A stretch of DNA of 64,000 bases, from assembly GCA_947588905.1 (NCBI GenBank), contig CANQBB010000002.1, positions 170 through 64,169 of the forward strand, written 5' to 3'. Under the pieces are notes generated by a model. That model was not told the origin of the DNA and made no database searches. It saw only the letters and a program-made list of their open reading frames with translations. Source of the DNA: an uncultured Clostridia bacterium. Its GTDB lineage: Bacteria > Bacillota > Clostridia > TANB77 > UBA1234. The position numbers were made by a program, and so were the translations under genes. Shown here piece by piece: positions 1 through 64,000 of this stretch. How positions within the stretch are numbered: the stretch's first letter is position 1; each line of letters begins with the position of its first letter.

Positions 1-38
1 GTAATCTAAGTTTATTTTTTTAGGAAGGGGAATCTAAT

Positions 39-596
39 ATGGATAATTTGGATACGATATTTTCTAATGGTCATCAAATATCTTTTGAAATTACTGAAGG
101 AGAGAATGGAAGTAAGCAAATAAATGCTATTTTAGACAGAACGGTTAAAATTATTTCTGCTGAGATTAGTAAATTAGGAGAAATACTTTATTCTAATAAA
201 AAAGGATTAAAAGGTACACGAATTCAAGAAAAAAAGATAATAGGTGGAGTAGCAACTAAAGAAACAGGACCTATAAATTCTGGAAAAGAAAAGGTTGGTA
301 TGTTTGAAAGATATCAGACAAAAAGCGGAAATGATAATGAAGTTATAAAAAATGTTTTAAGCTTTGATAATGGACTAAAAATAGAGGAGGAAAATACTTT
401 TAGGGGTGAAAACAATCAAAGCTATACCAAAAAAGTTAATGGCATTACTGCATTTTCTATGGTTAAAACAAAAGACGGAATTGTTTTAACTCGTTATGAC
501 AGAGAAGGGAATAAACTTATAGACTTCTCTTATGATAAAAATGGAAGGCCCATAGGTAATAATGCAACTAATTTTCCAGGTGTGCCACGGTTATGA
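39..596 (+). CDS. hypothetical protein (185 aa), no recognisable family
   Basis: ORF with a GGAAGGGG ribosome-binding site 8 nt upstream of the ATG. An in-frame TAG lies 6 codons upstream, so the gene is complete in the window. No motif I can place. Confidence 0.35.
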   Translation: MDNLDTIFSNGHQISFEITEGENGSKQINAILDRTVKIISAEISKLGEILYSNKKGLKGTRIQEKKIIGGVATKETGPINSGKEKVGMFERYQTKSGNDNEVIKNVLSFDNGLKIEEENTFRGENNQSYTKKVNGITAFSMVKTKDGIVLTRYDREGNKLIDFSYDKNGRPIGNNATNFPGVPRL

Positions 597-615
597 ATCA
601 TTAGATAGTATTGAT

Positions 616-825
616 ATGAATAATCCATATTTGATTGCAGATTTGATACAAAATGATTTTATTCAAGATATAGGTATACCAAGAGACATGAGAAATATTG
701 TACAAAATGCTGAAATGACTAGATATAAAGAGATGCCAACAGTTCGAGATGCAATGGATGTTATAAATGAATCTGCTATGAAGATTAAACTTTCTAGAGA
801 TTTAAATAATAATAGAAATAGATAA
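616..825 (+). CDS. small hypothetical protein (about 69 aa; internal ATG of the 562..825 ORF)
   Basis: The ORF overlaps the end of the upstream gene. Start chosen at the first ATG after the upstream stop. Weak ribosome-binding site. Confidence 0.2.
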   Translation: MNNPYLIADLIQNDFIQDIGIPRDMRNIVQNAEMTRYKEMPTVRDAMDVINESAMKIKLSRDLNNNRNR

Positions 826-875
826 AAATTCTTTGAAAATTTGATACAAAGAAAACAAACTTGTTAATGATGAAT

Positions 876-985
876 TATATGAAATAGGGGGACGGAGCAA
901 ACTTTCAATTTTGTAACATAGGACAAGAACCAAACAGGGTACGGTGAAAAATTGCAATTTTGCTCCGTCCCCTTCTTTCAAATTA
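876..985. repeat. palindromic intergenic element, copy A (GGGGACGGAGCAAACTTTCAATTTTG ... AATTGCAATTTTGCTCCGTCCCC + TTCTTTCA)
   Basis: A 26-nt arm and its near-perfect inverted copy are separated by about 35 nt. The same arm sequence recurs at 18271-18450 and 61227-61350. It lies between convergent genes. Confidence 0.75.
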
Positions 986-1636
986 TTGTTTATTACATCC
1001 GCAATCTTTTGTTTTTGGTTTATTGCAACCACAATCTTTATTAGGTTGATTTATCATATTATTCATATAGAATTTTTTATCTGCAAGTTTTTCTTCAACG
1101 GTTCTTAAAGCTTCTCCAAATCTCTGGAAGTGAACAACTTCACGTTGTCTTAAATATTTTAATACATCAATAACATCAGGGTCATCTGCTAAATCAATTA
1201 AATATTCATAAGTTGATCTAGCTTTTTGCTCTGCTGCCATATCTTCATAAAGATCAGTTCTAGGGTCTCCTTTAACTTGAATATATGCAGCTGTAAATGG
1301 ATTACCGGCAGCACTTTGAGGATATACACTAATACCATGATCAGTATAATAATCACCTAAACCGGCAGCTTTAATTTCTTCAGGAGAAACACCTTTAGTT
1401 AGCTGACTAACCAATGTGCCTACCATTTCCAAATGAGCTAACTCTTCAGTTCCTATGTCATTAAGTGTAGCTTTAGTTATTTCAGTAGGCATACTAAATT
1501 TTTGACTTAAATATCTAAGTGAAGCAGCTAATTCTCCATCAGGACCACCATATTGACTTATTATAAATTTAGCCATTTGTGGATCTGGTTTTTTAATGTT
1601 TATTGGATATTGTAATTTCTTCTCATATTCCCACAT
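983..1636 (-). CDS. cotJC: spore coat protein CotJC (manganese catalase family)
   Basis: 217 aa with the Mn-catalase/ferritin-like layout (ELAHLEMV, EVVHFQRFGEAL motifs). It sits immediately downstream of the cotJA/cotJB homologues on the same strand. Confidence 0.9.
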   Translation of the reverse strand: MWEYEKKLQYPINIKKPDPQMAKFIISQYGGPDGELAASLRYLSQKFSMPTEITKATLNDIGTEELAHLEMVGTLVSQLTKGVSPEEIKAAGLGDYYTDHGISVYPQSAAGNPFTAAYIQVKGDPRTDLYEDMAAEQKARSTYEYLIDLADDPDVIDVLKYLRQREVVHFQRFGEALRTVEEKLADKKFYMNNMINQPNKDCGCNKPKTKDCGCNKQ

Positions 1637-1638
1637 AT

Positions 1639-1917
1639 CTAATTACCTCCTTTATCCCATGGCCATGGATTTTTAATCCATTTCCATTCACAATCGCCAG
1701 CTGCACTACAAGCTGTTAGTGGACCATACTTTTCTTCATATTCATCTTTTAATTCATCTGTATCATTAACTAAATTTTGATACATACACAATGCATTTTC
1801 ATCAGATGGATGCGTGTTTAAATAAAGTTGTAAATCATATAGCTTAAAATCATGTGCCATGATATCTTTCATCAATTCATCTTTACTCATATTACTCACA
1901 ATCATCCACCTCCTCAC
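1639..1917 (-). CDS. cotJB: spore coat protein CotJB
   Basis: 92 aa with the typical CotJB size and sequence (LYDLQLYLNTHP...DELKDEYEEKYGPL). Located between the cotJA and cotJC homologues. Confidence 0.85.
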   Translation of the reverse strand: MRRWMIVSNMSKDELMKDIMAHDFKLYDLQLYLNTHPSDENALCMYQNLVNDTDELKDEYEEKYGPLTACSAAGDCEWKWIKNPWPWDKGGN

Positions 1918-2173
1918 AAGTTTTGGTTTGAGACAAATATTTGATTAAACATTGAGATTGATTTTTGGTGTAAGGACTTACTAGTTCTGGAAAAGTAGTA
2001 CCATGTGCTAATGATTCTCTTGGGCAAAATGTTTCGCCAATTTCTTGATATGGTACGTAAGCATTTGCTAATCTTGGATTTCTAGGCATTTCTTCTGGCA
2101 TTTTGCAATTAGGACATTTTGGAGCACTATTGCAACCACAATTACGTCTAGGATATCTATTTCTTCTGTACAT
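1892..2173 (-). CDS. cotJA: spore coat-associated protein CotJA
   Basis: 93 aa, Cys/Pro-rich small protein. It is the first gene of the cotJABC-type operon and overlaps cotJB, as is usual. Confidence 0.75.
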   Translation of the reverse strand: MYRRNRYPRRNCGCNSAPKCPNCKMPEEMPRNPRLANAYVPYQEIGETFCPRESLAHGTTFPELVSPYTKNQSQCLIKYLSQTKTCEEVDDCE

Positions 2174-2375
2174 AAAATAACCTCCTATTTAAGTTATTAT
2201 AGTAAATAATATGCAAATTTTTGAAATTTGGTGTCAGAATATATTATTTAATAAAATTTTTTGAAAATAGGATAAAAAACTAATTGACTGAGTATACATA
2301 AAGTAGTATAATGTAATTTGGTAAATTTTTGTGAAATATGTTTTTGTAAAGGCATGAGAATTGGAGGAAAAATGC

Positions 2376-2741
2376 ATGGAATTTGAAATGTTGCGGGTTG
2401 ATGAACTGATAAAACCAGAAACCAAGGAGTTTAATCTCAATCCAGAAGCATGGAACATGAAATGTTGTCTGCAGTTTACACAGGGAATGGATATGGCGAA
2501 GAAACTTGCAGATGAAGTAGACGGAATTTGTATGGCTACAATACCAATGTTAGAGCATAAATATGTTATTGGAGGTTTTTGTAATCAAGGTCAAACTGCA
2601 AAAATAATGCTATTTAATGCTATAGAAACCACCCCAGAAGAGGGAAAAGTACATGTATTTATTCCTAATCCTGATTCAACAAAAGAGTTTTTGATGGATA
2701 AATGGATAAAATATCAGAAAGGAGAAATATTTGATATTTGA
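2376..2741 (+). CDS. hypothetical small Cys-containing protein (about 121 aa), GC-elevated
   Basis: GGAGG lies 8 nt upstream of the ATG at 2376. GC is about 37 % against a background of about 27 %. The gene is followed by an intrinsic terminator. Confidence 0.4.
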   Translation: MEFEMLRVDELIKPETKEFNLNPEAWNMKCCLQFTQGMDMAKKLADEVDGICMATIPMLEHKYVIGGFCNQGQTAKIMLFNAIETTPEEGKVHVFIPNPDSTKEFLMDKWIKYQKGEIFDI

Positions 2742-2744
2742 AAT

Positions 2745-2792
2745 AAAGAAGGCTAGTACAAATAAAGTACAAGCCTTCTTTAAATTTTTTTG
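2745..2792 (+). terminator. rho-independent terminator (AAAGAAGGCT ... AGCCTTCTTT + T-run)
   Basis: A 10-bp perfect stem is followed by TAAATTTTTTT. Confidence 0.6.
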
Positions 2793-2874
2793 ATAAAAAA
2801 CCTCAGCATTTGAATTGAACAACTAATAGTTCACTTCATCAGCCGAGGATAATTACATTAAAATATTATATAAA

Positions 2875-4314
2875 TTAAACAGTGTAAATACCACCAATAT
2901 TTTTACTTGAAGATACTCCAAATAAATTTGTTTTACTAAAAGTATCACTTTCACCTATAACAATTGTATCTCCTTCAAAAATATAATTACATCCTTTTGC
3001 TATTTCTATTCCTTCTCTAATCATATCTGAAGCGACTTCAGATTTTTTTACTACTATTGGATAAACACCCCATGTCATACTAAGTTGTCTAGCAGTTGTT
3101 TCATCTGGTGTTATCAAATAAACAGGACATGCAGGTCTAAAACTAGATATAGCATTTAAAGTATTTCCATGTGCAGACAAAGCAAATATTGCTTTCGCGT
3201 GAGATTCCATTGCAACTTCACAAAGTGAATGACCTACAATTAAATTTGGACGACTTCCGACAAGATGTGAAGTTTCTTTTCTCGAAAACTTGTTCCAATA
3301 ATCGATTCCATTTTCTATTGTTTCTGCAATTTGTGCCATTGTTTTTACACTTTCAATTGGGAAACTACCAGCTGCAACTTCTCCAGATAACATTATTGTT
3401 GAAGCTCCATCAAATATTGCATTGGCAACATCATTTACTTCAGCACGAGTTGGTCTTGGATTTGTAATCATTGATTCTAACATTTGTGTTGCAACAATAA
3501 CTGTTTTTCCTTTTTTATTACATTTCTTTACAAATTCTTTTTGAAGTAGTGGAACTTTATCCATTGGGATTTCAACCCCCAAATCTCCACGTGCAACCAT
3601 TATTCCATCAACAACATCTAGTATTTTATCAAAGTTATCTACACCTTCTTGATTTTCTATTTTAGCAATTATTTTGATGTGAGAAGCATCATTTTCTTTT
3701 AATACTTCTTTTATTGCTAAAATGTCATCTACTTTTCTTACAAAAGATGCAGCAATTATATCAAATCCATTTTTAATTCCAAATATTATATCATCTTTAT
3801 CTTTATCAGTTAAAACAGGTAAATTTAATGATAAACCTGGTATATTTACACTTTTTCTATTTGTTAATTTACCACCATGTATAACTTCACATAGGACTTC
3901 TTTATTGACAATTTCTTTAACTTTTAATTCTATTATTCCATCATTTATAAGTATTTTTGTACCAACAGAGACATCTTCATACAAATGTGGATAGTTAACA
4001 AATACTTTTGAAAAATCACCAACACATGCTTCTTGAGAAAGTGTAAAATTTGCACCATCATGTAAAATTGCCATATCATTTTCAAAAGTACCAATTCTTA
4101 TTTCGGGTCCTTTTGTATCAAGCATCATAGGAATAGGCATATTTAATTCTTCTCTAACAGCTTTAAATAGTTCTATTCTTTTTAATTGTTGTTCATAATC
4201 TCCATGAGAAAAATTAAATCTTGCAACATTCATACCTGCCGAAAATAATTTCGTTAAAGTTTTACAATCATCGACAGCTGGACCTAAAGTACAAACTATC
4301 TTTGTTTTTCTCAT
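2875..4314 (-). CDS. pyk: pyruvate kinase
   Basis: 479 aa. The N-terminus MRKTKIVCTLGPA...NFSHG...MLDTKGPEIR matches the canonical pyruvate kinase fold along its full length. Confidence 0.95.
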   Translation of the reverse strand: MRKTKIVCTLGPAVDDCKTLTKLFSAGMNVARFNFSHGDYEQQLKRIELFKAVREELNMPIPMMLDTKGPEIRIGTFENDMAILHDGANFTLSQEACVGDFSKVFVNYPHLYEDVSVGTKILINDGIIELKVKEIVNKEVLCEVIHGGKLTNRKSVNIPGLSLNLPVLTDKDKDDIIFGIKNGFDIIAASFVRKVDDILAIKEVLKENDASHIKIIAKIENQEGVDNFDKILDVVDGIMVARGDLGVEIPMDKVPLLQKEFVKKCNKKGKTVIVATQMLESMITNPRPTRAEVNDVANAIFDGASTIMLSGEVAAGSFPIESVKTMAQIAETIENGIDYWNKFSRKETSHLVGSRPNLIVGHSLCEVAMESHAKAIFALSAHGNTLNAISSFRPACPVYLITPDETTARQLSMTWGVYPIVVKKSEVASDMIREGIEIAKGCNYIFEGDTIVIGESDTFSKTNLFGVSSSKNIGGIYTV

Positions 4315-4331
4315 TAGTTAATTCACCTCTT

Positions 4332-6935
4332 TTAATCTTGATTTGTAAGCCATTTACAAAGACCAAGATCTTGATTATTTATAAGTAATGGATTAGTAGG
4401 AGTAATTCTAAATGTATATCCATAATTTCCACCATTATTGATTATTATATTAGCTGAATATTCATATTTTGATTCATCCAATGTATTTGATAATTGCATA
4501 GGTACATACATACTATCTACCATTTTATTTGTATCATCAAATTTACCATAGAATATTTCAACAGAAACATCGTTAGGCGAGATTGATGGAAGTGTTACTG
4601 TACATTTCATTTCAATAGAATCTCCAGCATTAGCAGAAAGTTCTTCTAAGTTAGTATTAGATTCAATAATAATATTATTCCAATTTTCACGAATTCCTTT
4701 TTCCCATTCAATATAACTTTCAACATTTTCTTTAGTATAGAAATTTGAATTTGTTAATCTAATTTGTGGCATATACAATTTATTTAAATAATCAACAAGC
4801 ATTCTACCAGTATTATAAACTCCACCAACAGATTTTATTGAATTTTTCATTCTTTGTATCCACCTAGTGTTTTCTGCCATATTAGATTTTTCATAATATA
4901 ATGGAATTATTTCATTTTCAAGAATATTATATATGCTTTGAGAATCGCTATTATCTTGAATTTCATAATTATTATATTCAGTGTCATCTCCAATTGCCCA
5001 GCCATTTTGCTTATTATATCCTTCATACCACCAACCATCTAGAATGCTAAAGTTGATTACACCATTTAGTCCAGCTTTTTCTCCACTTGTTCCACTAGCC
5101 TCTAAAGGTCTTCTTGGATTGTTAAGCCAAATATCTACACCACTAACTAAATACCTAGCAATATACATATTATAATTTTCTAATATTACAACTTTACCTT
5201 TGAATTGTGGCATGTTGGAAATTTCATATATTTTCTTAACTAAATCTTGTCCTTGAACATCAGCTGGATGAGGTTTACCTGCAAAAATAATTTGAACAGG
5301 TTTAGTTGGATTATTTAAAATATTTGTAATTCTTTCTAAATCTCTAAATATTAAATCTGCACGTTTATACGTTGCAAATCTTCTTGCAAAACCTATTGTT
5401 AATGCATTAGGATCTAGTATTTTATCTATATCATTGATTTCTTCTAATGAAGCTCCATTTCTAATTTTTTGTTCTCTAATATTTTTTCTAACTAATTTAA
5501 CTAATTTCTTCTTTTGAACCATGTGTGCTTCCCATAATTTTTCATCAGGGATACTATCTATATCATTCCAAACTTCACGATCATATGCTTTTTCTTGCCA
5601 GAATGGTCTCATATATGTGTTATATAAATCTTTTAATGTTGGAGCAAGCCATGTGCATGTATGAACACCATTGGTAACATATGTTATAGGTATTTCTTCT
5701 GTTTGAATGTTTGGCCATAACTCGGCAAATAATTTTTGAGAAACACCACCATGAAGTTTACTAACACCATTTTTCTTTCCTGCAATTTTTAGAGCGAGAA
5801 CTGCCATGTTAAAACCTTGAGTATATGTGTTATCATATTTAGTTCCTAGATTTAAAAATTCTGTTCTTGTTATTCCAAGTTCATTGCAATAATTAAAGAA
5901 ATATTTATCCATTAAATCAATAGGGAAAATATCATTACCTGCTGGAACTGGAGTATGAGTTGTGAATATTGTACAAGTAGAAGCCATTTTCTTTGCTACT
6001 TCAAAAGATACATTTTTCTCTTGCATGAAATTTCTGATTACTTCTAAAGTAACAAATGAAGAATGTCCTTCATTCATGTGAAATATTGTTGGATGTATAT
6101 TAAGTTTATTTAATAAATGCATACCACCAATTCCTAAAATAATTTCTTGTGAAATACGCATTTCTTGGTTACCGCCATATAGTTTTAAAGTAAGACCTCT
6201 ATCAATATCTGTATTTAAACCTATATCGCTATCCATTAAATATAATGAAATTCTTCCTACATTGATTTTCCAAATTTTTAAATAAATAATTCTATCAGGA
6301 AATTGTAAAGGAATTACAAGCTCATTTCCATCTTCATCATAAACAGGTAGTATTGGTAAATCAGAGATGTTTGTTGGAGAATAATCAAATAATTCAGAAC
6401 CATCTTTATTTATATATTGACTAAAATATCCTTGCTTATACAGCAAACCAACTGCAACAAAAGGAATACCTAAATCGCTAGCAGATTTGCAATGGTCACC
6501 TGATAATATTCCAAGACCACCTGCATAAAGTGGTAGTATTTCATCAAGCCCATATTCTGCAGAAAAATATGCAATCATATCATTTTGATTTTCTGGGAAA
6601 TGTTCTGAATAATATGTATTCTTATTATTAAGATAACCATTAAAGTTGTCTATAACCATATTATATTCTTTCAAGAAGTCTTCATCTTCAGAAACTTCTA
6701 TTAAACGTTGTTGATTTATTTCAGAAAGAAATTTGACAGGATTTTTATTTACCTTTTCAAATAAATTAGAATCAATGTAGTCATATAATCTTAAAGCATA
6801 AGAGTTCCATGACCACCATAAATTATTAGCAAGTTTTGATAACTCCGAAATCTTTTCAGGTAATTGGGGAGTTACAGTAATTTTTCCAAATAAGTACACT
6901 AAAATTTCCTCCTTTGTATAATAATTTACATACAA
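4332..6935 (-). CDS. glgP: alpha-glucan phosphorylase (GT35 family, glycogen/maltodextrin phosphorylase type)
   Basis: 867 aa, the length and overall layout of the bacterial/archaeal alpha-glucan phosphorylase family, including the region corresponding to the pyridoxal-phosphate site. It ends 17 nt upstream of pyk on the same strand. Confidence 0.8.
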   Translation of the reverse strand: MYVNYYTKEEILVYLFGKITVTPQLPEKISELSKLANNLWWSWNSYALRLYDYIDSNLFEKVNKNPVKFLSEINQQRLIEVSEDEDFLKEYNMVIDNFNGYLNNKNTYYSEHFPENQNDMIAYFSAEYGLDEILPLYAGGLGILSGDHCKSASDLGIPFVAVGLLYKQGYFSQYINKDGSELFDYSPTNISDLPILPVYDEDGNELVIPLQFPDRIIYLKIWKINVGRISLYLMDSDIGLNTDIDRGLTLKLYGGNQEMRISQEIILGIGGMHLLNKLNIHPTIFHMNEGHSSFVTLEVIRNFMQEKNVSFEVAKKMASTCTIFTTHTPVPAGNDIFPIDLMDKYFFNYCNELGITRTEFLNLGTKYDNTYTQGFNMAVLALKIAGKKNGVSKLHGGVSQKLFAELWPNIQTEEIPITYVTNGVHTCTWLAPTLKDLYNTYMRPFWQEKAYDREVWNDIDSIPDEKLWEAHMVQKKKLVKLVRKNIREQKIRNGASLEEINDIDKILDPNALTIGFARRFATYKRADLIFRDLERITNILNNPTKPVQIIFAGKPHPADVQGQDLVKKIYEISNMPQFKGKVVILENYNMYIARYLVSGVDIWLNNPRRPLEASGTSGEKAGLNGVINFSILDGWWYEGYNKQNGWAIGDDTEYNNYEIQDNSDSQSIYNILENEIIPLYYEKSNMAENTRWIQRMKNSIKSVGGVYNTGRMLVDYLNKLYMPQIRLTNSNFYTKENVESYIEWEKGIRENWNNIIIESNTNLEELSANAGDSIEMKCTVTLPSISPNDVSVEIFYGKFDDTNKMVDSMYVPMQLSNTLDESKYEYSANIIINNGGNYGYTFRITPTNPLLINNQDLGLCKWLTNQD

Positions 6936-6995
6936 TTTAATTATCTCTTAACATAGTAAAAAAGTCAATTGATAAAAGTAAATTTTACTAATTAT

Positions 6996-7589
6996 TTAAT
7001 TTTTAAAAATACTTTTAATTATATAATTTAGATAATCTAATGAAGTTAAATTTGATAGAAATAATTGTATAATCATTTCTATGAATTCTTCTAGAAAATC
7101 ATAATAATTTTTCATTGAAAAGTTAATAAAACAATCTACTTGTATATAATTTGTTTTTCTAAAATTTTTTAATAAACATGATAAAATAATTTGTTGCCTG
7201 TATAAAAAGAATTCTTGAGAATATTCAATAGGTGAGTCCTTACTTAAAATTAAATTGATTATATTATTGATTTTATTTAAAGAACTATTTTCAAAATAAA
7301 AATAGTTATAATGCAAAATCCTTTTTACAATTGTTTTCTCATATTTTTCAATTATTAAATCAGATAAAATCAAAGACAAGCATGTATATAAATAAATGTA
7401 ATTTCCATAAAAGTTTTTACTATTTTCCATTATATTTTTATTGTAATAATTAAAGCATTTAATTACTAAAGTTTTTTCTCCATTTATTTTTCTTGAAAGA
7501 AATTTAATATTTGGATATTCATATAAACTATCAATTAAGTCATTTATAATATTTGAAGTATTAGATTTTATAATTATAGATTTTGGCAT
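6996..7589 (-). CDS. hypothetical protein (197 aa), first gene of the putative glgP-pyk transcription unit
   Basis: ORF with a plausible ribosome-binding site. Very AT-rich, Leu/Ile/Asn/Tyr-rich. No family recognised. Confidence 0.35.
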   Translation of the reverse strand: MPKSIIIKSNTSNIINDLIDSLYEYPNIKFLSRKINGEKTLVIKCFNYYNKNIMENSKNFYGNYIYLYTCLSLILSDLIIEKYEKTIVKRILHYNYFYFENSSLNKINNIINLILSKDSPIEYSQEFFLYRQQIILSCLLKNFRKTNYIQVDCFINFSMKNYYDFLEEFIEMIIQLFLSNLTSLDYLNYIIKSIFKN

Positions 7590-7748
7590 TTACAATTCAC
7601 CTCAAAGATATTGTTTTACTATTTAAAATAATTATTCTAAATATACTATTCTTTTCCAATGAAAAAAGATAATGAATTAAATAAAATCTATTGAAAAAAA
7701 AACTGGTTATTGTATAATAGAATTAAATATACTATGAGGTGAAAAAGA

Positions 7749-10700
7749 ATGAAAATCATTGAAAAGGTACTAAAGAATAAATTGTCACAATATGGATATA
7801 ACGTTGATACTATTTCAGAAAAATTGAAACAAATTGATTTTGATCTTATTGACAATCAAATTGCTTTTGAAAATGAAGCTGAAAACTTTATTACTATAAA
7901 AGAATATAATGAGCCAACAGTCGAGATTGCAAGAATGTTGGCTAATTATAATAAATATTACATACAAAATATGATTATTGAAGGAGAAATAAATTATACA
8001 ACAGCAATGTCATCAATCAACACAGTTATGCCTGTCGTTGATTATAAACTTTCTAATAGCATTTGCATTGTTGCTACAACTACAGCATTAAATGTTGAAG
8101 TAATTATTTATAGCCCAGATGCACGTGTTGCACAAATGTATGGAAATCAAACGTATGAAAATGCTTTTTCAGATGAAAGAAATAAAATAGCAAAAGAATA
8201 TTATGATGCTTTTGTTGAAAATGGTAGAGTGCCAGAAATAAAAGTAAAAGGAATCTTAGCATTGCTTTTATCTGAATATGTAATAGATGAATTAACTATA
8301 ACTGGTGCAAACCCTAAAATTAAAATGTATGATAATGTTGATGCATATGCAGAAAATATAACAGAGTATAAAATAAAATATATAAATAGAAAGACAAATA
8401 AAGTTGAACTTGCTCATAAACCAATATATATAAAAAGACTTGGCACAGGAGTTTCTGCGGGATTTATAAGCAATGATCCATATATAAAATTAGACAATCT
8501 TCCAGAAGGAGCAGATTTTCCTTTAAATGTAATTTCATATTATTGGACAAATGCTACTAGAAATAAAAAAGAAGAAATATCAATATATATAGCAACTAAG
8601 CCATATGGAAATTATAAAACATATAAAGAATATAGAGAAAATAGCAGTAATAAATATGGAGAGCTTATTAACGCATTAGTTCTACAATTCCAAAAAGAAA
8701 CTGGATTTAGTATTGATAGAGAGTATATATCAAATGTTTTAAAAAAATTAAATCCAGAACTTATATATCCATCTATGGATATTATTAGAGATTGTATGGA
8801 TAATCCTGCTGATCCTGTAGAACCTATTAGATACAAATATAAAGCTATATCTGTTCCTGAAGATTTTGAAAGCAGATTATATATCTCTATTGAAGACAAT
8901 TTAGGAAAAAGATATAAATATAAATTAACTGAAAATGTATTAGATGATTTAACTAGAGTTGGAAATAAATTAGAGTACACAGGTGAAGATGGTAATATAG
9001 TCAGAAAGCAATCAGTAGCTGACTTCAACGTTAATGCTTGTACAGCTATCATAAGAAGAGAAACTCTAATTGATTCTACTCAGATTCCAGGACTTTTGGG
9101 ATACATTTATGAGGATGTTGAATATATTGGAACAGATATGCTTCCAGTTCCAAGTATAGAAGTTGATTTCTATTTTCCATTATTAGCTAAAAGTGAAATT
9201 TCAATGTTTAATGGAACTAACTTTGAATCAGATATGGCTAGCTTTGAAAACGCAAATAAATTTAATGCTACAGATGGAAATACTGTTATAGATACTATTC
9301 CAGGAACTACATATGCAGTTGTTAGATATGTTAATTCTAAAGGAGAAGTACTTAAAGAAAATAAAATAACAAATCTTTTCCCTGGAACACCATATGTTCC
9401 TGAAATTATACCTATAATAAATGATATAAATGGATTGGAATGGGTTTGCTCAAATTCTCAATATCCTTCTACCGTTATTAACATGATACCAGAATACAAT
9501 GTCATAGAAATAAAATATGTTGAAAAATTTTCAAAAGTAACTATTGTATATTTAAATAGAGAAGGTAAAAAAATATGTGATGATGTAATAGAAACTTTGC
9601 AAGCTGGTACAACATATGATTTATCTAAGAAAATGCAATATACTGATGAACAAAATAATGATTGGCGATTAGTTACAGCCAGACCTCAAAAACTTCTTGT
9701 AAAAGATGATGAAAGTAAAAACAATATAATTCTAATATATGATTTAGAAAAAGAACCTGTTAAGGTTAGATTCTTAAAACCTGATGGAGAAGAAGTAAAA
9801 GAAGCATTAGTAAAAGATTTTCAAGTTGGAAAACAATATACTTTACAAGTTGATAGGATAATTATTGATAAAGAGGGACTTGGCTGGGTATATAACGGAA
9901 AGAATCCTGTATCATGTATGGTTGAAGAAGATAAAGAAAATCTAATAGAAGTTACATATGAAGAATATAAACTTCCAGTCGTTGTAAAATATCAAACTGA
10001 AGATGGAGTTGTTATTTTAAACGATTATGTTGAATATTTACAGGTTGGTAAAGAATTTATTCCAAAATATGAAAATGATGTAACAGATTTTAAATTAAAG
10101 AGATGGAAATTTAAATCTTTAAATAAAAAAGAGTTGATAGTTTCAAAAAATAAAGATGAAAACGAAATAAAAGTTATTTATGAACCTTTACTTGCAAATG
10201 TATTTATACAGCTATTTGATGAAATGGGTAAGAAGATAATAAGCCCTATACAAAAAGAAGCTCAAATAGGTGGAGAATTTTCATCTGGCTTTTTAGATGA
10301 TATTACAGATAACTATGGAAAAATGTGGACAAAAGCAGATGAACCAAAAACATTGATAGTTAGTGATATTGAAGCCGAAAATAATATAACAATAAAATAT
10401 AAACCTCTTATAGTTAAAGTTGTTGTTAAGTTTTTTGATGATGAAAGAAATGAACTAATTCCAAGCAAAAATTATGAAAGACAAGCTGGTACAAAATTTA
10501 TACCAGAAATCATAAAAAAATTAGAATCATCTGACGGAAGAAAATGGATTTATAATGATGAAAAGAATTCTGAAGTTACGGTAAGAAAGAATGAAGAAGA
10601 AAACATTGTTTCTATTTTTTATGATAAGGAACTAACAGATGTAAGATTAGAATTTATGGATGCATATAACAATGTGATAAGAGATAGTACAGTAGTACAA

Positions 10701-13700
10701 GCACAAATAGGTAGTGTGTTTAACGAAAGACTTTTTGAAAAGGTAGAAGATAGAGAAGGTTGCAAATGGATGCTAGAATCTTCTGAACCAAAGAAGATGG
10801 TTGTTAAAGTTGATAATAATAACTTTAAGTTATTCTATGGTGAAATGAAAGCAATAGTTATTGTTAAACATATTAACGTAAATACAAATAAAAGTATTAT
10901 TGATGACATAGTGGCAAAAGTAAAACTTGGAGGAGTGTTTGTTCCAAATATTCCAGAAAAAATATTTGATTCTAACAAGCTACAATGGAGTTTCATAGGA
11001 GATAAGAATTTTTCTATTGTTGTAAAAGAAAACGAACAAGAAAATATAGTAATGCTTCAATATGATGAAACATTGGCAAAAGTAAATGTAAAATACCAAG
11101 ATACATATAATAATAAATTGCGTGATGATATAGATTATGATTATCAGATTGGTAAAGATGTAGACTTAAAGAATATGGAAAAATTTATCGACAACAATGG
11201 AATAGGCTGGAAACTACAATCTTCAAAAACTAAAAATAATAAAGTACAAGAATCTGGTAACGAAGTTGTAAATACTTATGAGCCTTGGTATTCAGAAGTT
11301 AAGGTTAGATATTTAAATGATAAAGATGAAGAAATTGCTGATCCTTTCGTTAAAAAGATACAAGTTGGTAGAGGATTTAAACCAACTTATGAAAATAGAA
11401 TAGAAGATGGAATAGGCTTATTATGGACATATTCTTCTATATCAGAAGAAGAAATTAAATTATCGGAAAACGGCAATACAATTGATGTTAAGTATGAACC
11501 AGTATATTCAAATGTTACAGAAAGATTATTTAATAAGGCTGAAGAAAAAATCGGTGATGAAATTGTAAATAAATATCAAGTTGGAAGTAATATAAAATTT
11601 ACTCCAGAAGAAATATATGTTGATAGTGAAACTAAAAAGTGGAACTTTATCAAAGTTGATAGACCTTCAATACGTGTTAAAGAAAGTGAAGAACAAAATA
11701 TTGTTAATAGAGTTTATGAACCAAGAATGACAGATTTAATAGTAAAAATGCTTGATGATAATAGTAATGAAATTGCCGACCAAAAGAAATATTCTGTACA
11801 AGTTGGAAGTATTTACAAAGCTAATGTTCCAAAAACACATATTGATAAGAAGACAGGATTAGGATGGGCACTTCCTGAAAATCCTGAAGATACTATGAAA
11901 GTAGATGAAGATAAATCTAAAAATATTCTTTCTGTAAAATATATTAAATATATGGTAAAAGTTACAGATAGAATTGTAGATTTAGATAAGAATATTATAA
12001 TTCCTGATACAGAAAAAATGTTGCAAGTTGGTACTACATATGCACCTCATATAGAACAAGTTTTGAATGACCAAGAAGGAAAAGAATGGTTGTATAATGA
12101 AAAACGTAAAAAAGATTTATTGTTTGATAGTGCTGAACAAGCAAAAGCATTTAAAGGTGAAAAACTTGAAATAACAGTATCAGAAGATGAAGAGAAAAAT
12201 ATTGTATTTCTTAAATATAAGCCATCTCTTGAAAAAGTTACTATTAAGTATCAAAATGATTTAGGAGAAATAATTGCTCCTGAAGAAGAAGTTGATGCTC
12301 AAATAGGTAGTGTATTTACACCTAACATAAAAGAAATGGTTGTAGATAGTAAGAAAAATAAATGGGCATATAACCCTAATAGTAAATCTACTATTACAGT
12401 AAGCAGAGATAAGACAAAGAATCTTATAGTTCTTTCTTATGAAGAAGAAAAGGCACCAATAATTTATCTTTATTGCGATGAATATGATAATGAACTTAGA
12501 GAGCCAAAGAAAAAATTGGCACAAATAGGTAGCATATGTACTCCTGAGATAGATAGTATTGTTTCTGATAATGAAGGAAAAGTATGGGAATATAAATCTG
12601 CTAATGTAGATAAAATAACTGTAAAAGATTCAGAGAAAGATAATATAGTTAAAGTTACATATGTTCCATTACTTATGGATGTAAAAGTGTACTTTAAAAG
12701 TAGAAAAGGAGAACTAATAGGAAGCGAGACACAGAAGGCTCAATTAGGAAGTACATTTAAACCTGCAACGAATGAAACTATAAATGATAAAGATTCTAAG
12801 ATGTATCGAATAATTGGTTGTGAACCTGAAGAGTTAGTTATTAAAGAAAATCCTATTGGTGTTGAAGAAGAAATAAATAAATTTAATGTTTCTTATGATC
12901 CTGTATTTAGCGATATTACAACGGTATATCAAGATGTAGATGGTAACAAACTAAAAGATGATGAAGTTATTCAATTACAAGTTGGTACAAAATATACTCC
13001 AAAGTTAATTCAATTTGTTAAAGATAGAAAAGGTATTCAATGGCAAAATATATCTGAAACAGTTGATGCTATTAGAGTTATGGAAGATCCAAAATCTAAT
13101 ATAATTAAAATGACATTTGAATTAGCTAAAGCAGAAGTTCTAGTTAGATATAAAGATATAGATGGAAATATTATTAGAGAATCTGAACGATTTGATTCTA
13201 AGATTGGTGAAGAATTTGTACCTAAGATAGAAGATATAATAGAAGATGCTAAAAGTAGAAAATGGGTATTTTCTATGGCTGACCCAGTTAAATTAACTGT
13301 TGGAAGTATAAATAATATTATAAATTTGATATATCAAGAAAAGAAAGTACCTGTTGTAATAAAGTATGAGACAATAGATGGTAAAAAACTAAAAGAAGAT
13401 ACAAAAGTAAATGTACAGGAAGGTTCACAATATACACCTAAAAAGAATTATCCTATTATATATGATGAAAATAATGAGATGTGGAGATACTTAGAGTTTA
13501 GACCATCGTCACTACTAGTAACAGATAAAGATTCTGAAAATATTATTATTCAAGTTTATGACAATAAAGAAGAAAGTGAAAGAAAGCCTGTACTAGAAAA
13601 TCCATTTGCCAATACACTTACTGAAGAAGAAATGAAGATTGTTGAAGAGCAAACTGCAAAAATTGAAATGCAGAAGAAAGAAGAAGAAATGGCAAAAGAA

Positions 13701-14531
13701 AGAGCAGCTGCTAATAATACTGAAGAAGAAATATTTAAGGATAAAAATTTAATAGATTTATCAAGAAGTGTTGTATTAGAAAACAATGAAAAACAAGCAA
13801 TTGTTAAATTAAATGAACTTAATAAAAAGATAATTGGTGAACTAAATACTATGAAGACATCATTTGACTTAAATATGAAAGATTCAGTTCTTAGAAATAT
13901 TAGTCAATACATGCAAGAAGAAAAAGATATTATCGAAAAAGAATTAAGTGACATGATTACAAATGATAAATCTGGAAAGAAGTTTATGAAAGTATTAGAA
14001 GCAATTGTACAAGATGATTTTGAATATTCAAAAATGCAACAGAGAAAAAATGTTTTATTAACAGATTATTTTGTAAATTCAAAAATTTCAGCAAATGAGC
14101 AAGCTAACTATATATGTGAGCGTGGAAAGAATGAAAAAGGATTATTAGTATTGCAAGAAAAAATAAAAAATGAAAAGAAGAATATAGCTGAATTACAAAA
14201 ATTATTTATTGAGATGATATATGAAAGAGCAATGTTAGATAATTATTACAAGACTAGAACCAAGGCAAAAGATGATTACTTTATAAATGAAGCAGATAGA
14301 AATTCTATGGGTTCAGAAATTGTTATTCTTGTAACCAATATATTACCACGACAAGCTTATAGTATATTACAAAAAGATACTAATATATCTTTAGCACAAG
14401 AAAATGAATTAGATGCAATAATAAATCTATTAACACCACAACAAAGGACAACGTTGGAAAAGATGGTAGATGATACAAAAGATAATAGATTAAAGAAATC
14501 AATGCAAAAGAGATTGAAAAATATTACATAA
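7749..14531 (+). CDS. giant repetitive protein (2260 aa): N-terminal about 520-aa unique domain, about 19 tandem 74-aa MucBP-like beta modules, C-terminal about 350-aa coiled-coil-like region; no signal peptide
   Basis: Single uninterrupted ORF with the ribosome-binding site GAGGTGAAAAAGAATG. The modules repeat the pattern V.V.Y.D..G..I......Q[VI]G..[FY].P.......D..G..W........ENI[IV].V.YEP. The N-terminus is not hydrophobic. The C-terminus is rich in E/K heptad-like stretches. Confidence 0.8.
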   Translation: MKIIEKVLKNKLSQYGYNVDTISEKLKQIDFDLIDNQIAFENEAENFITIKEYNEPTVEIARMLANYNKYYIQNMIIEGEINYTTAMSSINTVMPVVDYKLSNSICIVATTTALNVEVIIYSPDARVAQMYGNQTYENAFSDERNKIAKEYYDAFVENGRVPEIKVKGILALLLSEYVIDELTITGANPKIKMYDNVDAYAENITEYKIKYINRKTNKVELAHKPIYIKRLGTGVSAGFISNDPYIKLDNLPEGADFPLNVISYYWTNATRNKKEEISIYIATKPYGNYKTYKEYRENSSNKYGELINALVLQFQKETGFSIDREYISNVLKKLNPELIYPSMDIIRDCMDNPADPVEPIRYKYKAISVPEDFESRLYISIEDNLGKRYKYKLTENVLDDLTRVGNKLEYTGEDGNIVRKQSVADFNVNACTAIIRRETLIDSTQIPGLLGYIYEDVEYIGTDMLPVPSIEVDFYFPLLAKSEISMFNGTNFESDMASFENANKFNATDGNTVIDTIPGTTYAVVRYVNSKGEVLKENKITNLFPGTPYVPEIIPIINDINGLEWVCSNSQYPSTVINMIPEYNVIEIKYVEKFSKVTIVYLNREGKKICDDVIETLQAGTTYDLSKKMQYTDEQNNDWRLVTARPQKLLVKDDESKNNIILIYDLEKEPVKVRFLKPDGEEVKEALVKDFQVGKQYTLQVDRIIIDKEGLGWVYNGKNPVSCMVEEDKENLIEVTYEEYKLPVVVKYQTEDGVVILNDYVEYLQVGKEFIPKYENDVTDFKLKRWKFKSLNKKELIVSKNKDENEIKVIYEPLLANVFIQLFDEMGKKIISPIQKEAQIGGEFSSGFLDDITDNYGKMWTKADEPKTLIVSDIEAENNITIKYKPLIVKVVVKFFDDERNELIPSKNYERQAGTKFIPEIIKKLESSDGRKWIYNDEKNSEVTVRKNEEENIVSIFYDKELTDVRLEFMDAYNNVIRDSTVVQAQIGSVFNERLFEKVEDREGCKWMLESSEPKKMVVKVDNNNFKLFYGEMKAIVIVKHINVNTNKSIIDDIVAKVKLGGVFVPNIPEKIFDSNKLQWSFIGDKNFSIVVKENEQENIVMLQYDETLAKVNVKYQDTYNNKLRDDIDYDYQIGKDVDLKNMEKFIDNNGIGWKLQSSKTKNNKVQESGNEVVNTYEPWYSEVKVRYLNDKDEEIADPFVKKIQVGRGFKPTYENRIEDGIGLLWTYSSISEEEIKLSENGNTIDVKYEPVYSNVTERLFNKAEEKIGDEIVNKYQVGSNIKFTPEEIYVDSETKKWNFIKVDRPSIRVKESEEQNIVNRVYEPRMTDLIVKMLDDNSNEIADQKKYSVQVGSIYKANVPKTHIDKKTGLGWALPENPEDTMKVDEDKSKNILSVKYIKYMVKVTDRIVDLDKNIIIPDTEKMLQVGTTYAPHIEQVLNDQEGKEWLYNEKRKKDLLFDSAEQAKAFKGEKLEITVSEDEEKNIVFLKYKPSLEKVTIKYQNDLGEIIAPEEEVDAQIGSVFTPNIKEMVVDSKKNKWAYNPNSKSTITVSRDKTKNLIVLSYEEEKAPIIYLYCDEYDNELREPKKKLAQIGSICTPEIDSIVSDNEGKVWEYKSANVDKITVKDSEKDNIVKVTYVPLLMDVKVYFKSRKGELIGSETQKAQLGSTFKPATNETINDKDSKMYRIIGCEPEELVIKENPIGVEEEINKFNVSYDPVFSDITTVYQDVDGNKLKDDEVIQLQVGTKYTPKLIQFVKDRKGIQWQNISETVDAIRVMEDPKSNIIKMTFELAKAEVLVRYKDIDGNIIRESERFDSKIGEEFVPKIEDIIEDAKSRKWVFSMADPVKLTVGSINNIINLIYQEKKVPVVIKYETIDGKKLKEDTKVNVQEGSQYTPKKNYPIIYDENNEMWRYLEFRPSSLLVTDKDSENIIIQVYDNKEESERKPVLENPFANTLTEEEMKIVEEQTAKIEMQKKEEEMAKERAAANNTEEEIFKDKNLIDLSRSVVLENNEKQAIVKLNELNKKIIGELNTMKTSFDLNMKDSVLRNISQYMQEEKDIIEKELSDMITNDKSGKKFMKVLEAIVQDDFEYSKMQQRKNVLLTDYFVNSKISANEQANYICERGKNEKGLLVLQEKIKNEKKNIAELQKLFIEMIYERAMLDNYYKTRTKAKDDYFINEADRNSMGSEIVILVTNILPRQAYSILQKDTNISLAQENELDAIINLLTPQQRTTLEKMVDDTKDNRLKKSMQKRLKNIT

Positions 14532-14543
14532 TAAAAAATAAAA

Positions 14544-14586
14544 AAGAAGAGGTTGTATAAAATTTAACAGCCTCTTCTTTTTATTG
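14544..14586. terminator. bidirectional intrinsic terminator (AAGAAGAGG-TTGTATAAAATTTAACAG-CCTCTTCTT)
   Basis: A 9-bp stem with A-run and T-run on either side. It lies between the giant gene and the convergent GH57 gene. Confidence 0.65.
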
Positions 14587-14604
14587 TTTAAATTAGTGAC
14601 AAAA

Positions 14605-16185
14605 TTATTTATAAAGTGTGTAATCTATATCCGGAAATATCAAATCTTTATATTCAATGTCTTCTAAATATTCTTCATTTATTTCATTCTTATCTATCAT
14701 ATCAGCAAGTGCATTAAATCTTCCAATATGATCTTTAACACGTTTATGAGCATATTCAACCATAGTATTTGCAGTTATTATAAAAGGCCAGTCACTACTT
14801 TGAGCAAGAAGCAATTCTCTTGCACATTGTTTCAATGCTCTTTCTTGCAATGGATATGGTTTTTGATATGTTTGAGCTAAATATTGCATTCTTTCAGCTG
14901 CATTGTGTAAATGTCTATATATATAATCGTTCGCAGGATTTAACCATACCTCATTAAAACCATGTGCTCCCCATGTAGATATAGATGGATTTGATTCTTG
15001 TATATTTGGAAATTTATTAAGATATTCGGTAGGAGTTATTAGTTCAATGGTATCCTGATTATAATGAATTTTTTTAAATAAAACATATAACCAATAAGGA
15101 CCTTCATACCACCAATGTCCATATAGTTCTGCATCATATGGACAAGTTATTATTGGAGGTATTTTCATATCATTACAAACAGAATTAACTTGCTCAATTC
15201 TAGAACTAATAAAATGGTCTGCCTGAAGTTCAGCAACTCCCATAGCATTATCTTTATTGTATAATTCTTTTTGATTTGTTTTTCCTGTAATTTTATAATA
15301 TTTTAATCCAGTATCAACTCTATGACCACTACGTGATACATATCTTTTTATATATTCCCATTCTGATTCATAACCAATATCTTTATAAAATTCTCTATAA
15401 TTTGGATCACCTGGGTAACCACAAATTGAACTCCAAACTTGTTTAGAACTTTCATTATCTCTTCCAAAAGCAACTAAACCATTTGAAGATATAATTGGAG
15501 CTAAGGTACCATATAAAGGTTTTGGATTGGCATTTAATATTCCATGAGTTTCTAAGAACACATATTTTATTCCGTATTTTAATAATGTTGATTCTAGTTC
15601 TGGTATATATGCACATTCAGAAAGCCACATTCCATTTGGATTTCTACCAAATGCTTTTTTATATGTATCTACACCTGTTGCAATTTGTACTTCAACTGCA
15701 GATGGATTAACGTTTAACAAAGGCAAAAATCCATGTGTTGCGGGACAAGCTATTATCTCTAAAACTCCTATATCTTGAAAATGCTTAAAAGCTTCTACTA
15801 AATCAGAATTATATTTTCGTTTATAAAAAATATAATATTCTTTAAAATTCCAAAAATACATTTTTGCTAAATCATTTAATTGCTTGTTGTCTTTTGTTCT
15901 TTTAATTTCTTTACCAGCTAATCTAATTCTTTCAATAAGATACATTCTATATCTTGCTTGAAGTAAAGGATCTTTTAGCATAGTGATTAGTGGAGGACTT
16001 ATATTCATAGTTATTCTAAATTTAATATTTTCATCTACGAGTTTTTGAAAATAAATTAAAAGAGGAATATAAGTTTCAGAAATGGCTTCGAACAGCCATC
16101 TTTCTTCTATATATTCCTCAGTTTCCGGATGCCTTACATACGGTAAATGTGCATGCAAAACAATATTTAAATATCCTTTTGGCAT
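14605..16185 (-). CDS. 1,4-alpha-glucan branching enzyme, glycoside hydrolase family 57
   Basis: 526 aa. The N-terminal LNIVLHAHLPYVRHPE is the GH57 signature. The size fits a GH57 branching enzyme. Confidence 0.85.
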   Translation of the reverse strand: MPKGYLNIVLHAHLPYVRHPETEEYIEERWLFEAISETYIPLLIYFQKLVDENIKFRITMNISPPLITMLKDPLLQARYRMYLIERIRLAGKEIKRTKDNKQLNDLAKMYFWNFKEYYIFYKRKYNSDLVEAFKHFQDIGVLEIIACPATHGFLPLLNVNPSAVEVQIATGVDTYKKAFGRNPNGMWLSECAYIPELESTLLKYGIKYVFLETHGILNANPKPLYGTLAPIISSNGLVAFGRDNESSKQVWSSICGYPGDPNYREFYKDIGYESEWEYIKRYVSRSGHRVDTGLKYYKITGKTNQKELYNKDNAMGVAELQADHFISSRIEQVNSVCNDMKIPPIITCPYDAELYGHWWYEGPYWLYVLFKKIHYNQDTIELITPTEYLNKFPNIQESNPSISTWGAHGFNEVWLNPANDYIYRHLHNAAERMQYLAQTYQKPYPLQERALKQCARELLLAQSSDWPFIITANTMVEYAHKRVKDHIGRFNALADMIDKNEINEEYLEDIEYKDLIFPDIDYTLYK

Positions 16186-16201
16186 TTAATTATACCTCCG
16201 T

Positions 16202-16726
16202 TTATTTTTGTAAATTATTCATTGAACTATATGTATCATCATAATCACCAAATGATAATTCAGTGTATTTCTTAAGAGTTTTTCTATTTTGAGTGTATAT
16301 TTTAAATTTATCTGTAATTGAAAGACAGATACAATTTCTAAATATAATATCTTCATTAAATTCACATGGAGAACTTCTTGGAATATGAGTTTGATTTGAA
16401 GATGAAATTAAAAAAGTTTTATCTTGATATTTTCTTAACAATTCAATTTTATAATCACAATCTGAATCTTTAACTTCGATATAGTAATTATTTGAAAATG
16501 GACTAATTTGTATTTCATAAGAGTAGTTCATCGTCAAATTGGTTATTCTTAAAAAAGGAGTGCAATTTTCGTATTTTTCATTTTGCTTAGAAAATGTTTG
16601 TATATCTTTGTCAGAAATATCCCAATAGGCAAACATTCTAGTTGGAGACTGCACTAGTAATTTTACACTAGTTTTGTCATATTTAGTTGGTAAATCATAA
16701 TATTCTGACTTAAAACTGCGTACCAA
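16202..16726 (-). CDS. DUF4912-like protein commonly paired with GH57 branching enzymes
   Basis: 174 aa, immediately upstream of and co-directional with the GH57 gene. Sequence-level assignment to DUF4912 is from memory only. Confidence 0.55.
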   Translation of the reverse strand: MVRSFKSEYYDLPTKYDKTSVKLLVQSPTRMFAYWDISDKDIQTFSKQNEKYENCTPFLRITNLTMNYSYEIQISPFSNNYYIEVKDSDCDYKIELLRKYQDKTFLISSSNQTHIPRSSPCEFNEDIIFRNCICLSITDKFKIYTQNRKTLKKYTELSFGDYDDTYSSMNNLQK

Positions 16727-16926
16727 AATATTACCTCCCTAATTTATCATCTGTACATCTATTAAAATATTTTATATTAAAAGTTATTTAAATTCAACAT
16801 TTTTAAAATATTTTTAAAAAAAATTTGTATTATCTTTACAAATAAAGTCAAGTTAGATAAAATTATAGTATAAATACACAAGAAAATTAAGATACAGCAG
16901 ATTAAATTTTGAGGGGAGTAATTTTT

Positions 16927-18267
16927 ATGAGAATAATGATGCTTTCTTGGGAATATCCACCAAGGATTGTAGGTGGTATTGCTAGGGTTGTACATGATTT
17001 ATCACATAACTTTGCTAAACAAGGACATGAAGTTCATGTAATAACTTATCAAGAAGGAGACACAAAAGAATTTGAAAAAGATGGAGATGTTTTTGTACAT
17101 AGAGTTTCAAATTATCCAATAAATGCAAACAATTTAATTGATTGGGTAATGCAACTTAATTTTTGTATGTTAGAGAAAGCATCGGCAGTTATAAAAGAGT
17201 ATGGAAAATTTGATGTAGTGCATGCTCATGATTGGTTAGTTGCTTATGCGGCTAGAGCAATAAAGAAATCGTATAAATTACCATTAGTTGCAACAATTCA
17301 TGCAACTGAAAGTGGAAGAAATAAAGGAATACATAATAAATCTCAAGGATATGTAAATGATGTTGAATGGTTACTTACATACGAAGCTAGTCATGTTATT
17401 TGTAATAGCTATTATATGAAAAATGAAATAAAAAATTTATTTGGTAAACCTGAAGATGATATTTTTGTTGTTCCAAATGGAATAAATGTAAATAAATTTG
17501 ATAATGAAGAAAGAGATTGGGAGTTTAGAAGAAATTATGCAGCTGATTATGAAAAAATAATTTTCTTTGCTGGTAGAATAGTAAATGAAAAAGGAATACA
17601 AATTTTATTACAAGCTGCTCCAAAAATTCTGGCTAATTATCCAAACGTTAAATTTGTAATAGCAGGAAGAGGACCATGCTTAGATGAATTAAAAGGTTTA
17701 GCAGATTATCTTGGAATATCAAATAAAGTTTACTTTACAGGTTATTTAAATGATGCACAAATTACTAAGATGTATAAAGCAATAGATATTGCAACATTTC
17801 CAAGCTTATATGAACCATTTGGAATAGTTGCATTAGAAGGAATGCTTGCAGGTGCAGCTACAGTTGTTTCTGATGCTGGTGGATTAAATGAAATTGTTTC
17901 TCATGGAATTGATGGAATGAAATCATATGCTGGAAATGCTAATTCACTTGCAGATTCTATACTTGAAGTTTTATTTAATGAGAATTTATGTAAGAGTATG
18001 GCGAGAAACGCAAGAGAAAAAGTTATTAGAGAATTTAATTGGGGTGTAATTGGAAAGAAAACGTTGGATGTTTATAAACTAGCAATTAAAGCTAATAAAG
18101 CTACTTTGAAATCAGATGTAAGCATAGAAAAATTAGCAGAAAAAGAAAGCTATGGAACTGCTACATGTGTTGATGGAAAAGATACAACAATTACCACAGA
18201 CACTACAGATACAGAAATAAAAGCATTGCATAATCCACTTAAGAAAAAAGTTTTAGGAAGAGCATAA
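16927..18267 (+). CDS. glycosyltransferase family 4 (glycogen/alpha-glucan synthase-like, GlgA-type)
   Basis: MRIMMLSWEYPPRIVGGIARVVHDL is the GT4 N-terminal motif. The C-terminal half is GT-B-like. Start taken at the ATG after the ribosome-binding site GAGGGGAG. Confidence 0.8.
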   Translation: MRIMMLSWEYPPRIVGGIARVVHDLSHNFAKQGHEVHVITYQEGDTKEFEKDGDVFVHRVSNYPINANNLIDWVMQLNFCMLEKASAVIKEYGKFDVVHAHDWLVAYAARAIKKSYKLPLVATIHATESGRNKGIHNKSQGYVNDVEWLLTYEASHVICNSYYMKNEIKNLFGKPEDDIFVVPNGINVNKFDNEERDWEFRRNYAADYEKIIFFAGRIVNEKGIQILLQAAPKILANYPNVKFVIAGRGPCLDELKGLADYLGISNKVYFTGYLNDAQITKMYKAIDIATFPSLYEPFGIVALEGMLAGAATVVSDAGGLNEIVSHGIDGMKSYAGNANSLADSILEVLFNENLCKSMARNAREKVIREFNWGVIGKKTLDVYKLAIKANKATLKSDVSIEKLAEKESYGTATCVDGKDTTITTDTTDTEIKALHNPLKKKVLGRA

Positions 18268-18270
18268 ATT

Positions 18271-18450
18271 ATGAAACATGGGGACGGAGCAAACTTTCAA
18301 TTTTGCCCCGTCCCATTGTTTGTTTCACATCTGTTTTGCTCTGTCCCATTGTTTGTTTCATCTCTATTTTGCTTCTGTCCATGTTTCAAAATTGAAAGTT
18401 TGCTCCGTCCCCATGTTTCAAATTGAAAGTTTGCTCCGTCCCCATGTTTC
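18271..18450. repeat. palindromic intergenic element, copy B: one inverted arm followed by a tandem array of about 32-nt direct units (ATGTTTCAAATTGAAAGTTTGCTCCGTCCCC), with two degenerate and two perfect units
   Basis: Read directly from the sequence. The 5' arm is ATGAAACATGGGGACGGAGCAAACTTTCAATTTTG. It is followed by 4-5 direct units, of which the last two are perfect reverse complements of the 5' arm, and ends in a T-run. Confidence 0.8.
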
Positions 18451-18471
18451 ATTTTTATTTGAAAAATTATG

Positions 18472-18497
18472 CATATTTTGAAAAACTTCTCATATAG
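18472..18497 (+). promoter_or_regulatory. candidate sigma-E-type promoter upstream of spoIVA (ATATT - 13 nt - CATATAGA)
   Basis: Matches the B. subtilis SigE consensus (ATATT -35, CATACA-T -10). Positioned 55 nt upstream of the spoIVA ATG. spoIVA is SigE-dependent in Bacillus. Confidence 0.35.
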
Positions 18498-18549
18498 ATT
18501 AACTAAAGTGATGTGTACAAACACAAAAACATAAGGAGGAGGATTTGTA

Positions 18550-20025
18550 ATGGAGAATTACAATATATATCAAAATATTGCAACAAGAACAAATGGAGAT
18601 ATATACATAGGTGTTGTTGGTCCGGTTAGAACAGGTAAATCAACTTTTATAAAACATTTTATGGAATTAGCAGTTCTTCCCAATATAAAAGATGATGTTA
18701 AAAGACAGAGGGCTCAAGATGAATTACCTCAAAGCTCTAATGGAAGAACTATAATGACAACTGAACCAAAGTTTATTCCGAACGAAGCTATACAAATTAC
18801 TGTAGATAATGTTAAGTTTAATACAAGAATGATTGATTGTGTAGGATATTTAATCAATAATAGCATTGGACATATGGAAGGAGATGTACCGAGAATGGTA
18901 AGAACTCCTTGGTCTGATGAGGAAATTCCATTTGAAGAAGCAGCTGAAATTGGAACTAAAAAAGTTATTGATGAACATTCTACTATAGGAATTTTAGTAA
19001 CAACAGATGGAAGTGTAACTGGAATTGACAGAAGTGATTATTTAAATGCAGAAGATAGAGTTGTAAAAGAATTGAAAAAGCAAAATAAACCATTTATAAT
19101 TATTTTAAACACAATAAATCCAGATGATGAAAATGCTAAAAAGATGTGTATTGATTTAGAAAATACATATGATGCTCCTGTAGTTCCAATGAATTGTGAA
19201 CATTTAAGTAATGATAATATAAATGATATTTTAGAAAAAATTTTATATGAATTTCCAATCAATGAAATTGATATGAACTTTCCTAAATGGATTGATTCTT
19301 TGGATAATTCACATTGGCTAAAAAAGAATATTTTAGATATAATAAAAGACAATTTATCAGATATGAAAAATTTAAGACAAATAAAATTACTAATGAATAC
19401 ACTTGGTGATGGAAACATTATTAAAAAAATGGATGCCGATGAAATCTTTTTAAACAATGGAGTTGTTAATGTAAAAGTTGAAATTGATAAAAATTTATTT
19501 TATAAAGTATTAACGGAAATGTCTGGAATAGATGTAAAAGAAGAGGGGGACTTATTTAGTATTGTTACATCAATGGCTAAAAGTAAAAAAGCATATGACA
19601 AGATTGAGCAAGCATTAAATGAAGTAAAAAGAAAGGGCTATGGAATAGTTAATCCTGATATTGATGATTTAACTTTGGAAGAACCAGAAATAGTAAAACA
19701 AGGTTCAAAGTTTGGAGTTAAATTAAGAGCAAAGGCACCTAGTCTACATATAATAAGAGCTGAAATTGAAACTGAAATTTCTCCTATAGTAGGAAGTGAA
19801 AAGCAATCAGAAGAGTTGGTGAACTATTTACTAAAGGAATTTGAAGATGATCCAAAACAGATTTGGCAATCTAATATATTTGGAAAGTCATTACATGAAC
19901 TTGTAAATGAAGGACTTCAGAATAAGTTATATAAAATGCCAGAGGATGCTCAAATGAAATTCCAAGAGACATTAGAAAAAATTATTAACGAAGGTAGTGG
20001 TGGCTTAATTTGTATTATACTTTAA
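18550..20025 (+). CDS. spoIVA: stage IV sporulation protein A (spore coat morphogenetic ATPase)
   Basis: 491 aa. The N-terminus YIGVVGPVRTGKSTFIKHFMELAVLPNI carries the SpoIVA Walker A. Full-length similarity to SpoIVA. Confidence 0.93.
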   Translation: MENYNIYQNIATRTNGDIYIGVVGPVRTGKSTFIKHFMELAVLPNIKDDVKRQRAQDELPQSSNGRTIMTTEPKFIPNEAIQITVDNVKFNTRMIDCVGYLINNSIGHMEGDVPRMVRTPWSDEEIPFEEAAEIGTKKVIDEHSTIGILVTTDGSVTGIDRSDYLNAEDRVVKELKKQNKPFIIILNTINPDDENAKKMCIDLENTYDAPVVPMNCEHLSNDNINDILEKILYEFPINEIDMNFPKWIDSLDNSHWLKKNILDIIKDNLSDMKNLRQIKLLMNTLGDGNIIKKMDADEIFLNNGVVNVKVEIDKNLFYKVLTEMSGIDVKEEGDLFSIVTSMAKSKKAYDKIEQALNEVKRKGYGIVNPDIDDLTLEEPEIVKQGSKFGVKLRAKAPSLHIIRAEIETEISPIVGSEKQSEELVNYLLKEFEDDPKQIWQSNIFGKSLHELVNEGLQNKLYKMPEDAQMKFQETLEKIINEGSGGLICIIL

Positions 20026-20037
20026 AAAATATTAAAA

Positions 20038-20076
20038 AATGAGGTTGTAATATTTATTTTACGACCTCATTTTTAT
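20038..20076 (+). terminator. intrinsic terminator (AATGAGGTTGTAA ... TTACGACCTCATT + T-run)
   Basis: A 12-bp stem with one G-U pair, followed by a T-run. Confidence 0.6.
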
Positions 20077-20091
20077 ATAGCTTATGCATTA

Positions 20092-20328
20092 CTAATCTTG
20101 TTCAGTTTCATTAAACATATCATCATCAAAAAATTCTCTTATTGTTATACCTAAACCTTCACATATATGATGTAAAGTATGAAGCTTAGGTAAAAGAGTT
20201 GTTTCACTCATAAGAGCACATAATGTTGAGTTTGGAACACCAGAAGATTTATACAAATCCCATATACTCATGTTATTTTTTTCTAAATAATAATTGATTC
20301 TTATTCTTATTGCATCAGATAATAACGT
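20092..20328 (-). pseudogene. XRE-family HTH regulator paralogue lacking a start codon (ATG changed to ACG); probable pseudogene
   Basis: It translates to ...LLSDAIRIRINYYLEKNNMSIWDLYKSSGVPNSTLCALMSE...REFFDDDMFNETEQD, about 75 % identical to the 20476..20727 product. The position equivalent to ATG reads ACG, and a TAA stop sits 5 codons upstream in frame. The ribosome-binding site AAGGAGGGGG is retained. Confidence 0.5.
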
Positions 20329-20475
20329 AGTACCCCCTCCTTATACATACTTTCATCTCGTGAAAGAGTATAGCAATAAAATAAATTCAAATACTCTATT
20401 TAGCTGGAGTAAATGGATAAAAAAATATAATATTCATTAAAAATACTAAGAATATTATTTGTAAATTTTAAATAT

Positions 20476-20727
20476 TTAATCTTGTTCGGTTTCATCAAAC
20501 ATTGGGTCATTAAAAAATTCTCTAATAGATATATTAAAACCTTCTGATATATGATGAAGTGTATCTAATTTTGGAAGAGAAGTATTATTCATAAGAGCAC
20601 ATAAAGTAGATTTTGGAACACCAGAAGCTTTATATAATTTCCAAATAGTCATATTTTTCTTTTTGAGATAATAATTGATTCTTATTCTTATTGCATCAGA
20701 CAATAACATATTATTCCTCCTTTCCAT
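20476..20727 (-). CDS. XRE-family helix-turn-helix transcriptional regulator (83 aa)
   Basis: HTH_3-type motif (LSDAIRIRINYYLKKKNMTIWKLYKASGVPKSTLCALMNN). Ribosome-binding site GGAGGAATAATATG. Confidence 0.7.
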   Translation of the reverse strand: MERRNNMLLSDAIRIRINYYLKKKNMTIWKLYKASGVPKSTLCALMNNTSLPKLDTLHHISEGFNISIREFFNDPMFDETEQD

Positions 20728-20846
20728 GTACTTTCATCACATGAAAAGTATAGCAAGAAAAATAAATAATATAGTCTATCTGACTGGACTATGTCATTTA
20801 AAGATGATATAATATGGAAAATTACTATTTAAAGAAAGGAATTAAA

Positions 20847-21224
20847 ATGAAAATTACTGATGAAATTGAAGATTTAATATTAAAAATAAATATAGCTACA
20901 GATTTAAATATTCTTTTAATAGATAATAAACAAATTGTATATTTTATTGGTGAAACAGATCTTTGTGCAAAATATCTATATGAACATATTTCAAATGAAT
21001 TAAAAGATATACAAAAAGTTATAAAAGAAATTAAATTTTTTAAAGATTTAGATACTTTAAAAATAATTGCAAATGATAGAGCTAAATATAAATGTCAAGC
21101 TATTGGAAAATTAAAAAATGAAAATCAATATATCATGTTTTATAAATTAGATGATGATTTTACTGAAAAAGAAAAGAAGATAATAGAATCTACATATCTA
21201 TTATTGAATAAGTATGTAGATTAA
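20847..21224 (+). CDS. hypothetical protein (about 125 aa), divergent from the XRE regulator
   Basis: ORF with an internal ATG at 20847 preceded by AAAGGAATTAAA. No family recognised. Confidence 0.35.
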   Translation: MKITDEIEDLILKINIATDLNILLIDNKQIVYFIGETDLCAKYLYEHISNELKDIQKVIKEIKFFKDLDTLKIIANDRAKYKCQAIGKLKNENQYIMFYKLDDDFTEKEKKIIESTYLLLNKYVD

Positions 21225-21317
21225 AAATTCAAATAAAAATTATTTTATATTCACTTCTAATTCACAATTGAAAAGTAAAATATTTATATATTTAATAATA
21301 AGGAGGATATATAAATA

Positions 21318-22880
21318 ATGTTAAGGAAGACATTTTATGTATTGACAATTATAATGGTTTTATTACTTTGTAATATAACTTTTGCTGTCGATATAAAATT
21401 GAATGATGATGATATAGAAGTTAATTCTGTAAAATTATCAGGTGAAAATATTGAAGGTGTGTTTCTATCTAAAAATATGAATAATGGTGGGAGCGATGAT
21501 GAAGCATTAAAATCAAATATTGAAGTGAATAATGTTATAACAATTAGTAAGGCAGGAGAATACATATTTACTGGTAATTTATCTGATGGACAGATTGCTA
21601 TTGATGCTAATCAAATAGTTGGAGATGTTAAAATAATTTTAGATAATGCGAATATAGAGTGTAAAAATGCTCCAGCAATATTTGTATATTGCAAAGATAT
21701 TAACAATGATAAGTGTAATGTAATTATTTCACCTAAAGAAGGAACTGAAAATGAAATAAAGGGTGGAAAAATAAAAGTAGATGCAATGAATTTTAAAAAT
21801 CAAGATGAAATATTATATTATATAGAAAAGGATACAGATGAAACTGGAGAATATTATGAGAAATATAAATATGATGGTGCAATAAGTTCAGATATTTCTA
21901 TAACATTTGACGGAAAAGGAAAGTTAAAAATAATATCAACCGCAAAAGAAGGCATTGAATCTAAAATGAATATTACAATTAATGATGGAGAATATGTAAT
22001 AAATTCTTTAGATGATGCTATCAATGCTGCAGCAGATAAAAAGAGTGTTATAACAATAAATGGTGGTAAAGTAGTTGCATATTTATTACATGAAGCAGAA
22101 GAAGGAGATGGTATTGATTCAAATGGATACATCTATATAAATGGAGGAACAGTATATTGTTTTTCATGTCCGGGAGCAGACAATGGATTAGACTCTGAAT
22201 TAGGGACTTATATAAATGGTGGAGAAGTTTTTTCAATTGGAAGTATGAATGATAATTTTATTATTTCTAATTCTATAAATTCAGTTAGAGCAACATTTAG
22301 ACCAGAAATAAATACTGATGAATATATTTGTGTGGCAGATGAAAATGAAAATATAGTTTTCGGAATTAAAGCAGATAGAAAGATAGGTAATTTTTTCTAT
22401 ACATCTGAAAAATTAGAAAAAGGAAAAAGTTATAATGTTTATACGAATATTACTTTGAATGGTGAAACAAATGAATATAATATGTATAATAGTTATATTT
22501 CAGGAGATTTTTCTAATGCTGTAAAAAATGAATTCACTGATATAAGACCAAATTTTATAGGAGAATTCAATGAAGAAAAAAACATTTTTATTCCAATTAT
22601 AGCTTTAATATTTGCAAGTGTTTTATTTATAATTATGCTTATTGTTGATATGAGAGATGATAAGACATCGGCCAAATTGAAGGTTGTTAATTTAGTTATG
22701 GGAATAATTATAGGATGCTTATTAGTTATAGGAATATATATGCTTAATCCAGTTAATAGTAGAACGGTTAATAGAATAAATGTTAAGTATGAAAATAATA
22801 TTAAAAGACCAGATGAATTTAATAGAAATGAAAATATGAATAGGCCTCAAGAATCAATACCTAATAATGATGTTATATAA
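21318..22880 (+). CDS. secreted, C-terminally membrane-anchored protein (520 aa)
   Basis: N-terminal signal peptide (MLRKTFYVLTIIMVLLLCNITFA), a Gly/Asn-rich beta-type central region, two C-terminal transmembrane helices and a charged tail. Ribosome-binding site AGGAGGATATATAAATAATG. Confidence 0.6.
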   Translation: MLRKTFYVLTIIMVLLLCNITFAVDIKLNDDDIEVNSVKLSGENIEGVFLSKNMNNGGSDDEALKSNIEVNNVITISKAGEYIFTGNLSDGQIAIDANQIVGDVKIILDNANIECKNAPAIFVYCKDINNDKCNVIISPKEGTENEIKGGKIKVDAMNFKNQDEILYYIEKDTDETGEYYEKYKYDGAISSDISITFDGKGKLKIISTAKEGIESKMNITINDGEYVINSLDDAINAAADKKSVITINGGKVVAYLLHEAEEGDGIDSNGYIYINGGTVYCFSCPGADNGLDSELGTYINGGEVFSIGSMNDNFIISNSINSVRATFRPEINTDEYICVADENENIVFGIKADRKIGNFFYTSEKLEKGKSYNVYTNITLNGETNEYNMYNSYISGDFSNAVKNEFTDIRPNFIGEFNEEKNIFIPIIALIFASVLFIIMLIVDMRDDKTSAKLKVVNLVMGIIIGCLLVIGIYMLNPVNSRTVNRINVKYENNIKRPDEFNRNENMNRPQESIPNNDVI

Positions 22881-22892
22881 ATAAAAGTTTCA

Positions 22893-22928
22893 AAAATGGC
22901 TGTAAAAATTTTTTACAGCCATTTTATA
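22893..22928. terminator. bidirectional intrinsic terminator (AAAATGGCTGTAAAA ... TTTTACAGCCATTTT)
   Basis: A perfect 15-bp stem between convergent genes. Confidence 0.65.
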
Positions 22929-23019
22929 TTGCTTATATAATAGGAAAGTTACCGACAATTTTTGATTGTAACTTGCGAGTAGCAAGCGTAACAAACAAAA
23001 ATTTTACTTAAATTTTTGC

Positions 23020-24636
23020 TTATTTTATATCTATGCAATAAATTCTTTTTCCTCTTGTACCAATAACAATGTGATTATTGTATATTGCAGGGGAACCTTC
23101 AAAGTTTCCACCACCAGTTTGTAAAGTATATAAAGTATCTCCAGTTTTGCCATCAATTAGATGAACCTGACCATTTGAGTCACAAAAAATAATATATGCT
23201 TTGCCTTCTGGTGTATATGTAGCAACTGGCGAACTCCAAGAGTAATAGTTTAAATCTTTTTCCCACACAACATTTCCATTTGATTTATCAAGAGCAACCA
23301 TTTTACCTGTTCTAAGTGTTGTTGTTTTTGAAAAATTATATATTACTAAATTTGAAATTTCATTCTTACCTATAATAGGAGAAGATAAAAGACCACCATT
23401 TACATTAGCATCATATTGGCAAACACAAGAATATTCCCACAATACTTCTCCCGTGCGCCCATCAATTTTTTTTGCATAAGCAGGAGATGCTTGATATCTT
23501 TTATCAACTTCACAACCTGCATATAGCATTATTGAATTATTTTCTTCTTCTAAACCTATTGTTGCATCACAATCATCTTCCATATCGTATGTCCATATAG
23601 GTGTTAAAGTATTTAAATCTAAGCATTGCATTATGCCATTGTTATTTGTAAAAAATGCATAGTTTTTATAAACTGTAATTGCATTTTCAATTCCATTTGC
23701 ATATCCATATTTTGAAAATCTATATCTAGTTATATCTGGTGCGATTGAAATAGTACCAGATAATTTATCATAAACTGTATTTAATTTTACAATATATACA
23801 AGTCCGTTTTCTCCAGGTAATATTAACAAGTCATTTTCTTTATCTATTACAGGATTACCATCAAATGCACCCCATCCTGAATAAGCAAACTTATCTCTTC
23901 CATTTATGAATAATAATTCTTTACCATCAATTAAGCTAAATATATGATAACCAAATCTAACAGATTCTCCACTTACAGCATTTATTCCTTGACCAACATA
24001 TAACAAAGGATATCCTCTTGGATCAACAGTAACACTACCTTTAATAGAACTTTCAACATGAATTGTTGGTCTAGTTTCTTTTCCGGTTTCTAAATCATAA
24101 AAATGAACAGTACTATCTAGCGCACCATAGATAACTTCTATGAAATCATCTTTTTGTTTAAACTCATCATATAAATTCATTTGTTTTCTTACTGTGGAAT
24201 CCCATTTTATTATTGCAGGTTGACCATTCCAACCAACACCAGTCCATGAATCTGTTTGCCCAACTATATTTGTCCACATTTTTTCTAACTTATTTTCATT
24301 AACATTTACTGTACCAAAAGAGGCACTATCTCTGTAATTATTACCTCTAAATGTTGTTATTCCTTCAACTAAATTATATTTTGAAGATGAAAGAAAATTT
24401 ATATCTTGTGTATATTCGCTATCATTAGTAGTTTTAATTTGATATTTAAAATTTCTTAATTTTTCTGAAATTTGACTAAACTCTACAAATTCAGAAGAAT
24501 CTTGAGAATTAGTTTCCACTTCATCACCTGACAATAATTTTTCAATTTCAGAAGAATAATCAAATTTATCTACATAATTAGAGAATAATAATGTTGATAC
24601 AATAAGAAATATTATAAAAGCATATTCTATTTTCAT
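23020..24636 (-). CDS. secreted PQQ-like beta-propeller repeat protein (538 aa)
   Basis: N-terminal signal/transmembrane segment, then repeated W/Y-G-containing beta-propeller blades (...VVWEKDLNYYSWSSPVA..., ...VLWEYSCV...). Family call is from general resemblance. Confidence 0.6.
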   Translation of the reverse strand: MKIEYAFIIFLIVSTLLFSNYVDKFDYSSEIEKLLSGDEVETNSQDSSEFVEFSQISEKLRNFKYQIKTTNDSEYTQDINFLSSSKYNLVEGITTFRGNNYRDSASFGTVNVNENKLEKMWTNIVGQTDSWTGVGWNGQPAIIKWDSTVRKQMNLYDEFKQKDDFIEVIYGALDSTVHFYDLETGKETRPTIHVESSIKGSVTVDPRGYPLLYVGQGINAVSGESVRFGYHIFSLIDGKELLFINGRDKFAYSGWGAFDGNPVIDKENDLLILPGENGLVYIVKLNTVYDKLSGTISIAPDITRYRFSKYGYANGIENAITVYKNYAFFTNNNGIMQCLDLNTLTPIWTYDMEDDCDATIGLEEENNSIMLYAGCEVDKRYQASPAYAKKIDGRTGEVLWEYSCVCQYDANVNGGLLSSPIIGKNEISNLVIYNFSKTTTLRTGKMVALDKSNGNVVWEKDLNYYSWSSPVATYTPEGKAYIIFCDSNGQVHLIDGKTGDTLYTLQTGGGNFEGSPAIYNNHIVIGTRGKRIYCIDIK

Positions 24637-24789
24637 AACATTACCCTTTCTAATTTTTACTAATATATAATACTATTTACAAAAAAATATTGCAATATTT
24701 GACAATAAATTTCTTATAATAGTTACTTTTATAAAATAATTTGATATAATACATTTATTAGACAAATAATATATTAAGGAGGAAAATTT

Positions 24790-25032
24790 ATGGAATATAC
24801 TTATAAAACTAAAGGAACTTGTTCTACTTTAATTGAATTTGAAATAGTAGATGGACTAGTAAGAAATGTTAGATTTACAGGAGGATGTAATGGTAATCTT
24901 AAAGCTATTTCAGCTTTGGTAGAGGGACAACCTAAGGAAAAAGTTATTGAAATATTAAAAGGTATTAAATGTGGATTTAAAGACACCTCATGTGGAGATC
25001 AATTAGCTAGAGCTTTAGAAGAAGCTAAATAG
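24790..25032 (+). CDS. TIGR03905-type TSCPD-domain small protein (80 aa)
   Basis: Conserved [11 protein letters not shown]...GGCNGNL...[16 protein letters not shown] pattern of the 4-Cys TSCPD small proteins. Ribosome-binding site AGGAGG. Confidence 0.6.
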
Positions 25033-25043
25033 GGGGTAATACT

Positions 25044-25877
25044 ATGCTAAGAATTGGATGCCATTTGTCTGCTTCTAAAGGCTATACTAATATGATAAAG
25101 GAAGCCATAAATATAGGAGGAAATACATTTCAGTTTTTTACAAGAAATCCTCGTGGTGGAAAGGCAAAAGACGTTGATGTTGAAGATGTAAAGAAATTTC
25201 TAGAATTAAGTAAAGAAAATAATTTTACAGTTATATTGGCTCATGCACCATACACAATAAATGTTTGCTCTGCGGATGAAGGTATAAGAAAATTTGGAAT
25301 AGATACAATGAAAGATGACTTAGAAAAATTAGAATTTGTTCCTGGAAATATGTATAATTTTCATCCTGGAAGTCATGTCGGACAAGGAGTAGATAGAGGA
25401 ATAGAACTAATTATAGAAGCTTTAAATCAAGTTTTAGATGAAAAGCAGTCTACTACTGTTTTACTTGAAACTATGGCTGGAAAAGGAAGCGAAATTGGTA
25501 GAACTTTTGAAGAAATAAAAATGATAATAGATGGAGTAAAATTAAAAAACAAATTAGGAGTTTGCATGGATACATGTCATGTGTATGATGCAGGCTATGA
25601 TATTGTAAATGATTTAGATGGAGTGCTAGAAAAATTTGATAATATTATTGGCTTAGACAAATTAAAAGCTATGCATTTAAATGATAGTAAAAATCCTTTT
25701 GAAAGTCATAAAGATAGACATGAGAAAATTGGAGAAGGTAGCATAGGAGTATCTACTTTTGAAAAAATTATCAATCATCCATCACTTAAAAAATTACCAT
25801 TTTATTTGGAAACTCCAAATGAACTTGATGGATATGAAAAAGAAATAAAACTTTTAAAATCACTTTATAAAGAATAA
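25044..25877 (+). CDS. nfo: deoxyribonuclease IV (endonuclease IV, AP endonuclease)
   Basis: 277 aa. MLRIGCHLS...[11 protein letters not shown]...HAPYTINV...HLNDSK are hallmark Nfo/xylose-isomerase-like TIM-barrel motifs. Confidence 0.9.
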
Positions 25878-25928
25878 ATAGTTAAGCAAACAAATTAAAC
25901 ACTTTAAACACTGAAAGGAAAATTTGAA

Positions 25929-27209
25929 ATGAATTATATAAATGTAATTGGCGGAGGTTTAGCTGGTTCAGAGGCTGCTTATCAAATTGCTAAAAGAGGA
26001 ATAAAAGTTAAACTTTATGAAATGAAACCAGTTAAATTTTCACCAGCACATTCAAATGAAGACTTGGCAGAAATTGTATGCAGTAATTCTTTTAAATCTA
26101 ATAGTATTACAAATGCATGTGGATTATTAAAAGAAGAACTTAGAAGATTGGATTCTCTACTAATTAAATGTGCAGATATGACAAAAGTTCCAGCGGGACA
26201 AGCTTTAGCTGTAGATAGAGAAAAGTTTTCTAAACTTGTCACAAAATATATAGAAGAAAATGAAAATATAGAAATCATAAAAGAAGAAGTTACTGAAATA
26301 CCATCTGGTATAACAATTATTGCAACTGGACCTTTAACTTCTGAAAAATTATCATTAAAAATACAAGAGTTAATGGGTACTGAAAAATTATTTTTTTATG
26401 ATGCTGCAGCACCAATTGTTACTAAAGAATCAATAGATATGAATAATGCTTTTACTGCAGACAGATATGGAAAAGGCGATAGCGATTATATAAATTGCCC
26501 AATGACTAAAGAAGAATATGAAATCTTTTATAATGAACTAATAAATGCAGAAGTTGTGGAAAAGCATAGTTTTGAAAATGGAGGACTATTTGAAGGATGT
26601 ATGCCTATTGAAGAAATGGCAAGACGAGGAGAAAAAACACTTACTTATGGACCTTTAAAACCAGTTGGTTTTGACAAAAAATATTATGCTGTAGTTCAGT
26701 TAAGGCAAGATAATATTGAAGGCACATTATATAATATGGTAGGTTTTCAAACAAATTTAAAATTTGGAGAACAAAAAAGAGTATTTAGTCTAATACCTGC
26801 TTTAAAAAATGCAGAATTTGTTAAATATGGTGTTATGCATAGAAACACATATATAAACTCAACTAAATTATTAGATGAAACATATAATTTAAAAAGTAAT
26901 ACTAATATTTATTTTGCTGGACAAATTTCTTGAGTAGAGGGATATGTTGAATCTATTGCATCTGGATTGGTTGCGGGTTTAAACAGTGTTAATAAATTGT
27001 TAGGAAAAGATAAAATAATATTTAGTGAAGAAACAATTATAGGAGCTTTAGCAAAATATATTTCTACAGAAAATAAAAATTTTCAACCTATGAATGCTAA
27101 TTTTGGAATATTAAATATTGAAGAAAAATTTAAAGACAAAAAGAAAAAATATGAAGTTCTAGCAGAAAGAAGTTTAAAACATTTTGAAAATAGGAGTGAA
27201 GAAAATTGA
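25929..27209 (+). pseudogene. trmFO: methylenetetrahydrofolate--tRNA-(uracil54-C5)-methyltransferase TrmFO, interrupted by an in-frame TGA at 26931-26933
   Basis: The ORF tracks 25929..26933 (334 aa, [24 protein letters not shown]...) and 26967..27209 lie in the same frame. Translation reads ...[31 protein letters not shown], where intact TrmFO has G/T-G at the stop position. A single GGA-to-TGA change explains it. Confidence 0.8.
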
Positions 27210-28447
27210 AAAAAATAATTTGTTTATTTGTTATACTTTTATCATTAACATCTTCTGCTTATGCGGCAGATGTTAATGTACAAATCAATGGTAAAATAAT
27301 AGATTTTACAGATAGTCAAGGAAATAAAGTTAATGCACAAATTATAAATGAAAGAACAATGGTTCCATTTAGAAAAATATTTAATGAATTAGGAGTTGTT
27401 GACGAAAACATTACTTATACTTCTAGCGAAGAACCAATAACTGCTAAAAAAGATAATGTTGAAATAATAATTCAAATTGGTAGCACAACTGCAAAAAAAA
27501 TTGAAAATGGTGTAGAAAAAACAATTACTCTTGATTCGGCACCAGTTATTATTGAAGGAAGAACTTTGGTACCACTTAGATTTATTGCTGAAAGCCTTGG
27601 TAATACAGTTGGCTGGGATTCGGCAAATGCAACAGCAGTAATTATTGATTATAATTATTTCATAAATAATTTAAAAAATAAATCTGTAAGCTTATATAAT
27701 TTCTTAACAAAAGATGCAGCAGAGACTAATTTTTCAATCACAAGAAATTATTTTGATGATGAAGATTCAACTAAAAATGATTCTGCAATAGTTAGTGGCC
27801 AAATTATAGAAAGTAGATCTGGAAATAATGTAACTCAAAATGTTACGATGAATTTTGATGGAACAAATGAAGTTATAAAGGAAATTATTTCTGAAGGCTG
27901 GGCTAATATACAGTTTGAAAATACATATACAGAAAAATCAATTGTTTCAAAAGCTTTAAATGATGGATTAAAGAAAATATATGGTATTGAGCAACTTACA
28001 TTTGATTATAGTGAATTAGAATGTAGTGGTAGCTATGATGCATCTTTATATGAACTATTTAAAACACTTTGTAATGTTGAAGAAAGCTCTATAAACATTT
28101 CAACTTTTGACACATTAAACAATGAGTTTAATAATTTATTAAAATTATTTAATGGAACTGATACAAAATTATATACAGGAAATAAAAATAGCAATGATAT
28201 AGAATTAAATTATTTTGATTTTACTAAGTTTGATAATATCATATGGGATGATTCAGTTAGTAGAGTATACTCTTTTATAAATAGTCAAATTTTTAAATAT
28301 GATATAACACTTGAAGAATTAAGTTATGATTATCCGACAATCAATATTGAAATAAATTTAAATAATTCTGAATTAAATATTGATTTAAAACTATCAAACG
28401 AATATAATGAAAGAATAGAGTACATAGTAAAAATAAATAAAATTTAA
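27206..28447 (+). CDS. secreted protein with copper-amine-oxidase N-terminal-like (stalk) domain (413 aa)
   Basis: Signal peptide, then a segment ([32 protein letters not shown]...[27 protein letters not shown]) typical of the Cu_amine_oxidN1 domain. Start overlaps the trmFO stop (ATGA). Confidence 0.6.
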
Positions 28448-28461
28448 GAGGAGAGTGTAGT

Positions 28462-29844
28462 ATGAAAAAGTTTTTAGTTTTATTATTATCATTTATAATG
28501 ATATTTTCAACTTTATGCGTTTCAAGTGCAGTAGAAATTGATGATGATTTGCTATCAGGATATGTTCAAGGAGATATTATGCTTCTTGATGGACTTATAT
28601 CACCAAATCCAAATTCTACAATAAGAGTTAAATTAGATGATAAATATATTGATTTCACAGATGCAAACGGAAATGTTGTTGAACCTCAAATTATAAATGA
28701 CAGAACAATGGTACCATTTAGAAAAATATTTAATGAGTTAGGAGTTACTGACGAAAATATTACTTATACTTCTAGTGAAGAACCAATAATAGCAAGTGGA
28801 GACGATGCAGTAATTAAACTTCAAATTGGTAGCACATCAGCATCAAAAACAGTTAATGGAGTTACTACAAATATTACATTAGATTCTGCTCCTGTTATTG
28901 TTGATGGAAGAACTTTAGTACCAGTTAGATTTATTGCTGAAAGCCTTGAGAAAAAAGTTGGCTGGGATGCATATAACAGAACAGTTATAATTATTGATGA
29001 AGAAAAACTTCAATCAGAATTAGAAACAGCTGCTCCAAAATACTTTGAATTATTGAAGTTACAAACTGTAAAACCTAATACTTATGATGTTAGCATGAAT
29101 TTAAACGGTACTCTAAAATATACAGACTCAAGTGATAAATCAAATAATACAAATATTACTCTTGATGGAAAAATAGATATGGTAAAAGCTGCAGATGCTG
29201 TTTCTATGGATATAAACGCAAAACTATCAGGAAAAGGAGTAATGTTTGATGCTGTAAAATCAGCTGGATTACAAAACATTGATTTATCAATTATTATAAC
29301 AAAAGATGCTATGTATTTAAAGAGTTCATTAGTAGAAGAAACAAATGGAAAATGGGTAATGGAAAAAGATGATTCTTTAAATGAATTATTTGAAACACTA
29401 AATCAAAAAAATGATGCAGAACTTCTAAATATTGATGAAGACAGTTTGACTATATATACTTATGACTCATATAAGATGGTAATTGATATGTTCAAAGAGC
29501 TTCTTGGAGATGATAAGTTAACTATTACTGAAGGAAAAACAACAAAGTTTGAATGGAATATGAATCTTGATGATTTATTAGCATTTATGAAGAAGAGTGA
29601 TAGCAGTGTTGATACAACAACTGTAACTGATGTAATCAAAGCTTTTGATGTTTCTCTAGATGGAACAATAAAAGATGGACTTAATGATGAAGCAAAAGTT
29701 GGAATGAACTTAAAAGCAGAGCAAGATACTGAATCAATAGAATTAGAAATTAAAGTAGATGCTAAATATAATAGTTATAATAAAACATATACTATTAAAG
29801 TTCCTACAGGAAATGATGTAATGGATGTTTCAACAATATATTAA
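28462..29844 (+). CDS. paralogous secreted protein with copper-amine-oxidase N-terminal-like domain (460 aa)
   Basis: Signal peptide. The domain segment is about 70 % identical to the upstream paralogue. C-terminal regions differ. Confidence 0.6.
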   Translation: MKKFLVLLLSFIMIFSTLCVSSAVEIDDDLLSGYVQGDIMLLDGLISPNPNSTIRVKLDDKYIDFTDANGNVVEPQIINDRTMVPFRKIFNELGVTDENITYTSSEEPIIASGDDAVIKLQIGSTSASKTVNGVTTNITLDSAPVIVDGRTLVPVRFIAESLEKKVGWDAYNRTVIIIDEEKLQSELETAAPKYFELLKLQTVKPNTYDVSMNLNGTLKYTDSSDKSNNTNITLDGKIDMVKAADAVSMDINAKLSGKGVMFDAVKSAGLQNIDLSIIITKDAMYLKSSLVEETNGKWVMEKDDSLNELFETLNQKNDAELLNIDEDSLTIYTYDSYKMVIDMFKELLGDDKLTITEGKTTKFEWNMNLDDLLAFMKKSDSSVDTTTVTDVIKAFDVSLDGTIKDGLNDEAKVGMNLKAEQDTESIELEIKVDAKYNSYNKTYTIKVPTGNDVMDVSTIY

Positions 29845-29848
29845 AAAT

Positions 29849-29887
29849 AAGAAGGGGTTGTAATTTTTACAGCCCCTTCTTATTTTA
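29849..29887. terminator. bidirectional intrinsic terminator (AAGAAGGGG-TTGTAATTTTTACAG-CCCCTTCTT)
   Basis: A 9-bp G-rich stem plus a T-run, between convergent genes. Confidence 0.7.
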
Positions 29888-29916
29888 TATAATATAAAAA
29901 GTATATTTTCATTTTT

Positions 29917-30936
29917 CTATTGTACTTTTTCTGCAAAGGTATTATTTACAATTATACTATAAGGTGCAGTTTTTTCTAATTCTCCAGCTTCAGTCATAAC
30001 TTTTTGTAATCTCATGAATGCGTCTTCTGACATTTTTGGAGTATCGCTCCATGCGTCAATTTTTTTATATCTTTCTATTACTGTGGTAAGTACATTTATA
30101 TCTGTTTCTGGAAATGAACTCATAACTGCTTCGGCAATCTCTGATGCAGAATGTTCTTTAACCCAGGTTTGACCTTTAGAAAGTGCATTAACAAATTTTT
30201 GAATTATTTCTGGATTATTTTCAATATAACTTTTTCTTGCAAAATAAGCAGTAAATGGGATTTCTTCGGTAGCTTCTCCAACAGATGCAACAATATGACC
30301 TTTGCCTTCTAATTCAAGAGTTGTAGCAGTTGGCTCAAATACTGTGACATAGTCTCCTGTACCAGAAACAAATGCAGTTGTCATAGCATCAAAACTAATG
30401 CTATTATCAAAATTTAAATCTGTATCAGTATTTATTCCATGTTGTCTAAGTACATATTGTAAAGTCATATAAGGAACTCCACCTTTTCTACCAGGAAGAA
30501 TATGAGACCCTTTTAGATTTTCCCAACTAAAATCTCCTGACTCTCTGGCAACTAAAAAAGAACCATCTCTTTTTGTAACTTGAGCAAATACTTCTGCATA
30601 GTCACTACTTCCCTCATTATAAATATAGATAGATGCTTCTGGACCTGCAAAACCTATTTGAACATCATTAGATAGTACAGCAGTCATAACTTTATCTGCT
30701 CCAGCACTATTTATTAGTTCAATATCTAATCCTTCATCTTTAAAAAATCCAAGATTTATAGCAACGTATTGAGGTGCATAAAATACAGAGTGTGTTACTT
30801 CACTTACAGTAATCTTTTGTAATTCATCTCCAGATGTTTCGAGAGTGGTAATGTTAGCATTTTTGCTAATTACTGCAATAACAATTACTATAATAATAAC
30901 TAATATTGCAATCAACGTATAAATTAGTCTTTTCAT
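29917..30936 (-). CDS. ABC-transporter substrate-binding protein, NMT1/THI5-like (SsuA/TauA family), orphan
   Basis: 339 aa with an N-terminal transmembrane/signal anchor and a periplasmic-binding-protein type 2 fold. No adjacent permease or ATPase genes. Confidence 0.65.
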   Translation of the reverse strand: MKRLIYTLIAILVIIIVIVIAVISKNANITTLETSGDELQKITVSEVTHSVFYAPQYVAINLGFFKDEGLDIELINSAGADKVMTAVLSNDVQIGFAGPEASIYIYNEGSSDYAEVFAQVTKRDGSFLVARESGDFSWENLKGSHILPGRKGGVPYMTLQYVLRQHGINTDTDLNFDNSISFDAMTTAFVSGTGDYVTVFEPTATTLELEGKGHIVASVGEATEEIPFTAYFARKSYIENNPEIIQKFVNALSKGQTWVKEHSASEIAEAVMSSFPETDINVLTTVIERYKKIDAWSDTPKMSEDAFMRLQKVMTEAGELEKTAPYSIIVNNTFAEKVQ

Positions 30937-31056
30937 TTAAACCCTCCTATAATTAAATTCTATTTAATTCTTATGCTGAAACATTAAGTTTTGTGCATAA
31001 ATATTTATATTTTAAATCGAATAATATAAGAGAAGACTGCATAATAATCAAAAGAG

Positions 31057-32247
31057 GTGATTGTCTTGAAAAAAGTAATTTATATATTGATTTTGATATT
31101 TTTTATAATTGGAAATGTTTATGCATTTTATGAAGAAGCAAGTAGTGAAGAAGACTATATTGTTGAAACCACAGGAAGTTTGGATGTTCCAAACTTGAAT
31201 GCGAAATCAGCTATACTTTACGATATGACGTATGATAGGATATTATATGAAAAAAATTCAAAACAAAGAAGAGCTAATGCCTCAACTACAAAGATGATAA
31301 CAGCTTTAGTTGCTTATGAAAAAGGTAATTTAAACGATATAGTTACTATTAGTCAAAAGGTAGGCAATACAGGAGGCTCAACAATAAATTTAAGAACTGG
31401 AGATAAAATATCTTTAGACAACCTTATAAAAGGGTTATTAGTTCACTCGGGAAATGATGCAGCAGTTGCAATTGCAGAACATATATCGGGAAGTATAGAA
31501 GAATTTGCAATATTGATGAATGAAAAAGCTGAAGAAATAGGTGCTAAAGACAGCCATTTTGTAAATCCACATGGCTTAGATGCAGAAAATCACTATTCTA
31601 CAGCTTTTGATTTAATGTTAATAGCGAAGGAAGTGCTAAATACACCATATTTAGCGAATATAGTTTCAAAAAGAACTATAGAAATAGAAATAAATGGCAA
31701 CACTAGAACTATCGGAACAACAAATGAAGTTTTAAGTGCATATCCAGGAGCAAATGGAGTAAAAACAGGATTTACTGGTGATGCTGGAAGATGTATAGTT
31801 ACCTCAGCCAAAAAAGACAATAGACAAATTATAAGTATTGTATTGGGTTGTGATACAAAAAAGAATAGAACTATTGATTCCGTAGGCCTTTTAAATTATG
31901 GTTTTAACACGTTTAAAAGTGTTAATTTGGGAGATTATATTAGAAAAACTATTTGTATAAATGTAGATAAAAGCGAAGGTGTTTTATATACCTTAAAGAG
32001 AGATGCAGATATATATTATCCGTTGAAAGAGGAGGAAATTAAAGAAATTAGAGTCAATTATAATGTGGTTAATAATTTGGTTGCACCATTAAATAAAGGC
32101 TATAAAGTTGCTAGTGCTAGTATTTTTCTAAATAATAGTAAGATTTGTGAAGTCGAATATCTTTTACCTCAAAAAATAGAAAGGAAAGATTGGAAAGAGT
32201 TTTTTAAAGAATTACTTTTTAATAATATTGAAAATATGCATATTTAG
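31057..32247 (+). CDS. D-alanyl-D-alanine carboxypeptidase (low-molecular-weight PBP, PBP5/DacB-like)
   Basis: 396 aa with a signal peptide, SxxK (ASTTKM), SGN (HSGND) and KTG motifs, and a C-terminal PBP5-type domain. Confidence 0.85.
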   Translation: MIVLKKVIYILILIFFIIGNVYAFYEEASSEEDYIVETTGSLDVPNLNAKSAILYDMTYDRILYEKNSKQRRANASTTKMITALVAYEKGNLNDIVTISQKVGNTGGSTINLRTGDKISLDNLIKGLLVHSGNDAAVAIAEHISGSIEEFAILMNEKAEEIGAKDSHFVNPHGLDAENHYSTAFDLMLIAKEVLNTPYLANIVSKRTIEIEINGNTRTIGTTNEVLSAYPGANGVKTGFTGDAGRCIVTSAKKDNRQIISIVLGCDTKKNRTIDSVGLLNYGFNTFKSVNLGDYIRKTICINVDKSEGVLYTLKRDADIYYPLKEEEIKEIRVNYNVVNNLVAPLNKGYKVASASIFLNNSKICEVEYLLPQKIERKDWKEFFKELLFNNIENMHI

Positions 32248-32357
32248 TAATAAATATTTGAAAAAATAGATAAAAACATAAAATAAGGTTGAAAAAAATT
32301 GAAAAATATAGTAATATATGTATGGAGATTTATGCAATTAAATCGGAGGGAAAAGTA

Positions 32358-32813
32358 ATGAAAAAAGTAATATTAGCAATAATAATTAGTATGTTTCTTG
32401 TATGTAGCACTTTGTCTTGTGTTTCAAATGCTGAAACAAGTAGTGCACATAGTGATGCTAACATTGAGCAAGGAACTATAACTGAAGATAATACAGAAGA
32501 AAAGGTAACACAATCTTCTGAAAAAATATTAGATAACCTATCACAAAAAGAGAAGAAAATAGCTGAATATACAGATAAGTATAATAATGAAACATATGCT
32601 TATACTGCATATTACCTAGATATGGCACAATTATATAGCATTCCAATTTTTATTATAATAATGACAATTGGTGCATTTAATTACTATATTATAGGAGAAA
32701 AGAAATTAGACAAGAAGGAACAAGGTTTTGGACTTATAATGGCTTCTTTGAGTGGACTAGTTTTATTTCAAGTTTTACCATTGATATTTGCATTGCTAGT
32801 TGCAGGAAAATAG
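32358..32813 (+). CDS. hypothetical exported/membrane protein (about 151 aa)
   Basis: Signal peptide (MKKVILAIIISMFLVCSTLSCVSNA), an acidic segment, then two C-terminal transmembrane helices. Start taken at the ATG preceded by GGAGGGAAAAGTAATG. Confidence 0.4.
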   Translation: MKKVILAIIISMFLVCSTLSCVSNAETSSAHSDANIEQGTITEDNTEEKVTQSSEKILDNLSQKEKKIAEYTDKYNNETYAYTAYYLDMAQLYSIPIFIIIMTIGAFNYYIIGEKKLDKKEQGFGLIMASLSGLVLFQVLPLIFALLVAGK

Positions 32814-32901
32814 ATAAAAAGAAATTTTAAAATTAAAAATTTTTATTTGTTATATTTGTTTAAAGTAAAAAATGCTAAATTTAGCAGGAAGGTGATTATA
32901 G

Positions 32902-35373
32902 ATGAAGGTACTATTTGCAATAGGAAGTGAACAAACTTCTAAAAGAGTTGCCGAAAAATATTATGAAAAATTTGGAGAAGAATTAGAATATAAAAATGTT
33001 TTTTATTTTCAAGCTCTCTTGAATGAAGTTAAAGCTGATAAAACTTATGACAGAATTGTTATAAGCGAAGAATTAGAAGAATTTGTAATAAAAAATAATG
33101 TAGAAGCTTTTGATAGACTTATATTTAATAAAATTGATAGTATAACAGATGAAATTGAGGATTCAGAAATCATTGTTATATGCTCTGATAGAAGAAGCAA
33201 AAATCAAGATAGATTTGTTGAAAGACTTTTTAGTATTGGTGTATATAACATATTGATTGGTGATGAAAGAAATGTTGAATCACTATGTAACTGCATAAAT
33301 AAACCACTAAATAAAAAAGAAGCAAAAAGACATTTAAACATTAATCCTGTAGTTAGTAATAGCGAACTTTCTACTAGAGATGATGAAGTAGAAGAAGTTC
33401 AAATGCTAAATATATTAAAATATTATGATGGAATTAAAGGAAAAGTAGATGAATATGTTCCTGCATTTGACAGAATAGCTGAACAATATAGCCAAGTACA
33501 ATTAAAAGTAATTGCAAGTCAACTTCCTGCTGATGTAAAAAGAGAATTACTTAAATCTGAAAGATATATATTCTTATCTGATGTTTTAATGCCTAGAGGA
33601 AGTGAAACACCTCAAAAGAATAATGTAATAAAACAACAGGTTAGTAAACCTTCTAAGATGGGATTATTTGGATTCTTGAAAAAGAATTCAAATTCGAATT
33701 CAAATCCAATTAGTGAAAATACTAGAAGAACTGATAGACCAGGTGCAATTGATAGAGAACCAACTAACATTGAACAAGAAAGAAGAAATAGTGCTGAAAT
33801 GGATGCCATTGCTTTACAGGAAGCTAAAGATAGAGAACAAGCCGAATTGAGAGCAAAAGCAGAACGTGAGGCTATGGAAAGAGAACAAGCTGAATTAAGG
33901 GCTAAAGCAGAACAAGAAGCTAGAGACAGAGAACAAGCTGAATTAAAAGCAAAAGCTGAGCAAGAAGCTAGAGACAGAGAACAAGCTGAATTAAAGGCAA
34001 AAGCAGAACAAGAAGCTAGAGATAGAGAACAAGCTGAACTAAGAGCAAAGGCCGAACAAGAGGCTAGGGATAGAGAGCAAGCTGAAAAGACTAGAGTAGA
34101 ACAAGAAACTATGGCTAGACAACAAGCTGAATTGAAAGCTAGAGCAGAGCAAGAAACTAGAGAAAGAGAACAAGCTGAACTAAGAGCTAGAGCAGAACAA
34201 GAAGCTAGGGACAGAGAGCAAGCTGAGCTAAGAGCTAGAGCAGAACAAGAAGCTAGAGATAGACAACAGGCTGAATTGAAAGCTAGAGCAGAACAAGAAG
34301 CTAGAGACAGAGAACAAGCTGAGTTAAGGGCTAGAGCAGAACAGGAAGCTATGGCTAGACAGCAAGCAGAATTAAAATCTAAAGAAGAACAAGGAGTTCA
34401 AAGAAAAATGGAACAAGATTCATTAGAAGAAGAAAGAAGAAAATTAGAGCAAGAAAAACTTGCATTAGAAGAGGAAAGAAAAAAATTAAGAGAACAAACA
34501 GAACAGCTTAGCAAATCTGCAGGAATGAGTTCGACTCCTAGACCTACAATTGATACTAATTATGATAGCAAAAAAATGGATTATAAAAAGATGGTAATTT
34601 TTGTCGGTGCAAATAAAAGTGGAACAACATTTATGGTTAATGCTATTTCACATCATTTGGCTGATAATAGAGTTGGTGTCGGTGTATTAGATATGACAAG
34701 AGATAGAAGTCTTTATTATATATATAATCAAGATAGCAAAGAATTAAGAGATGTTGCACTTGGTTGTATGCAAAAATTATCTGAAGGTGTTGATTCATAT
34801 ATTCAAGGTAAGAGAAACTTAAAAATATATACATCAGTACCAGGCACTAATGTTGATAATAGAAGAGGCTTTAGAAATAAATCTATTATAGATACTTTGA
34901 CAAATAATAATAATCTTGTTATAGTAGATGCTGATTTCTCAGCTCCATTAGAATATTTTGAAAAAGCTGATGAAATATATATAGTACAAGACTTAGATAT
35001 TATGAAGATGCAAGAAACAACATTATTTTTACGTGAGCTAAAAAATAGAAGTGTAAATATGAATAAAATTAGAATTATAATAAATAAGTATGTTAAATGT
35101 CAATTAACACCTAAGAAAATAATAGAAGGTTTATCATATTATAATGATCCACAAATGTCATTTGTAGATGAAATATTAGATAATAAAACAGCTTATTATT
35201 TAGTTCCAATTAGTATTGAAAATTATACTAATTATATTGAAAGTATGTATAAAAATAATATAGATTATAAAAAATATACACCAGATTTCTTAAATGCTAT
35301 TAAAGATATTGCTTCTGTTGTTTATAAAAGAGGAGGAGCAACTCAAACAAAGAGAAGAGGAATCTTTGGATAG
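32902..35373 (+). CDS. three-part protein (823 aa): receiver-like N-domain, 11 tandem 16-aa repeats (DREQAELRAKAEQEAR), degenerate ParA/MinD/CpaE-like P-loop C-domain
   Basis: Ribosome-binding site GGAAGGTGATTATAGATG. The N-domain (MKVLFAIGSEQTSKRVAEKY...IVICSD) is flavodoxin/REC-like. The centre is a perfect-period charged repeat. The C-domain (MVIFVGANKSGTTFMVNAISHHLADNRVGVGVLDMT...LVIVDADFSAP) aligns to the deviant Walker A and Walker B of the MinD/ParA/CpaE family with substitutions. Confidence 0.75.
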   Translation: MKVLFAIGSEQTSKRVAEKYYEKFGEELEYKNVFYFQALLNEVKADKTYDRIVISEELEEFVIKNNVEAFDRLIFNKIDSITDEIEDSEIIVICSDRRSKNQDRFVERLFSIGVYNILIGDERNVESLCNCINKPLNKKEAKRHLNINPVVSNSELSTRDDEVEEVQMLNILKYYDGIKGKVDEYVPAFDRIAEQYSQVQLKVIASQLPADVKRELLKSERYIFLSDVLMPRGSETPQKNNVIKQQVSKPSKMGLFGFLKKNSNSNSNPISENTRRTDRPGAIDREPTNIEQERRNSAEMDAIALQEAKDREQAELRAKAEREAMEREQAELRAKAEQEARDREQAELKAKAEQEARDREQAELKAKAEQEARDREQAELRAKAEQEARDREQAEKTRVEQETMARQQAELKARAEQETREREQAELRARAEQEARDREQAELRARAEQEARDRQQAELKARAEQEARDREQAELRARAEQEAMARQQAELKSKEEQGVQRKMEQDSLEEERRKLEQEKLALEEERKKLREQTEQLSKSAGMSSTPRPTIDTNYDSKKMDYKKMVIFVGANKSGTTFMVNAISHHLADNRVGVGVLDMTRDRSLYYIYNQDSKELRDVALGCMQKLSEGVDSYIQGKRNLKIYTSVPGTNVDNRRGFRNKSIIDTLTNNNNLVIVDADFSAPLEYFEKADEIYIVQDLDIMKMQETTLFLRELKNRSVNMNKIRIIINKYVKCQLTPKKIIEGLSYYNDPQMSFVDEILDNKTAYYLVPISIENYTNYIESMYKNNIDYKKYTPDFLNAIKDIASVVYKRGGATQTKRRGIFG
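33826..34380 (+). repeat. intragenic tandem repeat, 48 bp repeated about 11 times (encodes [D/M]REQAEL[R/K]AKAEQEA[R/M])
   Basis: Direct reading shows gatagagaacaagctgaattaagagc(a/t)a(a/g)agcagaacaagaagctaga units with synonymous or conservative variation. Confidence 0.85.
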
Positions 35374-35379
35374 GAGGAA

Positions 35380-35640
35380 ATGAAAATGGATAATGAAAAT
35401 ACAATCTTTTTTAAGGTGGAAAAAGAGAAAAAGGCAAATTCAAAACAAATATTAAGACAAGTTTATGAAGCACTTGTTGAAAAAGGATATAATCCTGTTA
35501 ATCAAATTGTTGGATATATCTTATCTGGAGATCCAACATATATCACAAGTTACAAAGATTCTAGGACTTTAATAAGACAATTAGAAAGAGATGAATTATT
35601 AGAAGATTTAGTTAAAGAATATATTGGAGTTAATGAGTAA
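35380..35640 (+). CDS. ireB: IreB-family regulatory phosphoprotein (UPF0297)
   Basis: 86 aa. The motif ...[36 protein letters not shown] is characteristic of the UPF0297/IreB family. Located immediately upstream of ruvX, as in the conserved Firmicute cluster. Confidence 0.7.
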
Positions 35641-36056
35641 TGAAAATTCTTGGATTAGATTATGGAGATGTAAGAACAGGTGTAGCAATTTCTGATGAAT
35701 TAGGAATGATTGCACATGGACTTGAAACAATAGAACATAATGGTAGTGATAAGAAATTACTTGAGAGAATAAAAGAAATTATAAAACAAAATAATATTGA
35801 AAAGATTGTTATTGGTTATCCATTAAATATGAATGCTACTAAAGGACCAAGAGCTGAAAAGACAGATGCATTTATTAAAAAACTAAAATTAGCAACTAAT
35901 ATGGAAGTAATAAAAGTTGATGAAAGATTAACAACTGTTGCATCTCATAGAACTATGACGGAACTAAACGTTGGCAAAGACAAAAAGAAAAAAATTGTAG
36001 ATACTATATCTGCTGAATATATTTTACAGATGTATCTAGATAAAAAAGTTAATTAG
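35640..36056 (+). CDS. ruvX: Holliday-junction resolvase-like protein RuvX (YqgF)
   Basis: 138 aa. [19 protein letters not shown] is the RNase-H-like YqgF N-terminus. Start overlaps the ireB stop. Confidence 0.9.
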   Translation: MKILGLDYGDVRTGVAISDELGMIAHGLETIEHNGSDKKLLERIKEIIKQNNIEKIVIGYPLNMNATKGPRAEKTDAFIKKLKLATNMEVIKVDERLTTVASHRTMTELNVGKDKKKKIVDTISAEYILQMYLDKKVN

Positions 36057-36069
36057 AAGGGAGAAAAAA

Positions 36070-36375
36070 ATGGACGAAAACAAAGATTTAAATGAAGTTG
36101 AAGAATTTGATGATTTAGACAATATAATAACTCTAACAGATGAAGAAGGTAATGAAATTGAATTTGAATATCTTGATGCAGTTGAAATGGATGGTAAAGA
36201 ATATATAGTTTTATTACCAGTTGAAGAACAAGAAAAAGGAGAAGTTGTTATCTTTAGAGTTGAAGGCGAAGAAGATAATGAAACTTATGTTGGACTTGAA
36301 GATGAGGAAGAGGCAGAAAAAGTTTTTAATTTGTTTAAAGAAAAAGCTAGAGACGATTTTGATTTTGCAGACTAA
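36070..36375 (+). CDS. DUF1292-family small acidic protein
   Basis: 101 aa, very acidic. ITLTDEEGNEIEFEYLDAVEMDGKEYIVLLP is the DUF1292 core. It occupies the conserved position after ruvX. Confidence 0.75.
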   Translation: MDENKDLNEVEEFDDLDNIITLTDEEGNEIEFEYLDAVEMDGKEYIVLLPVEEQEKGEVVIFRVEGEEDNETYVGLEDEEEAEKVFNLFKEKARDDFDFAD

Positions 36376-36476
36376 TTAAAAAAATATATGCCATTTTAAA
36401 TGAGGCTTAGAAATACAATTTGTATTTTGTACTTCATTTAAAATGGCATTATTAAATTTTAATAAAAGAGGTAATT

Positions 36477-37703
36477 ATGGAAAAGTTAATTGATAAAGTA
36501 GAAAAAGAAATAAAAAATCAATTTAATATAGAAGAAGAAATAGAATATTATAATTCTAAAAAAGTTTTAGAAGCTTTTAAAAAATATAATATCAGTGAAG
36601 CACATTTAAAGGGAACAACTGGATATGGATATGGCGACTTAGGAAGAGATACAATAGAACAAGTCTATTCAGATATTTTTAAAGCAGAAGATGCTTTAGT
36701 TAGAAATCAATTTATATCTGGGACTCATACTATATCTTGTTCATTATTTGGAATATTGAGACCCAATGATATACTTTTAAGTATCAATGGAAAACCATAT
36801 GATACTTTAGATGAAGTAATTGGAATTAGAGAAAATCCTAGTTCATTAAAAGCATTTGGAGTTAAATATGAACAGATAGAATTAAAAGATAATAAGTTTG
36901 ATATAGAACAAATCAAAGAACGTGCTAAAAAACATGATATTAAGCTAATAATAATTCAACGTTCAAGAGGATATTCTTATAGAAATGCTTTTTTAATTGA
37001 TGAGATTGAAGAAGTAATAAGAAATATAAGAGAAGTTAACAAAGATGTATATATAATGGTAGATAATTGTTATGGAGAATTTACTGAAATAAAAGAACCT
37101 ATAGAAGTAGGAGCTGATATTGCAGTTGGTTCTCTTATAAAAAATATTGGTGGTTCAATAGCACAAACAGGTGGATATGTTGTAGGGAAAAAAGAATTGA
37201 TTGATTTGATTAGCGATAGATATTCTGCTCCAGGTTTAGGAAAAGAAGGAGGAGCTTCTTTTGAACATAATAGAAAAATAATGCAAGGATTATTTATGGC
37301 TCCGCACATAGTTTGTGAAGCAAAGAAAATAGGAATATTTGCTTCTAAATTATTAGAAGAATTAGGTTTTGAAACTGAACCTAAATATAATGCAAAACGT
37401 TCAGATATAGTTCAGATGATTAAATTTGGTAATGCAGAAAAGCTTATTAAGTTTTGCCAAGCAATTCAGTCTTTTTCTCCGATTGATTCACATGTTAAAC
37501 CAATGCCTTGGGATATGCCTGGATATGAAAATCAAATTATTATGGCAGCAGGTGCTTTCACTTCGGGTTCTTCAATAGAGTTAAGTTGCGATGGACCATT
37601 AAGAGAGCCATATGTTGCATATTTGCAAGGTGGAATAACATATGCTTATGGAAAAATTGCTGTTACAGAAGCAGTGCGTACAATTATGGATTCTAAGTTT
37701 TAA
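36477..37703 (+). CDS. methionine gamma-lyase-family protein (aluminium-resistance / YnbB family, PLP-dependent)
   Basis: 408 aa. Family-typical segments GTTGYGYGDLGRDTIEQVYSDIFKAEDALVR and IIQRSRGYSYRNAFLIDEIEEVI. Ribosome-binding site AGAGGTAATTATG. Confidence 0.8.
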   Translation: MEKLIDKVEKEIKNQFNIEEEIEYYNSKKVLEAFKKYNISEAHLKGTTGYGYGDLGRDTIEQVYSDIFKAEDALVRNQFISGTHTISCSLFGILRPNDILLSINGKPYDTLDEVIGIRENPSSLKAFGVKYEQIELKDNKFDIEQIKERAKKHDIKLIIIQRSRGYSYRNAFLIDEIEEVIRNIREVNKDVYIMVDNCYGEFTEIKEPIEVGADIAVGSLIKNIGGSIAQTGGYVVGKKELIDLISDRYSAPGLGKEGGASFEHNRKIMQGLFMAPHIVCEAKKIGIFASKLLEELGFETEPKYNAKRSDIVQMIKFGNAEKLIKFCQAIQSFSPIDSHVKPMPWDMPGYENQIIMAAGAFTSGSSIELSCDGPLREPYVAYLQGGITYAYGKIAVTEAVRTIMDSKF

Positions 37704-37750
37704 TTTATTATAGTTCTTAGTTTATAATTATAAGTATGGAGGAATAAATT

Positions 37751-38977
37751 TTGAAGGTTATAGTTATTGGCGGAGGACCTGCCGGAATGATAGCTGCAAT
37801 TACTGCAAGTAAAAATGGAAATGAAGTAACTCTTTTAGAAAAAATGAGAAGTGTTGGAAGGAAATTATCTATTACAGGCAAGGGAAGATGCAATATTACA
37901 AATGCAATAAATATAAATGAATTTATGAATAATATTCCTGGTAATCCTAAATTTTTATATAGTGCTTTTAATGAATTTAATAATGAAGAAACAATTAAAT
38001 TTTTTAACAGCATTGGTGTAAAAACAAAAGTTGAAAGGGGAGATAGAATATTCCCTGAATCAGATAATGCGTTGGAAGTAGTAGATAAATTAAAAAAAGA
38101 AATGGATAAATGTAAAGTAAAAGTTGTTGTTAATTGCAAGGTAAATGAGATAGTTACTGAAAATGGAAAAGTAAAAGGAGTAATGGCAGATAAATTTTAT
38201 GAGGCAGATAAGATTATATTAGCAACTGGTGGTAAAAGCTATTCTACCACAGGGTCAACAGGAGACGGATATAATTTAGCTAAATCATTAGGACATACAA
38301 TAACTGATTTAATGCCTTCACTTGTACCAATTGAAACATATGAAAGCAAAGAACTTCAAGGTTTGTCTCTAAAGAATGTAAAAATTAGTATTAAAGATAA
38401 TGGAAAAGAAATATATGATGATTTTGGAGAAATGCTTTTTACACATTTTGGTGTTTCAGGTCCAATAATATTAAGCGCAAGCTCACATATATTACATATA
38501 AAAAATGTAATACAAAAAATGAAAGATAAAAATATCAAATTATATATCGATTTAAAACCTGCTTTATCAGAAGAAAAATTAGAACAACGTTTAATTAGAG
38601 ATTTTGAAAAAAATAGTAGAAAACAATTTAAAAATTGTTTAGATGACTTATTACCAAATAAAATGATACCATATATCGTAAAACTATCTAATATAAATCC
38701 ACAAAAACAAATTGATCAAATAACAAAAGCAGAAAGAAAGACATTAGTTAATTTACTAAAAAATTTAGAATTTACATTAAAAAATTTTAGACCTATTGAA
38801 GAGGCAATTATTACATCAGGTGGAGTTAATATAAAAGAGATAAATTCGAAAACAATGGAATCAAAATTAGTTAAAGGTTTATACTTTGCTGGAGAAATAA
38901 TTGATGTTGATGCATATACAGGAGGATTTAATTTACAAATTGCATGGAGTACTGGTTATGTTGCACGGAACAAATAA
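37751..38977 (+). CDS. FAD-dependent flavoprotein, HI0933/BaiN (aminoacetone-oxidase-like) family
   Basis: 408 aa. The N-terminus MKVIVIGGGPAGMIAAITA...GRKLSITGKGRCNITN is the family hallmark. Ribosome-binding site GGAGGAATAAATTTTG; start by the track is TTG. Confidence 0.8.
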   Translation: MKVIVIGGGPAGMIAAITASKNGNEVTLLEKMRSVGRKLSITGKGRCNITNAININEFMNNIPGNPKFLYSAFNEFNNEETIKFFNSIGVKTKVERGDRIFPESDNALEVVDKLKKEMDKCKVKVVVNCKVNEIVTENGKVKGVMADKFYEADKIILATGGKSYSTTGSTGDGYNLAKSLGHTITDLMPSLVPIETYESKELQGLSLKNVKISIKDNGKEIYDDFGEMLFTHFGVSGPIILSASSHILHIKNVIQKMKDKNIKLYIDLKPALSEEKLEQRLIRDFEKNSRKQFKNCLDDLLPNKMIPYIVKLSNINPQKQIDQITKAERKTLVNLLKNLEFTLKNFRPIEEAIITSGGVNIKEINSKTMESKLVKGLYFAGEIIDVDAYTGGFNLQIAWSTGYVARNK

Positions 38978-39083
38978 TTAGTCTTTGTCGAATTTTGGCA
39001 TATATGGTAGATGAAAAATGTTTGATTTTGAGGTATAAACAAGAATATAATAAAAGAGTGTTAGCTCAGAAAGTGAGGAAATA

Positions 39084-39701
39084 GTGCAGGAATCATATAT
39101 AACAATAAAAGAAAATGCTACTGCCGAATTAACTGAAAAAAAATCACGATTTATAGCAAGTATTTTTCATATAAAAAATGAAGAAGATGCTAACGAAAAA
39201 ATAAATGAGATAAAGAAACTGTATAGAGATGTAAAACATAACGTGTATGCATATAGATTGGAAGATGGAACAGAAAAATATAGTGAAGATGGAGAACCTA
39301 GTGGAACTGCAGGTGTACCAATCTTGGATATTTTGCGTGGAGAAAAATTGATAAATGTTTTGGTTGTCGTTACTAGGTATTTTGGTGGAATATTATTAGG
39401 CACGGGTGGGCTAGTAAGATGCTATGGAGGAGTGACGAAACTAGCTTTAAAAAATGCAACAAAAACTGAAATGAAATTATGCGTGGAATTTAAAATTATC
39501 GTAGAATATGATAACTATAATACACTACAATATTATTGTCAAAATAATGATATAAAAATTTTAAATACACAATTTTTAGATAAAGTTGAATTGGATGTTT
39601 TAGTAGTTGACTCCTATACAGATAAATTTTTACACTATTTGAGTGAATTCACAAATGGAAAAACATATTGTAAGCAAACAGCAAAATACTATCATGAATA
39701 A
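39084..39701 (+). CDS. yigZ: YigZ / IMPACT-family protein
   Basis: 205 aa. Motifs KSRFIASIFHI...HNVYAYRL...GEPSGTAGVPILDIL...NVLVVVTRYFGGILLGTGGLVRCYG are diagnostic of YigZ. Confidence 0.8.
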   Translation: MQESYITIKENATAELTEKKSRFIASIFHIKNEEDANEKINEIKKLYRDVKHNVYAYRLEDGTEKYSEDGEPSGTAGVPILDILRGEKLINVLVVVTRYFGGILLGTGGLVRCYGGVTKLALKNATKTEMKLCVEFKIIVEYDNYNTLQYYCQNNDIKILNTQFLDKVELDVLVVDSYTDKFLHYLSEFTNGKTYCKQTAKYYHE

Positions 39702-39726
39702 AATGGAAAAATTTTACATTTTATTA

Positions 39727-39755
39727 TTGCAATTTCCATTTTTTGGTAGTATAAT
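39727..39755 (+). promoter_or_regulatory. sigma-A-type promoter for spo0A (TTGCAA - 17 nt - TATAAT)
   Basis: Perfect -10 hexamer with a 5/6 -35 at ideal spacing, about 45 nt upstream of the spo0A ribosome-binding site AGGAGGAGATTGAATG. Confidence 0.5.
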
Positions 39756-39798
39756 CTTAAATGTAGTAAAAATTAGAAGAATGATAGGAGGAGATTGA

Positions 39799-40602
39799 AT
39801 GCAAAAGGAGACCACAATTACAATAGCTGACGATAATGTAGATTTTGCACAAGTTTTAAACAAATTTTTAAGTAGTCAAGAAGGTATTAAAGTTATAGGA
39901 ATGGCACATAATGGTGAAGATGCAATTGATATGATTGAGAAATTAAATCCAGACATAGCATTATTAGATGTTATAATGCCACAATTAGATGGCTTAGGAG
40001 TATTAGAAAAATTAGATTTAATTAACAAACCAAGAAAGACAAAGTTTATGATGCTTTCTGCAGTTGGACAAGATGCGATTACTCAAAGAACTCTAGCTTT
40101 AGGAGCACAATATTATATGATTAAACCATTTGATTTAGATACATTGATTCAACGTATTAGAGAAATAAACGAAGGCTTAATTGAAAATATACCAACTCAA
40201 GAAAACATTATTAAATCTGCACATATTTCTATAATGAAAAAAGAAGATGAATCAATAGAAAGCATGGTAACTAAAATAATGCATGAAGTTGGAGTACCTG
40301 CTCACATAAAAGGATATCAATATATAAGAGAAGCAATTATTTTAGCTGTAAATGATATTGAGACAATAAATTCTATTACAAAACTTTTATATCCAACACT
40401 TGCTAAAAAATTTAAAACAACTCCATCAAGGGTAGAAAGAGCTATACGTCATGCAATAGAAGTTGCTTGGTCTAGAGGAGAAATGAATGTAAATAATGAA
40501 ATGTTCGGAAATACAATTTCTGCAACTAAAGGCAAACCAACTAATAGTGAGTTTATTGCAATGATTGCAGATAAATTAAGACTTGAAACTAAATCAGCAT
40601 AA
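39799..40602 (+). CDS. spo0A: sporulation master regulator Spo0A (response regulator)
   Basis: 267 aa. REC domain ([12 protein letters not shown]...[14 protein letters not shown]). The Spo0A-specific C-terminus ([18 protein letters not shown]...[31 protein letters not shown]) is unmistakable. Confidence 0.95.
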
Positions 40603-40612
40603 AAATTAAAAT

Positions 40613-40642
40613 GGAAAAGGCACCAAATGTGGTGCCTTTTCG
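40613..40642. terminator. bidirectional intrinsic terminator (AAAAGGCACCA-AATG-TGGTGCCTTTT)
   Basis: An 11-bp perfect stem with a T-run, between spo0A and the convergent MBL-fold gene. Confidence 0.7.
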
Positions 40643-40657
40643 AGATTCCTCCTCTCG

Positions 40658-41662
40658 TCATTTTTCGGTTTGAACCTGAACTGAAGTGCCGTCAGAAATA
40701 ATAACTACGTTTCCACTTTTATTGTTATATACTTTGGCTGTTAAGCCAAGGGCACTGATGGTATTGTTTGTGGGTTTCGAACTGTTTGCTGGAACTAGTA
40801 TAATTTGCGGGTTCACCGCTTGTAAAACTTTGTTGCTGGCATATAACCTCCCTTCAATTTTCAATCCGTGGTGAGGCATTTGGAATACATCTACATCACG
40901 AATGATGTCATAATCCAAAACCTGGTCATGAGTATAGTCACCCGTCATGAAGAAGGTCGTTTCTCCAAATTTCATGACGAAGTTTAGGGAGTTGCAATTT
41001 TCAAGACCAGAAAGCTTGTACGGGCCGACACAAGTAAATTCAATGGGACCAATCGAGAACTGCTGTCCAGGGAGCATTTGCTGGTAGGTGCCTTTTCCAG
41101 ATGGCATATACTCAGACGGAGCAGAAGCAGAGTTACCAAAAACCAAAGTTTCAGGATTACCAAACTGTTCCAGAATCGCTCTCATATTTCCTACATGATC
41201 ACCATGCCAGTGCGTGGCAATATATGCAGAAAGATGAGTTACCCCATGATTCTGCAAATAGGAAATGACCTTTTCTCTAGAATCTTTGAGTCCACCATCA
41301 ATCATGATAGCAGTATCACCAGAAATAACGAGATGTGCGTTGGCACACCCAACATTTATCTGGTGAAGCTCAAAACTCTTAGGAATTTCGGTTGGCTGAG
41401 GGGTCGGTTCTGGGGTAGGCTGAGCAGTAGGTTCAGTAGTTGTCTGGATGTTGGGTTCAGTCGTCGGTTGGATAGTTGCTTCGACCGTTGGTTCAGACGT
41501 TGATTCTGGTGTTGGCTTAGTCGACAGTTGTGTGATTGTCGTAGTGACGATGGATAATTTCTGAGAAATTATCCCGGGTTGAACCACCTCGAGAACAATG
41601 GCAGTCATCAGAACAATGACTACTACAATCTCGAGAGCAATGATGAAAGTACTTAACCGCAT
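40658..41662 (-). CDS. membrane-anchored MBL-fold metallo-hydrolase with Pro/Thr-rich linker, encoded in a GC-rich (40-55 %) segment
   Basis: Start at the ATG preceded by AAGGAGGGAGATTTTTCC (M R L S T F I I A...). One transmembrane helix, then a PT-rich low-complexity linker (TEPTVEATIQPTTEPNIQTTTEPTAQPTPEPTPQPTEIP), then a metallo-beta-lactamase domain (HWHGDHVGN, ...DVFQMPHHG). Confidence 0.75.
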   Translation of the reverse strand: MRLSTFIIALEIVVVIVLMTAIVLEVVQPGIISQKLSIVTTTITQLSTKPTPESTSEPTVEATIQPTTEPNIQTTTEPTAQPTPEPTPQPTEIPKSFELHQINVGCANAHLVISGDTAIMIDGGLKDSREKVISYLQNHGVTHLSAYIATHWHGDHVGNMRAILEQFGNPETLVFGNSASAPSEYMPSGKGTYQQMLPGQQFSIGPIEFTCVGPYKLSGLENCNSLNFVMKFGETTFFMTGDYTHDQVLDYDIIRDVDVFQMPHHGLKIEGRLYASNKVLQAVNPQIILVPANSSKPTNNTISALGLTAKVYNNKSGNVVIISDGTSVQVQTEK

Positions 41663-41934
41663 GGAAAAATCTCCCTCCTTTAGTAAAAGGTTATAATTAT
41701 ATTTTACCACATGTTTACATAAAAATCAAACTTATACAACATATTAACAATACTTAAAAATTATATTGTAAAAAAATAAATATTTAAAGCTTTATAGTAT
41801 GGTATAAAATATAATTTTAAAAATTTACATAAAATGTTGAAAAATATTAAGAAAAGTTATATAATGCAAATGATGTCAATGAAGACATTGTTTCTTTTCC
41901 ACACTTGCGACTTTTAATAAAGGAGGAAGTAAAA

Positions 41935-42132
41935 ATGTCTGACAAGATGCATGCCGATTCTTATGCTCTTAGTTACCTCGAAAAGAAAGCAGAAAAAGTA
42001 GGATATGATTATAGTAGCACTGATGAACGTCAGAAGGGCATTGATGATTATATGGATGAATTGAATCAGTATGATCTTACAGCACAACAGAAAGAATCAC
42101 TTATATATACTGCAAATGGTCATGGACGCTAA
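41935..42132 (+). CDS. small hypothetical protein (65 aa), GC-elevated
   Basis: Ribosome-binding site AAAGGAGGAAGTAAAAATG. Followed by a strong terminator. No family recognised. Confidence 0.35.
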   Translation: MSDKMHADSYALSYLEKKAEKVGYDYSSTDERQKGIDDYMDELNQYDLTAQQKESLIYTANGHGR

Positions 42133-42150
42133 TTGAATTTGGAAAAGATA

Positions 42151-42181
42151 AGGAACAGGCTAAAAAGCCTGTTCTTTTTTA
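42151..42181 (+). terminator. intrinsic terminator (AGGAACAGGCT-AAAA-AGCCTGTTCT + TTTTTT)
   Basis: A 10-bp stem plus a T-run. Confidence 0.7.
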
Positions 42182-42367
42182 TCTAAAAAACCAGTTATGT
42201 AATGAGGATATTTATATAAAAAATAAACTTAAAAGAATATATATTTTTAAAAATATAAAACTATTACTATATTGAAAAAATTATATATAATAATTGAAAA
42301 TTTATATTTGTAATGCTATGATTAAATATGAAGAAATATAGTTTTTTACAAATGAGGAGGTAATAGT

Positions 42368-44977
42368 TTGGATACTAATCGTGAATTGATTGACAATGTA
42401 GATAAATTAAAAAGAGCTATAGATAGAGTAAAAAACGCACAAAAAGAATTTTCAAAATATACTCAAGAACAAGTAGATAAAATATTTTTTGAGGCAGCTA
42501 TTGCAGCAAATAAGGCTAGAATTCCACTTGCAAAAATGGCAGTTGAAGAAACTAATATGGGAGTTATTGAAGATAAGGTTATAAAAAATCATTATGCTTC
42601 TGAGTATATTTATAATGCATATAAAAATACAAAAACATGTGGACTAATTGAAGAAAATGGATCTTATGGAATAAAAAAATACGCAGAGCCTATTGGAGTT
42701 ATTGCAGCTGTTATTCCAACAACAAATCCAACTTCGACAGTTATATTTAAAACTTTACTTGCTTTAAAAACAAGGAATGGAATAATAATTAGTCCACATC
42801 CTAGAGCTAAAAAATCTTCTATTGAAGCAGCAAGAATTGTATTAGATGCTGCTGTAAAAGCTGGAGCACCGGAAGGCATAATTGATTGGATTGATGTTCC
42901 GTCATTAGAACTTACAAATACTGTTATGAGAGAATCAGATTTGATACTTGCAACAGGTGGACCAAGTATGGTTAAGGCTGCTTATTCTAGTGGAAAGCCT
43001 GCACTTGGAGTTGGAGCAGGAAACACGCCAGCTATTATAGATGATTCGGCAGATATTATATTAGCAGTAAATTCTATAATTCATTCAAAAACTTTTGATA
43101 ATGGTATGATTTGTGCTTCAGAACAGTCTGTAATTGTTTTAGATGGAATATATGAAAAAGTAAAAGAAGAATTTAGTAAAAGAGGTTGTTACTTTTTAAA
43201 TGATGAAGAAAAAGATAAAGTTAGGAAGACTATGATTATAAATGGTGCAGTAAATGCAAAAATAGTGGGACAAACTGCTTGCAAAATTGCAGAACTATCT
43301 GGAATAAATGTTCCAAGTAACACAAAAATTTTAATTGGAGAAGTTGAAGACACATCAATTTCAGAAGAATTTGCTCATGAAAAATTATCTCCAGTTTTAG
43401 CTATGTATAGAGCTGAAAACTTTAATGACGCAATTGAAAAGGCCCATGAACTTGTTAATGATGGTGGACATGGACATACATCATCAATATATATCAATAC
43501 TATTACCGAAAAAGAAAAATTAAAATTATTTGAAACAAAAATGGAAACGTATAGAGTGCTTGTAAATACGCCGTCTTCTCAAGGTGGAATTGGAGATATA
43601 TATAATTTTAAATTGGCACCATCTCTTACTTTAGGTTGTGGAAGCTGGGGAGGTAATTCAGTATCAGAGAATGTAGGAGTTAAGCATTTATTAAATATAA
43701 AAACAGTTGCAGAAAGGAGAAATAATATGCTTTGGTTCAGAACACCTGAAAAGATATATTTGAAAAGAGGTTCAATACCTGTAGCACTCCAAGAGTTGAA
43801 AGATGTTTATGACAAAAAAAGAGTTTTTATTGTAACAGATTCATATCTATATAAAACTGGTTTTACAAGATGTGTAACAGATAAGTTAAATGAATTAGGT
43901 ATCGAACATACAGTATTTTCAAATGTTGAATCTGATCCATCTCTTGCGTCTGCAATTGAAGGTACAAAAATAATGACAGAATTTCAACCTGATTGTATTA
44001 TAGCATTAGGTGGTGGAAGTCCTATAGATGCTGCAAAAATAATGTGGGTAATGTATGAGCATCCAGAAGTAGATTTTATGGATATGGCAATGAGGTTCAT
44101 GGATATAAGAAAACGTGTATATACATTTCCTAAAATGGGAGAAAAAGCATATTTTATAGCTATACCAACATCTGCTGGAACTGGTTCAGAAGTCACTCCT
44201 TTTGCAGTCATTACAGATGAAAAAACTGGAATTAAATATCCTCTTGCAGATTATGAATTGATGCCTAAAATGGCAATAGTTGATGCAGATATGATGGCAA
44301 ACTCTCCAAAAGGATTAACAGCTGCTTCTGGAATTGATGCATTGATTCATGGTCTAGAAGCTTATGCATCAATGATGGCAACAGATTTCACAGATGGATT
44401 AGCATTAAAAGCAATAAAAAATATTTTTGAGTATTTGCCTAGGGCATATCAAAATGGTGGAAATGATATGGAAGCAAGAGAAAAAATGGCTGATGCTGCA
44501 ACAATGGCTGGAATGGCATTTGCTAATGCATTTTTAGGAGTATGCCATTCTATGGCTCATAAACTTGGAGCATATCATCATATACCTCATGGAATTGCAA
44601 ATGCACTTTTAATATCGGAAGTATTAAGATTTAACAGTGCAGAAATTCCAAATAAGATGGGAACTTTTCCACAATATGACCATCCACATACATTAAGAAG
44701 ATATGCTGAAATTGCAGAATATCTTGGACTTGGTGGTTCTAATGATAATGAAAAATTAGAAAATCTAATTAGTAAAGTTGAAGAATTAAAAGATAAAATA
44801 GAAATTAAAAAGACTATTAGAGATTACGGAGTAGATGAAAAATATTTCTTAGATACGTTAGATGAAATGACAGAAAATGCTTTTGATGATCAATGCACAG
44901 GAAGTAATCCAAGATATCCACTTCTAAGTGAAATAAAAGATATGTATTTAAAAGCATATTATGGAGGTGAAAGATAA
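42368..44977 (+). CDS. adhE: bifunctional acetaldehyde-CoA / alcohol dehydrogenase
   Basis: 869 aa. N-terminal aldehyde dehydrogenase domain and C-terminal Fe-ADH domain (GGGSPIDAAK, ...HSMAHKLGAYHHIPHG). It apparently starts at TTG after GAGGAGGTAATAG, because the only upstream ATG is followed immediately by TAA. Confidence 0.9.
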   Translation: MDTNRELIDNVDKLKRAIDRVKNAQKEFSKYTQEQVDKIFFEAAIAANKARIPLAKMAVEETNMGVIEDKVIKNHYASEYIYNAYKNTKTCGLIEENGSYGIKKYAEPIGVIAAVIPTTNPTSTVIFKTLLALKTRNGIIISPHPRAKKSSIEAARIVLDAAVKAGAPEGIIDWIDVPSLELTNTVMRESDLILATGGPSMVKAAYSSGKPALGVGAGNTPAIIDDSADIILAVNSIIHSKTFDNGMICASEQSVIVLDGIYEKVKEEFSKRGCYFLNDEEKDKVRKTMIINGAVNAKIVGQTACKIAELSGINVPSNTKILIGEVEDTSISEEFAHEKLSPVLAMYRAENFNDAIEKAHELVNDGGHGHTSSIYINTITEKEKLKLFETKMETYRVLVNTPSSQGGIGDIYNFKLAPSLTLGCGSWGGNSVSENVGVKHLLNIKTVAERRNNMLWFRTPEKIYLKRGSIPVALQELKDVYDKKRVFIVTDSYLYKTGFTRCVTDKLNELGIEHTVFSNVESDPSLASAIEGTKIMTEFQPDCIIALGGGSPIDAAKIMWVMYEHPEVDFMDMAMRFMDIRKRVYTFPKMGEKAYFIAIPTSAGTGSEVTPFAVITDEKTGIKYPLADYELMPKMAIVDADMMANSPKGLTAASGIDALIHGLEAYASMMATDFTDGLALKAIKNIFEYLPRAYQNGGNDMEAREKMADAATMAGMAFANAFLGVCHSMAHKLGAYHHIPHGIANALLISEVLRFNSAEIPNKMGTFPQYDHPHTLRRYAEIAEYLGLGGSNDNEKLENLISKVEELKDKIEIKKTIRDYGVDEKYFLDTLDEMTENAFDDQCTGSNPRYPLLSEIKDMYLKAYYGGER

Positions 44978-45729
44978 TGAATTTTGAAGAGATTATAACA
45001 GAAAGACCAACTAAGACAGTTTATAAAGATCATGGTAGAACTATAAAATTATTTGTAGAAAATTATTCAAAATCGGATATATTAAATGAAGCTGTAAATC
45101 AGGCAAGAGTAGAGGAAACAGGATTAAATGTTCCAGAATTAATTGAGGTTAGTAAGATAGAAAATAGATGGGCATTGATTTCAGAACATATAGAAGGAAA
45201 AACTTTAGATTCTTTATTAAAAGAAAATCCTGATAAAGAAGACTACTATCTAAATATTTTTGTAGACAATCAATTAAGTATTTTGCATAAAAGGTCTCCA
45301 CTTCTTGGTAGAATAAAAGATAAAATGAAAAGAAAAATTACAAATGCACAAAATATTGACGAAAACGTAAAATATGATTTATTACAAAGATTAGAAGGAA
45401 TGCCTGTAGAAGATTCTGTTTGTCATGGAGATTATAATCCTTCAAATGTAATTATAAAAGATGATGGAACGATTTATACAATAGACTGGTCACATGTTAC
45501 ACAAGGCAGTCCGGTATTTGATTCAGCAAGAACGTATTTATTATTTAATATGGATAATAAAGTTGAACTTGCAGATAAATATTTGAATTTATTTTTAGAA
45601 AAATCTGGAGTATCAAAAAGAGAAATTTTAAGATGTGTTCCAATAGTTGCTGCAACACAAAAAACAAAAGGAAAAGAAGAAGAACAAGAATTTCTTGGTA
45701 AATGGATTGATGTAGTAGACTATGAATAA
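44977..45729 (+). CDS. phosphotransferase-family protein (aminoglycoside/choline-kinase-like, APH fold)
   Basis: 250 aa. HGDYNPSNVII...IDWSHV matches the APH/ChoK catalytic loop and DxS motif. Its start overlaps the adhE stop (ATGA). Confidence 0.65.
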   Translation: MNFEEIITERPTKTVYKDHGRTIKLFVENYSKSDILNEAVNQARVEETGLNVPELIEVSKIENRWALISEHIEGKTLDSLLKENPDKEDYYLNIFVDNQLSILHKRSPLLGRIKDKMKRKITNAQNIDENVKYDLLQRLEGMPVEDSVCHGDYNPSNVIIKDDGTIYTIDWSHVTQGSPVFDSARTYLLFNMDNKVELADKYLNLFLEKSGVSKREILRCVPIVAATQKTKGKEEEQEFLGKWIDVVDYE

Positions 45730-45882
45730 AAATTAAACGAAAAGGGGTTGTAATAGCTTTTACAACTCTTTTATTTTAGCAAAATTTAAAAATGAATTTA
45801 AATTCACTATTGACATATTATAGAAATGGGTGTAATATACTTAATAGTGAATTCAAGTTCATTTTTGAATGGAGGTATTTAA

Positions 45883-46482
45883 ATGCAAAAATTAAAGGAA
45901 GATATTAAACAGAAGATAATTGATGTTGGAAAGAAAAAATTTAAAAAAGATGGATATGAAAATACTTCTATGAAAGATATTGCTAGTGAAGTTGGAATTA
46001 GTACTGGAAATATTTATAGATATTTTTTAACTAAAAAACATTTATTAAATGAAATATTAGATGAAATGGAAACAGAAATAGAAGAATTCTTTAATGAAAT
46101 TCCATCTAATTACGAAGATATCAATCTTCATAATTTGTTTGATTTAATTATTTCTTTCACATTAAAAATTGCAAAAGAAAATAATGATACCTTAAAAGTA
46201 ATGTTTAATTCTCAAAATGAAAGTCAATTTATAGATTTTAAAGAAAGAATATTAAACTTATTTACGCAAAAAATGATTACAATTTTGAAAAGTACGAATA
46301 TTAAAAATAAAGAATATATAATTTTGTGTGGAGCAGTTGCTAGAGCTCAATTTGAAGGTTTTACGTATATTGTAAAAAATAATTTAGATAATATTAACTC
46401 TATGAAGAAGAATTTAGAGATATATGAGAAACTAATGATAGAAGATTTAGGAAAGAAAGTTATGGAAGTGATAAAGAAATGA
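45883..46482 (+). CDS. TetR/AcrR-family transcriptional regulator
   Basis: 199 aa. N-terminal HTH (GYENTSMKDIASEVGISTGNIYRYF). Confidence 0.8.
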   Translation: MQKLKEDIKQKIIDVGKKKFKKDGYENTSMKDIASEVGISTGNIYRYFLTKKHLLNEILDEMETEIEEFFNEIPSNYEDINLHNLFDLIISFTLKIAKENNDTLKVMFNSQNESQFIDFKERILNLFTQKMITILKSTNIKNKEYIILCGAVARAQFEGFTYIVKNNLDNINSMKKNLEIYEKLMIEDLGKKVMEVIKK

Positions 46483-48554
46483 TAGAAAAATTAGCTAGAT
46501 TCATCGTACAAAAGAGAAATAAAATCGGAATTATATTCATTATCTTAATCTTAATTAGTTTAATACTAATGCCAATGGTAAATATAAATTATGATTTATC
46601 AGAATATGTGCCAGATACGGAAAAATCAAAGCAAGGAATGAATATAGTAAAAGATGAATTTGCTATGCAAGGTTTTGCAAGAGTAATGATTAACAATGTT
46701 ACTTTAGTTCAAGCTAAAGAGTATAAAGACAAGATTCAAGCTGTTGATGGTGTAGACATGGTTTTATGGCTTGACGATAGTGTGGATATTTATAGACCAG
46801 AAGAATTCATTTCAGAAGATTTATTAAAAGATTATTATAAAGATGGTTCTGCTATTTTTGAAATAATGTTTGATGAAGATGAATATTCATTAAAAACAGA
46901 TAAAGCGATTGAAGATATTCAAAAAATAATTCCTGAAGATAGTAATATGATTGGTTCTGCGATTGATACAAAATCTTCAAGAGAAAAAGTTAAGACAGAA
47001 ATAGGTAGAATAATGATTATACTTATTCCAGTTGTAATTATTATCTTGATTTTAACAACTAATTCATATTTATCACCACTATTGTTTATAGTGATTATAG
47101 GAACTTCAATACTTCTTAACATGGGAACAAATATAATTTTTAAGCATGTATCTTTTCTTACATATAGTATAGTTGCTGCTCTGCAACTTGCAGTTTCCAT
47201 GGACTATTCGGTTTTTGTTTTACATGAATTTGAAGATGAAGATAAAAAAGATATAGAAGAAGCAATGGTTAGAACTATAGTAAAATCTTGTTCATCAATT
47301 TGTTCTAGTGCTCTTACAACAGTTGCGGGATTTGTTGCATTAGTGTTTATGGGATTTACTATTGGAAAAGACATGGGATTAGTTTTTGCAAAAGGAATTA
47401 TATTTAGTTTAATTAGTGTAATATTCTTTATGCCATGTTTAATATTAAAGTTTTATCCTATTGTAGAAAAATTTAATCATAAATCATTTTTACCAGATTT
47501 TAATAAATTTGCAAAATATACAAGAAAGATTTCATATTTGTTAATAGCAATAGTTATTTTAATCGTAGTGCCTTCATATGTTGCACAAAAGCAAAATGAA
47601 TTCTTATATGGAGCATCTTCTTTTGGAGGTGGCGAAGGTACAAAAGTATATGAAGATGAAAAACTTATTGTAGAAAAGTTTGGTAGAAGTAATCCAATAA
47701 TTATACTTGTGCCAGTAGGTGACTATGTGAATGAAAAAAATTTAGCAAATGAATTTGAAAATTTAGAATATGTGAAAAAAGTTCAGTCACTTGCAAATCT
47801 TGTTGGAGAAGGAATTCCAGATTCTTTTATTCCAATAGATAATTATCAAAAGTTTAAAACAGATAAATACTCAAGATTTGTCATATATGTAAAAACATCA
47901 TCAGAAAGTGATGCTGCTTTTGAAGCTGTAAATGAAATAGAAGAAATAACTCAAAAATATTATGGAAATAATTATGAAATAACAGGAACAATACCAGTTA
48001 CGATGGATATTAAAAATGTTGTAAACAAAGATTATAACATTGTAAATTGGATTTCAATTGGAATGGTAATGGTAATATTATTATTCACATTTAAATCTTT
48101 AATATTGCCAATATTACTTATAGTTGTAATTGAAGGTGGAATATTTATAAACATGGCTATACCATATTATACAGGTCAGAGCATGATGTTTTTGGGGTAT
48201 TTAATAGTTAGTTCAATAGAACTTGGAGCAACAATAGATTATGCAATTTTAATGACTAATAATTATTTAGAGTTTAGAAAAGACAATGATAAAAAAGAAG
48301 CATCAGATTTAGCTGTATCAAAAAGTGTACCATCTATAATTACATCTGGAGGAATATTAGTATCAGCTGCTTATTTAATAAAGTTTGGTTCAACAATGAG
48401 TGCTGTATCTGAAATGGGAGAACTTATTGGTAGAGGAACAATTTTAAGTATGTTTTTAGTTATATTTTTCTTACCACATGTGTTAGTTATATTTGATAAA
48501 TTGATAGAAAAAACAAAGTTTGAAAATTTTAAGAAGGGAAGTAAGGTTAAATGA
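46479..48554 (+). CDS. MMPL-family membrane transporter (RND-like)
   Basis: 691 aa. Two clusters of 5-6 transmembrane helices, each preceded by an extracytoplasmic domain. Start overlaps the TetR stop. Confidence 0.75.
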   Translation: MIEKLARFIVQKRNKIGIIFIILILISLILMPMVNINYDLSEYVPDTEKSKQGMNIVKDEFAMQGFARVMINNVTLVQAKEYKDKIQAVDGVDMVLWLDDSVDIYRPEEFISEDLLKDYYKDGSAIFEIMFDEDEYSLKTDKAIEDIQKIIPEDSNMIGSAIDTKSSREKVKTEIGRIMIILIPVVIIILILTTNSYLSPLLFIVIIGTSILLNMGTNIIFKHVSFLTYSIVAALQLAVSMDYSVFVLHEFEDEDKKDIEEAMVRTIVKSCSSICSSALTTVAGFVALVFMGFTIGKDMGLVFAKGIIFSLISVIFFMPCLILKFYPIVEKFNHKSFLPDFNKFAKYTRKISYLLIAIVILIVVPSYVAQKQNEFLYGASSFGGGEGTKVYEDEKLIVEKFGRSNPIIILVPVGDYVNEKNLANEFENLEYVKKVQSLANLVGEGIPDSFIPIDNYQKFKTDKYSRFVIYVKTSSESDAAFEAVNEIEEITQKYYGNNYEITGTIPVTMDIKNVVNKDYNIVNWISIGMVMVILLFTFKSLILPILLIVVIEGGIFINMAIPYYTGQSMMFLGYLIVSSIELGATIDYAILMTNNYLEFRKDNDKKEASDLAVSKSVPSIITSGGILVSAAYLIKFGSTMSAVSEMGELIGRGTILSMFLVIFFLPHVLVIFDKLIEKTKFENFKKGSKVK

Positions 48555-50611
48555 AAAAATGTGCTGTTTTAATACTTGTGCTTGCAATATTATTAAATAA
48601 TTTTGCACTTGCTGCACCTATACAAATGAAAAATGAAACAGTATACATTAACTTGGGAGGATATGGAGAAGTAGAAGAAATCAACATATACAATAAATGT
48701 ATTTTGAATGGAACTACACAAATAAATGATTATACAAAATATAGTGAGGTAACGAATCTTACTAACAAAGAAAACTATGAGAAAATTGAAAATGGAATTA
48801 GTTTTAACGTTAGTGGAGAAAACAATTTTTCTTATACTGGGAAAGTTGGAGAAGAATATTATAATTTAATACCATGGAATTTTGAAATATCATATAAATT
48901 AAATGGAGTAGAAGTATCTCCTGATAAATTACTTGGTAGTAGTGGATTAGTTGAAATAAATATGAATATAAATGCAAATGAAAAAACTAATGAGTATTAT
49001 AAAAATAACTATATACTTGAAATTACAGGTAGTTATGATATGAGTAAATATTTAAGTGTATCATCTGATAGTGCAATGATTACTGATAATGGAAATAGCA
49101 AGACGGTTATGTTTATAGTTCTACCAGGACAATCAACAGATTTTGATATTGAAATTGGTACAGACAATTTTGAAATGGATGGTATTACTATGGCTATGGT
49201 ACCATTGACAGGAGATTTATTAAATGAAGTTGTTGAATTAGCGGATGATAAAAAGGATATGGAAAATGCAATAAATTCAATGAATAGTAGTACAGATGTT
49301 GTATTAGATTCATTATATGGAATGAATAATGGACTTAATGGAATTTCTAATGGTGTGACGGAAATAAAAAATGGTTTAAATGAATTACATGGACTTAATT
49401 CTTTAAGAGATGAAGATATTGAAAATTTAAAAATTATTTTAAATGATATACTTCCAATAATTCAAAATGTGCAAACAGATTTAGATAATTTAAGTTCTAC
49501 ATATAGTAAAGTTATCGATTTAACAGATGAATTAACAACAGAAACAAAAAAATTATCAGAAAATTTATCGAATTTAGATAAAAACTTAAAAACATTAGAA
49601 AGCTTATCTAAAGATTTACCAGATGATGTAGATGAACTTTCAAAGTTAATGAAAGATACATCAAAAGTAACAAAAGATATGAATTCACTTTTAAGTAGTT
49701 TAACAGGTGTAAGTAGTGCAACCCAAGAAGAGCTTGAAAAAAATTTATTGTTAATAGCAAGTGAAACAGAGCAAATAGGTGCTAATGTTGAAAACACGTT
49801 ACCATTAGTTGCCGATAATGCTACTGCAAAAGAAGCATTATTGAAAATTGGAGCTTCTGCAAATAAAATTGGAGAAAATTTAGGAAATGTCAAATCAATC
49901 TTAAATGATATGTCTGGCAGTATGGGTAATAATGATAAATTATCAAGTGACTTAAAAGAGTTAAGTTCTCAACTAAATAAAGTATCTAATATTTTAGATG
50001 GCGAAGATGCAGAAATTGTTGAAAGTACTATTAAAAATATTCGAAAAGTAACTACGTCTTTAAAAAACATGCTAGATATTGCAACAAAATATAGTGATGA
50101 TTTATTAAAAAATAAAGATGATTTTTATAAAACTATAGATAACGCAAAACAATTAGTTAACGAACTAAATGAAATGGATACATTAAGTTTGAGTATGATT
50201 ACTAATATTCAATCAATGTTAAATATTTTAAGTAGTGATATATATAGCGGTTCAGATAAAACGACAGATGCTTTATTAAATGTTAATAGACAGTTAATAG
50301 GAATGGCGAGTGAATCTATATCAATAAAAAATTCTAAAAATGAATTGAAAGGCATAATAGATGATAAATTTGATGAAGTAGAAGATAACACTACAATTTT
50401 TAATGTAAATAAAGATGCTAAAGTTGTTTCATTTGGAAATGAAAATAATGAAAATGTAAATAGTGTTCAATTTATTTTAAAAACTCCTGATATTAAAAAA
50501 GTAAAAGTTGAAAATGATGATATGGAATCTTCAAAAGAAAATATTTCTTTTTGGGATAGATTATTAGTAATATTAGATAAATTATTTGGATGGATAACAA
50601 AAATATTCTAA
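48551..50611 (+). CDS. exported protein with C-terminal transmembrane anchor, YhgE/Pip-like (phage-infection-protein-like) architecture
   Basis: 686 aa. Signal peptide, a long central alpha-helical region with LNGISNGVTEIKNGLNELHG-type repeats, and a C-terminal hydrophobic helix. Start overlaps the MMPL stop. Family call is by architecture only. Confidence 0.5.
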   Translation: MKKCAVLILVLAILLNNFALAAPIQMKNETVYINLGGYGEVEEINIYNKCILNGTTQINDYTKYSEVTNLTNKENYEKIENGISFNVSGENNFSYTGKVGEEYYNLIPWNFEISYKLNGVEVSPDKLLGSSGLVEINMNINANEKTNEYYKNNYILEITGSYDMSKYLSVSSDSAMITDNGNSKTVMFIVLPGQSTDFDIEIGTDNFEMDGITMAMVPLTGDLLNEVVELADDKKDMENAINSMNSSTDVVLDSLYGMNNGLNGISNGVTEIKNGLNELHGLNSLRDEDIENLKIILNDILPIIQNVQTDLDNLSSTYSKVIDLTDELTTETKKLSENLSNLDKNLKTLESLSKDLPDDVDELSKLMKDTSKVTKDMNSLLSSLTGVSSATQEELEKNLLLIASETEQIGANVENTLPLVADNATAKEALLKIGASANKIGENLGNVKSILNDMSGSMGNNDKLSSDLKELSSQLNKVSNILDGEDAEIVESTIKNIRKVTTSLKNMLDIATKYSDDLLKNKDDFYKTIDNAKQLVNELNEMDTLSLSMITNIQSMLNILSSDIYSGSDKTTDALLNVNRQLIGMASESISIKNSKNELKGIIDDKFDEVEDNTTIFNVNKDAKVVSFGNENNENVNSVQFILKTPDIKKVKVENDDMESSKENISFWDRLLVILDKLFGWITKIF

Positions 50612-50644
50612 TTATTTATTTCATATATATAAATATATGTATTA

Positions 50645-50672
50645 AAAACGTCTAGAAATAGACGTTTTTTCT
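50645..50672 (+). terminator. intrinsic terminator (AAAACGTCTA-GAAA-TAGACGTTTTTT)
   Basis: A 10-bp stem plus a T-run. Confidence 0.7.
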
Positions 50673-50768
50673 TGACTAAAGGTCAAATACATGATATTAT
50701 ATCAACCGTGGCTGTATATTTTTATATCGAAGCGATAATTTGATTCGTGCAGAAGGAGGAGATTCTAC

Positions 50769-51383
50769 TTGGAATACAATGGAAGGTTTAATGGTTATCC
50801 ACCGAAGTGTGTTCTTGATGGTGTCAATGAATTATGTGTTATTCGTCGGGGAAATGAAAAGCATTATAAGCTTAGATTAGTAGATGAAGAAGAACTTTTC
50901 TCACTTAGAACATCTGGCAAACCGGGATTTGTTTTGAAAAGAGATGGAAAACTTTACTATGCTGAAATTGACCCAAACATCAATATCAATCTGGACATAG
51001 ATGGCCAAATTGATCATAAATGTGGTATGTGCACAAGGTGCAGTGCATTATCCGATGAAAAGGGTGGATGCGCAAAAGTACGAGATCATTCAGCAGAAGA
51101 CTATACTAGGCATTCAAGTAATAGAGTATTGATTGAACTTAGTAAAGAAAAAGCTGATTTAGTTACTAAAATTTGGACGATTGCAAAACGTATTGAAAAA
51201 TATCCATTTGTAGTAGCGGGTTATGAGACTTTTAATATGAATGTTGGGGATTCTGTGCTTAATATAAGTCTTTGCAAAAATTTTATGGGATTTGATAGAA
51301 GACCGAAAACAAATTCACAAGATGCTATGAAATTGAAAAAATCTATTGCAGAATTTTATGAATTGTTTATAGCGGAGGCATAA
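50769..51383 (+). CDS. hypothetical protein (204 aa) with a CGMCTRC Cys cluster; GC-elevated
   Basis: ORF between two strong terminators. Ribosome-binding site AGGAGGAGATTCTACTTGG; start by the track is TTG. No family recognised. Confidence 0.4.
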   Translation: MEYNGRFNGYPPKCVLDGVNELCVIRRGNEKHYKLRLVDEEELFSLRTSGKPGFVLKRDGKLYYAEIDPNININLDIDGQIDHKCGMCTRCSALSDEKGGCAKVRDHSAEDYTRHSSNRVLIELSKEKADLVTKIWTIAKRIEKYPFVVAGYETFNMNVGDSVLNISLCKNFMGFDRRPKTNSQDAMKLKKSIAEFYELFIAEA

Positions 51384-51589
51384 TGATGGAGAAAGACACT
51401 CACAACATGATTATATTTGGAATAAGAACTAGAGATAATGAGCGAAATTCTTCATTTAAAGCTTTCTGTATGACAAGAGAAATTGCGGAAAGAGAATTGC
51501 CTAAATATCCAGAATGGGATGGGGCAAGAGATGTTGCGCCAACTCCAGATGAATCTCATATTGTCCCATTAACATTGATAATGGATTAA
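51383..51589 (+). CDS. small hypothetical protein (68 aa), translationally coupled to the upstream ORF (ATGA overlap)
   Basis: Overlapping start and stop, same GC-elevated segment. No family recognised. Confidence 0.3.
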   Translation: MMEKDTHNMIIFGIRTRDNERNSSFKAFCMTREIAERELPKYPEWDGARDVAPTPDESHIVPLTLIMD

Positions 51590-51595
51590 CATAGA

Positions 51596-51626
51596 AAATC
51601 ACCAGTTAAACTGGTGATTTTTCTTG
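51596..51626. terminator. bidirectional intrinsic terminator (ATCACCAG-TTAAA-CTGGTGAT + T-run)
   Basis: A strong GC stem between convergent genes. Confidence 0.7.
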
Positions 51627-51643
51627 TATAATCGAAAAATTTT

Positions 51644-52138
51644 TTATTCTTCAAGTTTATATTTTATTTGACTATATGCCTCTTTCAGTTTTTCTTCAAT
51701 CCCTTTAGGACAGTTTGCTGGAGAAGTGCTAGGCAAATATATTGCTTCTATTTTAGTATCTGGATAGCAATATTTCATGTATAATTCATAAGATTTTTTT
51801 CCTGTTGTAAAAATTGTCTTTATATCTGTTTGATTTAATATTGCGGATATATCATTTGGAACAGCATTTTTTATAGAACTATCGCTTGATGAGTTTATTT
51901 CACAACTTTTAATTACATCGAATAATGCAATTTTATACTTCTTTAAAAATTTAATTTTTTCAGTTTTTGTTTCTCCTATTTTTTCATTAAAAACACTTTC
52001 TAAAGTTTTCCAAAATCTATTTTGTGGATGTGCATAGTAAAAACCAAGTTCTCTTGATTTAACAGAAGGAATACTTCCTAAAATTAAAACTTTTGAATTT
52101 TTAAAATATACTGGTTTAATTGTATGTTCTACAATCAT
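51644..52138 (-). CDS. DNA-deoxyinosine / uracil-DNA glycosylase superfamily protein (small family-6-like)
   Basis: 164 aa. The LILGSIPSVKS...FW motif and overall size are typical of small UDG-superfamily glycosylases. Confidence 0.65.
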   Translation of the reverse strand: MIVEHTIKPVYFKNSKVLILGSIPSVKSRELGFYYAHPQNRFWKTLESVFNEKIGETKTEKIKFLKKYKIALFDVIKSCEINSSSDSSIKNAVPNDISAILNQTDIKTIFTTGKKSYELYMKYCYPDTKIEAIYLPSTSPANCPKGIEEKLKEAYSQIKYKLEE

Positions 52139-52312
52139 TTTAAACTTCCTTTCATTATGACTATAATATAATTATAATACACTGAGAAATAGTAAAGTGC
52201 AATATTTATATTTAAATAGAAAATATCTTGACTTTAAACTGAAGAGATGCTATATTCTAATTGTTAAATCTTGAGATTATACCTAGAATATTTTTTAGGG
52301 AGGGAAATATCT

Positions 52313-52783
52313 ATGCTTACTGCAGATATTATCATGAATAGGATAAAACCGTGGGAAACGGAAGAACAATATGAGAAAGCAGTTGAACTTATTGAAGATC
52401 GACATAGAGAACAATGGAAAGACGGTAAAATAGCTAATTCAATAGGACGGTTTTATGCCATTCGAGGACGCTGTTTTCAAGTTTCTAAAGGTACACATGA
52501 ATTACCTGAAGAAGCAAAAAAAATTTCTAAAAAATATCCTCTTCCATATATTCCACAATTTTTTGCAAACCAAAAAGATTGGGAATCTTTTATGAAAATA
52601 ATTCAGAAACAAATTGAATTGCAACAAGATGAGGCTTTAAAAATTATTTATCCTGATATAGCAGATTCAAAAATTAGATTTAAAAAGTATAGAATTCGTA
52701 TGAAATTAATTTTTACTTTATATTTTTTGCTTACAGCAATAGTTATAGCTGGTTTAATTGGAATAGTAACATATTTATTATAA
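52313..52783 (+). CDS. hypothetical protein with C-terminal transmembrane helix (about 156 aa)
   Basis: Ribosome-binding site AGGGAGGGAAATATCTATG. C-terminal hydrophobic helix (LIFTLYFLLTAIVIAGLIGIVTYLL). Confidence 0.4.
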   Translation: MLTADIIMNRIKPWETEEQYEKAVELIEDRHREQWKDGKIANSIGRFYAIRGRCFQVSKGTHELPEEAKKISKKYPLPYIPQFFANQKDWESFMKIIQKQIELQQDEALKIIYPDIADSKIRFKKYRIRMKLIFTLYFLLTAIVIAGLIGIVTYLL

Positions 52784-52812
52784 AAAGGGCTAATTGCAGC
52801 CCTTTTTTTTTC
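52783..52812 (+). terminator. intrinsic terminator (AAAGGGCT-AATTGC-AGCCCTTT + T9)
   Basis: An 8-bp stem with a long T-run. Confidence 0.7.
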
Positions 52813-52899
52813 ATTGCAAATTAAGTTAAAAATATTTTTATCATATAGCTTTTTTTTATATAGTGTGATATTATATTCCTAGTGAGAAGGAGGATGTAT

Positions 52900-53628
52900 A
52901 TGAAAAAGTTTTTATGGGTAATTATTGCTATAATTTTGATTTTAATTGTAGCTATGGGAGTGATTTTATGGAATAGGGGAAAAACTGAAAATACAAATGT
53001 TTCTGGCGACTTGGGTTTTGAAATAAGAAAAATTTCCGAAGAAATAAGTGGAGATAATGATGTTAAGTTATTAAATATAAATTATGAATATATAGAATTC
53101 ACTGCTGATAATGAGTATTTAAAAACATTAAATGATGAAATAAAAGATAGAGCAGAAGAAAATGTAAATAATTTCAAAAATTATAAAAGTGATGCTGAAA
53201 ATGCAGTAGGAACAGATATAGGAATACAATTACCATATGTTTATGATAATAAATCATATATATTTTATAATGACAATAATATAATAGTAATTGCAGATAC
53301 ATGGTATGAAGAAGCTGGTGGACCACATCCTAATATTGGAACAAAGTATTATAATTATGATATTGCACAGGAAAAAGAGTTAACATTAAAAGATTTATAT
53401 GCAGATAAAACAGATGAAGAAATTGCTAATATTATAATGGAAAAAGTAAAAGATGCATATAAAGATGATTATGAAGAAATCGAATCTGGCTTTGAAATGT
53501 TACCTTTAAAAGATAATCTAAATTTATTAGGCTTTGCAGTTCAGAAAGATGGAGTTTTGATTGACTTAACAGAATTTGTTCCTTATGCTTTCGGAGAATG
53601 TGCAGTAAAAATTGAATATAATAAATAA
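52900..53628 (+). CDS. membrane-anchored extracytoplasmic protein (about 242 aa), possibly RsiV-like DUF3298/DUF4163 type
   Basis: Ribosome-binding site GAAGGAGGATGTATATG. N-terminal transmembrane helix, then a soluble domain. Adjacent to an ECF sigma factor gene. Domain call is tentative. Confidence 0.45.
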   Translation: MKKFLWVIIAIILILIVAMGVILWNRGKTENTNVSGDLGFEIRKISEEISGDNDVKLLNINYEYIEFTADNEYLKTLNDEIKDRAEENVNNFKNYKSDAENAVGTDIGIQLPYVYDNKSYIFYNDNNIIVIADTWYEEAGGPHPNIGTKYYNYDIAQEKELTLKDLYADKTDEEIANIIMEKVKDAYKDDYEEIESGFEMLPLKDNLNLLGFAVQKDGVLIDLTEFVPYAFGECAVKIEYNK

Positions 53629-53740
53629 ACATATAAAATCTTCTTAATGTAAAAACATTAAGAAGATTTTTTTAAAGTGTAACCTTTTTGCATAAATTGG
53701 TAATATATAAGTGAAATGCCTTAAAGGAGATTTAGCTAAA

Positions 53741-54283
53741 TTGAATAAGTTAATTAAAGATTATATAATCGAAAGTGAGTTAGATATTGAAAAAATAATA
53801 AATGAATATAGTAATTATTTAAAAGTAGTAGTTACTAATATTTGTGGTAATTATTTAAGTCAAGAAGACATTGAAGAAATAATACTAGATGTTTTTTTAG
53901 TATTATGGAAAAATAAAAATAAATTAGATACAAATAAAAGTATTAAATCATATATTGCTAGTATTGCACATAATTTAACTAAGAAAAAGATGACGTCATC
54001 TAGTAAAAATTATAATAATATTGAACTTGATGAAAATATATTAGCAGATATAAATATAGAAAATTCATTTGATAAGAAACTAAAGTATAAAGAATTAGAA
54101 AATGTAATCCACGAATTATCCAATCAAGATTATACAATATTTACTTTGTTTTATTATAACTCGTATAAAACAAAACAAATTGCAGAAAGACTAGGCATTT
54201 CAAATATGAAGGTAAAAACAAAATTACATAGAATAAGGTTAAAAATAAAAAAGAAATTAGAAGAAAGAGGGTATAGTATATGA
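53741..54283 (+). CDS. RNA polymerase sigma factor, sigma-70 ECF-like
   Basis: Region-2-like (...EDIEEIILDVFLVLWKN...) and region-4 HTH (...YKTKQIAERLGISNMKVKTKLHRIRLKIKK). Start placed at TTG 53741, which lies 10 nt after AAAGGAG. The track's longer ORF from 53711 is also possible. Confidence 0.65.
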   Translation: MNKLIKDYIIESELDIEKIINEYSNYLKVVVTNICGNYLSQEDIEEIILDVFLVLWKNKNKLDTNKSIKSYIASIAHNLTKKKMTSSSKNYNNIELDENILADINIENSFDKKLKYKELENVIHELSNQDYTIFTLFYYNSYKTKQIAERLGISNMKVKTKLHRIRLKIKKKLEERGYSI

Positions 54284-54699
54284 GTAAATTAAATGAAAGG
54301 ATTTTAAAAAGATATAAAGATAACATTGCTATATCCAATTTGAAGGAGGAATGTGTAATGAAAAAAAATACAATTAAAAAAATCACAACTTTTTCTTTAA
54401 TGGGAATTGTATTAGTTTTTGGTAGTTTCTTTACTGTTAATGCAGCAACTGGAGGAGAATTAGTTGATAATTTTAAAACTGGAATTTTAAAAATAATAAA
54501 AATAAGATATGTTGATGCTGATGATTATTTTGATGTTAATACTGATATTAGTGGCGATGTAATGGTAGATGAAGATAATTTTACTAAAATTGAATATAAA
54601 GTTGCAGGAAGTGGCGAAGTATCAACAGGAGTCGTTACTTATAAATTTGAAGGTGGATTAGATGGAGGAGAAGCCACAGCTTATATTATAGAAGATTAA
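54280..54699 (+). CDS. putative anti-sigma factor / membrane protein (139 aa)
   Basis: Start overlaps the sigma gene stop. Short cytoplasmic N-terminus, one transmembrane helix, and a small extracytoplasmic domain. This is the classic position and topology of an ECF anti-sigma factor. Confidence 0.45.
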   Translation: MSKLNERILKRYKDNIAISNLKEECVMKKNTIKKITTFSLMGIVLVFGSFFTVNAATGGELVDNFKTGILKIIKIRYVDADDYFDVNTDISGDVMVDEDNFTKIEYKVAGSGEVSTGVVTYKFEGGLDGGEATAYIIED

Positions 54700-54708
54700 A
54701 TATAAATA

Positions 54709-54742
54709 GAGCAGATTGTTTTAGAAACAATCTGCTTTTTAT
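54709..54742 (+). terminator. intrinsic terminator (AGCAGATTGTTT-TAGA-AAACAATCTGCT + T-run)
   Basis: A 12-bp perfect stem. Confidence 0.7.
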
Positions 54743-54753
54743 TAAAAAATTCC

Positions 54754-54782
54754 TTGACTTATGTAATCTTATATGATAATAT
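54754..54782 (+). promoter_or_regulatory. sigma-A promoter (TTGACT - 17 nt - TAATAT with TG extension) driving the cysS leader
   Basis: Consensus -35 with an extended -10 TGaTAATAT. Sits immediately after the upstream terminator. Confidence 0.45.
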
Positions 54783-54789
54783 ATGAGGT

Positions 54790-54960
54790 AATTAAGTGGG
54801 GGTGGACTAAATGAAAAATATTAGCAAATTTAATAAAATATGTTGGTGTAGATACTAAACGCTAGTGCGAGGCACTAGTGCATTTTTCGTATGCGTTGTG
54901 TCTGCACTATTATTATATAATAATCAAAAGACACAAAAGAAAAATTTGTGTCTTTTTTGT
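54790..54960 (+). promoter_or_regulatory. structured 5' leader with terminator/antiterminator alternative upstream of cysS (candidate T-box-like or other attenuator)
   Basis: About 170-nt leader ending in the terminator GACACAAA-AGAAAAAT-TTGTGTC + T6. An upstream segment TTGTGTCT can pair with AGACACAA as a competing helix. There is also a perfect 7-bp hairpin CTAGTGC-GAG-GCACTAG. A canonical T-box motif was not confidently found. Confidence 0.35.
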
Positions 54961-55094
54961 TTGTTATTTTTGTAACTTTGTATGGATAAAAATAGCATTG
55001 ATAAAAATAATCAAATTATTTCAAAAAGGACTAGCAGTTAATTGATATTTATCAGTAATTATAATATAATTTAATAGAATTGGAGGTTAATTTT

Positions 55095-56519
55095 ATGGGA
55101 CTAAAAATTTATAATACTTTTACTAGAAACAAGGAAGATTTTAAACCTATTTCAGAGGGAAATGTTGGTATGTATGTTTGTGGACCAACTGTTTATGGAC
55201 CACCACATGTTGGCCATGCAAGAAGTTATGTGGTATTTGATCTATGGTATAGATATTTTTTATATAAAGGATATAAAGTAAAATATGTTCAAAATATTAC
55301 TGATGTTGGACACCTAGTTGGAGATAGAGACGAAGGAAAAGATAAAATTCAAACAAAAGCTATTGCAGAACAACTAGACCCAGTTGCAGTAGCATATAAA
55401 TATGAAAATATGTATTTTGATTGCATGAGAAAACTAAACGTTTTAAAACCAACAATAAGTTGTCGTGCAACAGGTCATATAATTGAAATTATTATGGCTG
55501 TTCAAACATTGATAGATAAAGGTTATGCATATGTGACTGATCAAGGAAATGTTTATTATGATGTTAGAAAATTCAAAGACTATGGAAAACTTTCTGGAAG
55601 AACTTTAGATGATAATGTCTCAGGAGAAAGAATAGAAATTGCTGATGATAAAAGAAATCCAGAGGATTTTGCGTTATGGAAAAAAGCAGATGAAGACCAT
55701 CTAATGAAATGGCCATCACCTTGGGGAGAAGGATATCCAGGATGGCATATTGAATGTAGTGTAATGTCTAGAAAATATTTAGGCGATACATTTGATATTC
55801 ATGGTGGGGGTGTTGATAATATTTTTCCACATCATGAATGTGAAATTGCCCAATCAGAAGCTATTACAGGAAAACCATTTGTAAATTATTTTGTACATAA
55901 TAATTTAGTTACAACCAATGGACAAAAAATGGGTAAATCATTAGGTAACGTAGTAAATCTAGATGACTTGTTTGAAAAATATGGACCAATGTTTGTTAGA
56001 CTATATATTGTAAAGAATCATTATAGAAGTGTACTTGATTTTTCTGAAGATCGATTAGCAGAAACAAATATAACTTATGAAAAATTTGCTTCTTTAGTAG
56101 AAGAAACTGAAAAATATAAAGAAATCAATTTAGATGGTGTAACATATCCAGATATAGATGATATGAAAACAAGATTTTTAGAAGCTTTAGATGATGATTT
56201 AAATACAGCTGTTGGAATAGCAATATTGCTTGAAATGGTTAAAGAGGCTAATAAAGCAAAAGATAATGATACAAAAAAATTAGCATATATTAGAAAAATA
56301 TTTGATGAATTAGCAGGAAATATATTAGGTCTTAATTTTGAAATTAAAGAAGAAAGCTCTAATGAGAATTTAGATAAACTTGTAAATGGTATAATAGAAA
56401 TTAGAAACGAGTTTAAGAAAAATAAACAATATGAATATGCTGATTTAATCAGAGATAGATTAAAAGAAAATGGTGTTAATATAATTGATACTAAAGAGGG
56501 AGCAAAGATAGAATTTTAA
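55095..56519 (+). CDS. cysS: cysteine--tRNA ligase
   Basis: Class I HIGH (PPHVGHARSY) and KMSKS (KMGKSLGN) motifs and the zinc ligand pattern. Start at the ATG 7 nt after GGAGG; the track's 55080 start is less likely. Confidence 0.95.
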   Translation: MGLKIYNTFTRNKEDFKPISEGNVGMYVCGPTVYGPPHVGHARSYVVFDLWYRYFLYKGYKVKYVQNITDVGHLVGDRDEGKDKIQTKAIAEQLDPVAVAYKYENMYFDCMRKLNVLKPTISCRATGHIIEIIMAVQTLIDKGYAYVTDQGNVYYDVRKFKDYGKLSGRTLDDNVSGERIEIADDKRNPEDFALWKKADEDHLMKWPSPWGEGYPGWHIECSVMSRKYLGDTFDIHGGGVDNIFPHHECEIAQSEAITGKPFVNYFVHNNLVTTNGQKMGKSLGNVVNLDDLFEKYGPMFVRLYIVKNHYRSVLDFSEDRLAETNITYEKFASLVEETEKYKEINLDGVTYPDIDDMKTRFLEALDDDLNTAVGIAILLEMVKEANKAKDNDTKKLAYIRKIFDELAGNILGLNFEIKEESSNENLDKLVNGIIEIRNEFKKNKQYEYADLIRDRLKENGVNIIDTKEGAKIEF

Positions 56520-56520
56520 T

Positions 56521-58065
56521 ATGTATAGATTGAAAGATGTAAAAATTAGAAAAAATATTTCTGATGAAGAAGTATTAGATGTGGCTCTTAAAAAATCTGG
56601 TATTTCTAAAAATGAAGTTACATTTTGGAAAATATATAAAAAATCAATAGATGCAAGAAATAAAGATGATGTACATTTTGTATATACTATAGATGTTGAA
56701 TTAAAAGATAAACAATTGTGTAACGGATTATTAGAAGTTAAAGAATTTAGTTTTCCAGAAATAAAAAATAATAGAAAAAGTAATTTAAGACCTGTAATTG
56801 TTGGGGCCGGTCCTGCTGGATTGTTTGCAGGGTTGATATTAGCTAGATATGGAGCAAATCCAATTATTATTGAACAAGGGAAAACAGTTACAGAAAGAAA
56901 AAAAGATGTTGAAGAATTTAAGAAAACAGGCAAATTAAATATAAATTCAAATGTGCAATTTGGTGAAGGTGGTGCAGGCACTTTTTCTGATGGAAAATTA
57001 AACACAGGGATTAGTAGTCCATATTGCAAATTTGTATTAGAAGAGTTTGTAAAATTTGGAGCACCAAAGCAAATTTTATATGTTAATAAACCTCATGTTG
57101 GAACAGATAATTTAATAAATGTTATACAAAATATGAGAAATGAAATTATAAAACTTGGTGGAACATTTTTATTTAATGAGAAAGTTACAGATTTTGAATT
57201 TGAAAATAATGCATTAAAAGCAATAATATGTAGTAAAAGAATAGAAACAGATACAGCCATTCTTGCAATAGGACATAGTTCAAGAGATACATTTGAAAAA
57301 CTATATAATATTGGAATAAATATGGAGGCAAAAAGTTTTTCGGTGGGAGCGAGAATAGAGCATAAGCAAGAACTAATAAATAAAAGTCAATATGGAGATA
57401 AAACAAAACTTGATTTACCACCTGCAGAATATAAACTCGTTTATCATGCAAAGGATAGAACATTATATACATTTTGCATGTGTCCGGGAGGAGAAGTTGT
57501 TGCATCTTCAAGTGAAGAGGGCACAATAGTTACTAATGGAATGAGTAATTTTGCAAGGGATGGTAAAAATGCAAATAGTGCAATTTTAGTTGGAGTAAAT
57601 CCAGAAGATTTTGATGGAGAATCTCCACTTAGAGGAATGTACTTTCAAAAGGAGATAGAAGAAAAAGCTTTTGAGGTTGGTGGAGGAGATTATAAAGCTC
57701 CAGTACAACGTGTTGAAGATTTCTTAAATAAAAAAATTACTACTAAATTTGGAAATGTTAAACCAACATATTTACCAGGAGTAAAGATGGCAGACTTACA
57801 TGAAATATTACCTAAATATATTACTGATACAATGGAAGAAGGATTAAAATATTTTGATAGTAAGCTTAAAGGATTTGCTGATAAAGATGCTATTTTGACT
57901 GGAGTAGAAACTAGAAGTTCTTCACCAGTTAGAATTCTTAGAGATGATAATCTAATGTCAAATATTAAAGGAATTTATCCTTGTGGAGAAGGTGCCGGAT
58001 ATGCCGGAGGCATAATGAGTGCAGCAGTTGATGGTATAAAATGTGCTTTAAAAATTTTAGAATAA
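56521..58065 (+). CDS. FAD-dependent protein (COG2509-type uncharacterised flavoprotein / NAD(FAD)-utilising dehydrogenase)
   Basis: 514 aa. Rossmann motif VIVGAGPAGLFAG and the domain layout typical of this family. Starts 1 nt after the cysS stop. Confidence 0.75.
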   Translation: MYRLKDVKIRKNISDEEVLDVALKKSGISKNEVTFWKIYKKSIDARNKDDVHFVYTIDVELKDKQLCNGLLEVKEFSFPEIKNNRKSNLRPVIVGAGPAGLFAGLILARYGANPIIIEQGKTVTERKKDVEEFKKTGKLNINSNVQFGEGGAGTFSDGKLNTGISSPYCKFVLEEFVKFGAPKQILYVNKPHVGTDNLINVIQNMRNEIIKLGGTFLFNEKVTDFEFENNALKAIICSKRIETDTAILAIGHSSRDTFEKLYNIGINMEAKSFSVGARIEHKQELINKSQYGDKTKLDLPPAEYKLVYHAKDRTLYTFCMCPGGEVVASSSEEGTIVTNGMSNFARDGKNANSAILVGVNPEDFDGESPLRGMYFQKEIEEKAFEVGGGDYKAPVQRVEDFLNKKITTKFGNVKPTYLPGVKMADLHEILPKYITDTMEEGLKYFDSKLKGFADKDAILTGVETRSSSPVRILRDDNLMSNIKGIYPCGEGAGYAGGIMSAAVDGIKCALKILE

Positions 58066-58121
58066 TTGATTTATTACTTCTGAAAAAGTATTGATATAAT
58101 AATAAAGAAAGGAATAAAATT

Positions 58122-59108
58122 ATGGATAAAAAAAGAGTATTAACAGGACTACAACCAACTGGTGTTATAACATTAGGAAATTATATTGGTGCTATAAAGC
58201 AAATGATAGAGTGTCAAGAAAAATATGATTCCATTTTATTTATAGCAGATATGCATGCGATAACAGTTCCGATAGATGCAGATACTTTAGCTAAGAACAT
58301 TAGACAGCTTATCGCACTTTATATTGCTTGTGGAATTGACCCAAAAAAGAATACAATATTTTTACAATCAGAAAATGAGTATCATGCTAATATATCTTGG
58401 ATGTTAGAGTGTAATACATATTATGGTGAATTAAGTAGAATGACACAATTTAAAGATAAAAGCAAAAAGAGTGCCAATTTTACTGCTGGTTTATTAACAT
58501 ATCCAGTTTTAATGGCAGCAGATATATTGACTTATGACACGGATTTTGTGCCAGTTGGAATTGACCAAAAACAGCATGTTGAGATAGCAAGAGACATTGC
58601 AATAAGATTCAATAAAAAATATGGTGATACATTTAAAATACCTGAACCTCTTATTAGAGAAGAGGGAGTAAAAATAACAGATTTACAAGATCCAACTAAA
58701 AAAATGAGCAAATCTTCTGAAAATCAAAAAGGTGTTATTAGACTTTTAGATGATGTAGATGTTATTAGAAAAAAAATAATGTCTGCAACAACAGATTCTG
58801 TTGGAAAGATAAATTTTGATGTTGATAATCAACCAGGTATTTCAAATTTAATAAATATTTATATTAGTTTAAAAAATAAAACTAAAGAGGAGGCTTTAGA
58901 GGAATTTTCAAATAGTAATTATGGCAATTTTAAAACTGCAGTTGCAGATGTTGCTGTAAATGAGCTTAAGAAAATTCAAGATAGGTTTAATGAACTAATA
59001 GATAATAAAGAATTAGATGATATTTTAGATGCTGGCAGAGAAAAAACAAGGATGATTGCAAAAGAAAAGTATGATATAATGAAACAAAAGATTGGACTTA
59101 GAAGATAA
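58122..59108 (+). CDS. trpS: tryptophan--tRNA ligase
   Basis: 328 aa. LTGLQPTG...GNYIG (HIGH-like) and KMSKS (KMSKS at about aa 195) motifs. Confidence 0.92.
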   Translation: MDKKRVLTGLQPTGVITLGNYIGAIKQMIECQEKYDSILFIADMHAITVPIDADTLAKNIRQLIALYIACGIDPKKNTIFLQSENEYHANISWMLECNTYYGELSRMTQFKDKSKKSANFTAGLLTYPVLMAADILTYDTDFVPVGIDQKQHVEIARDIAIRFNKKYGDTFKIPEPLIREEGVKITDLQDPTKKMSKSSENQKGVIRLLDDVDVIRKKIMSATTDSVGKINFDVDNQPGISNLINIYISLKNKTKEEALEEFSNSNYGNFKTAVADVAVNELKKIQDRFNELIDNKELDDILDAGREKTRMIAKEKYDIMKQKIGLRR

Positions 59109-59207
59109 AAAATTAAAGAATTTTTACAGATATATTGACATATTATTTAAAAGATATTATACTGTACTAGTACAGATAGTACAAATATAGAAAAGGAAGA
59201 TAAAAAT

Positions 59208-60452
59208 ATGAAAACTCTACAAATACTGGATGGTATCCAAAACATATTATCATTTTTTCTAATGTTCTTTGCAATTTATCAATTAGTCATATGGCTATTT
59301 GCGTATGCAAAACCAATTAAAAAGAATAAATTTACTAGAAAAAAGCATAGGTTTATGGCTGTAATATCTGCTAGAAATGAAGAAAAGGTTATAGCTGGGC
59401 TAATCCAAAGTATAAAGGCTCAGAAATATCCTAAAAATAAAATCGATATATATGTTATAGCAGATAACTGTACTGATAATACTGCTCAAATAGCCAAAGC
59501 AGAAGGTGCTATTGTATATGAAAGATTTAACCAAATAAAGAAGAGCAAAGGATATGCATTGGAATGGTTTTTTGATATCGTTCTAGATGAATTTCCAGAT
59601 AAGTATGATGCTTTTTGTGTATTTGATGCAGATAATGTTGTTTCACCAAACTTTTTCGAAAAAATGAATGATAAGCTTTGTGAAGGCGAAGTAATTGTTC
59701 AAGGTTATAGAGATATTAAAAATGTAGGTGATAACTGGATTACAGCAAATTATGCGATTTTCTACTGGACAATGAATAGATTTTATCATCTTGCAAGATA
59801 TAATTTAGGATTATCTCCTTTAATAAATGGTACTGGATTTATGGTTGCAATGTCGGTTATTAAAGAAAATAATGGCTGGCATACTAACACATTAACAGAA
59901 GACATAGAGTTTTCATTAAAATCAATTGCACGTGGTCATAAAATTGGTTGGGCAAAAGATGCGGTTGTATATGATGAGCAACCAGTTGGCTTTGGGCAGT
60001 CATGTAATCAACGTATGCGTTGGTCAGTTGGACATATACAATGTTTAAAAGCATGTATGCCTGAACTTTTAAATACAAAAAGACTAACAGCAGTAATTTT
60101 AGATACAATTATATATACTATGTGTATGCCAATTGTAATATTATCTTTAATCATTAGCTGTATTGATTTTATAAAATATTTTGCTATGCCTATAAGGCAA
60201 GGTGCAATGTTTTTAACAGGTAAATTTGAATTTGGAGTATTATTTATAATTACTACTATTTTACAAGCAATATTAGTTGTAGTGCTAGAAAAGAAAGACT
60301 TTAAAAAAGCATGGAAAGGAATTATTACATATCCAATATTTTTAAGTACATGGTTTATTATAAATGTTGGAGCATTCTTTAATACAAAAATGGCATGGAA
60401 ACAAATTGAACATGTTAGAGATGTGAAAATAGATGAAATTATACAAAAATAA
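59208..60452 (+). CDS. glycosyltransferase family 2 membrane protein (processive beta-glycan synthase-like, IcaA/PgaC/cellulose-synthase-like)
   Basis: 414 aa. N-terminal transmembrane helix, GT-A domain with D, DxD (FDADN) and QxxRW (QRMRWSVG) motifs, and C-terminal transmembrane helices. Confidence 0.75.
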   Translation: MKTLQILDGIQNILSFFLMFFAIYQLVIWLFAYAKPIKKNKFTRKKHRFMAVISARNEEKVIAGLIQSIKAQKYPKNKIDIYVIADNCTDNTAQIAKAEGAIVYERFNQIKKSKGYALEWFFDIVLDEFPDKYDAFCVFDADNVVSPNFFEKMNDKLCEGEVIVQGYRDIKNVGDNWITANYAIFYWTMNRFYHLARYNLGLSPLINGTGFMVAMSVIKENNGWHTNTLTEDIEFSLKSIARGHKIGWAKDAVVYDEQPVGFGQSCNQRMRWSVGHIQCLKACMPELLNTKRLTAVILDTIIYTMCMPIVILSLIISCIDFIKYFAMPIRQGAMFLTGKFEFGVLFIITTILQAILVVVLEKKDFKKAWKGIITYPIFLSTWFIINVGAFFNTKMAWKQIEHVRDVKIDEIIQK

Positions 60453-60456
60453 AATG

Positions 60457-60487
60457 AAAGAGCCATGCTAAGCATGGCTTTTTTAAA
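60457..60487 (+). terminator. intrinsic terminator (AGCCATGC-TAA-GCATGGCT + T-run)
   Basis: An 8-bp perfect stem plus TTTTTT. Confidence 0.7.
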
Positions 60488-60496
60488 TACTTTTAA

Positions 60497-61231
60497 TTGG
60501 ATGAGGATACTATGAGTAGAAAAGAAAAAATAAAAATATTTAAAATTTCATTGATGGCTATTGTTATTTTAATTGCAATAATATTAGTTATATTTTTGGC
60601 TCCTGTTATGAAGAATTTAAGTACACTTGAAGGACAGCTTGCTTTTAAAAATAAAGTTTCAAGAATGGGAATATGGGGAGTATTGTTATTGTTTGGATTG
60701 CAACTTGCTCAAATATTTTTAATTGTACTTCCTGGAGAACCTATGGAATTATTAGCTGGAATGTGTTATGGAGGTTTATGGGGAACTGTATTTATAACGG
60801 TTACAGTTGCATTAACAACAACATTGATTTTCTTTTTAGTTAGAAAACTTGGAAGAAAATTTGTAAATGATTTTTGTGAAGAAGGAAAAGTAAACAAAAT
60901 TATGAATAGTAAATTATTTAAGAATCCTAAAAAAGTTGAACTAATAATGATTATATTATTTTCAGTACCTGGCACACCAAAGGATTTATTAGTTTATTTA
61001 GGTGGGTTGTTACCAGTAAAACCTCTTAAATTTATTTGTATATCTACCTTTGTTAGATTTCCTTCTGTAATTTCCTCAACACTTGCGGGAGCATATTTGG
61101 TAGTGGGTAATTGGAAATTAAGTTTAATGACATATGCTATTGTTTTACTTATAGTTTTGATACTATTATTTGTAATAAATTTATTTGATAAAAATAAAAC
61201 AACAGAAGAAGTTATAAAAACAATGAAATGA
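60497..61231 (+). CDS. TVP38/TMEM64-family (DedA-related) membrane protein
   Basis: 244 aa, multi-pass membrane protein with the characteristic ...LPGEPMELLAGMCYG... segment. Confidence 0.7.
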   Translation: MDEDTMSRKEKIKIFKISLMAIVILIAIILVIFLAPVMKNLSTLEGQLAFKNKVSRMGIWGVLLLFGLQLAQIFLIVLPGEPMELLAGMCYGGLWGTVFITVTVALTTTLIFFLVRKLGRKFVNDFCEEGKVNKIMNSKLFKNPKKVELIMIILFSVPGTPKDLLVYLGGLLPVKPLKFICISTFVRFPSVISSTLAGAYLVVGNWKLSLMTYAIVLLIVLILLFVINLFDKNKTTEEVIKTMK

Positions 61232-61350
61232 AACAAGGGGACGGAGCAAACTTTCAATTTTGTTGCAATAATGAATTTGTAACGAAGGAAAAAGAAAAAA
61301 ATTGAAAGTTTGCTCCGTCCCCTTGTTTCAACTCCCGTCCCCTTGTTTCA
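61227..61350. repeat. palindromic intergenic element, copy C (ATGAAACAAGGGGACGGAGCAAACTTTCAATTTTG ... AATTGAAAGTTTGCTCCGTCCCCTTGTTTCA + extra CTCCCGTCCCCTTGTTTCA + T-run)
   Basis: Same arms as copies A and B. It overlaps the stop codons of two convergent genes (61231 and 61348). Confidence 0.8.
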
Positions 61351-61983
61351 TTTTTTGGAAACTTTAATAATTGCAATTTTTTTCTTAAATAGTTTTTTAT
61401 ATATTATAAATAGTATGAATAATATTCCTAAAATTATATAAATAATATTAGAATATTCTTTGAAATATAATAAAATATTTTGCCAAGATTCTCCTGCAAA
61501 TGCTCCTAAAGAAACAAGAATAATATTCCATATTGCAGATCCTAGTATAGTAAAAATCATAAAAAAAGAAAAGTCCATGTCACTCATACCTGCTGGTATA
61601 GAAATTAAACTTCTAATTATTGGAATAAATCTACAAAAGAAAACAGAATATTTTCCTTTTTCTAAAAACCATTTTTCTGACTTTTCAATATTATCTATTT
61701 TGAAATGTAATAAATGTCCTAATTTTCCATTAACTAATTTATATAAATTATTTCTATTTAATAATTTTCCTATGTAATATAAAATTATTGCTCCAACAAC
61801 ACTACCAATAGTTGAAAAAACTGTGACACCCCAAATAGTTAGTTGTGTATGAGTTGTGAGAAATCCACTAAATGTTAATATAACTTCGGATGGAATTGGT
61901 GGAAACAAATTTTCTATTGCAATTAGTATAGCTATACCAATATATCCAAAACGATTCATAATTGCTACAATTAAATTAAGCAA
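61348..61983 (-). CDS. DedA-family membrane protein
   Basis: 211 aa. The N-terminus GYIGIAILIAIENLFPPIPSEVIL is the DedA signature. Multi-pass. Confidence 0.8.
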   Translation of the reverse strand: MLNLIVAIMNRFGYIGIAILIAIENLFPPIPSEVILTFSGFLTTHTQLTIWGVTVFSTIGSVVGAIILYYIGKLLNRNNLYKLVNGKLGHLLHFKIDNIEKSEKWFLEKGKYSVFFCRFIPIIRSLISIPAGMSDMDFSFFMIFTILGSAIWNIILVSLGAFAGESWQNILLYFKEYSNIIYIILGILFILFIIYKKLFKKKIAIIKVSKK

Positions 61984-62048
61984 AAAAAATCACTCCTTTA
62001 GCTATATAATTTTATGCTAAATAGAGTGATTATTATTACTAAAACGGT

Positions 62049-62705
62049 TTATATTACATAGAAAAATATTGAAAAAAATTGTAATATGCTTCCGGCTAAA
62101 ACAAAGAAATGAAATACGGAATGCATATATTTTTTCTTTTTACCAAGTGCATAGAAGATAGCACCAACAGTGTATGCTATACCACCTAGTACTAAGAATA
62201 TTAAGCCGGGTGTGCTCAAACTATTTACTAATGGTTTAATTGCAAATATAACACCCCATCCCATTGCAATATAAGCAAACAATGAAACTTTTCTATATTT
62301 TTTCAAATCAATTGCGTTAAATATAATTCCAATAATTGCTGCTATCCATATTATACCAAATATTGTCCAGCCTAGTGCTCCTCTTAAAGTTACTAAAACA
62401 TAAGGAGTATAAGAACCAGCAATCAACAAGAAAATACTACAATGATCAATAATATTAAATACACGTTTAGCATTATTTACTTTTAATGAATGATATAAAG
62501 TAGACATTGTATATAAAATAATTAGTGTAGTACCATATATAGAGCTAGATACTATTGCATAAGGGTTTCTGTGAATGCTACTAAATACAACACATAAAAC
62601 AAGAGCAGCAATACTTAATAATATACCAATTCCGTGAGATATAGCACTTATCAATTCCTCTCCTAATGTATAATTAGGAATTACAACTTTTTCTTTCAAA
62701 GACAT
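62049..62705 (-). CDS. hemolysin-III / PAQR-family membrane protein
   Basis: 218 aa, 7 transmembrane helices with conserved His motifs (...HCSIFLLIAGSYTPY..., ...HSVFHFFVLAGS...). Confidence 0.85.
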   Translation of the reverse strand: MSLKEKVVIPNYTLGEELISAISHGIGILLSIAALVLCVVFSSIHRNPYAIVSSSIYGTTLIILYTMSTLYHSLKVNNAKRVFNIIDHCSIFLLIAGSYTPYVLVTLRGALGWTIFGIIWIAAIIGIIFNAIDLKKYRKVSLFAYIAMGWGVIFAIKPLVNSLSTPGLIFLVLGGIAYTVGAIFYALGKKKKYMHSVFHFFVLAGSILQFFSIFFYVI

Positions 62706-62707
62706 AT

Positions 62708-64000
62708 TTAATTTGAACCTCCTAATATTTTTTTGATTTCTTCATTTCTCTTAATTTTAGCAGTAGTCGTTTTTATCATAGGTTCTTCAGAAATAATTAA
62801 ATTTTTTATATGTTTATATTTTGGTAAATTCTTATTTATATTTTTAACATCTTCCCATATTTTATTTTTAATATCTGTTTCAGAGAGATTATTTCCAAAA
62901 TCCTTTTTATTATACACTATTTTAATAGAATTAGTCAAATCATTATCTTTTGGCATACCAAAAACCATACATTCTTCTACATAAGGTAAATTAGTGAATA
63001 GTAGCTCTAATTCTTCTGGAAAAATCTTTTTTCCATTTTTTAAAACAATAACATTTTTTTGCCTACCAGTGATATGAAGAAAATCTTTTTTATCTAGATA
63101 TCCTAAATCTCCAGTATAAAACCAACCATCTTTTATTACTTCTTTAGTTGCTTCTTCATCCTCATAGTATCCAAGCATAACATTTGGTCCTTTAGCAATA
63201 ATTTCTCCAATTCCATTTTTATCTGGATTGTTAATTTTAACAGTAACACCTGGAATAGATGTTCCACAAGAACCAATGACATCCATATTTAATGTTGGAG
63301 CAGTAAGAACAGGAGAGGTTTCGGTTAATCCATATCCTGAACTTGTGCGAATTCCAAAATCATTGAAAGCTTTTTGAACTTTTGCATCCAATGCAGATGC
63401 ACCGCTTATAGCCATTCTAAGGCCACCAAGATTATCTATAATTTCTTTAAATAATTTTCTTCTAATATCTATTCCAAAGAATAAAAGAAATTTACTTAAG
63501 GTTAACCCAAATTTTACAGTTTTAGTTTTACCAGTTTTCTCAATATGAGACATTATTTTTTTATACATAGATTCAAGTAAAAGGGGAACGCAAATAAAAG
63601 CAGTTACATGATACTCTTTTAAATTATCTTGAACATGTCGAAGCCCATCACAAAATACATTACAAGAACCACCAGCCAAAAAGTACATTAAACTTAATGC
63701 ACCAAAAGTATGATGAAAAGGTAATAAAGCAAGATTTACATCATCTGGAGTTACATGAATAATTTTTGAAACATCATTAGCAGAAACCAAAATATTAGTT
63801 TGACTAAGCATAACAGCTTTTGCAAGAGATGTTGTTCCAGAAGTAAATAGTATCAAAGACATTTTATTAGGGTCAATTTCTGCATTGATATAATCGATAT
63901 TTCCTTTATTTAATTCTTCTTTTCCTTGAGATAACAAATCTTCAAAGTTTAAAAAATTATTATTAGTTTTTTTCATGCAGATAAAAGTTTTTACACAAGT
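62708..64000 (-). CDS. AMP-dependent synthetase/ligase (long-chain acyl-CoA synthetase-like), N-terminus runs off the window edge
   Basis: AMP-binding motif ILFTSGTTSLAKAVMLS and core motifs (SGYGLTET, TGDLGYLDKKDFLHITGRQKNVI). Full-length members carry about 150 more N-terminal residues, and the frame stays open to position 64000. Confidence 0.8.
   Translation of the reverse strand, partial: TCVKTFICMKKTNNNFLNFEDLLSQGKEELNKGNIDYINAEIDPNKMSLILFTSGTTSLAKAVMLSQTNILVSANDVSKIIHVTPDDVNLALLPFHHTFGALSLMYFLAGGSCNVFCDGLRHVQDNLKEYHVTAFICVPLLLESMYKKIMSHIEKTGKTKTVKFGLTLSKFLLFFGIDIRRKLFKEIIDNLGGLRMAISGASALDAKVQKAFNDFGIRTSSGYGLTETSPVLTAPTLNMDVIGSCGTSIPGVTVKINNPDKNGIGEIIAKGPNVMLGYYEDEEATKEVIKDGWFYTGDLGYLDKKDFLHITGRQKNVIVLKNGKKIFPEELELLFTNLPYVEECMVFGMPKDNDLTNSIKIVYNKKDFGNNLSETDIKNKIWEDVKNINKNLPKYKHIKNLIISEEPMIKTTTAKIKRNEEIKKILGGSN

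What the first reader, a model, noticed from the sequence alone, without database searches (positions are those of the whole stretch)
7749..14531. A 2260-aa cytoplasmic-looking protein made of about 19 tandem MucBP-like modules, inside a glycogen gene cluster
MucBP-type beta modules (V.V.Y.D..G......QVG..F.P....D..G..W.....ENIV.V.YEP, about 74 aa each) normally occur in a few copies in secreted, cell-wall-anchored LPXTG adhesins. Here about 19 diverged copies sit in a protein with no signal peptide and no sortase motif. It has a unique 520-aa N-terminal domain and a 350-aa E/K-rich coiled-coil tail. The repeats are diverged at DNA level, so this is an old, maintained array and not a recent expansion. 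The gene sits between the glgP-pyk unit and the GH57/GT4 genes, with the cotJ operon and spoIVA nearby. That placement suggests a spore-coat or exosporium, or glycogen-granule-associated, structural role. I know of no described protein with this architecture.
Basis: partly seen in the sequence, partly recalled or inferred. Interest (0 to 1): 0.75.

Follow-up and report, generated by a model that had tools for sequence, protein, structure and literature searches.

The report
Giant signal-less 19-module MucBP rod protein
This is a real, conserved 262-kDa protein of uncultured gut and rumen Clostridia built from exactly 19 MucBP modules with no export signal; its shorter relatives sit inside type VII secretion gene clusters, so it may be an unusual secreted fibre rather than a glycogen or spore protein.

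Summary
ORF 7749-14531 (+) encodes 2260 aa: an orphan N-domain (1-516), 19 contiguous diverged MucBP modules (517-1940), a variable E/K-rich linker and a conserved orphan helical C-domain (about 2011-2260). It has its own conserved sigma-A-type promoter and terminator. There is no signal peptide, TM segment, LPXTG or hidden upstream signal.

The family is very rare: 38 clusters among 1.84 billion proteins, all from Clostridia MAGs and metagenomes. Every complete "giant" (at least 15 loci, down to 34% identity) has exactly 19 modules in positional orthology.

All but one truncated locus lie between GH57 and ytxC/glgP. An outgroup has GH57-YtxC adjacent without the giant. The glycogen context is therefore one ancestral insertion, which is weak functional evidence.

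All four lineages of short paralogues (N-domain plus 3-7 modules, no C-domain) sit in compact type VII secretion clusters (EssC, an 83-aa protein, the short form, a WXG100 protein).

Best reading (about 0.33): a Sec-independent, T7SS-linked, fixed-length surface fibre. Rivals are an intracellular glycogen scaffold (0.2), another cytoplasmic role (0.2) and a spore-coat protein (0.07, disfavoured by the promoter). The function is untested and the architecture is undescribed.

The parts
7691..7718 (+). Sigma-A-type promoter TTGAAA-16 nt-TATAAT, preceded by TG
   Evidence: Best sigma-70-like match in 7400-14800, 11 of 12 positions. TTGAAA-N16-18-T(G/A)TATAAT is conserved upstream of the giant gene in all clades, including relatives of about 37% identity.
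7639..7649 (+). Box 1, AAATATACTAT (possible operator; function unknown)
   Evidence: The exact motif occurs only twice in the 64 kb window, both times in this intergenic region. It is conserved in the close clade only.
7725..7735 (+). Box 2, AAATATACTAT, between the -10 hexamer and the RBS
7736..7741 (+). Ribosome-binding site GAGGTG, 7 nt before the ATG
   Evidence: conserved in orthologues.
7749..14531 (+). Coding sequence of the 2260-aa, 262-kDa, pI 5.0 giant protein
7749..9296 (+). Orphan N-terminal domain (aa 1-516). Residues 1-380 are confidently modelled as mixed alpha/beta; residues 381-516 are poorly modelled but the most conserved stretch.
9297..13568 (+). 19 contiguous diverged MucBP modules (aa 517-1940) with no linkers between them
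13569..13778 (+). Variable E/K-rich low-complexity linker (aa 1941 to about 2010)
   Evidence: Length and sequence are not conserved among giants. Identity across deep giants is 31%. The model is low-confidence helix and coil here.
13779..14528 (+). Conserved orphan all-helical C-terminal domain (aa about 2011-2260; motifs DKxG, QxRK, DYF, YICERGK, YYKxR..KDxYF)
   Evidence: 40 invariant columns in 9 giants. No Pfam, PDB or Foldseek match. Present in all giants and absent from short forms.
14536..14589 (.). Intrinsic terminator hairpin flanked by A and U runs, likely bidirectional and shared with the convergent GH57 gene
   Evidence: RNA fold gives -21.2 kcal/mol, z = -7.6 against shuffles.
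6996..7589 (-). Context: divergent YtxC-like gene, first gene of the ytxC-glgP-pyk unit (2875-7589)
   Evidence: PF08812, 55.7 bits. It flanks the giant in the closer clade. In an outgroup a full-length YtxC directly follows GH57.
14605..16726 (-). Context: convergent GH57 branching enzyme and DUF4912 genes
   Evidence: conserved downstream of the giant.

Best explanation
The gene encodes a Sec-independent, fixed-length rod protein from a small protein family whose ancestral home is a compact type VII secretion (T7SS) gene cluster.

Shown here. The anatomy is an orphan globular N-terminal head, 19 linker-less and individually conserved MucBP modules, a floppy E/K-rich linker and a conserved helical C-terminal domain. 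The gene is monocistronic and is transcribed from a conserved vegetative (sigma-A-type) promoter. It arose from a short form (head plus 3-7 modules ending in modules R17-R19), either by internal expansion (R7-R16) or with those modules lost in the short forms, plus gain of the C-domain. It was inserted between GH57 and ytxC in the ancestor of one clade of uncultured gut and rumen Clostridia.

Inferred. The protein folds in the cytoplasm and is exported by an EssC-type T7SS encoded elsewhere in the genome. That would explain the lack of a signal peptide and sortase motif and the cytoplasm-like composition. It would then stand on or beyond the cell surface as a fibre of roughly 65-75 nm. This length assumes about 3.5-4 nm per module, which is my recollection of MucBP structures and was not measured here. 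The conserved module number would set the reach, and the head and C-domain would be the two functional ends (attachment and binding). I put this specific reading at about one third. About 0.4-0.45 of the probability lies with readings in which the protein stays inside the cell.
For: No Sec signal, TM segment or LPXTG in any of more than 20 family members, and no hidden upstream signal.

The modules are true, though diverged, MucBP modules, a family otherwise overwhelmingly extracellular.

All four short-form lineages are embedded in T7SS clusters. L014-16 carry WXG100 (TIGR03930, 48.8 bits against a cutoff of 44.85), then EssC (TIGR03928, 961 bits against 778), then an 83-aa protein, then P0020. 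L033 carries EssC (946 bits), the 83-aa protein and P0025, bounded by map and infA. L032 carries the 83-aa homologue, P0023 and WXG204. L013 carries P0022, WXG204 and a YwqH-like protein. The 83-aa proteins are mutually homologous (E = 1e-27 to 1e-39) and so are the WXG204 proteins (E = 1e-69 to 1e-95).

Short forms and giants share the whole N-domain (29-39% identity) and the terminal modules R17-R19.

There is precedent for lineage-specific large components with repeated beta domains in T7SS variants: TsdI with Ig-like domains, and EsaA, both described as spanning the envelope (PMC11217815).

The giant evolves fast compared with its neighbours (36-62% against 62-88% identity), as surface proteins often do.

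The glycogen context is explained by a single insertion.
Against: No T7SS gene lies in the 64 kb window or within 10 kb either side of any giant gene, and the giant has no adjacent WXG/Lap-type partner gene.

The N-terminus is not a WXG/LXG-type long helical hairpin.

The C-domain is not homologous to the WXG204 partner of the short forms (hhalign probability 0.15%).

No cell-wall-binding domain was found.

By the logic of Garrett et al. 2024, a conserved T7SS-cluster protein without a signal peptide or TM segment would be predicted cytoplasmic, so the short forms could be cytoplasmic components rather than cargo.

A 262-kDa folded beta-rich rod would be an unusual T7SS cargo.

The composition is even more charged than this organism's cytoplasmic proteins (DERK 33% against 27 +/- 3%).

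Strict copy-number constancy is atypical of surface adhesin stalks.

Co-occurrence of giants with a T7SS in the same genome could not be tested.
Confidence: 0.33

Rival explanations
1. Intracellular glycogen (granulose) granule scaffold or ruler. The protein stays in the cytoplasm. Its many weakly glycan-binding modules and its two end domains would tether or space glycogen particles or glycogen enzymes at a fixed distance.
For: Every complete giant lies between glgP-pyk (with or without ytxC) and GH57-DUF4912/GT5, across lineages whose giants are only 34-62% identical, while outer flanks and small insertions vary. The gene shares a divergent promoter region with the ytxC-glgP-pyk unit. No export signal is present. 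Composition is cytoplasm-like. Fixed module number and positional orthology suit a ruler. MucBP modules occur in alpha-glucan enzymes, including the signal-less Amy11 (PMC5814915). The module profile's only PDB sequence hit is Amy10.
Against: An outgroup has GT5 | DUF4912-GH57-YtxC without the giant, so the location is one insertion event plus inheritance. SpoIVA is inherited in the same block without being a glycogen gene. One giant-type locus (L024) is not next to glgP within the 1.1 kb visible upstream. No CBM or other glucan-binding domain was found. The amylosome papers attribute starch binding to the CBMs, not to MucBP. The promoter motif is not shared with other glycogen promoters. All paralogues sit in T7SS contexts, not glycogen contexts.
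Confidence: 0.2
2. Cytoplasmic protein with a T7SS-related or other scaffolding role unrelated to glycogen. Examples are an assembly platform or adaptor acting at the cytoplasmic face of an EssC machine, or a cytoskeleton-like spacer.
For: The short forms hold a fixed position after the 83-aa protein in EssC clusters, like a core component, and lack a signal peptide or TM segment. The same criterion is used to call T7SS components cytoplasmic in PMC11217815. Repeat-less relatives (P0044 and a tandem 705-aa paralogue) lie between mnmG and rsmG near oriC with no secretion genes nearby. Composition is cytoplasm-like.
Against: MucBP modules are not known from cytoplasmic machines. The giant is encoded apart from any T7SS genes and is driven by its own strong promoter. 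No detectable relation exists between the modules and the 83-aa protein. No partner has been identified.
Confidence: 0.2
3. Spore coat or exosporium protein, made in the mother cell (so no signal peptide is needed) and deposited on the spore as an adhesive fibre.
For: The organism is a spore former with spoIVA and cotJC nearby. SpoIVA stays in the conserved block. YtxC is a sporulation-associated family. Mother-cell proteins need no export signal (general knowledge).
Against: The conserved upstream promoter is a near-consensus sigma-A type, and no CATA-type sigma-E/K -10 was seen by eye, in all clades. The SpoIVA adjacency is inherited with the older cluster. Paralogues are in T7SS operons, not sporulation operons.
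Confidence: 0.07
4. Extracellular adhesin or matrix protein released without a dedicated secretion system, by autolysis or a holin-like route.
For: MucBP modules and the lack of any signal. Signal-less clostridial proteins released through holin-like proteins or lysis are known (papers listed).
Against: No holin or endolysin gene lies next to any giant locus. There is no wall-binding domain. This route would not explain the T7SS-linked paralogues.
Confidence: 0.08
5. Annotation or assembly artefact, or a decaying pseudogene.
For: A few metagenomic copies are split or frameshifted (L004, L022, L033).
Against: Intact ORFs of 2227-2333 aa occur in at least 15 independent assemblies, with conserved promoter, RBS and terminator and position-specific conservation.
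Confidence: 0.01

Closest known systems
MucBP/Mub-type cell-surface adhesins of Lactobacillales and Listeria (L. reuteri Mub, PDB 4mt5 Mub-RV; L. lactis YwfG 7yl4; Listeria lmo0835 2kt7/2kvz; LBA1460 3q69)
   Same: Same module family: Pfam PF06458 above threshold, and the fold of module R1 matches these structures. Tandem arrays of modules form an elongated protein.
   Different: Those proteins have a Sec signal peptide and an LPXTG anchor, Thr/Ser/Gly-rich modules, and variable and often homogenised repeat numbers. This protein has none of these signals, highly charged modules and a strictly fixed 19 diverged modules, plus orphan N- and C-terminal domains.
Ruminococcus bromii pullulanases Amy10, Amy11 and Amy12 (GH13 with MucBP modules; PDB 7lst, 9qfa, 9qf8)
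   Different: They have 1-3 modules attached to a catalytic GH13/CBM48 core, with dockerins or CBM26. The giant has no catalytic or CBM domain, and no glucan-binding role of MucBP is reported.
Lineage-specific large components of type VII secretion variants (EsaA/YueB of T7SSb; TsdI with Ig-like domains; TsgL), Garrett, Higginson and Palmer 2024, PMC11217815
   Same: The short paralogues occupy a conserved place in EssC / ubiquitin-like-sized protein / WXG100 clusters, as these components do. They are large proteins with repeated beta domains that could span the wall.
   Different: EsaA and TsdI are membrane-anchored, whereas the short forms and the giant have no TM segment or signal. No described subtype (T7SSa to T7SSj) lists an N-domain/MucBP protein. 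The giant itself is not encoded in a T7SS cluster.
Canonical T7SSb substrates (WXG100, LXG toxins, TslA-type 'reverse' substrates)
   Same: No Sec signal; the paralogues are encoded next to essC and WXG100 genes; a helical domain sits at one end (the C-domain), reminiscent of reverse substrates (that last point is from my recollection).
   Different: No WXG100 or LXG match, no adjacent Lap/WXG partner or immunity gene at the giant locus, and the C-domain is unrelated to WXG204. The protein is far larger and beta-rich.

Membership tests
Pfam MucBP domain family (PF06458) | Sequence match to the family HMM above the gathering score | tested here: met
   Whole protein scores 75.3 bits against a cutoff of 23, E = 6.5e-21, with 5 stretches. 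Seven of 19 modules match on their own at E <= 0.01, and no other family matches.
Pfam MucBP domain family (PF06458) | Fold like solved MucBP domains | tested here: met
LPXTG-anchored MucBP adhesins (Mub type) | N-terminal Sec signal peptide | tested here: not met
   The N-terminus is hydrophilic, the maximum hydropathy is 1.5, and upstream in-frame stop codons are present. The same holds in all relatives. No SignalP-type predictor was available.
LPXTG-anchored MucBP adhesins (Mub type) | C-terminal LPXTG sortase motif followed by a hydrophobic anchor | tested here: not met
   No LPXTG-like motif in the window protein or in 11 relatives.
LPXTG-anchored MucBP adhesins (Mub type) | Binding to mucin or host glycans | not testable with these tools
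   Needs binding assays.
Type VII secretion substrates (WXG100 / LXG) | WXG100- or LXG-type helical hairpin targeting domain | tested here: not met
   No Pfam or NCBIfam hit. The model shows four short helices and then beta structure at the N-terminus. The C-domain has no match and is not related to WXG204.
Type VII secretion substrates (WXG100 / LXG) | Encoded at or next to essC, WXG100 or Lap partner genes | tested here: not met
   None in the window or within 10 kb either side of any giant. The feature is met for all four short-form paralogue lineages.
Type VII secretion substrates (WXG100 / LXG) | EssC-dependent export | not testable with these tools
   Needs genetics or proteomics.
Spore coat / exosporium proteins | Mother-cell (sigma-E or sigma-K) promoter | tested here: not met
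   The conserved upstream promoter is TTGAAA-N16-18-T(G/A)TATAAT, a sigma-A type. No conserved CATA-type -10 was seen. This is a motif-level test by eye only.
Spore coat / exosporium proteins | Presence in purified spores | not testable with these tools
   Needs spore proteomics; the organisms are uncultured.
Glycogen/starch-binding proteins (CBM20/21/25/26/48 type) | A recognised alpha-glucan-binding module | tested here: not met
   No CBM family in the Pfam or NCBIfam scans. No fold match for the N-domain.
Glycogen/starch-binding proteins (CBM20/21/25/26/48 type) | Conserved genomic association with glycogen genes that points to function | tested here: inconclusive
   The association is conserved in at least 15 loci, but it stems from one insertion into a pre-existing GH57-YtxC cluster, and L024 is an exception.

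The most novel reading that the evidence does not exclude
The protein never leaves the cell. It would be a fixed-length (19-module) intracellular ruler or tether that organises glycogen/granulose granules or the enzymes around them. That would make it the first dedicated bacterial glycogen-granule scaffold, built from a domain type thought to be extracellular and recruited from a type VII secretion component.
Probability: 0.17. Interest if true: 0.85.

Novelty: new variant of a known kind. Interest (0 to 1): 0.62.

Why it matters
If the T7SS reading is right, this family marks an undescribed compact T7SS arrangement in uncultured gut and rumen Clostridia (EssC, an 83-aa protein, a head-plus-MucBP protein, and a double-WXG100 protein). 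The giant would be among the largest candidate T7SS-dependent proteins, a Sec- and sortase-independent way to build a surface fibre in a Gram-positive bacterium.

If it stays inside the cell, MucBP modules have an intracellular life and bacteria have a titin-like ruler, possibly at glycogen granules.

Either way, the strict conservation of exactly 19 diverged modules down to 34% identity is an unusually clean natural case for asking why repeat number is fixed. The two terminal domains have no detectable relatives outside the family.

Tried and rejected
1. A hidden or frameshifted signal peptide upstream: rejected, because the in-frame upstream sequence holds several stop codons and the RBS and start are conserved.

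3. Rosetta-stone idea that the giant's C-domain is a fused WXG204 partner: rejected (hhalign probability 0.15%).

4. The modules as relatives of the small protein next to EssC: rejected. My impression that the 83-aa protein is EsaB/YukD-like rests on recollection of its sequence pattern and gene position only; Pfam and NCBIfam gave no hit.

5. L024 as a giant in a T7SS context: the 'LXG-like' hit was a Pro/Thr-rich low-complexity match.

6. A shared regulon motif with the other glycogen promoters: AAATATACTAT is confined to the giant's own upstream region.

7. A phage or mobile-element origin: no relatives in IMG/VR or in phage genomes.

8. Homology between the tail of the repeat-less P0044 and the C-domain: not significant.

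9. Evidence that MucBP binds alpha-glucan in amylosome enzymes: none found.

Full report
**1. Observation**

The window has one uninterrupted ORF at 7749-14531 (+) encoding 2260 aa. A GAGGTG ribosome-binding site lies 7 nt upstream of the ATG. Pfam MucBP matches well above threshold (75.3 bits against 23).

The modules are on average 24% identical to each other. They leave no repeat signal of about 225 nt in the DNA.

There is no LPXTG and no hydrophobic stretch of TM grade. The in-frame sequence upstream is full of stop codons, so a lost signal peptide is excluded. The only correction concerns the tail: it is a variable E/K-rich linker of about 70 aa plus a conserved helical domain of about 250 aa, not one 350-aa coiled coil.

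**2. Transcription unit**

The best sigma-70-type site in the region is TTGAAA-16-TATAAT at 7691-7718, about 30 nt from the start codon. TTGAAA-N16-18-T(G/A)TATAAT is conserved upstream of the gene in every clade of orthologues, including those only about 37% identical.

A strong hairpin with a U-run follows the stop codon (-21.2 kcal/mol, z = -7.6). The flanking genes are divergent upstream and convergent downstream, so the gene is monocistronic.

The motif AAATATACTAT occurs exactly twice in the 64 kb window, on either side of the promoter. It is conserved only in the close clade and is absent from the other glycogen promoters.

**3. Terminal domains**

Residues 1-380 of the N-domain are modelled with high confidence as a mixed alpha/beta structure. 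Neither that model nor sequence profiles find any relative in Pfam, NCBIfam or the PDB. The domain has 26 invariant residues, many of them polar, for example the YE..F..ER and NDPY motifs.

Residues 381-516 are the most conserved stretch of the whole protein among deep orthologues (52%) although they are poorly modelled.

The C-domain has 40 invariant positions among nine giants and no detectable relative.

**4. Family size and architecture**

The family is tiny. There are 9 and 3 hits among 5.8 billion proteins for the two end domains. There are 38 cluster representatives among 1.84 billion with an N-domain profile. All come from Clostridia MAGs and gut or rumen metagenomes. The only public name is 'MucBP domain-containing protein'.

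All six full-length cluster representatives and all complete genes in fetched loci have the head, exactly 19 modules and the C-domain. These loci are the window, L002, L003, L006-L010, L017-L020, L023, L025, L026 and L036.

Each window module matches its positional counterpart best in two orthologues, 19 of 19 in both. Global identity among giants falls to 34%, while the neighbouring enzymes stay 62-88% identical. The protein therefore evolves quickly but never gains or loses a module. That points to selection on length or on position-specific functions.

**5. Glycogen context**

In every complete locus the giant lies between glgP-pyk, with a YtxC-like gene in the closer clade, and GH57-DUF4912, then GT5 and usually spoIVA. 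Outer flanks differ and small insertions occur.

GH57 homologues show a gap between 72-88% identity (the giant clade) and 61% or less. In the outgroup locus L034 the order is GT5 | DUF4912-GH57-YtxC, with YtxC directly after GH57 and no giant. L035 has GT5 | DUF4912-GH57 followed by unrelated genes.

The giant was therefore inserted once, in the opposite orientation, between GH57 and ytxC of an older cluster, and was then inherited. SpoIVA is carried along in the same block. One truncated giant-type locus (L024) is not next to glgP. The synteny is real, but it counts as roughly one evolutionary event and is weak evidence of function.

No CBM is present. The amylosome literature attributes starch binding to CBMs, not to MucBP. 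It does show MucBP modules on alpha-glucan enzymes, including the signal-less Amy11.

**6. Type VII secretion context of the paralogues**

Four diverged short forms consist of the head plus 3-7 modules, always end with modules R17-R19, and lack the C-domain. All four are in T7SS neighbourhoods.
- P0020 follows a WXG100 protein, a bona fide EssC (961 bits against a cutoff of 778) and an 83-aa protein, in one operon seen on many contigs.
- P0025 ends a compact cluster bounded by map and infA: small helical proteins, a 520-aa protein, EssC (946 bits), the 83-aa protein and then the short form. No membrane protein other than EssC is present.
- P0023 sits between the 83-aa homologue and the 204-aa double-WXG100 protein.
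- P0022 is followed by that WXG100 protein and a YwqH-like protein.

Short forms have no promoter of their own. None of the published subtypes T7SSa to T7SSj lists such a component, although lineage-specific large components such as EsaA, TsdI and TsgL are the rule (PMC11217815).

Repeat-less relatives (P0044 and a tandem paralogue) lie between mnmG and rsmG with no secretion genes nearby.

**7. Weighing the readings**

For export by a T7SS:
- the family's home is in T7SS clusters;
- the modules are of an extracellular type;
- every Sec or sortase signal is absent;
- the protein evolves fast.

Against export:
- no T7SS or partner gene lies near any giant;
- there is no WXG/LXG-type targeting domain;
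- the C-domain is unrelated to WXG204;
- there is no wall-binding domain;
- the composition is more charged than this organism's cytoplasmic proteins and unlike its signal-peptide proteins;
- by the usual criterion the short forms would themselves be called cytoplasmic components.

The spore-coat idea conflicts with the conserved sigma-A-type promoter.

My probabilities are as follows. T7SS-linked exported fibre, about 0.33. Intracellular glycogen scaffold, about 0.20. Another cytoplasmic role, T7SS-related or not, about 0.20. Lysis- or holin-released adhesin, about 0.08. Spore surface protein, about 0.07. Artefact, about 0.01. The rest is unassigned.

What is shown is the anatomy, the conservation, the two genomic contexts and the absence of classical signals. 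The location and the partners are inferred.

**8. Novelty**

MucBP repeat proteins are well known, but I could find no description of this one. It has no export signal, orphan end domains, a fixed 19-module rod and kinship with a T7SS-cluster protein. I rate it a new variant of a known kind, of above-average interest, with a real chance of marking either an undescribed T7SS arrangement or an intracellular use of MucBP modules.

Noticed in passing
L014 20-13078; L033 719-12556; L032 3-4675; L013 208-9251: A compact type VII secretion gene set in uncultured low-GC Clostridia. It contains EssC with FHA domains, a conserved 83-aa protein (possibly EsaB/YukD-like, untested), a head-plus-MucBP protein of 780-1025 aa, a 204-aa double-WXG100 protein and Ser-rich large proteins. 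No other membrane component is visible in L033. It does not match any of the subtypes T7SSa to T7SSj described in PMC11217815 and may be a further subtype.
   Followed up: partly
L034 10001-12556; window 6996-7589: A YtxC-family gene (a sporulation-associated family of unknown function) directly follows the GH57 branching-enzyme gene in an outgroup Clostridia MAG. In the giant clade it heads the ytxC-glgP-pyk unit. This is a recurring YtxC-glycogen gene link that I have not seen discussed.
   Followed up: partly
window 7639-7649 and 7725-7735: The 11-mer AAATATACTAT occurs exactly twice in the 64 kb window, 86 bp apart, bracketing the giant gene's promoter. It is conserved in the close clade only. 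It could be an operator pair, or part of the divergent ytxC promoter.
   Followed up: partly
L011 7839-12454 (also L012): Two tandem paralogues (705 and 817 aa) have a distant version of the N-domain and helical tails but no MucBP modules. They are inserted between mnmG (gidA) and rsmG (gidB) in the oriC-proximal jag-mnmE-mnmG-rsmG-parAB cluster.
   Followed up: partly
window 8889-9296 (aa 381-516 of the giant): This is the most conserved stretch among deep orthologues (52% against 37% for aa 1-380), yet AlphaFold gives pLDDT below 50. It may be a partner-binding region that folds on binding.
   Followed up: no
window 32902-35373 (+): An 823-aa ORF with 36% charged residues, no TM segment and no Pfam family; another orphan protein.
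   Followed up: no
L036 1-4812 (-) and 4828-5427 (-): Beyond spoIVA in an in-clade genome (GCA_964317365.1) lies another very large gene (over 2168 aa, running off the locus, no Pfam hit) next to an SLH-domain protein.
   Followed up: no
L002 16853-20077: A four-gene block (AAA_14 + DUF4143 ATPase, a metallophosphoesterase, an HTH-Fic protein) is inserted between the giant gene and GH57 in one human-gut MAG. The junction therefore tolerates insertions.
   Followed up: no
L024 1119-4184: A giant-type gene (modules R1-R6 in order, contig ends) is not preceded by glgP or ytxC. Upstream are a Pro/Thr-rich ORF end and a 234-aa ORF. It is the only exception to the glycogen-cluster location.
   Followed up: partly
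L004 1049-4247; L022; L033 9685-12556: Some metagenomic copies of family members are split into two overlapping ORFs. These are frameshifts from assembly errors or real pseudogenisation.
   Followed up: no
window 21318-22880 and 27206-29844: Several exported proteins lie nearby: a Cthe_2159 carbohydrate-binding family protein and two copper-amine-oxidase-N-domain proteins with clear signal peptides. The organism therefore uses ordinary Sec signals for its surface proteins.
   Followed up: partly

Follow-up and report, generated by a model that had tools for sequence, protein, structure and literature searches.

Analysis of the gap between the genes for a GT4 glycosyltransferase and SpoIVA suggested that the palindromic element located there (18271–18461 of the window, by which we mean the whole 64-kb stretch of DNA that was analysed) is a small, non-coding, lineage-specific interspersed repeat, which has been expanded in tandem at this site and serves as the terminator of the GT4 gene; we give this reading a probability of about 0.6. 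Judging by the shape and position of the element, it most likely ends the GT4 transcript and insulates the spoIVA promoter from read-through. The anatomy of the repeat, its three copies in the window, their positions and folds, and its absence in relatives were read directly from the DNA; we infer that it acts as a terminator, has a history of duplication, and spread by copying rather than by common descent. The copies are referred to below as loci 1, 2, and 3, locus 2 being the one in the GT4–spoIVA gap. The features of locus 2 and its surroundings are as follows.

16909–18267, plus strand: GT4 glycosyltransferase gene, upstream of locus 2 (Pfam E 3.5e-43)
18271–18305, plus strand: left arm of locus 2, ATGAAACATGGGGACGGAGCAAACTTTCAATTTTG, beginning 3 nt past the GT4 stop codon (18265–18267)
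18281–18314, plus strand: compact hairpin formed by the left arm core, an 8-nt loop, and degenerate unit U1 (folding)
18301–18333, 18334–18366, and 18367–18398, plus strand: degenerate reverse-complement units U1, U2, and U3 (repeat analysis)
18387–18420 and 18420–18452, plus strand: near-perfect reverse-complement arms, head to tail (inverted-repeat search)
18453–18461, plus strand: T-run TTTTATTTG, directly 3' of the last unit
18469–18549, plus strand: spoIVA promoter and leader, outside the element (alignment with relatives)
18550–20025, plus strand: spoIVA, downstream of locus 2 (Pfam E 5.7e-115)

Repeat searches bore out the composite palindrome that had been described at this site, with one arm and a tandem array of its complement. 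The region 18271–18452 consists of one 35-nt arm and five head-to-tail reverse-complement copies, three of them degenerate and two near-perfect, with the reservation that in a short-read metagenome assembly such as this one the number of 31–33-nt units may be misassembled. The plan of the array given in the original prediction stood, and its count of four units (two degenerate) had to be replaced by five in register (three degenerate). The repeat finder returned two perfect inverted repeats, one of 34 nt (18272–18305/18387–18420) and one of 33 nt (18271–18303/18420–18452), so that each near-perfect arm is fully complementary to the left arm. These two copies had been called perfect; they differ by one A (AAAATTG vs. 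AAATTG). Tandem Repeats Finder divided the array into a part of period 33 (18300–18380) and a part of period 31 (18379–18451), and the in-register TTTGC starts of the units at 18302, 18335, 18368, 18399, and 18430 gave periods of 33, 33, 31, and 31. Units U1 and U2 were 85% alike and both carried a TGTTT insertion. The T-run reported after the array was found at the position listed above. On this anatomy, half of the palindrome at locus 2 was most likely amplified through successive local tandem duplications, by slippage or unequal exchange; U1–U3 would be the older, decayed units, and the two newest would be those that are still near-perfect.

The claim that the same 26-nt arm occurs at two other loci was confirmed. 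Exact copies were located at 888–913 and 61237–61262, each with an inverted partner, at unlinked intergenic sites. The boundaries of these two copies are given below.

879–981, plus strand: locus 1, with left arm 879–913, 33-nt spacer 914–946, and right arm 947–981
61228–61351, plus strand: locus 3, with left arm 61228–61262, 34-nt spacer, and right arm 61297–61331

In the whole window, the 26-nt arm had seven matches at three or fewer mismatches, compared with 0.00 expected from 100 shuffles, and a fuzzy search, a whole-window repeat search, and nhmmer with an HMM of the seven arms revealed no further copy there. Arms from different loci were identical at 28–34 of 35 positions (31–34 of 35 when the decayed right arm of locus 1 was left out). 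The flanks of the three loci are unrelated and share no homology. At either end of all three copies, the sequence TGAAA.A.GGGGACGGAGCAAA... is invariant, forming terminal inverted repeats. Loci 1 and 3 both hold the inner block TAAC[AG][TA]AGGA[CA]AAGAA, which indicates that the whole element, and not merely the arm pair, comes from one ancestor. Within a copy the two arms agree in their variant (CAT/ATG in locus 2, CAA/TTG in locus 3), and a single stem position is occupied by U-A in locus 2, A-U in locus 3, and G.U in locus 1; the three sequences give a hint that the arms within each copy may stay complementary. In addition, locus 1 is flanked on either side by a 5-bp ATTAT repeat (874–878/982–986), and locus 3 has an extra 20-nt partial right end (61332–61351) followed by a TTTTTT run.

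Cross-matching of loci 1 and 2 showed the unit underlying the element to be a compact palindrome of terminator-like shape, TGAAACAT-GGGGACGGAGCAAA-CTTTCAAT-TTTGCTCCGTCCCC-ATGTTTCA, followed by a T-run. Its parts are, in order, the A-rich end TGAAACAT, a stem half of 14 nt that is rich in G+C (GGGGACGGAGCAAA), a loop of 8 nt, the second stem half, complementary to the first (TTTGCTCCGTCCCC), and the U-rich end ATGTTTCA with the T-run. Against the composition of the window, in which G+C amounts to 28%, the core GGGGACGGAGC is conspicuous. The left end of locus 2 (18281–18314) represents this unit with a decayed right half, and it forms a hairpin of 13 pairs with one A.C mismatch and with AUUGUUUGUUU directly after it. 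The right part of locus 1 (935–973) represents the unit with a decayed left half, and the degenerate left half occupies 935–962, from within the spacer onward. The compact hairpin of locus 2 folds at -25.4 kcal/mol, which is within the range of ordinary terminators of the same genome and one relative (-21.5 to -30.2 kcal/mol); its z score was -4.5, compared with -6.6 to -8.2 for those terminators.

Whole-element folds were much deeper, with -44.4 kcal/mol (z -6.2) for locus 1, -67 kcal/mol (z -8.7) for locus 2, and -64.9 kcal/mol (z -10.8) for locus 3. Two arms folded alone did no better than shuffles (-8.1 kcal/mol, z -0.3). The alternative long hairpins that had been proposed for locus 2 were reproduced as perfect stems of 34 and 33 bp with nearly equal energies, in which the left arm pairs with the fourth unit (arm:U4, -60.0 kcal/mol) or with the fifth (arm:U5, -58.4 kcal/mol). 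The long hairpin is followed by UUUUAUUU; only the arm:U5 form abuts the final T-run, and the arm:U4 pairing leaves it 31 nt from the stem. During transcription of the GT4 gene, the compact hairpin would be expected to form first in the RNA, followed by the U-rich stretch AUUGUUUGUUU, and either of the two hairpins of about 34 bp could form later, the second one abutting the T-run.

The position of the element in its gene context is consistent with this function. The flanking genes were those named in the original prediction, a GT4 glycosyltransferase and SpoIVA by Pfam, and the C-terminus of the glycosyltransferase is intact in comparison with relatives. No other terminator-like site was found between GT4 and spoIVA. 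The element lies at the 3' end of the gene and presents a G+C-rich stem directly before a U-rich tract, as in intrinsic or SPRITE-like terminators; its stems of 34 bp and loops of 33–81 nt are, however, far longer than those of usual terminators, which speaks against this reading. On the other side, about 15 nt separate the element from the conserved spoIVA promoter, so that the placement of the element at the start of the promoter region was correctly described, and the terminator or insulator role suggested for it fits this position. The promoter region consists of GCATATT, 13 nt, CATATAGAT (in the alignment, CATATAGATTAA), the leader, and the ribosome-binding site GGAGGAGG; the sequence from 18469 onward, from GCATATT through promoter and leader to GGAGGAGG, is common to all relatives aligned. 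Judging by the B. subtilis consensus, we take GCATATT-13 nt-CATATAGAT to be sigma-E-like.

The other two copies are also closely associated with stop codons. The right end of locus 1 lies 1 nt from the stop codon of cotJC (983–985, minus strand), which is the last gene of a cotJA-cotJB-cotJC spore-coat operon (983–2173, minus strand). Locus 3 occupies the entire 116-nt spacer between two convergent VTT/DedA genes, and the TGA stops of both genes (61229–61231 and 61348–61350) lie within its terminal TGAAAC. In each copy, at least one end is 0–3 nt from a stop codon, which holds for four of the six element ends overall. Since the element supplies both stops at locus 3 and is the sole candidate terminator at two of the three loci, its loss would not be neutral. 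Two of the three copies also adjoin sporulation genes (the 3' end of cotJC and the 5' side of spoIVA), which may be due to chance.

The repeat is absent from the relatives that were compared. The window makes up nearly the whole of one metagenome-assembled contig of 64,171 bp (NCBI). Its SpoIVA protein is the sole member of its protein cluster, and the nearest one outside the cluster shows 85% identity. No copy of the motif was present in six loci of relatives whose SpoIVA is 79–85% identical (L001–L004, L008, and L009; 79.6 kb in total). A density equal to that of the window (three loci in 64 kb) would predict about 3.7 loci, and the Poisson chance of finding none is approximately 0.02. The presence or absence comparison that had been proposed thus yielded absence in six of six, with an ordinary terminator in place where the GT4–spoIVA gap was readable: in L001, L003, and L004, the GT4–spoIVA order is kept and an ordinary terminator stands right behind the GT4 stop codon. 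In L002, a plain terminator is found at the 3' end of the VTT gene. The locus 2 element accordingly occupies the place of the ordinary terminator present in relatives. Other palindromes were noticed in the same set. The convergent gene spacer of L002 (17900–18086) holds a different complex palindrome of two adjacent AT-rich hairpins with 21- and 24-nt stems, the G+C-rich 27–29-nt loops of which are mutually complementary and give 59-nt arms with 86% complementarity. Just 3' of spoIVA in L001, the closest relative (6128–6248), an inverted repeat of 32 nt was found that shows 78% complementarity, has 57 nt between its arms, and is unrelated in sequence to the window element. It may be that each of these low-GC Clostridia has palindromic repeat families of its own.

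The distribution of the repeat outside these loci was explored using two exact patterns that fit six to seven of the seven arms. The pattern GGGGACGGAGCAAANTTNCAATTT had no matches in GTDB species genomes (one genome per species, 185,579 species) or in JGI metagenomes, and TGAAANANGGGGACGGAGCAAA had one match in the former and two in the latter; these three were judged to be chance matches because of their GC-rich context and the lack of an inverted partner. The single match in the genome collection was located in a Bryobacterales MAG (JAYUSZ010000010.1; L005:229–264), where the likeness to the arm extends past the 22 matched bases with CT, a 2-nt insertion, and TTCAATTT; without an inverted partner or an Rfam match, and in its GC-rich context, it was likewise treated as chance. 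One shortened exact pattern had no matches among viral contigs (IMG/VR), blastn of the element against plasmids and phages returned none, and a full-text literature search for the core sequence retrieved unrelated eukaryotic primers only. The expression "interspersed family" thus refers to three sites on one contig, the large exact scans having produced no further copy. The view of the repeat as genome-wide, dense, and mobile found no support in the sequences searched: the pattern scans of GTDB genomes and JGI metagenomes gave the chance matches only, the relatives gave no copies, no transposase gene was found in the window, and a flanking direct repeat accompanies one copy of three.

An alternative that we consider unlikely sees in the repeat a non-autonomous transposable element of a purely selfish kind (a MITE or REPIN-like hairpin), which would have no host function, would be merely tolerated 3' of genes, and would be moved by a transposase encoded elsewhere in the genome. 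Its terminal inverted repeats TGAAAC...GTTTCA, its location outside genes, the near-identical arms at unlinked sites, the inner block common to loci 1 and 3, the 5-bp ATTAT on either side of locus 1, and its absence from relatives would all be expected of such an element, and the spacers of REPINs are likewise less conserved than their arms (PMC3116915). However, no target duplication was found at loci 2 and 3, and an AT-only 5-mer at locus 1 could be chance. Among the 36 window ORFs, Pfam detected no transposase, recombinase, or Cas domains, only housekeeping families or no match, and no matching insertion sequence was found in the window or in the collections scanned; a longer element with the same ends was absent from the window, GTDB genomes, JGI metagenomes, IMG/VR, plasmids, and phages. 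REP units are imperfect palindromes with a conserved GT[AG]G head, and this head is missing here. The service of the element as the sole candidate terminator at two of three loci, and as the source of both stops at locus 3, also argues against a purely selfish nature.

It is rather improbable that the family is local only, a single terminator palindrome having reached two neighbouring terminator sites through gene conversion or ectopic recombination. The known copies all fall within 60 kb, and the exact patterns turned up no genuine copy among the GTDB genomes (one per species); were the host genome part of that set, with this window alone masked, the rest of it would be without a copy. Against local copying, the flanks of the three loci offer no homology to guide recombination, and the CAT/ATG and CAA/TTG subtype differences, present in both arms, fit copying of the whole element. 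A further reading, likewise rather improbable, assumes a population of REPIN-like, self-copying hairpins in this low-GC Clostridia lineage that carry their own inward-reading TGA stops and a two-way terminator and are moved by a putative hairpin-recognising transposase. Were this true, the element could replace a whole 3' spacer harmlessly and would be pre-adapted to the 3' ends of genes.

We regard as very improbable the possibility that the array consists of binding sites for a DNA-binding regulator of sporulation genes, as might be thought from the five direct repeats just 5' of the spoIVA promoter and from the cotJ operon adjoining locus 1; at cotJC the element sits 3' of the gene and not at a promoter, locus 3 lies between two membrane-protein genes, the relatives have the same spoIVA promoter without the array, and no linked regulator gene was found. 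The reading as a small RNA, a peptide, or a degenerate CRISPR-like array, to which the units of about 32 nt and open frames of 51–75 codons across the element might point, is largely refuted: promoter-like signals did not exceed chance and no Rfam family was matched at the gathering score anywhere in the window, contrary to the suggested sRNA; the translated frames of the three copies, compared with 5.8 billion proteins, matched none at E<=10 (a weak test, as short tails cannot score); and the units abut without spacers, no cas gene occurs among the ORFs scanned, and CRISPR-DR6 of Rfam reached 14.9 bits against a 39-bit threshold, in agreement with the original statement that this is not a CRISPR array. 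A relaxed Rfam scan of 18150–18600 gave just miRNA and snoRNA noise from the long hairpin, and the window contains no tRNA genes. Two further candidates were rejected: an invertible promoter switch, as the inverted repeats do not enclose the conserved promoter and no gene for a recombinase was detected, and an integron attC site, as no integron integrase was found and the ends, by eye, are unlike attC core sites.

Compared with known families, the closest analogues of the element are SPRITE (terminator-shaped and near 3' ends), BOX (composite with a tandem array), and REPIN (inverted doublets with variable spacers); SPRITE and BOX are described in PMC3049150 and REPIN by Bertels and Rainey (2011; PMC3116915). 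Like SPRITE, the element is interspersed, has the shape of an oversized terminator (long duplex, U-rich tract), is enriched near the 3' ends of genes, and shows no clear target duplication, and co-option as a terminator has been proposed for SPRITE as well (PMC3049150). The two differ in the lack of any sequence relation, in the host lineage, in stem length (up to 34 bp here vs. 18 bp in SPRITE; PMC3049150), and in the composite structure of the window copies, with split halves and tandem units. With BOX of S. pneumoniae (boxA-boxB(n)-boxC; PMC3049150), the element shares a composite structure, complementary terminal modules, a variable inner tandem array, and a stem-loop fold, and in both the array length was probably changed by slippage or unequal exchange. 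Unlike boxB, which differs from the ends, the tandem units here are copies of the terminal arm with no separate inner module; one of the three window copies has an array, and the likeness to BOX concerns architecture, sequence similarity not being expected.

REPINs or BIMEs, RAYT-mobilised REP doublets (PMC3116915), resemble the element as inverted pairs of a unit of about 35 nt with a less conserved spacer, folding into a hairpin; this inverted-doublet hairpin is present at all three loci (folds of -44 to -67 kcal/mol). Both are extragenic, and singlets, partial units, and clusters occur beside doublets (PMC3116915). The 35-nt arm, however, has no GTAG or GTGG head and is not palindromic by itself, the host belongs to a low-GC Clostridia lineage, and no RAYT (Y1 transposase) gene, which the repeats usually flank, was detected by Pfam among the 36 window ORFs. 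REPs number tens to hundreds per genome, and the window has three loci in 64 kb. Bacterial MITEs (Correia elements, RUP, and bcr1) are similarly short, non-coding, structured, and intergenic, with terminal inverted repeats and a presence that varies between related genomes; the window copies differ from them in having no consistent target-site duplication, no parent insertion sequence in the window or collections, and an inner sequence that is only partly common. We therefore assign the element to none of these named families and see it as a new member, specific to its lineage, of the familiar class of small palindromic interspersed repeats.

Such repeats are well studied in proteobacteria and streptococci, but hardly at all in uncultured Clostridia from the gut and the environment; families of stem-loop repeats have been described from C. 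perfringens and C. tetani (PMC2267715). The finding opens no new kind of biology. Its interest is in a repeat that would stand in for a terminator, that supplies the stops of two converging genes at locus 3, and that precedes a sporulation promoter with tight timing. Were this borne out by transcript data, the element would be a clear example of a repeat recruited for termination and insulation, as well as a useful strain marker.

Other repeated sequences were noted in the window. Downstream of spoIVA, a tandem duplication of about 380 nt (20093–20365/20477–20746, 75–80% identity) gave rise to two small minus-strand HTH genes (Cro/C1-type) encoding 59 and 83 aa, where L001 has one. Within the ORF at 32902–35373 (823 aa, no Pfam family match), a coding unit of 48 nt, rich in Glu, Arg, Ala, and Gln, is repeated about 12 times (33720–34515). 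A 2260-aa ORF with internal repeats (7749–14531) probably encodes a large surface protein; its counterpart in relatives had a faint MucBP match only. Finally, two adjacent paralogous genes of 413 and 460 aa were 78% identical over 300 nt (27288–27587/28637–28936), and their counterparts in relatives carry copper amine oxidase N-terminal-like domains.

Follow-up and report, generated by a model that had tools for sequence, protein, structure and literature searches.

We analysed a 64,000-nt stretch of DNA from an uncultured Clostridia bacterium (hereafter the window) and identified an 823-aa protein that we regard as an uncharacterised, relocated TadZ-like variant whose function we infer. Folds, motif conservation, homology to proteins of Tad-like operons, synteny and repeat polymorphism were established from sequences and models; loss of hydrolysis, dimerisation, membrane binding, partners and cellular role are proposals. 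Organisers of the TadZ/CpaE kind combine an atypical receiver with a domain of ParA/MinD fold and a tail that binds membranes. Our tentative explanation, held with slightly less than even confidence, is that the 823-aa protein descends from such an organiser, has diverged and been relocated, and works as a non-hydrolysing scaffold. Because both lysines of its deviant Walker A motif are gone, the C-terminal domain would no longer be a hydrolysing ATPase. It would instead be a stable dimerising, membrane-docking module, aided by an adjacent leucine zipper and a basic-hydrophobic tail. The pseudo-receiver and a helical bundle would form the partner-binding end, and the linker would be a fast-evolving spacer, here a long charged single helix of ~29-35 nm. 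The protein would probably partner the small membrane protein encoded upstream, and its gene is probably co-expressed with ireB-ruvX, which would make envelope or cell-cycle organisation the best guess for its role.

An uncharacterised three-part protein

The first-pass annotation had described a three-part protein, and the ORF and all three parts proved to be real (Table 1). The start of the 823-aa protein, MKVLFA, coincides with the N-termini of its homologues, and an identical, unnamed protein is recorded at NCBI. No match was obtained with Pfam at E ≤ 1 or, for the whole protein, with NCBIfam, and scans of the protein and of each end with both collections returned noise only. Literature searches found no paper on its family, and no relatives were found among viral contigs. 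The earlier expectation that no named, characterised family fits the protein agrees with these searches.

Table 1. Features of the family gene, its product and its neighbours in the window
Feature	Position	Strand	Residues or content	Basis or remark
Peptidase_S11 D,D-carboxypeptidase	31057..32247			Pfam
Small membrane protein	32355..32813	+	Signal peptide or N-terminal TM, variable exposed segment, C-terminal two-helix hairpin	Directly upstream of the family gene
Family gene	32902..35373	+	823 aa; receiver-like domain, helical bundle, charged repeat helix, MinD-like domain, basic-hydrophobic tail	ORF
CheY-like (beta/alpha)5 pseudo-receiver	32902..33351	+	aa 1-150	AlphaFold2 and Foldseek
Five-helix bundle attached to pseudo-receiver	33379..33597	+	aa 160-232	AlphaFold2 model
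Lys-flanked hydrophobic motif	33652..33687	+	SKMGLFGFLKKN, aa 251-262	Subclade-conserved, directly after N-domain
Twelve 16-aa charged repeats	33823..34398	+	Consensus ARDREQAELRAKAEQE, aa 308-499	Tandem Repeats Finder and protein reading
Leucine-heptad segment	34414..34515	+	L507, L514, L521, L528, L535	Sequence read directly, just before C-domain
MinD/ParA-fold domain	34576..35337	+	aa 559-812	AlphaFold2 and Foldseek
Variant P-loop	34606..34632	+	GANKSGTTF; GANKSGTT = aa 569-576	Family conservation
Basic-hydrophobic tail	35338..35370	+	ATQTKRRGIFG	Candidate membrane-targeting peptide
IreB	35380..35640	+		Pfam
RuvX	35640..36056	+		Pfam
DUF1292 gene	36070..36375	+		Pfam

C-terminal ParA/MinD-class domain and its variant P-loop

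The AlphaFold2 model of the C-terminal domain (pLDDT 78, pTM 0.81) has the SIMIBI-class fold of the ParA/MinD family. Foldseek against the PDB returned 234 matches at E ≤ 0.001, led by the ParA-family ATPase 3ea0 (E 8.7e-9, TM 0.67/0.75); other top matches were FlhG, MinD, FleN, BcsQ, McdA and NifH, and the best 50 all belonged to the ParA/MinD class. The TadZ structure 3fkq was absent from the best 50 fold matches of both the N- and the C-domain. In sequence comparisons, the family C-domain profile matched the BY-kinase CapB (E 6.7e-4), and CbiA and MipZ matched 18/24 and 7/24 diverse family C-domains, respectively, the CbiA matches being weak (best E 7.7e-6); the window protein itself matched none of CbiA, AAA_31, ParA and MipZ at E ≤ 1. 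The single C-domain and a first, shallow profile yielded only spurious repeat-protein matches against PDB sequences. The model, the fold search and the weak family-level CbiA matches agree with the ParA/MinD-like assignment made at first pass, as does the P-loop with the departure from KGGxGK[ST] noted there, both lysines being absent.

In this loop, Thr replaces the Walker A lysine, Ala replaces the signature lysine, and a conserved lysine, K572, occupies loop position 4. Across 148-149 family sequences, conservation reached 100% at G569, 94% at K572, 100% at G574, 90% at T575, 100% at S/T576 and 99% at F577; D597 was conserved at 100%, and N580 also fell within the 90-100% set. The loop has the family-wide consensus G-[TA]-[STN]-K-[NS]-G-T-[ST], with GxxKxGT[ST]F nearly invariant, and a Walker B-like hhhhDxD is present in family C-domains. 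HMMER paired GANKSGTT with APGAGKS of CapB, and hhalign paired it with GKGGVGKT of E. coli MinD, with K11, K16 and the GG pair replaced, in a 36-column P-loop alignment (9% probability, approximate MinD sequence) that indicates residue pairing and not homology. The same low-probability alignment pairs D38 of MinD with D597, a conserved Asp after strand 2. MinD, FlhG and FleN share with the family the fold, the strand - P-loop - helix start and the Walker B-like motif. They carry KGGxxK[ST], whereas the window protein has neither this motif nor a Pfam match; its C-domain is fused to a receiver-like domain via a long linker, and no MinC, MinE or flagellar genes lie nearby.

ParA/MinD-type proteins are the main known bacterial way to place large structures, by a mechanism thought to depend on KGGxxK[ST]. 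A review of the ParA/MinD family treats KGGxxK[S/T] as the family hallmark, needed for ATP binding and hydrolysis, and the window protein lacks it. A widespread, strongly conserved family that has kept this fold together with a nearly invariant but lysine-shifted loop offers a natural experiment on whether the site serves binding alone, dimerisation or no purpose at all.

The near-invariant P-loop, including K572, counts against the scaffold explanation, since it argues that the site still binds something, and the non-catalytic part of that explanation may be wrong in detail. It is possible, if rather unlikely, that the protein has kept a nucleotide-dependent switch in which K572 or another invariant lysine contacts phosphate. 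ATP binding would then still bring about dimerisation and attachment to the membrane or a partner, as it does in TadZ or MinD, perhaps accompanied by slow hydrolysis. The 90-100% conservation of all the P-loop positions listed above, together with N580 and D597, would be unexpected for a dead site, and the review mentioned above knows members with key lysines elsewhere in the sequence, McdA, one of our C-domain fold matches, being its precedent for a key lysine outside the usual Walker A position. The window protein differs from McdA in that its catalytic Walker lysine is replaced as well (by Thr), and compensation by K572 is conjectural. In McdA, the signature lysine is said to be the displaced one. 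Further in favour of a relocated lysine, an intermediate homologue from a Tad locus has the P-loop GSDRRVGTT, with Arg at the place matching K572. Against it, the hhalign pairing equates loop position 4 with G13 of MinD, and in the ParA/MinD family bulky side chains at the adjacent glycine positions prevent the sandwich dimer from forming. The published Walker-like consensus of TadZ, K/RGGXGXS/T, is also without the second lysine, and yet TadZ reportedly dimerises by binding ATP; this favours a switch with a relocated lysine and counts for the scaffold explanation as well.

The C-terminal tail, a putative membrane-targeting peptide, belongs to a type ending in K/R-K/R-G-[LIF]-F-[GKR] that recurs in the subclade, while other subclades end in FSxxMNNTLNQMKKKY or KGFGLFRKK. 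It recalls the membrane-targeting sequence of MinD, with a hydrophobic moment of 0.25 compared with 0.27 for an approximate E. coli MinD tail sequence, and its pLDDT is <50 in the AlphaFold2 model. The internal motif SKMGLFGFLKKN resembles this tail, and its equivalents in subclade orthologues read RGLFGILK, KRGGLFGVLR, KKKGGLFGGFKK, KKKGLFGFRK and KKGILGFLK; because its helical hydrophobic moment is low (0.11), an amphipathic helix at this site is not supported. The modest or low moments of tail and internal motif and the low model confidence count against the scaffold explanation.

A receiver-like head without a canonical phospho-acceptor

The AlphaFold2 model of the N-terminal domain (pLDDT 89.6) has strands at residues 2-6, 29-32, 51-55, 89-93 and 116-118. 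Its Foldseek matches were weak (E 3e-4 to 1e-2; TM to target 0.55-0.69 for the receivers) and comprised RcsB (3.4e-4), the ComE REC domain, the CpaE N-domains 4dn6 and 4n0p and the Spo0A REC domain, with other flavodoxin-like folds interleaved among them. In the family alignment, an invariant Glu56 at the C-terminal end of strand 3 ('VISE') occupies the phospho-Asp position of receivers, and there is no Lys after strand 5. PF00072 (Response_reg) matched 0/25 N-domains, hhalign found nothing between the N-domain profile and CheY or the window's own Spo0A, and the profile had no match among PDB sequences. The canonical features of CheY-like receivers, an Asp phospho-acceptor and a PF00072 match, are absent. 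The 'REC-like' label of the first-pass annotation therefore stands at the level of the fold, as a CheY-like domain without a canonical phospho-acceptor, and finds no sequence signal in Pfam or hhalign. The model suggests that the atypical-receiver feature of TadZ/CpaE is present at fold level, and the weak Foldseek E-values behind this assignment count against the scaffold explanation.

Attached to the pseudo-receiver is a strongly conserved five-helix bundle ('IAxQYxxxQLxxIxxxLP'), modelled with pLDDT >90 as helices 165-177, 182-195, 198-207, 210-216 and 220-229. Residues F189, Q195, Y196, Q200, I204, L208 and Y222 are invariant in the family alignment. No known relatives of the bundle came up in the searches with the N-domain as a whole.

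Relatives in Tad-like operons

The family comprises 395 cluster representatives, and uncultured gut Clostridia were the only hosts found. Both end domains are kept in 85/146 inspected members. Identity in these domains amounts to 40-70% over >100 species, in all of which the gene keeps a single chromosomal position. The closest outgroup, WP_014759607.1, is encoded on plasmid pMU3262 of Thermoanaerobacterium saccharolyticum. Its head is receiver-like, with S-E at the acceptor site, and is followed by tandem repeats, a MinD-like domain and the tail KKGFSLFRR. Its alignment with the C-domain profile had a hhalign probability of 98% (E 5.6e-14) and that with the N-domain profile an E of 9.5e-5; it also passes Pfam CbiA (37.8 bits vs cut-off 25.4). 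WP_014759607 and a Caldanaerobacter subterraneus homologue are true homologues of the window protein, with the same domain order, S/T-E at the acceptor site and a KKGF..F tail. Proteins of this type are uncharacterised. They retain a normal Walker A GK[ST], which the window family is without, and their repeats are 11-aa KEKIVEKPVEV units unrelated to the window repeats. In the homologue search with the Thermoanaerobacterium protein, KEKIVEKPVE-repeat matches (ParB-like, flap-endonuclease-like) were discarded as low-complexity.

WP_014759607 and further homologues are the first genes of CpaB - MinD-like - T2SSE operons, located on conjugative-type elements with FtsK/SpoIIIE, a relaxase-like gene and an MPF_T typing. 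The resemblance to CpaE/TadZ-type proteins recognised at first pass is strengthened by this outgroup, which has the same three-part layout and heads Tad-like operons. E. rectale TadZ and C. crescentus CpaE have in common with the window protein an atypical N-terminal receiver followed by a ParA/MinD fold, and the canonical second lysine of the Walker-like motif is absent from both sides. They differ from it in several respects. TadZ/CpaE genes lie in a tad locus beside TadA/CpaF and the window gene does not; the K/R-G-G start of the TadZ motif K/RGGxGx[ST] is missing from the window family's GxxKxGT[ST]; and the C-terminal membrane-binding peptide described for CpaE is in the window protein a putative one. 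The window protein adds the helical bundle, a 320-aa repeat linker and the candidate leucine zipper. NCBIfam CpaE-like TIGR03815 reached E 0.11 in 2/24 family members and did not match the window protein.

A fixed neighbourhood beside ireB and ruvX

The neighbourhood running from the D,D-carboxypeptidase to ireB-ruvX-DUF1292, as first annotated, was confirmed by Pfam. The order small membrane protein - family gene - ireB - ruvX is kept across 80 related loci from different species, with ireB downstream in 80/80, ruvX in 79/80 and the DUF1292 gene in 71/80. In the window, ireB starts 6 nt after the stop codon of the family gene, and no terminator-like site was found on the + strand between 30900 and 36600. 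A promoter scan was uninformative in this AT-rich DNA (46 sites vs 30 expected). The association with ireB is one of neighbourhood, which counts against the scaffold explanation, and the role in division, sporulation or cell-wall synthesis proposed at first pass finds no support other than the same gene neighbourhood.

For the small membrane protein, the ORF list gives a TTG start at 32289, and homologues favour an internal start near 32355. An equivalent ORF with at least 2 hydrophobic segments is present directly upstream in 68/74 related loci, and the alignment of the upstream proteins has conserved QKYSxP, G and LPLxYA motifs. Their topology (signal peptide and two hydrophobic helices) fits a VirB2/TrbC-type T4SS pilin; T4SS_pilin matches in Pfam were weak and sub-threshold (7/21 orthologues, best E 4.6e-4, cut-off 26.6 bits), with one TrbC match. 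Against PDB sequences, the small membrane protein had no match.

On a further reading, which we consider doubtful, a clade of uncultured gut Clostridia may have made a TadZ-like protein of a mobile element into a novel kind of chromosomal organiser. In its MinD-fold module, the phosphate-binding lysine would have shifted to another place in the P-loop (GxxKxGT[ST]), and a linker that is hypervariable (helical, acidic or with AT-hooks) would tether this module to a pseudo-receiver. Together with the pilin-like membrane protein and the IreB signalling operon, it would couple nucleoid or envelope machinery to the membrane.

It is improbable that the protein is a genuine TadZ serving in trans a Tad/Flp pilus machine whose genes lie elsewhere in the genome, as its TadZ/CpaE-like architecture and the Tad-like operons headed by all nearest outgroup homologues might suggest. 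The Pfam-scanned ORFs of the 64-kb window contain no pilus or flagellar genes, and tblastn with CpaB, TadA, TadB, TadC, Flp and TadE gave no match in the window or in the 80 related loci from different species (1.2 Mb; within 8 kb of the gene), in line with the earlier view that this is not a pilus locus. The different, fixed neighbourhood across the clade and a Walker-like motif unlike the TadZ consensus also oppose action in trans. What the relocation documents, on our preferred reading of a displaced TadZ/CpaE-kind organiser, is a pilus-operon organiser that left its operon and, throughout a clade of gut bacteria that are abundant though uncultured, settled beside the housekeeping genes ireB-ruvX.

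A fast-evolving linker between conserved ends

Tandem Repeats Finder reported a 48-nt period with 12.1 copies at 33816-34393 (81% matches, 1% indels) and a higher-order 285-nt period ×1.9. The sixth unit has degenerated and lacks one residue: the Leu spacing runs 16,16,16,16, then 31, then 16 again. As a whole, the array resembles a block of ~6 units that was duplicated. Of the 'perfectly periodic x11' spacer described at first pass, the 16-aa charged array is real; the perfect periodicity is not, with about 11-12 units, one phase slip and 81% likeness.

The repeat is rich in E (25%), R (16%), K (8%), Q (14%) and A (20%), with only ~1 Leu per unit, ~1 hydrophobic residue per 16 and a net charge of ~-1 per unit; about 1/3 of its residues have a partner of opposite charge at i+4. 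There is no hydrophobic seam, because the 16-residue period rotates Leu by 160-206 degrees per unit, and a canonical coiled coil was rejected on this ground. Composition and spacing fit those of ER/K single alpha-helices, and the array is most likely one long helix of this type, ~29 nm if fully helical. ER/K spacers and TolA domain II-type helices are E/R/K/Q/A-rich like the window repeat, a likeness seen at the sequence level; a TolA match over the linker was weak and sub-threshold. The window repeat differs from ER/K helices in that unit length and copy number vary among orthologues, and alleles with 100% identity outside the array differ within it by 16 or 32 aa (one or two units).

Linker length varies within the family between 52 and 865 aa, and the linkers carry independent repeat arrays with units of 14-33 aa; 55/85 full-length members have AT-hooks and acidic repeats in place of a helical array. 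The 'ruler' proposed at first pass fits these data poorly, and a fixed-length ruler was rejected on linker-length and copy-number variation. With its repeat arrays, AT-hooks, acidic repeats and copy-number differences, the linker illustrates cleanly how a spacer evolves between two conserved end domains.

The leucine-heptad segment behind the array is a candidate dimerising zipper. Its EERRKLEQEKLALEEEKRKLREQ block is subclade-conserved and also occurs in P0002, P0004, P0009, P0144, P0146 and P0147. The conservation of the zipper and tail motifs counts for the scaffold explanation.

The AT-hooks in most members' linkers point to DNA contact, which the scaffold explanation does not account for. 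They fit a nucleoid-to-membrane tether, to which we give little probability, with the linker on AT-rich DNA and the tail on the membrane; such a tether would anchor or exclude the chromosome as the cell divides or sporulates, in the manner of RacA or Noc. The host genome has 28% G+C, the hosts are spore-forming (SpoIVA and Spo0A are encoded in the window) and the basic-hydrophobic tails are conserved, all of which favour a tether. Against it, the hooks (RGRP-type) were called from the motif alone, no DNA-binding domain turned up, and neither the window protein nor its subclade carries an AT-hook, their repeat having a net negative charge. That the gene is a decaying, now functionless remnant of a mobile-element Tad/conjugation module, as the conjugative-type setting of the outgroup, the weakly T4SS-pilin-like upstream gene and the lost ATP-site lysines could suggest, is scarcely credible given the long intact ORF, the many invariant columns and the cross-species identity of the end domains at their fixed position.

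The gene and its product

The open reading frame called by the first-pass annotation was confirmed, with a product of 823 aa, and Pfam likewise bore out its neighbours as D,D-carboxypeptidase, IreB, RuvX and DUF1292 genes. The G+C content of the window is low (28%), and because it carries SpoIVA and a Spo0A-like ORF, the host is taken as a spore-forming member of the Clostridia. Searches of Pfam and NCBIfam with the whole protein and with either end returned no significant match, an identical NCBI record is nameless, and none of 10 relatives could be named through their clusters. The protein is outside every curated family checked. Its sequence lacks the defining Walker motif of ParA/MinD and likewise that of TadZ; fold, architecture and ancestry connect it to the ParA/MinD-TadZ kind. 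The best-supported reading is a TadZ/CpaE-like organiser that moved out of a pilus operon, became fixed beside ireB-ruvX in one clade, lost the canonical ATP-site lysines and gained a fast-evolving spacer. Its interest lies in the lysine-shifted, invariant P-loop and in the exit from the pilus operon.

Coordinates of features in the window and in two retrieved loci
Sequence	Position	Strand	Feature
Window	4332-6935, 14605-16185, 16909-18267		Glycogen-metabolism set
Window	7749-14531	+	2260-aa ORF with MucBP domain
Window	18550..20025		SpoIVA
Window	27206-28447, 28462-29844	+	Tandem secreted paralogues
Window	32355-32813		Small membrane protein
Window	32902..35373	+	Family gene
Window	33816-34393		Tandem repeat array
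Window	34897-34925	+	Sigma-70-like promoter match, 11/12 + TG extension
Window	35103-35074	-	Sigma-70-like promoter match, 12/12
Window	39799..40602		Spo0A-like ORF (assigned by eye from translation)
Window	48551-50611	+	686-aa ORF
L053	8886-9947		Membrane-anchored GGDEF-domain protein
L081	6302-13517		pMU3262 operon, headed by WP_014759607.1 gene

A MinD-like C-domain with a variant P-loop

We modelled the C-domain with AlphaFold2 from 14 homologues (pLDDT 78, pTM 0.81). The model matched 234 PDB structures at E<=0.001, the best 50 of which were all ParA/MinD/NifH-class, including the ParA-family ATPase 3ea0 (E 8.7e-9, TM 0.67/0.75); FlhG, MinD, FleN, BcsQ, McdA, HypB and NifH were also among the matches. 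Pfam CbiA was weakly matched by 18 of 24 diverse family C-domains (best E 7.7e-6), and a deeper family profile reached the related BY-kinase CapB at 6.7e-4. These results agree with the ParA/MinD-like assignment first made for this domain; sequence evidence for the relation is visible at family level only.

The deviant Walker A was found as described, GANKSGTT at aa 569-576. The loop F-V-G-[TA]-[STN]-K-[NS]-G-T-[ST]-F proved almost unchanged throughout 148-149 family sequences (G569 100%, K572 94%, G574 100%, T575 90%, S/T576 100%, F577 99%), and D597 following strand 2 is invariant as well. GANKSGTT was aligned to MinD GKGGVGKT by hhalign and to CapB APGAGKS by HMMER; these pairings place Thr at the Walker A lysine, Ala at the signature lysine, and Asn and Lys at the two glycines, with the conserved Lys at loop position 4. 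According to a ParA/MinD review, KGGxxK[S/T], for which the window protein has GANKSGTT instead, is the family hallmark, needed to bind ATP and to hydrolyse it. The quoted TadZ consensus, K/RGGXGXS/T, shares with the family the loss of the second lysine, and ATP binding by TadZ is described as serving dimerisation. Since both ATP-site lysines are replaced, canonical hydrolysis is unlikely; the strong loop conservation leaves ligand binding possible. The near-invariance of the loop and of K572, together with the placement of key lysines elsewhere in some ParA/MinD members noted in the review, favours an active nucleotide switch retained with a relocated lysine, an alternative that we consider possible though rather unlikely.

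Relatives in Tad-like operons and the ireB-ruvX neighbourhood

A plasmid tblastn search gave a weak match on Thermoanaerobacterium saccharolyticum pMU3262, to a 494-aa protein (WP_014759607.1) laid out like the window protein: its head is receiver-like and contains 'LLSE', 11-aa KEKIVEKPVEV units follow in tandem, and a MinD-like domain precedes the KKGFSLFRR tail. It matched the family profile of the C-domain at 98.2% probability (E 5.6e-14, 249 columns) and that of the N-domain at E 9.5e-5, and it passed the Pfam CbiA cut-off. Unlike the family, it retains a normal SVGKT Walker A. Its operon continues with CpaB/RcpC and another MinD-like ATPase, then a T2SSE ATPase of TadA/CpaF type, a pair of TadB/C-sized proteins, one small gene of pilin size and finally a TadE-like gene; FtsK/SpoIIIE and relaxase-like genes are carried on the same element. 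The same layout was found around homologues in Caldanaerobacter and metagenomes, and around an intermediate group scoring 1e-29 against the family profile, whose loop, GSDRRVGTT, is already lysine-less. The proposed resemblance to CpaE/TadZ is supported by this protein at the head of a Tad-like operon. Such operons were located on conjugative-type elements (L081, also L082-L086) with FtsK/SpoIIIE, a relaxase-like gene, M23/SLT hydrolases and MPF_T typing, and each begins with one or two unnamed receiver-like, repeat and MinD-like proteins.

The family gene itself is, as first annotated, in a conserved chromosomal neighbourhood and not in a pilus locus: it is followed by ireB in 80/80, ruvX in 79/80 and DUF1292 in 71/80 loci, and neither the window nor the DNA up to 8 kb from the gene in 80 species yielded any Tad component. 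This absence argues against a trans-acting TadZ serving a distant Tad locus, which we regard as improbable.

In the window, 6 nt separate the family-gene stop codon from the ireB start, and no terminator-like site was found on the + strand from 30900 to 36600. Two near-perfect promoter matches sit within the C-domain coding region, the forward one ~450 nt upstream of ireB; they could be AT-rich chance or an internal ireB promoter. Many loci have ~1.2 kb of extra spacing before ireB (e.g. L030, L031, L035, L037-L038, L040-L041, L043-L044, L046), known by spacing alone; in at least one lineage, confirmed in L053, the insertion between family gene and ireB is a membrane GGDEF-domain gene, which hints at a possible c-di-GMP link, absent from the window. 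Directly upstream, 68/74 loci encode a small protein that combines a signal peptide with a two-helix hairpin; 7/21 members gave Pfam T4SS_pilin matches, all sub-threshold (best E 4.6e-4). In the upstream-gene alignment, the window copy and its orthologues have a VirB2/TrbC-like layout, with no other secretion-system genes nearby.

A receiver-like N-domain and candidate membrane motifs

The N-domain model (pLDDT 89.6) comprises a (beta/alpha)5 unit (aa 1-150) and a five-helix bundle (aa 160-232). Its Foldseek matches were weak (3e-4 to 1e-2) and mostly receiver domains, namely RcsB, ComE, Spo0A REC, FrzS and the CpaE N-domains 4dn6 and 4n0p, with a few other flavodoxin-like folds interspersed. 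Of the earlier 'REC-like' label, the CheY-like fold stood in the model, whereas no receiver signal was found in the sequence. Glu56 is invariant directly after strand 3, within 'VISE', presumably at the place of Asp57 in CheY 'VISD57' (paired by eye), and no Lys follows strand 5. Together these features make the N-domain a predicted pseudo-receiver, at fold level only.

A Lys-flanked hydrophobic motif just past the N-domain (SKMGLFGFLKKN) and a leucine-heptad block just ahead of the C-domain (L507, L514, L521, L528, L535) are conserved in the subclade, whose C-terminus is K/R-K/R-G-[LIF]-F-G; in other subclades FSxxMNNTLNQMKKKY or KGFGLFRKK takes this place. These elements suggest candidate membrane docking and constitutive dimerisation, with unimpressive hydrophobic-moment values for the candidate membrane motifs. 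We propose that the TadZ/CpaE-like organiser acts as a membrane-docked dimeric scaffold, with a pseudo-receiver end that would recruit a partner.

A variable repetitive linker

Tandem Repeats Finder detected 12.1 copies of a 48-nt unit (81% matches) and a higher-order 285-nt period. At the protein level, aa 308-499 divide into twelve 16-aa units, of which unit 6 is degenerate and lacks one residue; the array is thus periodic, but not the perfect elevenfold repeat first described. It looks like the product of a duplicated six-unit block.

An exhaustive HMM search gave 395 cluster representatives, 159 below 1e-30, of up to 1434 aa, in which the MinD-like domain is C-terminal. The MKVLFA-type N-domain was present in 85/146 inspected members, the remainder being N-terminally cut, often at contig breaks. 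Most database copies are incomplete, keeping the N- or the C-terminal part on a short contig, which suggests that short-read assemblies break within the repetitive linker, so that annotation pipelines under-represent the family. All 80 retrieved loci come from gut/rumen MAGs of uncultured hosts, whose labels read Clostridia, Eubacteriales or Clostridium sp. CAG.

Linkers of full-length members span 52 to 865 aa (median 346). RGRP-type AT-hook motifs occur in 55/85 linkers, acidic LPGx repeats in 27/85, and a strongly charged helical block like that of the window protein in only ~9/85. Within its subclade, each orthologue has a separate array with units of 14-33 aa, and otherwise identical alleles differ by one unit (16 aa; P0144 vs P0289) or two (32 aa; P0147 vs P0290), differences that assembly collapse could also cause. 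This variation in length, type and copy number argues for a spacer selected for its general character and against a fixed-length reading of the 'ruler' first proposed. The AT-hooks of most relatives suggest a nucleoid-membrane tether, a doubtful alternative. A decaying remnant is most improbable, because the family is conserved.

Long acidic tandem repeats (DDDILPGFED, DDDLLDLDDDEE) occur in many linkers (e.g. P0019, P0170, P0195, P0204, P0229, P0247), adjoined by RGRP AT-hook motifs; by eye, repeats of the DDDILPGFED type look similar to the acidic D-D-D-[IL]-P-F tip found on SSB proteins.

Other features of the window

The 686-aa ORF, without a Pfam match, lies immediately 3' of genes for an MMPL-family transporter and a TetR regulator. 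The tandem secreted paralogues have a common N-terminal segment of ~130 aa, which includes the pattern IDFTD..GN.V.., and mutually unrelated C-terminal parts. The glycogen-metabolism set comprises a phosphorylase, a GH57 branching enzyme and a glycogen-synthase-like GT, and is interrupted by the MucBP-domain gene, whose product is probably a large surface adhesin.

Follow-up and report, generated by a model that had tools for sequence, protein, structure and literature searches.

Does the GC-rich segment downstream of spo0A represent a recent acquisition from a foreign donor, or is it a resident gene whose composition is held apart from that of its AT-rich genome? An unusual GC content or codon usage is commonly taken as a sign of horizontal transfer, and the original prediction was that an islet of about 1.5 kb with 40-55% GC had been acquired from a higher-GC donor. 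The window, by which we mean the whole 64,000-nt stretch that was analysed, has a mean GC of 28.0%, and its top 1-kb windows by GC were all located within 40401-41750, with a peak of 0.435, whereas the 1-kb windows average 0.280 (sd 0.032). From 40600 to 41699 the GC was 0.39-0.49 in 200-nt windows; the predicted jump was thus seen, but 55% was not attained in windows of this size, and the highest point was indeed found over the codons of the Pro/Thr linker. Positions 41700-41899 have only 16.5% GC and form an AT-rich promoter gap between an ORF for a metallo-beta-lactamase-fold (MBL) protein and a 65-aa ORF. Therefore, the segment consists of two separate ORFs and not of the single continuous islet that was proposed.

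The 65-aa ORF (41935-42132, plus strand; GC 0.36, GC3 0.26), which was also part of the original prediction, does exist. It has a promoter-like site (41837-41865, plus strand, 11/12 matches), a ribosome-binding site (AAGGAGGAA) and a terminator hairpin (42150-42177) of its own, its only database match was itself, and no Pfam or NCBIfam match was obtained. Being an orphan with its own signals that is missing from all related loci, and lying outside the conserved neighbourhood of the MBL family, it was rejected as a part of the MBL unit and is a separate orphan transcription unit. Beyond it lies adhE (42368-44977, plus strand, 869 aa), a divergent neighbour of the MBL gene; the adhE-kinase pair also flanks an MBL homologue in another locus (L013). 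On the other side, spo0A (39799-40602, plus strand, 267 aa, GC3 0.14; Pfam Spo0A_C 5e-44, Response_reg 7e-23) is convergent with the MBL gene, and between the two is a 12-bp hairpin (40614-40641), scored as an intrinsic terminator of MBL transcription, which probably ends spo0A as well. This hairpin and the one at 42150-42177 are among 7 terminator-like sites found in comparison with 1.1 expected, confirming the terminators that were said to flank the segment.

The MBL gene (40658-41662, minus strand, 334 aa, GC 43.3%) is read from an ATG at 41662-41660, with a strong ribosome-binding site, AGGAGGGAG (41671-41679, minus strand), placed 8 nt upstream. Its upstream region (41701-41788, minus strand) is AT-rich and host-like (GC 0.11-0.22) and contains two sigma-70-like promoters (41788-41760 and 41729-41701, minus strand), which are consensus matches only. 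The encoded protein begins with a signal-anchor helix (codons 1-30, 41662-41573), the one predicted helix spanning residues 2-30, followed by a disordered Pro/Thr/Glu linker (codons 31-96, 41572-41375) and the catalytic domain (codons 97-334, 41374-40661, all on the minus strand). The motif THWHGDHVGN is present, and the HxHxDH motif (H151-W-H153-G-D155-H156), D242 and the HHG motif (H264/H265) are invariant across 30 homologues. The protein scored 35 bits against Pfam PF00753 (Lactamase_B; cut-off 22.7), its AF2 model had a pLDDT of 82 (at least 90 for 190 residues), and all of the best 50 listed among the 426 PDB fold matches found by Foldseek at E<=1e-3 were MBL-fold proteins. Thus, the alpha-beta/beta-alpha sandwich fold and the HxHxDH metal-binding motif that characterize the MBL superfamily are both present, and the prediction of an MBL-fold hydrolase that is anchored in the membrane and has a Pro/Thr linker was borne out. 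The catalytic domain is, as had been suggested, probably extracytoplasmic, and homologues in the sister clade have cleavable signal peptides.

Among the possible types of enzyme that were put forward, the ComEC-like one was upheld. The best NCBIfam match was the C-terminal domain of ComEC (TIGR00361), and 9ic4, the ComEC MBL domain, led both rankings, with the family profile (8e-19, followed by ComEC 30bt at 2e-17 and CbpE at about 1e-15) and with Foldseek (E 1.4e-16, TM 0.74), where Pce came next. The predicted catalytic domain belongs, on these profile and fold similarities, to the ComEC nuclease/Pce branch of the superfamily. A full ComEC/Rec2 DNA-uptake protein was rejected, as the match reached 56.6 bits against a cut-off of 190 and covered only positions 440-633 of the 663 in the model, and as a protein of 334 aa with a single helix lacks the multi-pass competence channel domain and the OB fold. 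Class B beta-lactamases fell far below the NCBIfam cut-offs (best score blaAHM, 46.6 bits against 590; B1 25 against 200, B3 22 against 240), and a Pce/CbpE phosphorylcholine esterase was dismissed because the MBL domain ends the protein and no choline-binding Pfam match was seen. In ComEC, the MBL domain (PDB 9ic4, Moorella glycerini) is an Mn-dependent endonuclease and 5' exonuclease, and the roles of its metal-ligand residues were applied to the window protein (PMC12455585). We infer a membrane-tethered, extracytoplasmic, two-metal phosphodiesterase, whose substrate would probably be extracellular DNA or a cell-wall phosphodiester. The family appears, from the homologues recovered, to be small and fast-evolving and to be confined to one clade of spore-forming gut Clostridia with low GC.

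The composition of this gene is unusual mainly at synonymous positions. The MBL ORF has a GC of 0.433 (GC1/2/3 of 0.50/0.40/0.40), and its GC3 of 0.40 compares with 0.07-0.26 in the 47 other ORFs of the window. When codon usage was scored, as had been recommended, the ORF obtained -0.33 while the other ORFs obtained +0.05 to +0.47, in keeping with the strong compositional contrast that was claimed. The anomaly is therefore synonymous and more than an amino-acid bias; codon usage, in which CGG codons occur, and GC3 are similar to those of a generic genome with roughly 42-45% GC. Amino-acid bias alone was rejected, since GC3 is also raised in the catalytic domain by itself (0.33-0.50 across the family) and the amino-acid composition of the MBL proteins, mildly shifted to GC-rich codons, stays within the host range. 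Pyruvate kinase and adhE, which are typically highly expressed genes, have GC3 values among the lowest, so that the MBL codons are non-optimal and translational selection for high expression does not account for them. Neither does a codon usage particular to sporulation or secreted proteins, as SpoIVA, SpoIIE, SpoIID and HtrA are normal. A conserved antisense ORF, a structured RNA or pause sites were rejected because third positions are saturated between family members; no site concordance of GC-ending codons was detected (z = 1.4, 46/500 shuffles), the 6 shared 7-mers were inside the range of the shuffles (2.2 ± 1.7, maximum 7), and Rfam gave no match near threshold. Third positions are skewed (T>A, C>G) in a way that suggests a lagging-strand location of the gene, and an adenine-specific depletion, as by a diversity-generating retroelement, was dismissed since A and T are both reduced relative to lagging-strand neighbours.

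To what extent is this composition shared by relatives? The comparative data consist of metagenomic contigs or MAGs only, among which 12 homologue loci were read, each on a low-GC contig. In all 12 of these contexts the MBL ORF has a GC of 0.39-0.46 and a GC3 of 0.28-0.50, and the neighbouring ORFs, with one exception, have a GC3 of 0.10-0.24. The MBL gene and spo0A converge in the window and in L001/L002, L015/L016, L036 and L040, which represent two clades, and the Spo0A of the window is just 63-66% identical to that of the other clade with this arrangement. In five loci (L015, L019, L040, L042 and L045), covering all three subclades, htrA precedes the MBL gene, and the closest HtrA pairs are the closest MBL pairs too. 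From this gene order we infer an ancestral arrangement in which htrA was followed by the MBL gene, itself convergent with spo0A. Since identical junctions recur in independent assemblies, an assembly chimera was rejected. The presence of the gene beside spo0A is not universal; in the three closest sister loci (L003-L005) it does not adjoin spo0A, and loss or relocation must be assumed there.

A recent import of the gene, or of each of its alleles, from a higher-GC donor, maybe by repeated allelic replacement at the same locus, would explain its foreign-looking GC3 and codon usage. Its absence from beside spo0A in the nearest sister loci, the synteny breakpoint downstream of spo0A, the finding of the family at several different loci and a sister clade residing in high-GC hosts all speak for such an event. 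However, the search proposed for identifying a donor lineage returned none; among 5.8 billion proteins the nearest homologue was only 55% identical and came from a low-GC relative, phages and plasmids gave matches of 24-31% and IMG/VR gave zero, so that no close copy was found in any of the three. No flanking repeats other than low-complexity ones, integrase or tRNA gene were seen at the locus, and the window as a whole has no tRNA gene. All 12 contexts are low-GC, a neighbour-joining tree groups the low-GC members as a monophyletic clade, and in all nine loci profiled the last 100 nt before the start codon were host-like, the GC rise beginning at the start codon. Import, although suggested at first sight by the composition, is thus an improbable explanation, and the claim of horizontal acquisition found no support, given that a second clade has the same family in convergent orientation to spo0A and that the GC excess was present in every low-GC relative examined. 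The original prediction had named the finding of this gene in all relatives, at an unchanged locus and with a comparable GC, as the mark of an ancestral gene reflecting only amino-acid bias; relatives with the gene at this locus and with such a GC were found, yet amino-acid bias is not the cause either, since the excess is at synonymous sites.

Instead, we consider it rather probable that the GC-rich segment is a resident surface-hydrolase gene whose GC-rich state is family-wide and maintained. When the window is compared with L015/L036, the neighbours are 93-95% saturated at four-fold sites, and at deep nodes a relic that did nothing but decay would have to start from an ancestral GC above 1, which also stands against import. 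Saturation of synonymous sites among family members means that the elevated GC3 is being maintained and is no fading relic. In L014 and L037 the MBL gene has a dS of 0.67, the same as its neighbours (0.55-0.81), and over this shared divergence of about 0.65 GC3 stayed near 0.35, again unlike what import would predict. Between L015 and L018 the polarised changes were 5 against 5, with no net GC loss, and the 14 synonymous and 0 non-synonymous changes look like ordinary purifying selection. In another polarisation, which used near-saturated outgroups and is itself biased to AT-to-GC, 35 AT-to-GC changes were counted against 10 GC-to-AT, likewise with no net loss of GC. Distant homologues read in other hosts had a host-like GC.

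The history of the gene shows some irregularities as well. In four of five pairs its four-fold sites are more saturated than those of the neighbours, and in most pairs both its synonymous and non-synonymous divergence exceed theirs. Two strains with an overall identity of 96.6% differ at about 30 of 95 nt in a mosaic patch (40733-40826), and triplet mosaics were seen among protein alleles (P0004 against P0007/P0003; P0020 against P0017/P0021). Strict vertical descent is strained by the extra saturation and by these mosaics.

What, then, could hold the excess? We regard the chances as evenly balanced that this one ORF was kept 15-35 GC3 points above its AT-rich genome throughout the diversification of the clade by a gene-specific force, be it a strong local gene-conversion bias or selection for throttling by rare codons. 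The GC-rich, rare-codon make-up begins at the start codon and has been held through complete synonymous turnover. Our leading guess, and a tentative one, is selection on bulk synonymous composition, in which GC-ending, non-optimal codons would slow translation, the product being a secreted nuclease or phosphodiesterase that may be toxic to its own cell, or might alternatively shape the MBL mRNA. For such selection to work, a large number of sites would each have to contribute a very small effect; expression could be lowered more simply by a weak ribosome-binding site, yet that of the MBL gene is strong, and htrA, whose product is extracytoplasmic too and which lies on the same strand, is compositionally normal.

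A close second to codon selection, somewhat doubtful in itself, is GC-biased gene conversion (gBGC) at a recombining gene. Divergent alleles of a fast-evolving, surface-exposed locus would be exchanged often by recombination anchored in the spo0A and htrA flanks, and GC-biased repair of the mismatch-rich heteroduplex would enrich the ORF in GC while leaving the near-identical flanks as they were. An enrichment of non-optimal GC-ending codons and a raised GC3 are reported for recombining bacterial genes (PMC4450053). The same kind of codon is enriched here with no site-specific pattern, the amino-acid composition is mildly shifted in the same direction, and the mosaic patch, the triplet mosaics and the excess of four-fold saturation would all be expected, although the p-values of the mosaics fail correction for 10,868 tests. 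The effects of gBGC known from bacteria amount to a few points only, much below the 15-35 points at this locus. Furthermore, neighbours that are equally deep or patchy in their divergence have normal GC3 (the HD gene and the 266-aa gene in L015-L040, the FAD oxidoreductase of the window), and the upstream non-coding DNA is still AT-rich.

It was also considered that the ORF might have a local mutational regime, with a higher and less AT-biased mutation rate, such as transcription- or conflict-associated mutagenesis may cause in a head-on gene, so that dS, dN and equilibrium GC would rise together. The skews suggestive of a lagging-strand gene, the synonymous and non-synonymous divergence above that of neighbours in most pairs, and an anomaly that starts at the ORF and lacks site specificity are consistent with it. 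We nevertheless consider this very unlikely, as the adjacent, co-oriented htrA is normal, the dS of L014/L037 equals that of the neighbours and the L015/L018 changes resemble ordinary purifying selection; to our knowledge, no mechanism has a GC-ward mutation spectrum limited to one ORF. Repeated import is a further candidate for the maintained GC.

Selection on codons or conversion bias, if either gene-specific force were true, would make the locus a natural test case for what counters AT-biased mutation in bacteria, in which an unexplained force favours GC, as two earlier reports describe (PMC2936529, PMC4450053). The comparative data argue against the transfer reading for an islet of textbook appearance, and a single ORF with a large clade-wide GC3 excess beside normal neighbours would offer a compact, tractable system for studying that force. 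The MBL protein itself appears to define a small subfamily, so far without a name, of ComEC/Pce-type phosphodiesterases tethered to the cell surface, which in uncultured spore-formers of the gut is linked with htrA and spo0A.

Like the MBL domain of ComEC, the window protein has an HxHxDH-type motif, a later Asp and the HHG His, and its domain is predicted to face outward at the membrane. Unlike ComEC, it is without the competence channel domain or OB fold, has a single signal-anchor helix and a Pro/Thr linker, and carries, in place of the VGQGD motif, VGCA[ND]A with two invariant Cys. Pce/CbpE, the teichoic-acid phosphorylcholine esterase of Streptococcus pneumoniae (PDB 2bib, 1wra), is the second-best relative by structure and sequence and is likewise a surface-located two-metal MBL phosphodiesterase; it shares only 18-19% identity with the window protein, which has no choline-binding repeats and would be tethered by a membrane anchor instead of by cell-wall binding. 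The stand-alone ComEC-like MBL proteins of Firmicutes, plasmids and phages, such as the S-layer-homology fusions carried by Bacillus mycoides plasmids or the "late competence protein" of Geobacillus phage GBSV1, are of the same subtype and are secreted or surface-anchored, but share only 24-31% identity. With regard to composition, loci such as O-antigen and capsule clusters retain an atypical GC while staying at one place in the chromosome, and the MBL locus resembles them in its lasting atypical composition, conserved site and deeply divergent alleles. With recombining genes under gBGC it has in common the enrichment of non-optimal GC-ending codons (PMC4450053). The window gene differs from both in being a single GC-rich ORF in an AT-rich genome.

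The overall GC of the window is 28.0%, and its most GC-rich 1-kb windows all lie within 40401-41750, with a peak of 0.435; the mean is 0.280 (sd 0.032). At 200-nt resolution, GC stays at 0.39-0.49 across 40600-41699 and falls to 0.165 at 41700-41899. This AT-rich gap makes the segment two ORFs and not a single unbroken islet, so that the GC-rich islet of the original prediction was right in its contrast and wrong in its continuity. The first ORF (41662 to 40658, minus strand) codes for a metallo-beta-lactamase-fold (MBL) protein of 334 aa, is preceded 8 nt upstream by a ribosome-binding site (AGGAGGGAG), and is separated from the convergent spo0A by a 12-bp terminator hairpin (40614-40641). 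Its GC is 0.433 and its third-codon-position GC (GC3) 0.40, while GC3 in the 47 other ORFs of the window is 0.07-0.26, or 0.07-0.22 with the small ORF excluded. Scored for codon usage against the rest of the window, it reaches -0.33, compared with +0.05 to +0.47 for the other ORFs. The compositional contrast of the MBL ORF is real and is located at synonymous sites. Inside this ORF, 41087-41102 is a 16-nt near-copy (94%) of the terminator 3' arm (40631-40646), with perfect 13-nt complementarity to the 5' arm (40612-40624) 462 nt away. The near-copy may have arisen by chance (about 0.04 expected), or it may let the MBL mRNA pair in an alternative way.

The second ORF (41935-42132, plus strand) codes for an acidic protein of 65 aa and is mildly atypical (GC 0.36, GC3 0.26). 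It has strong expression signals, with its own promoter-like site (41837-41865, plus, 11/12 matches), ribosome-binding site and terminator (42150-42177, plus). Among 5.8 billion proteins its only homologue was itself, on three contigs of the same species, and it had no family match. Elsewhere in the window, the second-highest GC stretch (0.37-0.38 in 1-kb windows) lies in an 823-aa ORF at 32902-35373 (+), especially 33450-34700, which has internal repeats spaced by about 50-100 nt, seen as multiple offset BLAST matches to L003, a sister spo0A locus; as its GC3 is normal (0.12), this excess reflects amino-acid composition. Two ORFs are extremely AT-rich, 6996-7589 (-) with a GC of 0.165 and 20814-21224 (+) with a GC of 0.178, the latter with a GC3 of 0.07 and no family match.

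The excess is shared by the whole MBL family. On metagenomic contigs, on which every comparison here is based, the MBL ORF had 39-46% GC and a GC3 of 0.28-0.50 in 12 of 12 distinct low-GC contexts (contigs of 28-34% GC), and neighbouring ORFs had a GC3 of 0.10-0.24 with one exception. That outlier, unrelated to the MBL family, is a 136-aa ORF without family match (L041:324-734, minus; GC 0.39, GC3 0.33, contig 33% GC). Profiles of nine loci gave a GC of 0.22-0.30 for the 100 nt 5' of the start codon, showing that the excess begins at the ORF. It spans the ORF entirely: it is seen in the signal anchor, and the catalytic domain taken by itself has a GC3 of 0.33-0.50. The amino-acid composition goes no further than the GC-rich end of the host range. 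A- and T-ending codons are down and C- and G-ending codons up, with use of CGG, CGC, CCC, CTC and TCC, which are almost absent from host genes. Pyruvate kinase and adhE, genes that usually have high expression, show some of the lowest GC3 values (0.10 and 0.13), which marks the MBL codons as non-optimal. The excess is specific to this family, as more distant ComEC-like MBLs in other hosts follow the GC of those hosts.

The exact Spo0A of the window was found on two metagenome contigs, both carrying the 3' part of the MBL gene, at 100% and 96.6% identity to the window. In the three nearest sister genomes (Spo0A 88-96% identical), compared with the window from 40602 onwards at L003:7804-14801, L004:3786-10783 and L005:1743-8737, synteny is kept upstream and ends exactly at the end of spo0A (window 40602). 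Neither an MBL gene nor adhE lies downstream of spo0A at these three loci, each of which has its own set of genes there: ankyrin and Ham1, a helicase-associated (HA)-domain protein and uridine kinase, or DnaJ and a TraG/VirD4-type coupling protein. The region downstream of spo0A is thus a rearrangement or insertion hotspot in this group. A second clade (L015/L016, L036 and L040), with Spo0A 63-66% identical to that of the window, has an MBL homologue (41-47% identical) convergent with spo0A, and shares the order spo0A-IMPACT-FAD oxidoreductase-methionine gamma-lyase-DUF1292-RuvX. The divergent adhE-kinase flank is common to the window and the L013 locus, and family members at L014/L037, L041 and L044 occupy other sites. 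In the second clade htrA, a serine protease gene (trypsin and PDZ domains), lies directly upstream of the MBL homologue in the same orientation, a pair also found at L019, L042 and L045 (htrA at L015:6653-7876, L019:6678-7886, L040:6649-7875, L042:1927-3126 and L045:407-1600). The pairs of loci most similar in HtrA (88% and 83%) are also the most similar in MBL (63% and 60%). In all three subclades htrA and MBL, both coding for extracytoplasmic enzymes, form a conserved gene pair; no htrA was found within the 64-kb window. Away from this locus, a giant ORF of 2260 aa in the window (7749-14531, +) contains a MucBP (mucin-binding) domain and probably codes for a surface adhesin, part of which is matched at a different genomic position by L004:8199-10723 (73% nucleotide identity). 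A glycogen-metabolism cluster (2875-18267 and 18550-20025), including pyruvate kinase, alpha-glucan phosphorylase, a GH57 branching enzyme, a DUF4912 protein and a GT4/GT5 glycogen synthase-like gene, adjoins spoIVA.

The family itself is small. Among 5.8 billion proteins the exact MBL protein is a singleton cluster, the closest homologues are 55% identical and the close family has about 30 proteins; a profile search run without filters against 1.84 billion representatives returned only about 10 core representatives, with a second tier of about 25 that have signal peptides and Arg/Ala-rich sequences. One second-tier member, L020, lies on a contig of 60% GC and has a host-like GC3 of 0.73. Neighbour-joining groups the anchor-plus-linker proteins into a single clade whose sister is the second tier. 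Phage and plasmid records gave no match beyond 24-31% identity, and IMG/VR none. Horizontal acquisition from a higher-GC donor had been proposed; a recent transfer of this kind is not supported, as neither a donor nor a mobility signature was found, the family members form a monophyletic clade at a conserved locus, and the upstream sequence is host-like up to the start codon. The MBL gene is shown to be resident and clade-specific, with a coding sequence that is kept GC-rich.

Where members use codons for one and the same amino acid, their third positions are only 31-51% identical, one close pair excepted, indicating synonymous saturation. With host four-fold-site frequencies, pure decay required an ancestral four-fold GC of 0.31-0.79 for shallow pairs and a value above 1 for the split of the second spo0A-linked clade from the window, at which the neighbouring genes are 93-95% saturated; the simple decay model fails at deep nodes. 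L014 and L037 have diverged along with their neighbours (dS about 0.65), and MBL GC3 is still 0.35 and 0.34. Polarised synonymous changes in this pair were 35 AT-to-GC versus 10 GC-to-AT, a count that near-saturated outgroups bias towards AT-to-GC, where decay predicts about 3:1 in the opposite direction. L015 and L018 encode the same protein with 14 synonymous differences, balanced 5 to 5. Taken together, saturation, the failed decay model and the lack of net GC loss indicate that the raised GC3 behaves as a maintained state. The choice of G/C-ending codons showed no site pattern against synonymous shuffles (z = 1.4), which argues against a conserved RNA element or antisense gene, and an Rfam search gave no match.

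As for the maintaining force, our leading guess, a tentative one, is selection on bulk synonymous composition, which might act through slow translation or an mRNA property, perhaps shielding the cell from a secreted nuclease. Such selection accounts for the start-codon boundary and the missing site pattern; it requires many weakly selected sites and leaves extra synonymous divergence unaccounted for. In 4 of 5 pairs the MBL gene exceeds its neighbours in four-fold-site saturation. Between the two conspecific strains, some 30 mismatches are clustered within 95 nt (40733-40826), and a triplet test gave mosaic patterns among MBL protein alleles that were not significant after correction. The mosaics and extra saturation suggest allelic exchange at the gene, and GC-biased gene conversion at a recombining locus is a possible cause of the high GC, ranked close behind selection. 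Its effect would have to be much larger than in published bacterial cases, and GC3 is normal in other neighbours whose divergence is just as deep or patchy. It does fit the pattern published for recombining bacterial genes, namely non-optimal GC-ending codons (PMC4450053). Repeated import and a local change in mutation spectrum are further candidates. The MBL protein is fast-evolving, being 46% identical between L015 and L036 where neighbours are 83-87% identical, and is still under purifying selection (dN/dS is 0.14 for the single pair that could be measured, and none of 14 recent differences is non-synonymous). Another protein, of about 900 aa and without Pfam match, also changes very rapidly between close relatives: its dN/dS was 0.67 between L015:1890-4604 and L040:1920-4583, two loci with Spo0A 95% identical, and its GC3 is normal.

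The original description of an MBL-fold, membrane-anchored protein with a Pro/Thr linker was borne out. The Pfam Lactamase_B match exceeds the family cut-off, and the AlphaFold2 model (pLDDT 82), for which 30 homologues were used, has an N-terminal helix (2-30), a disordered Pro/Thr/Glu stretch (33-75) and a compact MBL domain (97-332). The N-terminal anchor suggests that the catalytic domain faces outside, as do the cleavable signal peptides found in the sister clade. NCBIfam beta-lactamase models all scored far under their cut-offs; the top NCBIfam match, also far under its family cut-off, was the C-terminal part of ComEC/Rec2 (model positions 440-633 of 663, E 1.3e-15). The family profile matched the ComEC MBL domain of Moorella glycerini (9ic4, 8e-19), full-length ComEC (2e-17) and pneumococcal CbpE/Pce (about 1e-15), and Foldseek placed 9ic4 first (E 1.4e-16, TM 0.74), then Pce. 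In ComEC the MBL domain acts as both endonuclease and 5' exonuclease and depends on Mn; its catalytic positions are an HxHxDH-type motif followed later by an Asp, together with a His (PMC12455585). These map to H151/H153/D155/H156, D242 and H264/H265, invariant in the homologues, and the substrate would be DNA or a wall phosphodiester. Unlike ComEC, the MBL protein has neither channel domain nor OB fold, and unlike Pce it has no choline-binding repeats; it is a stand-alone, membrane-tethered member of the ComEC/Pce branch.
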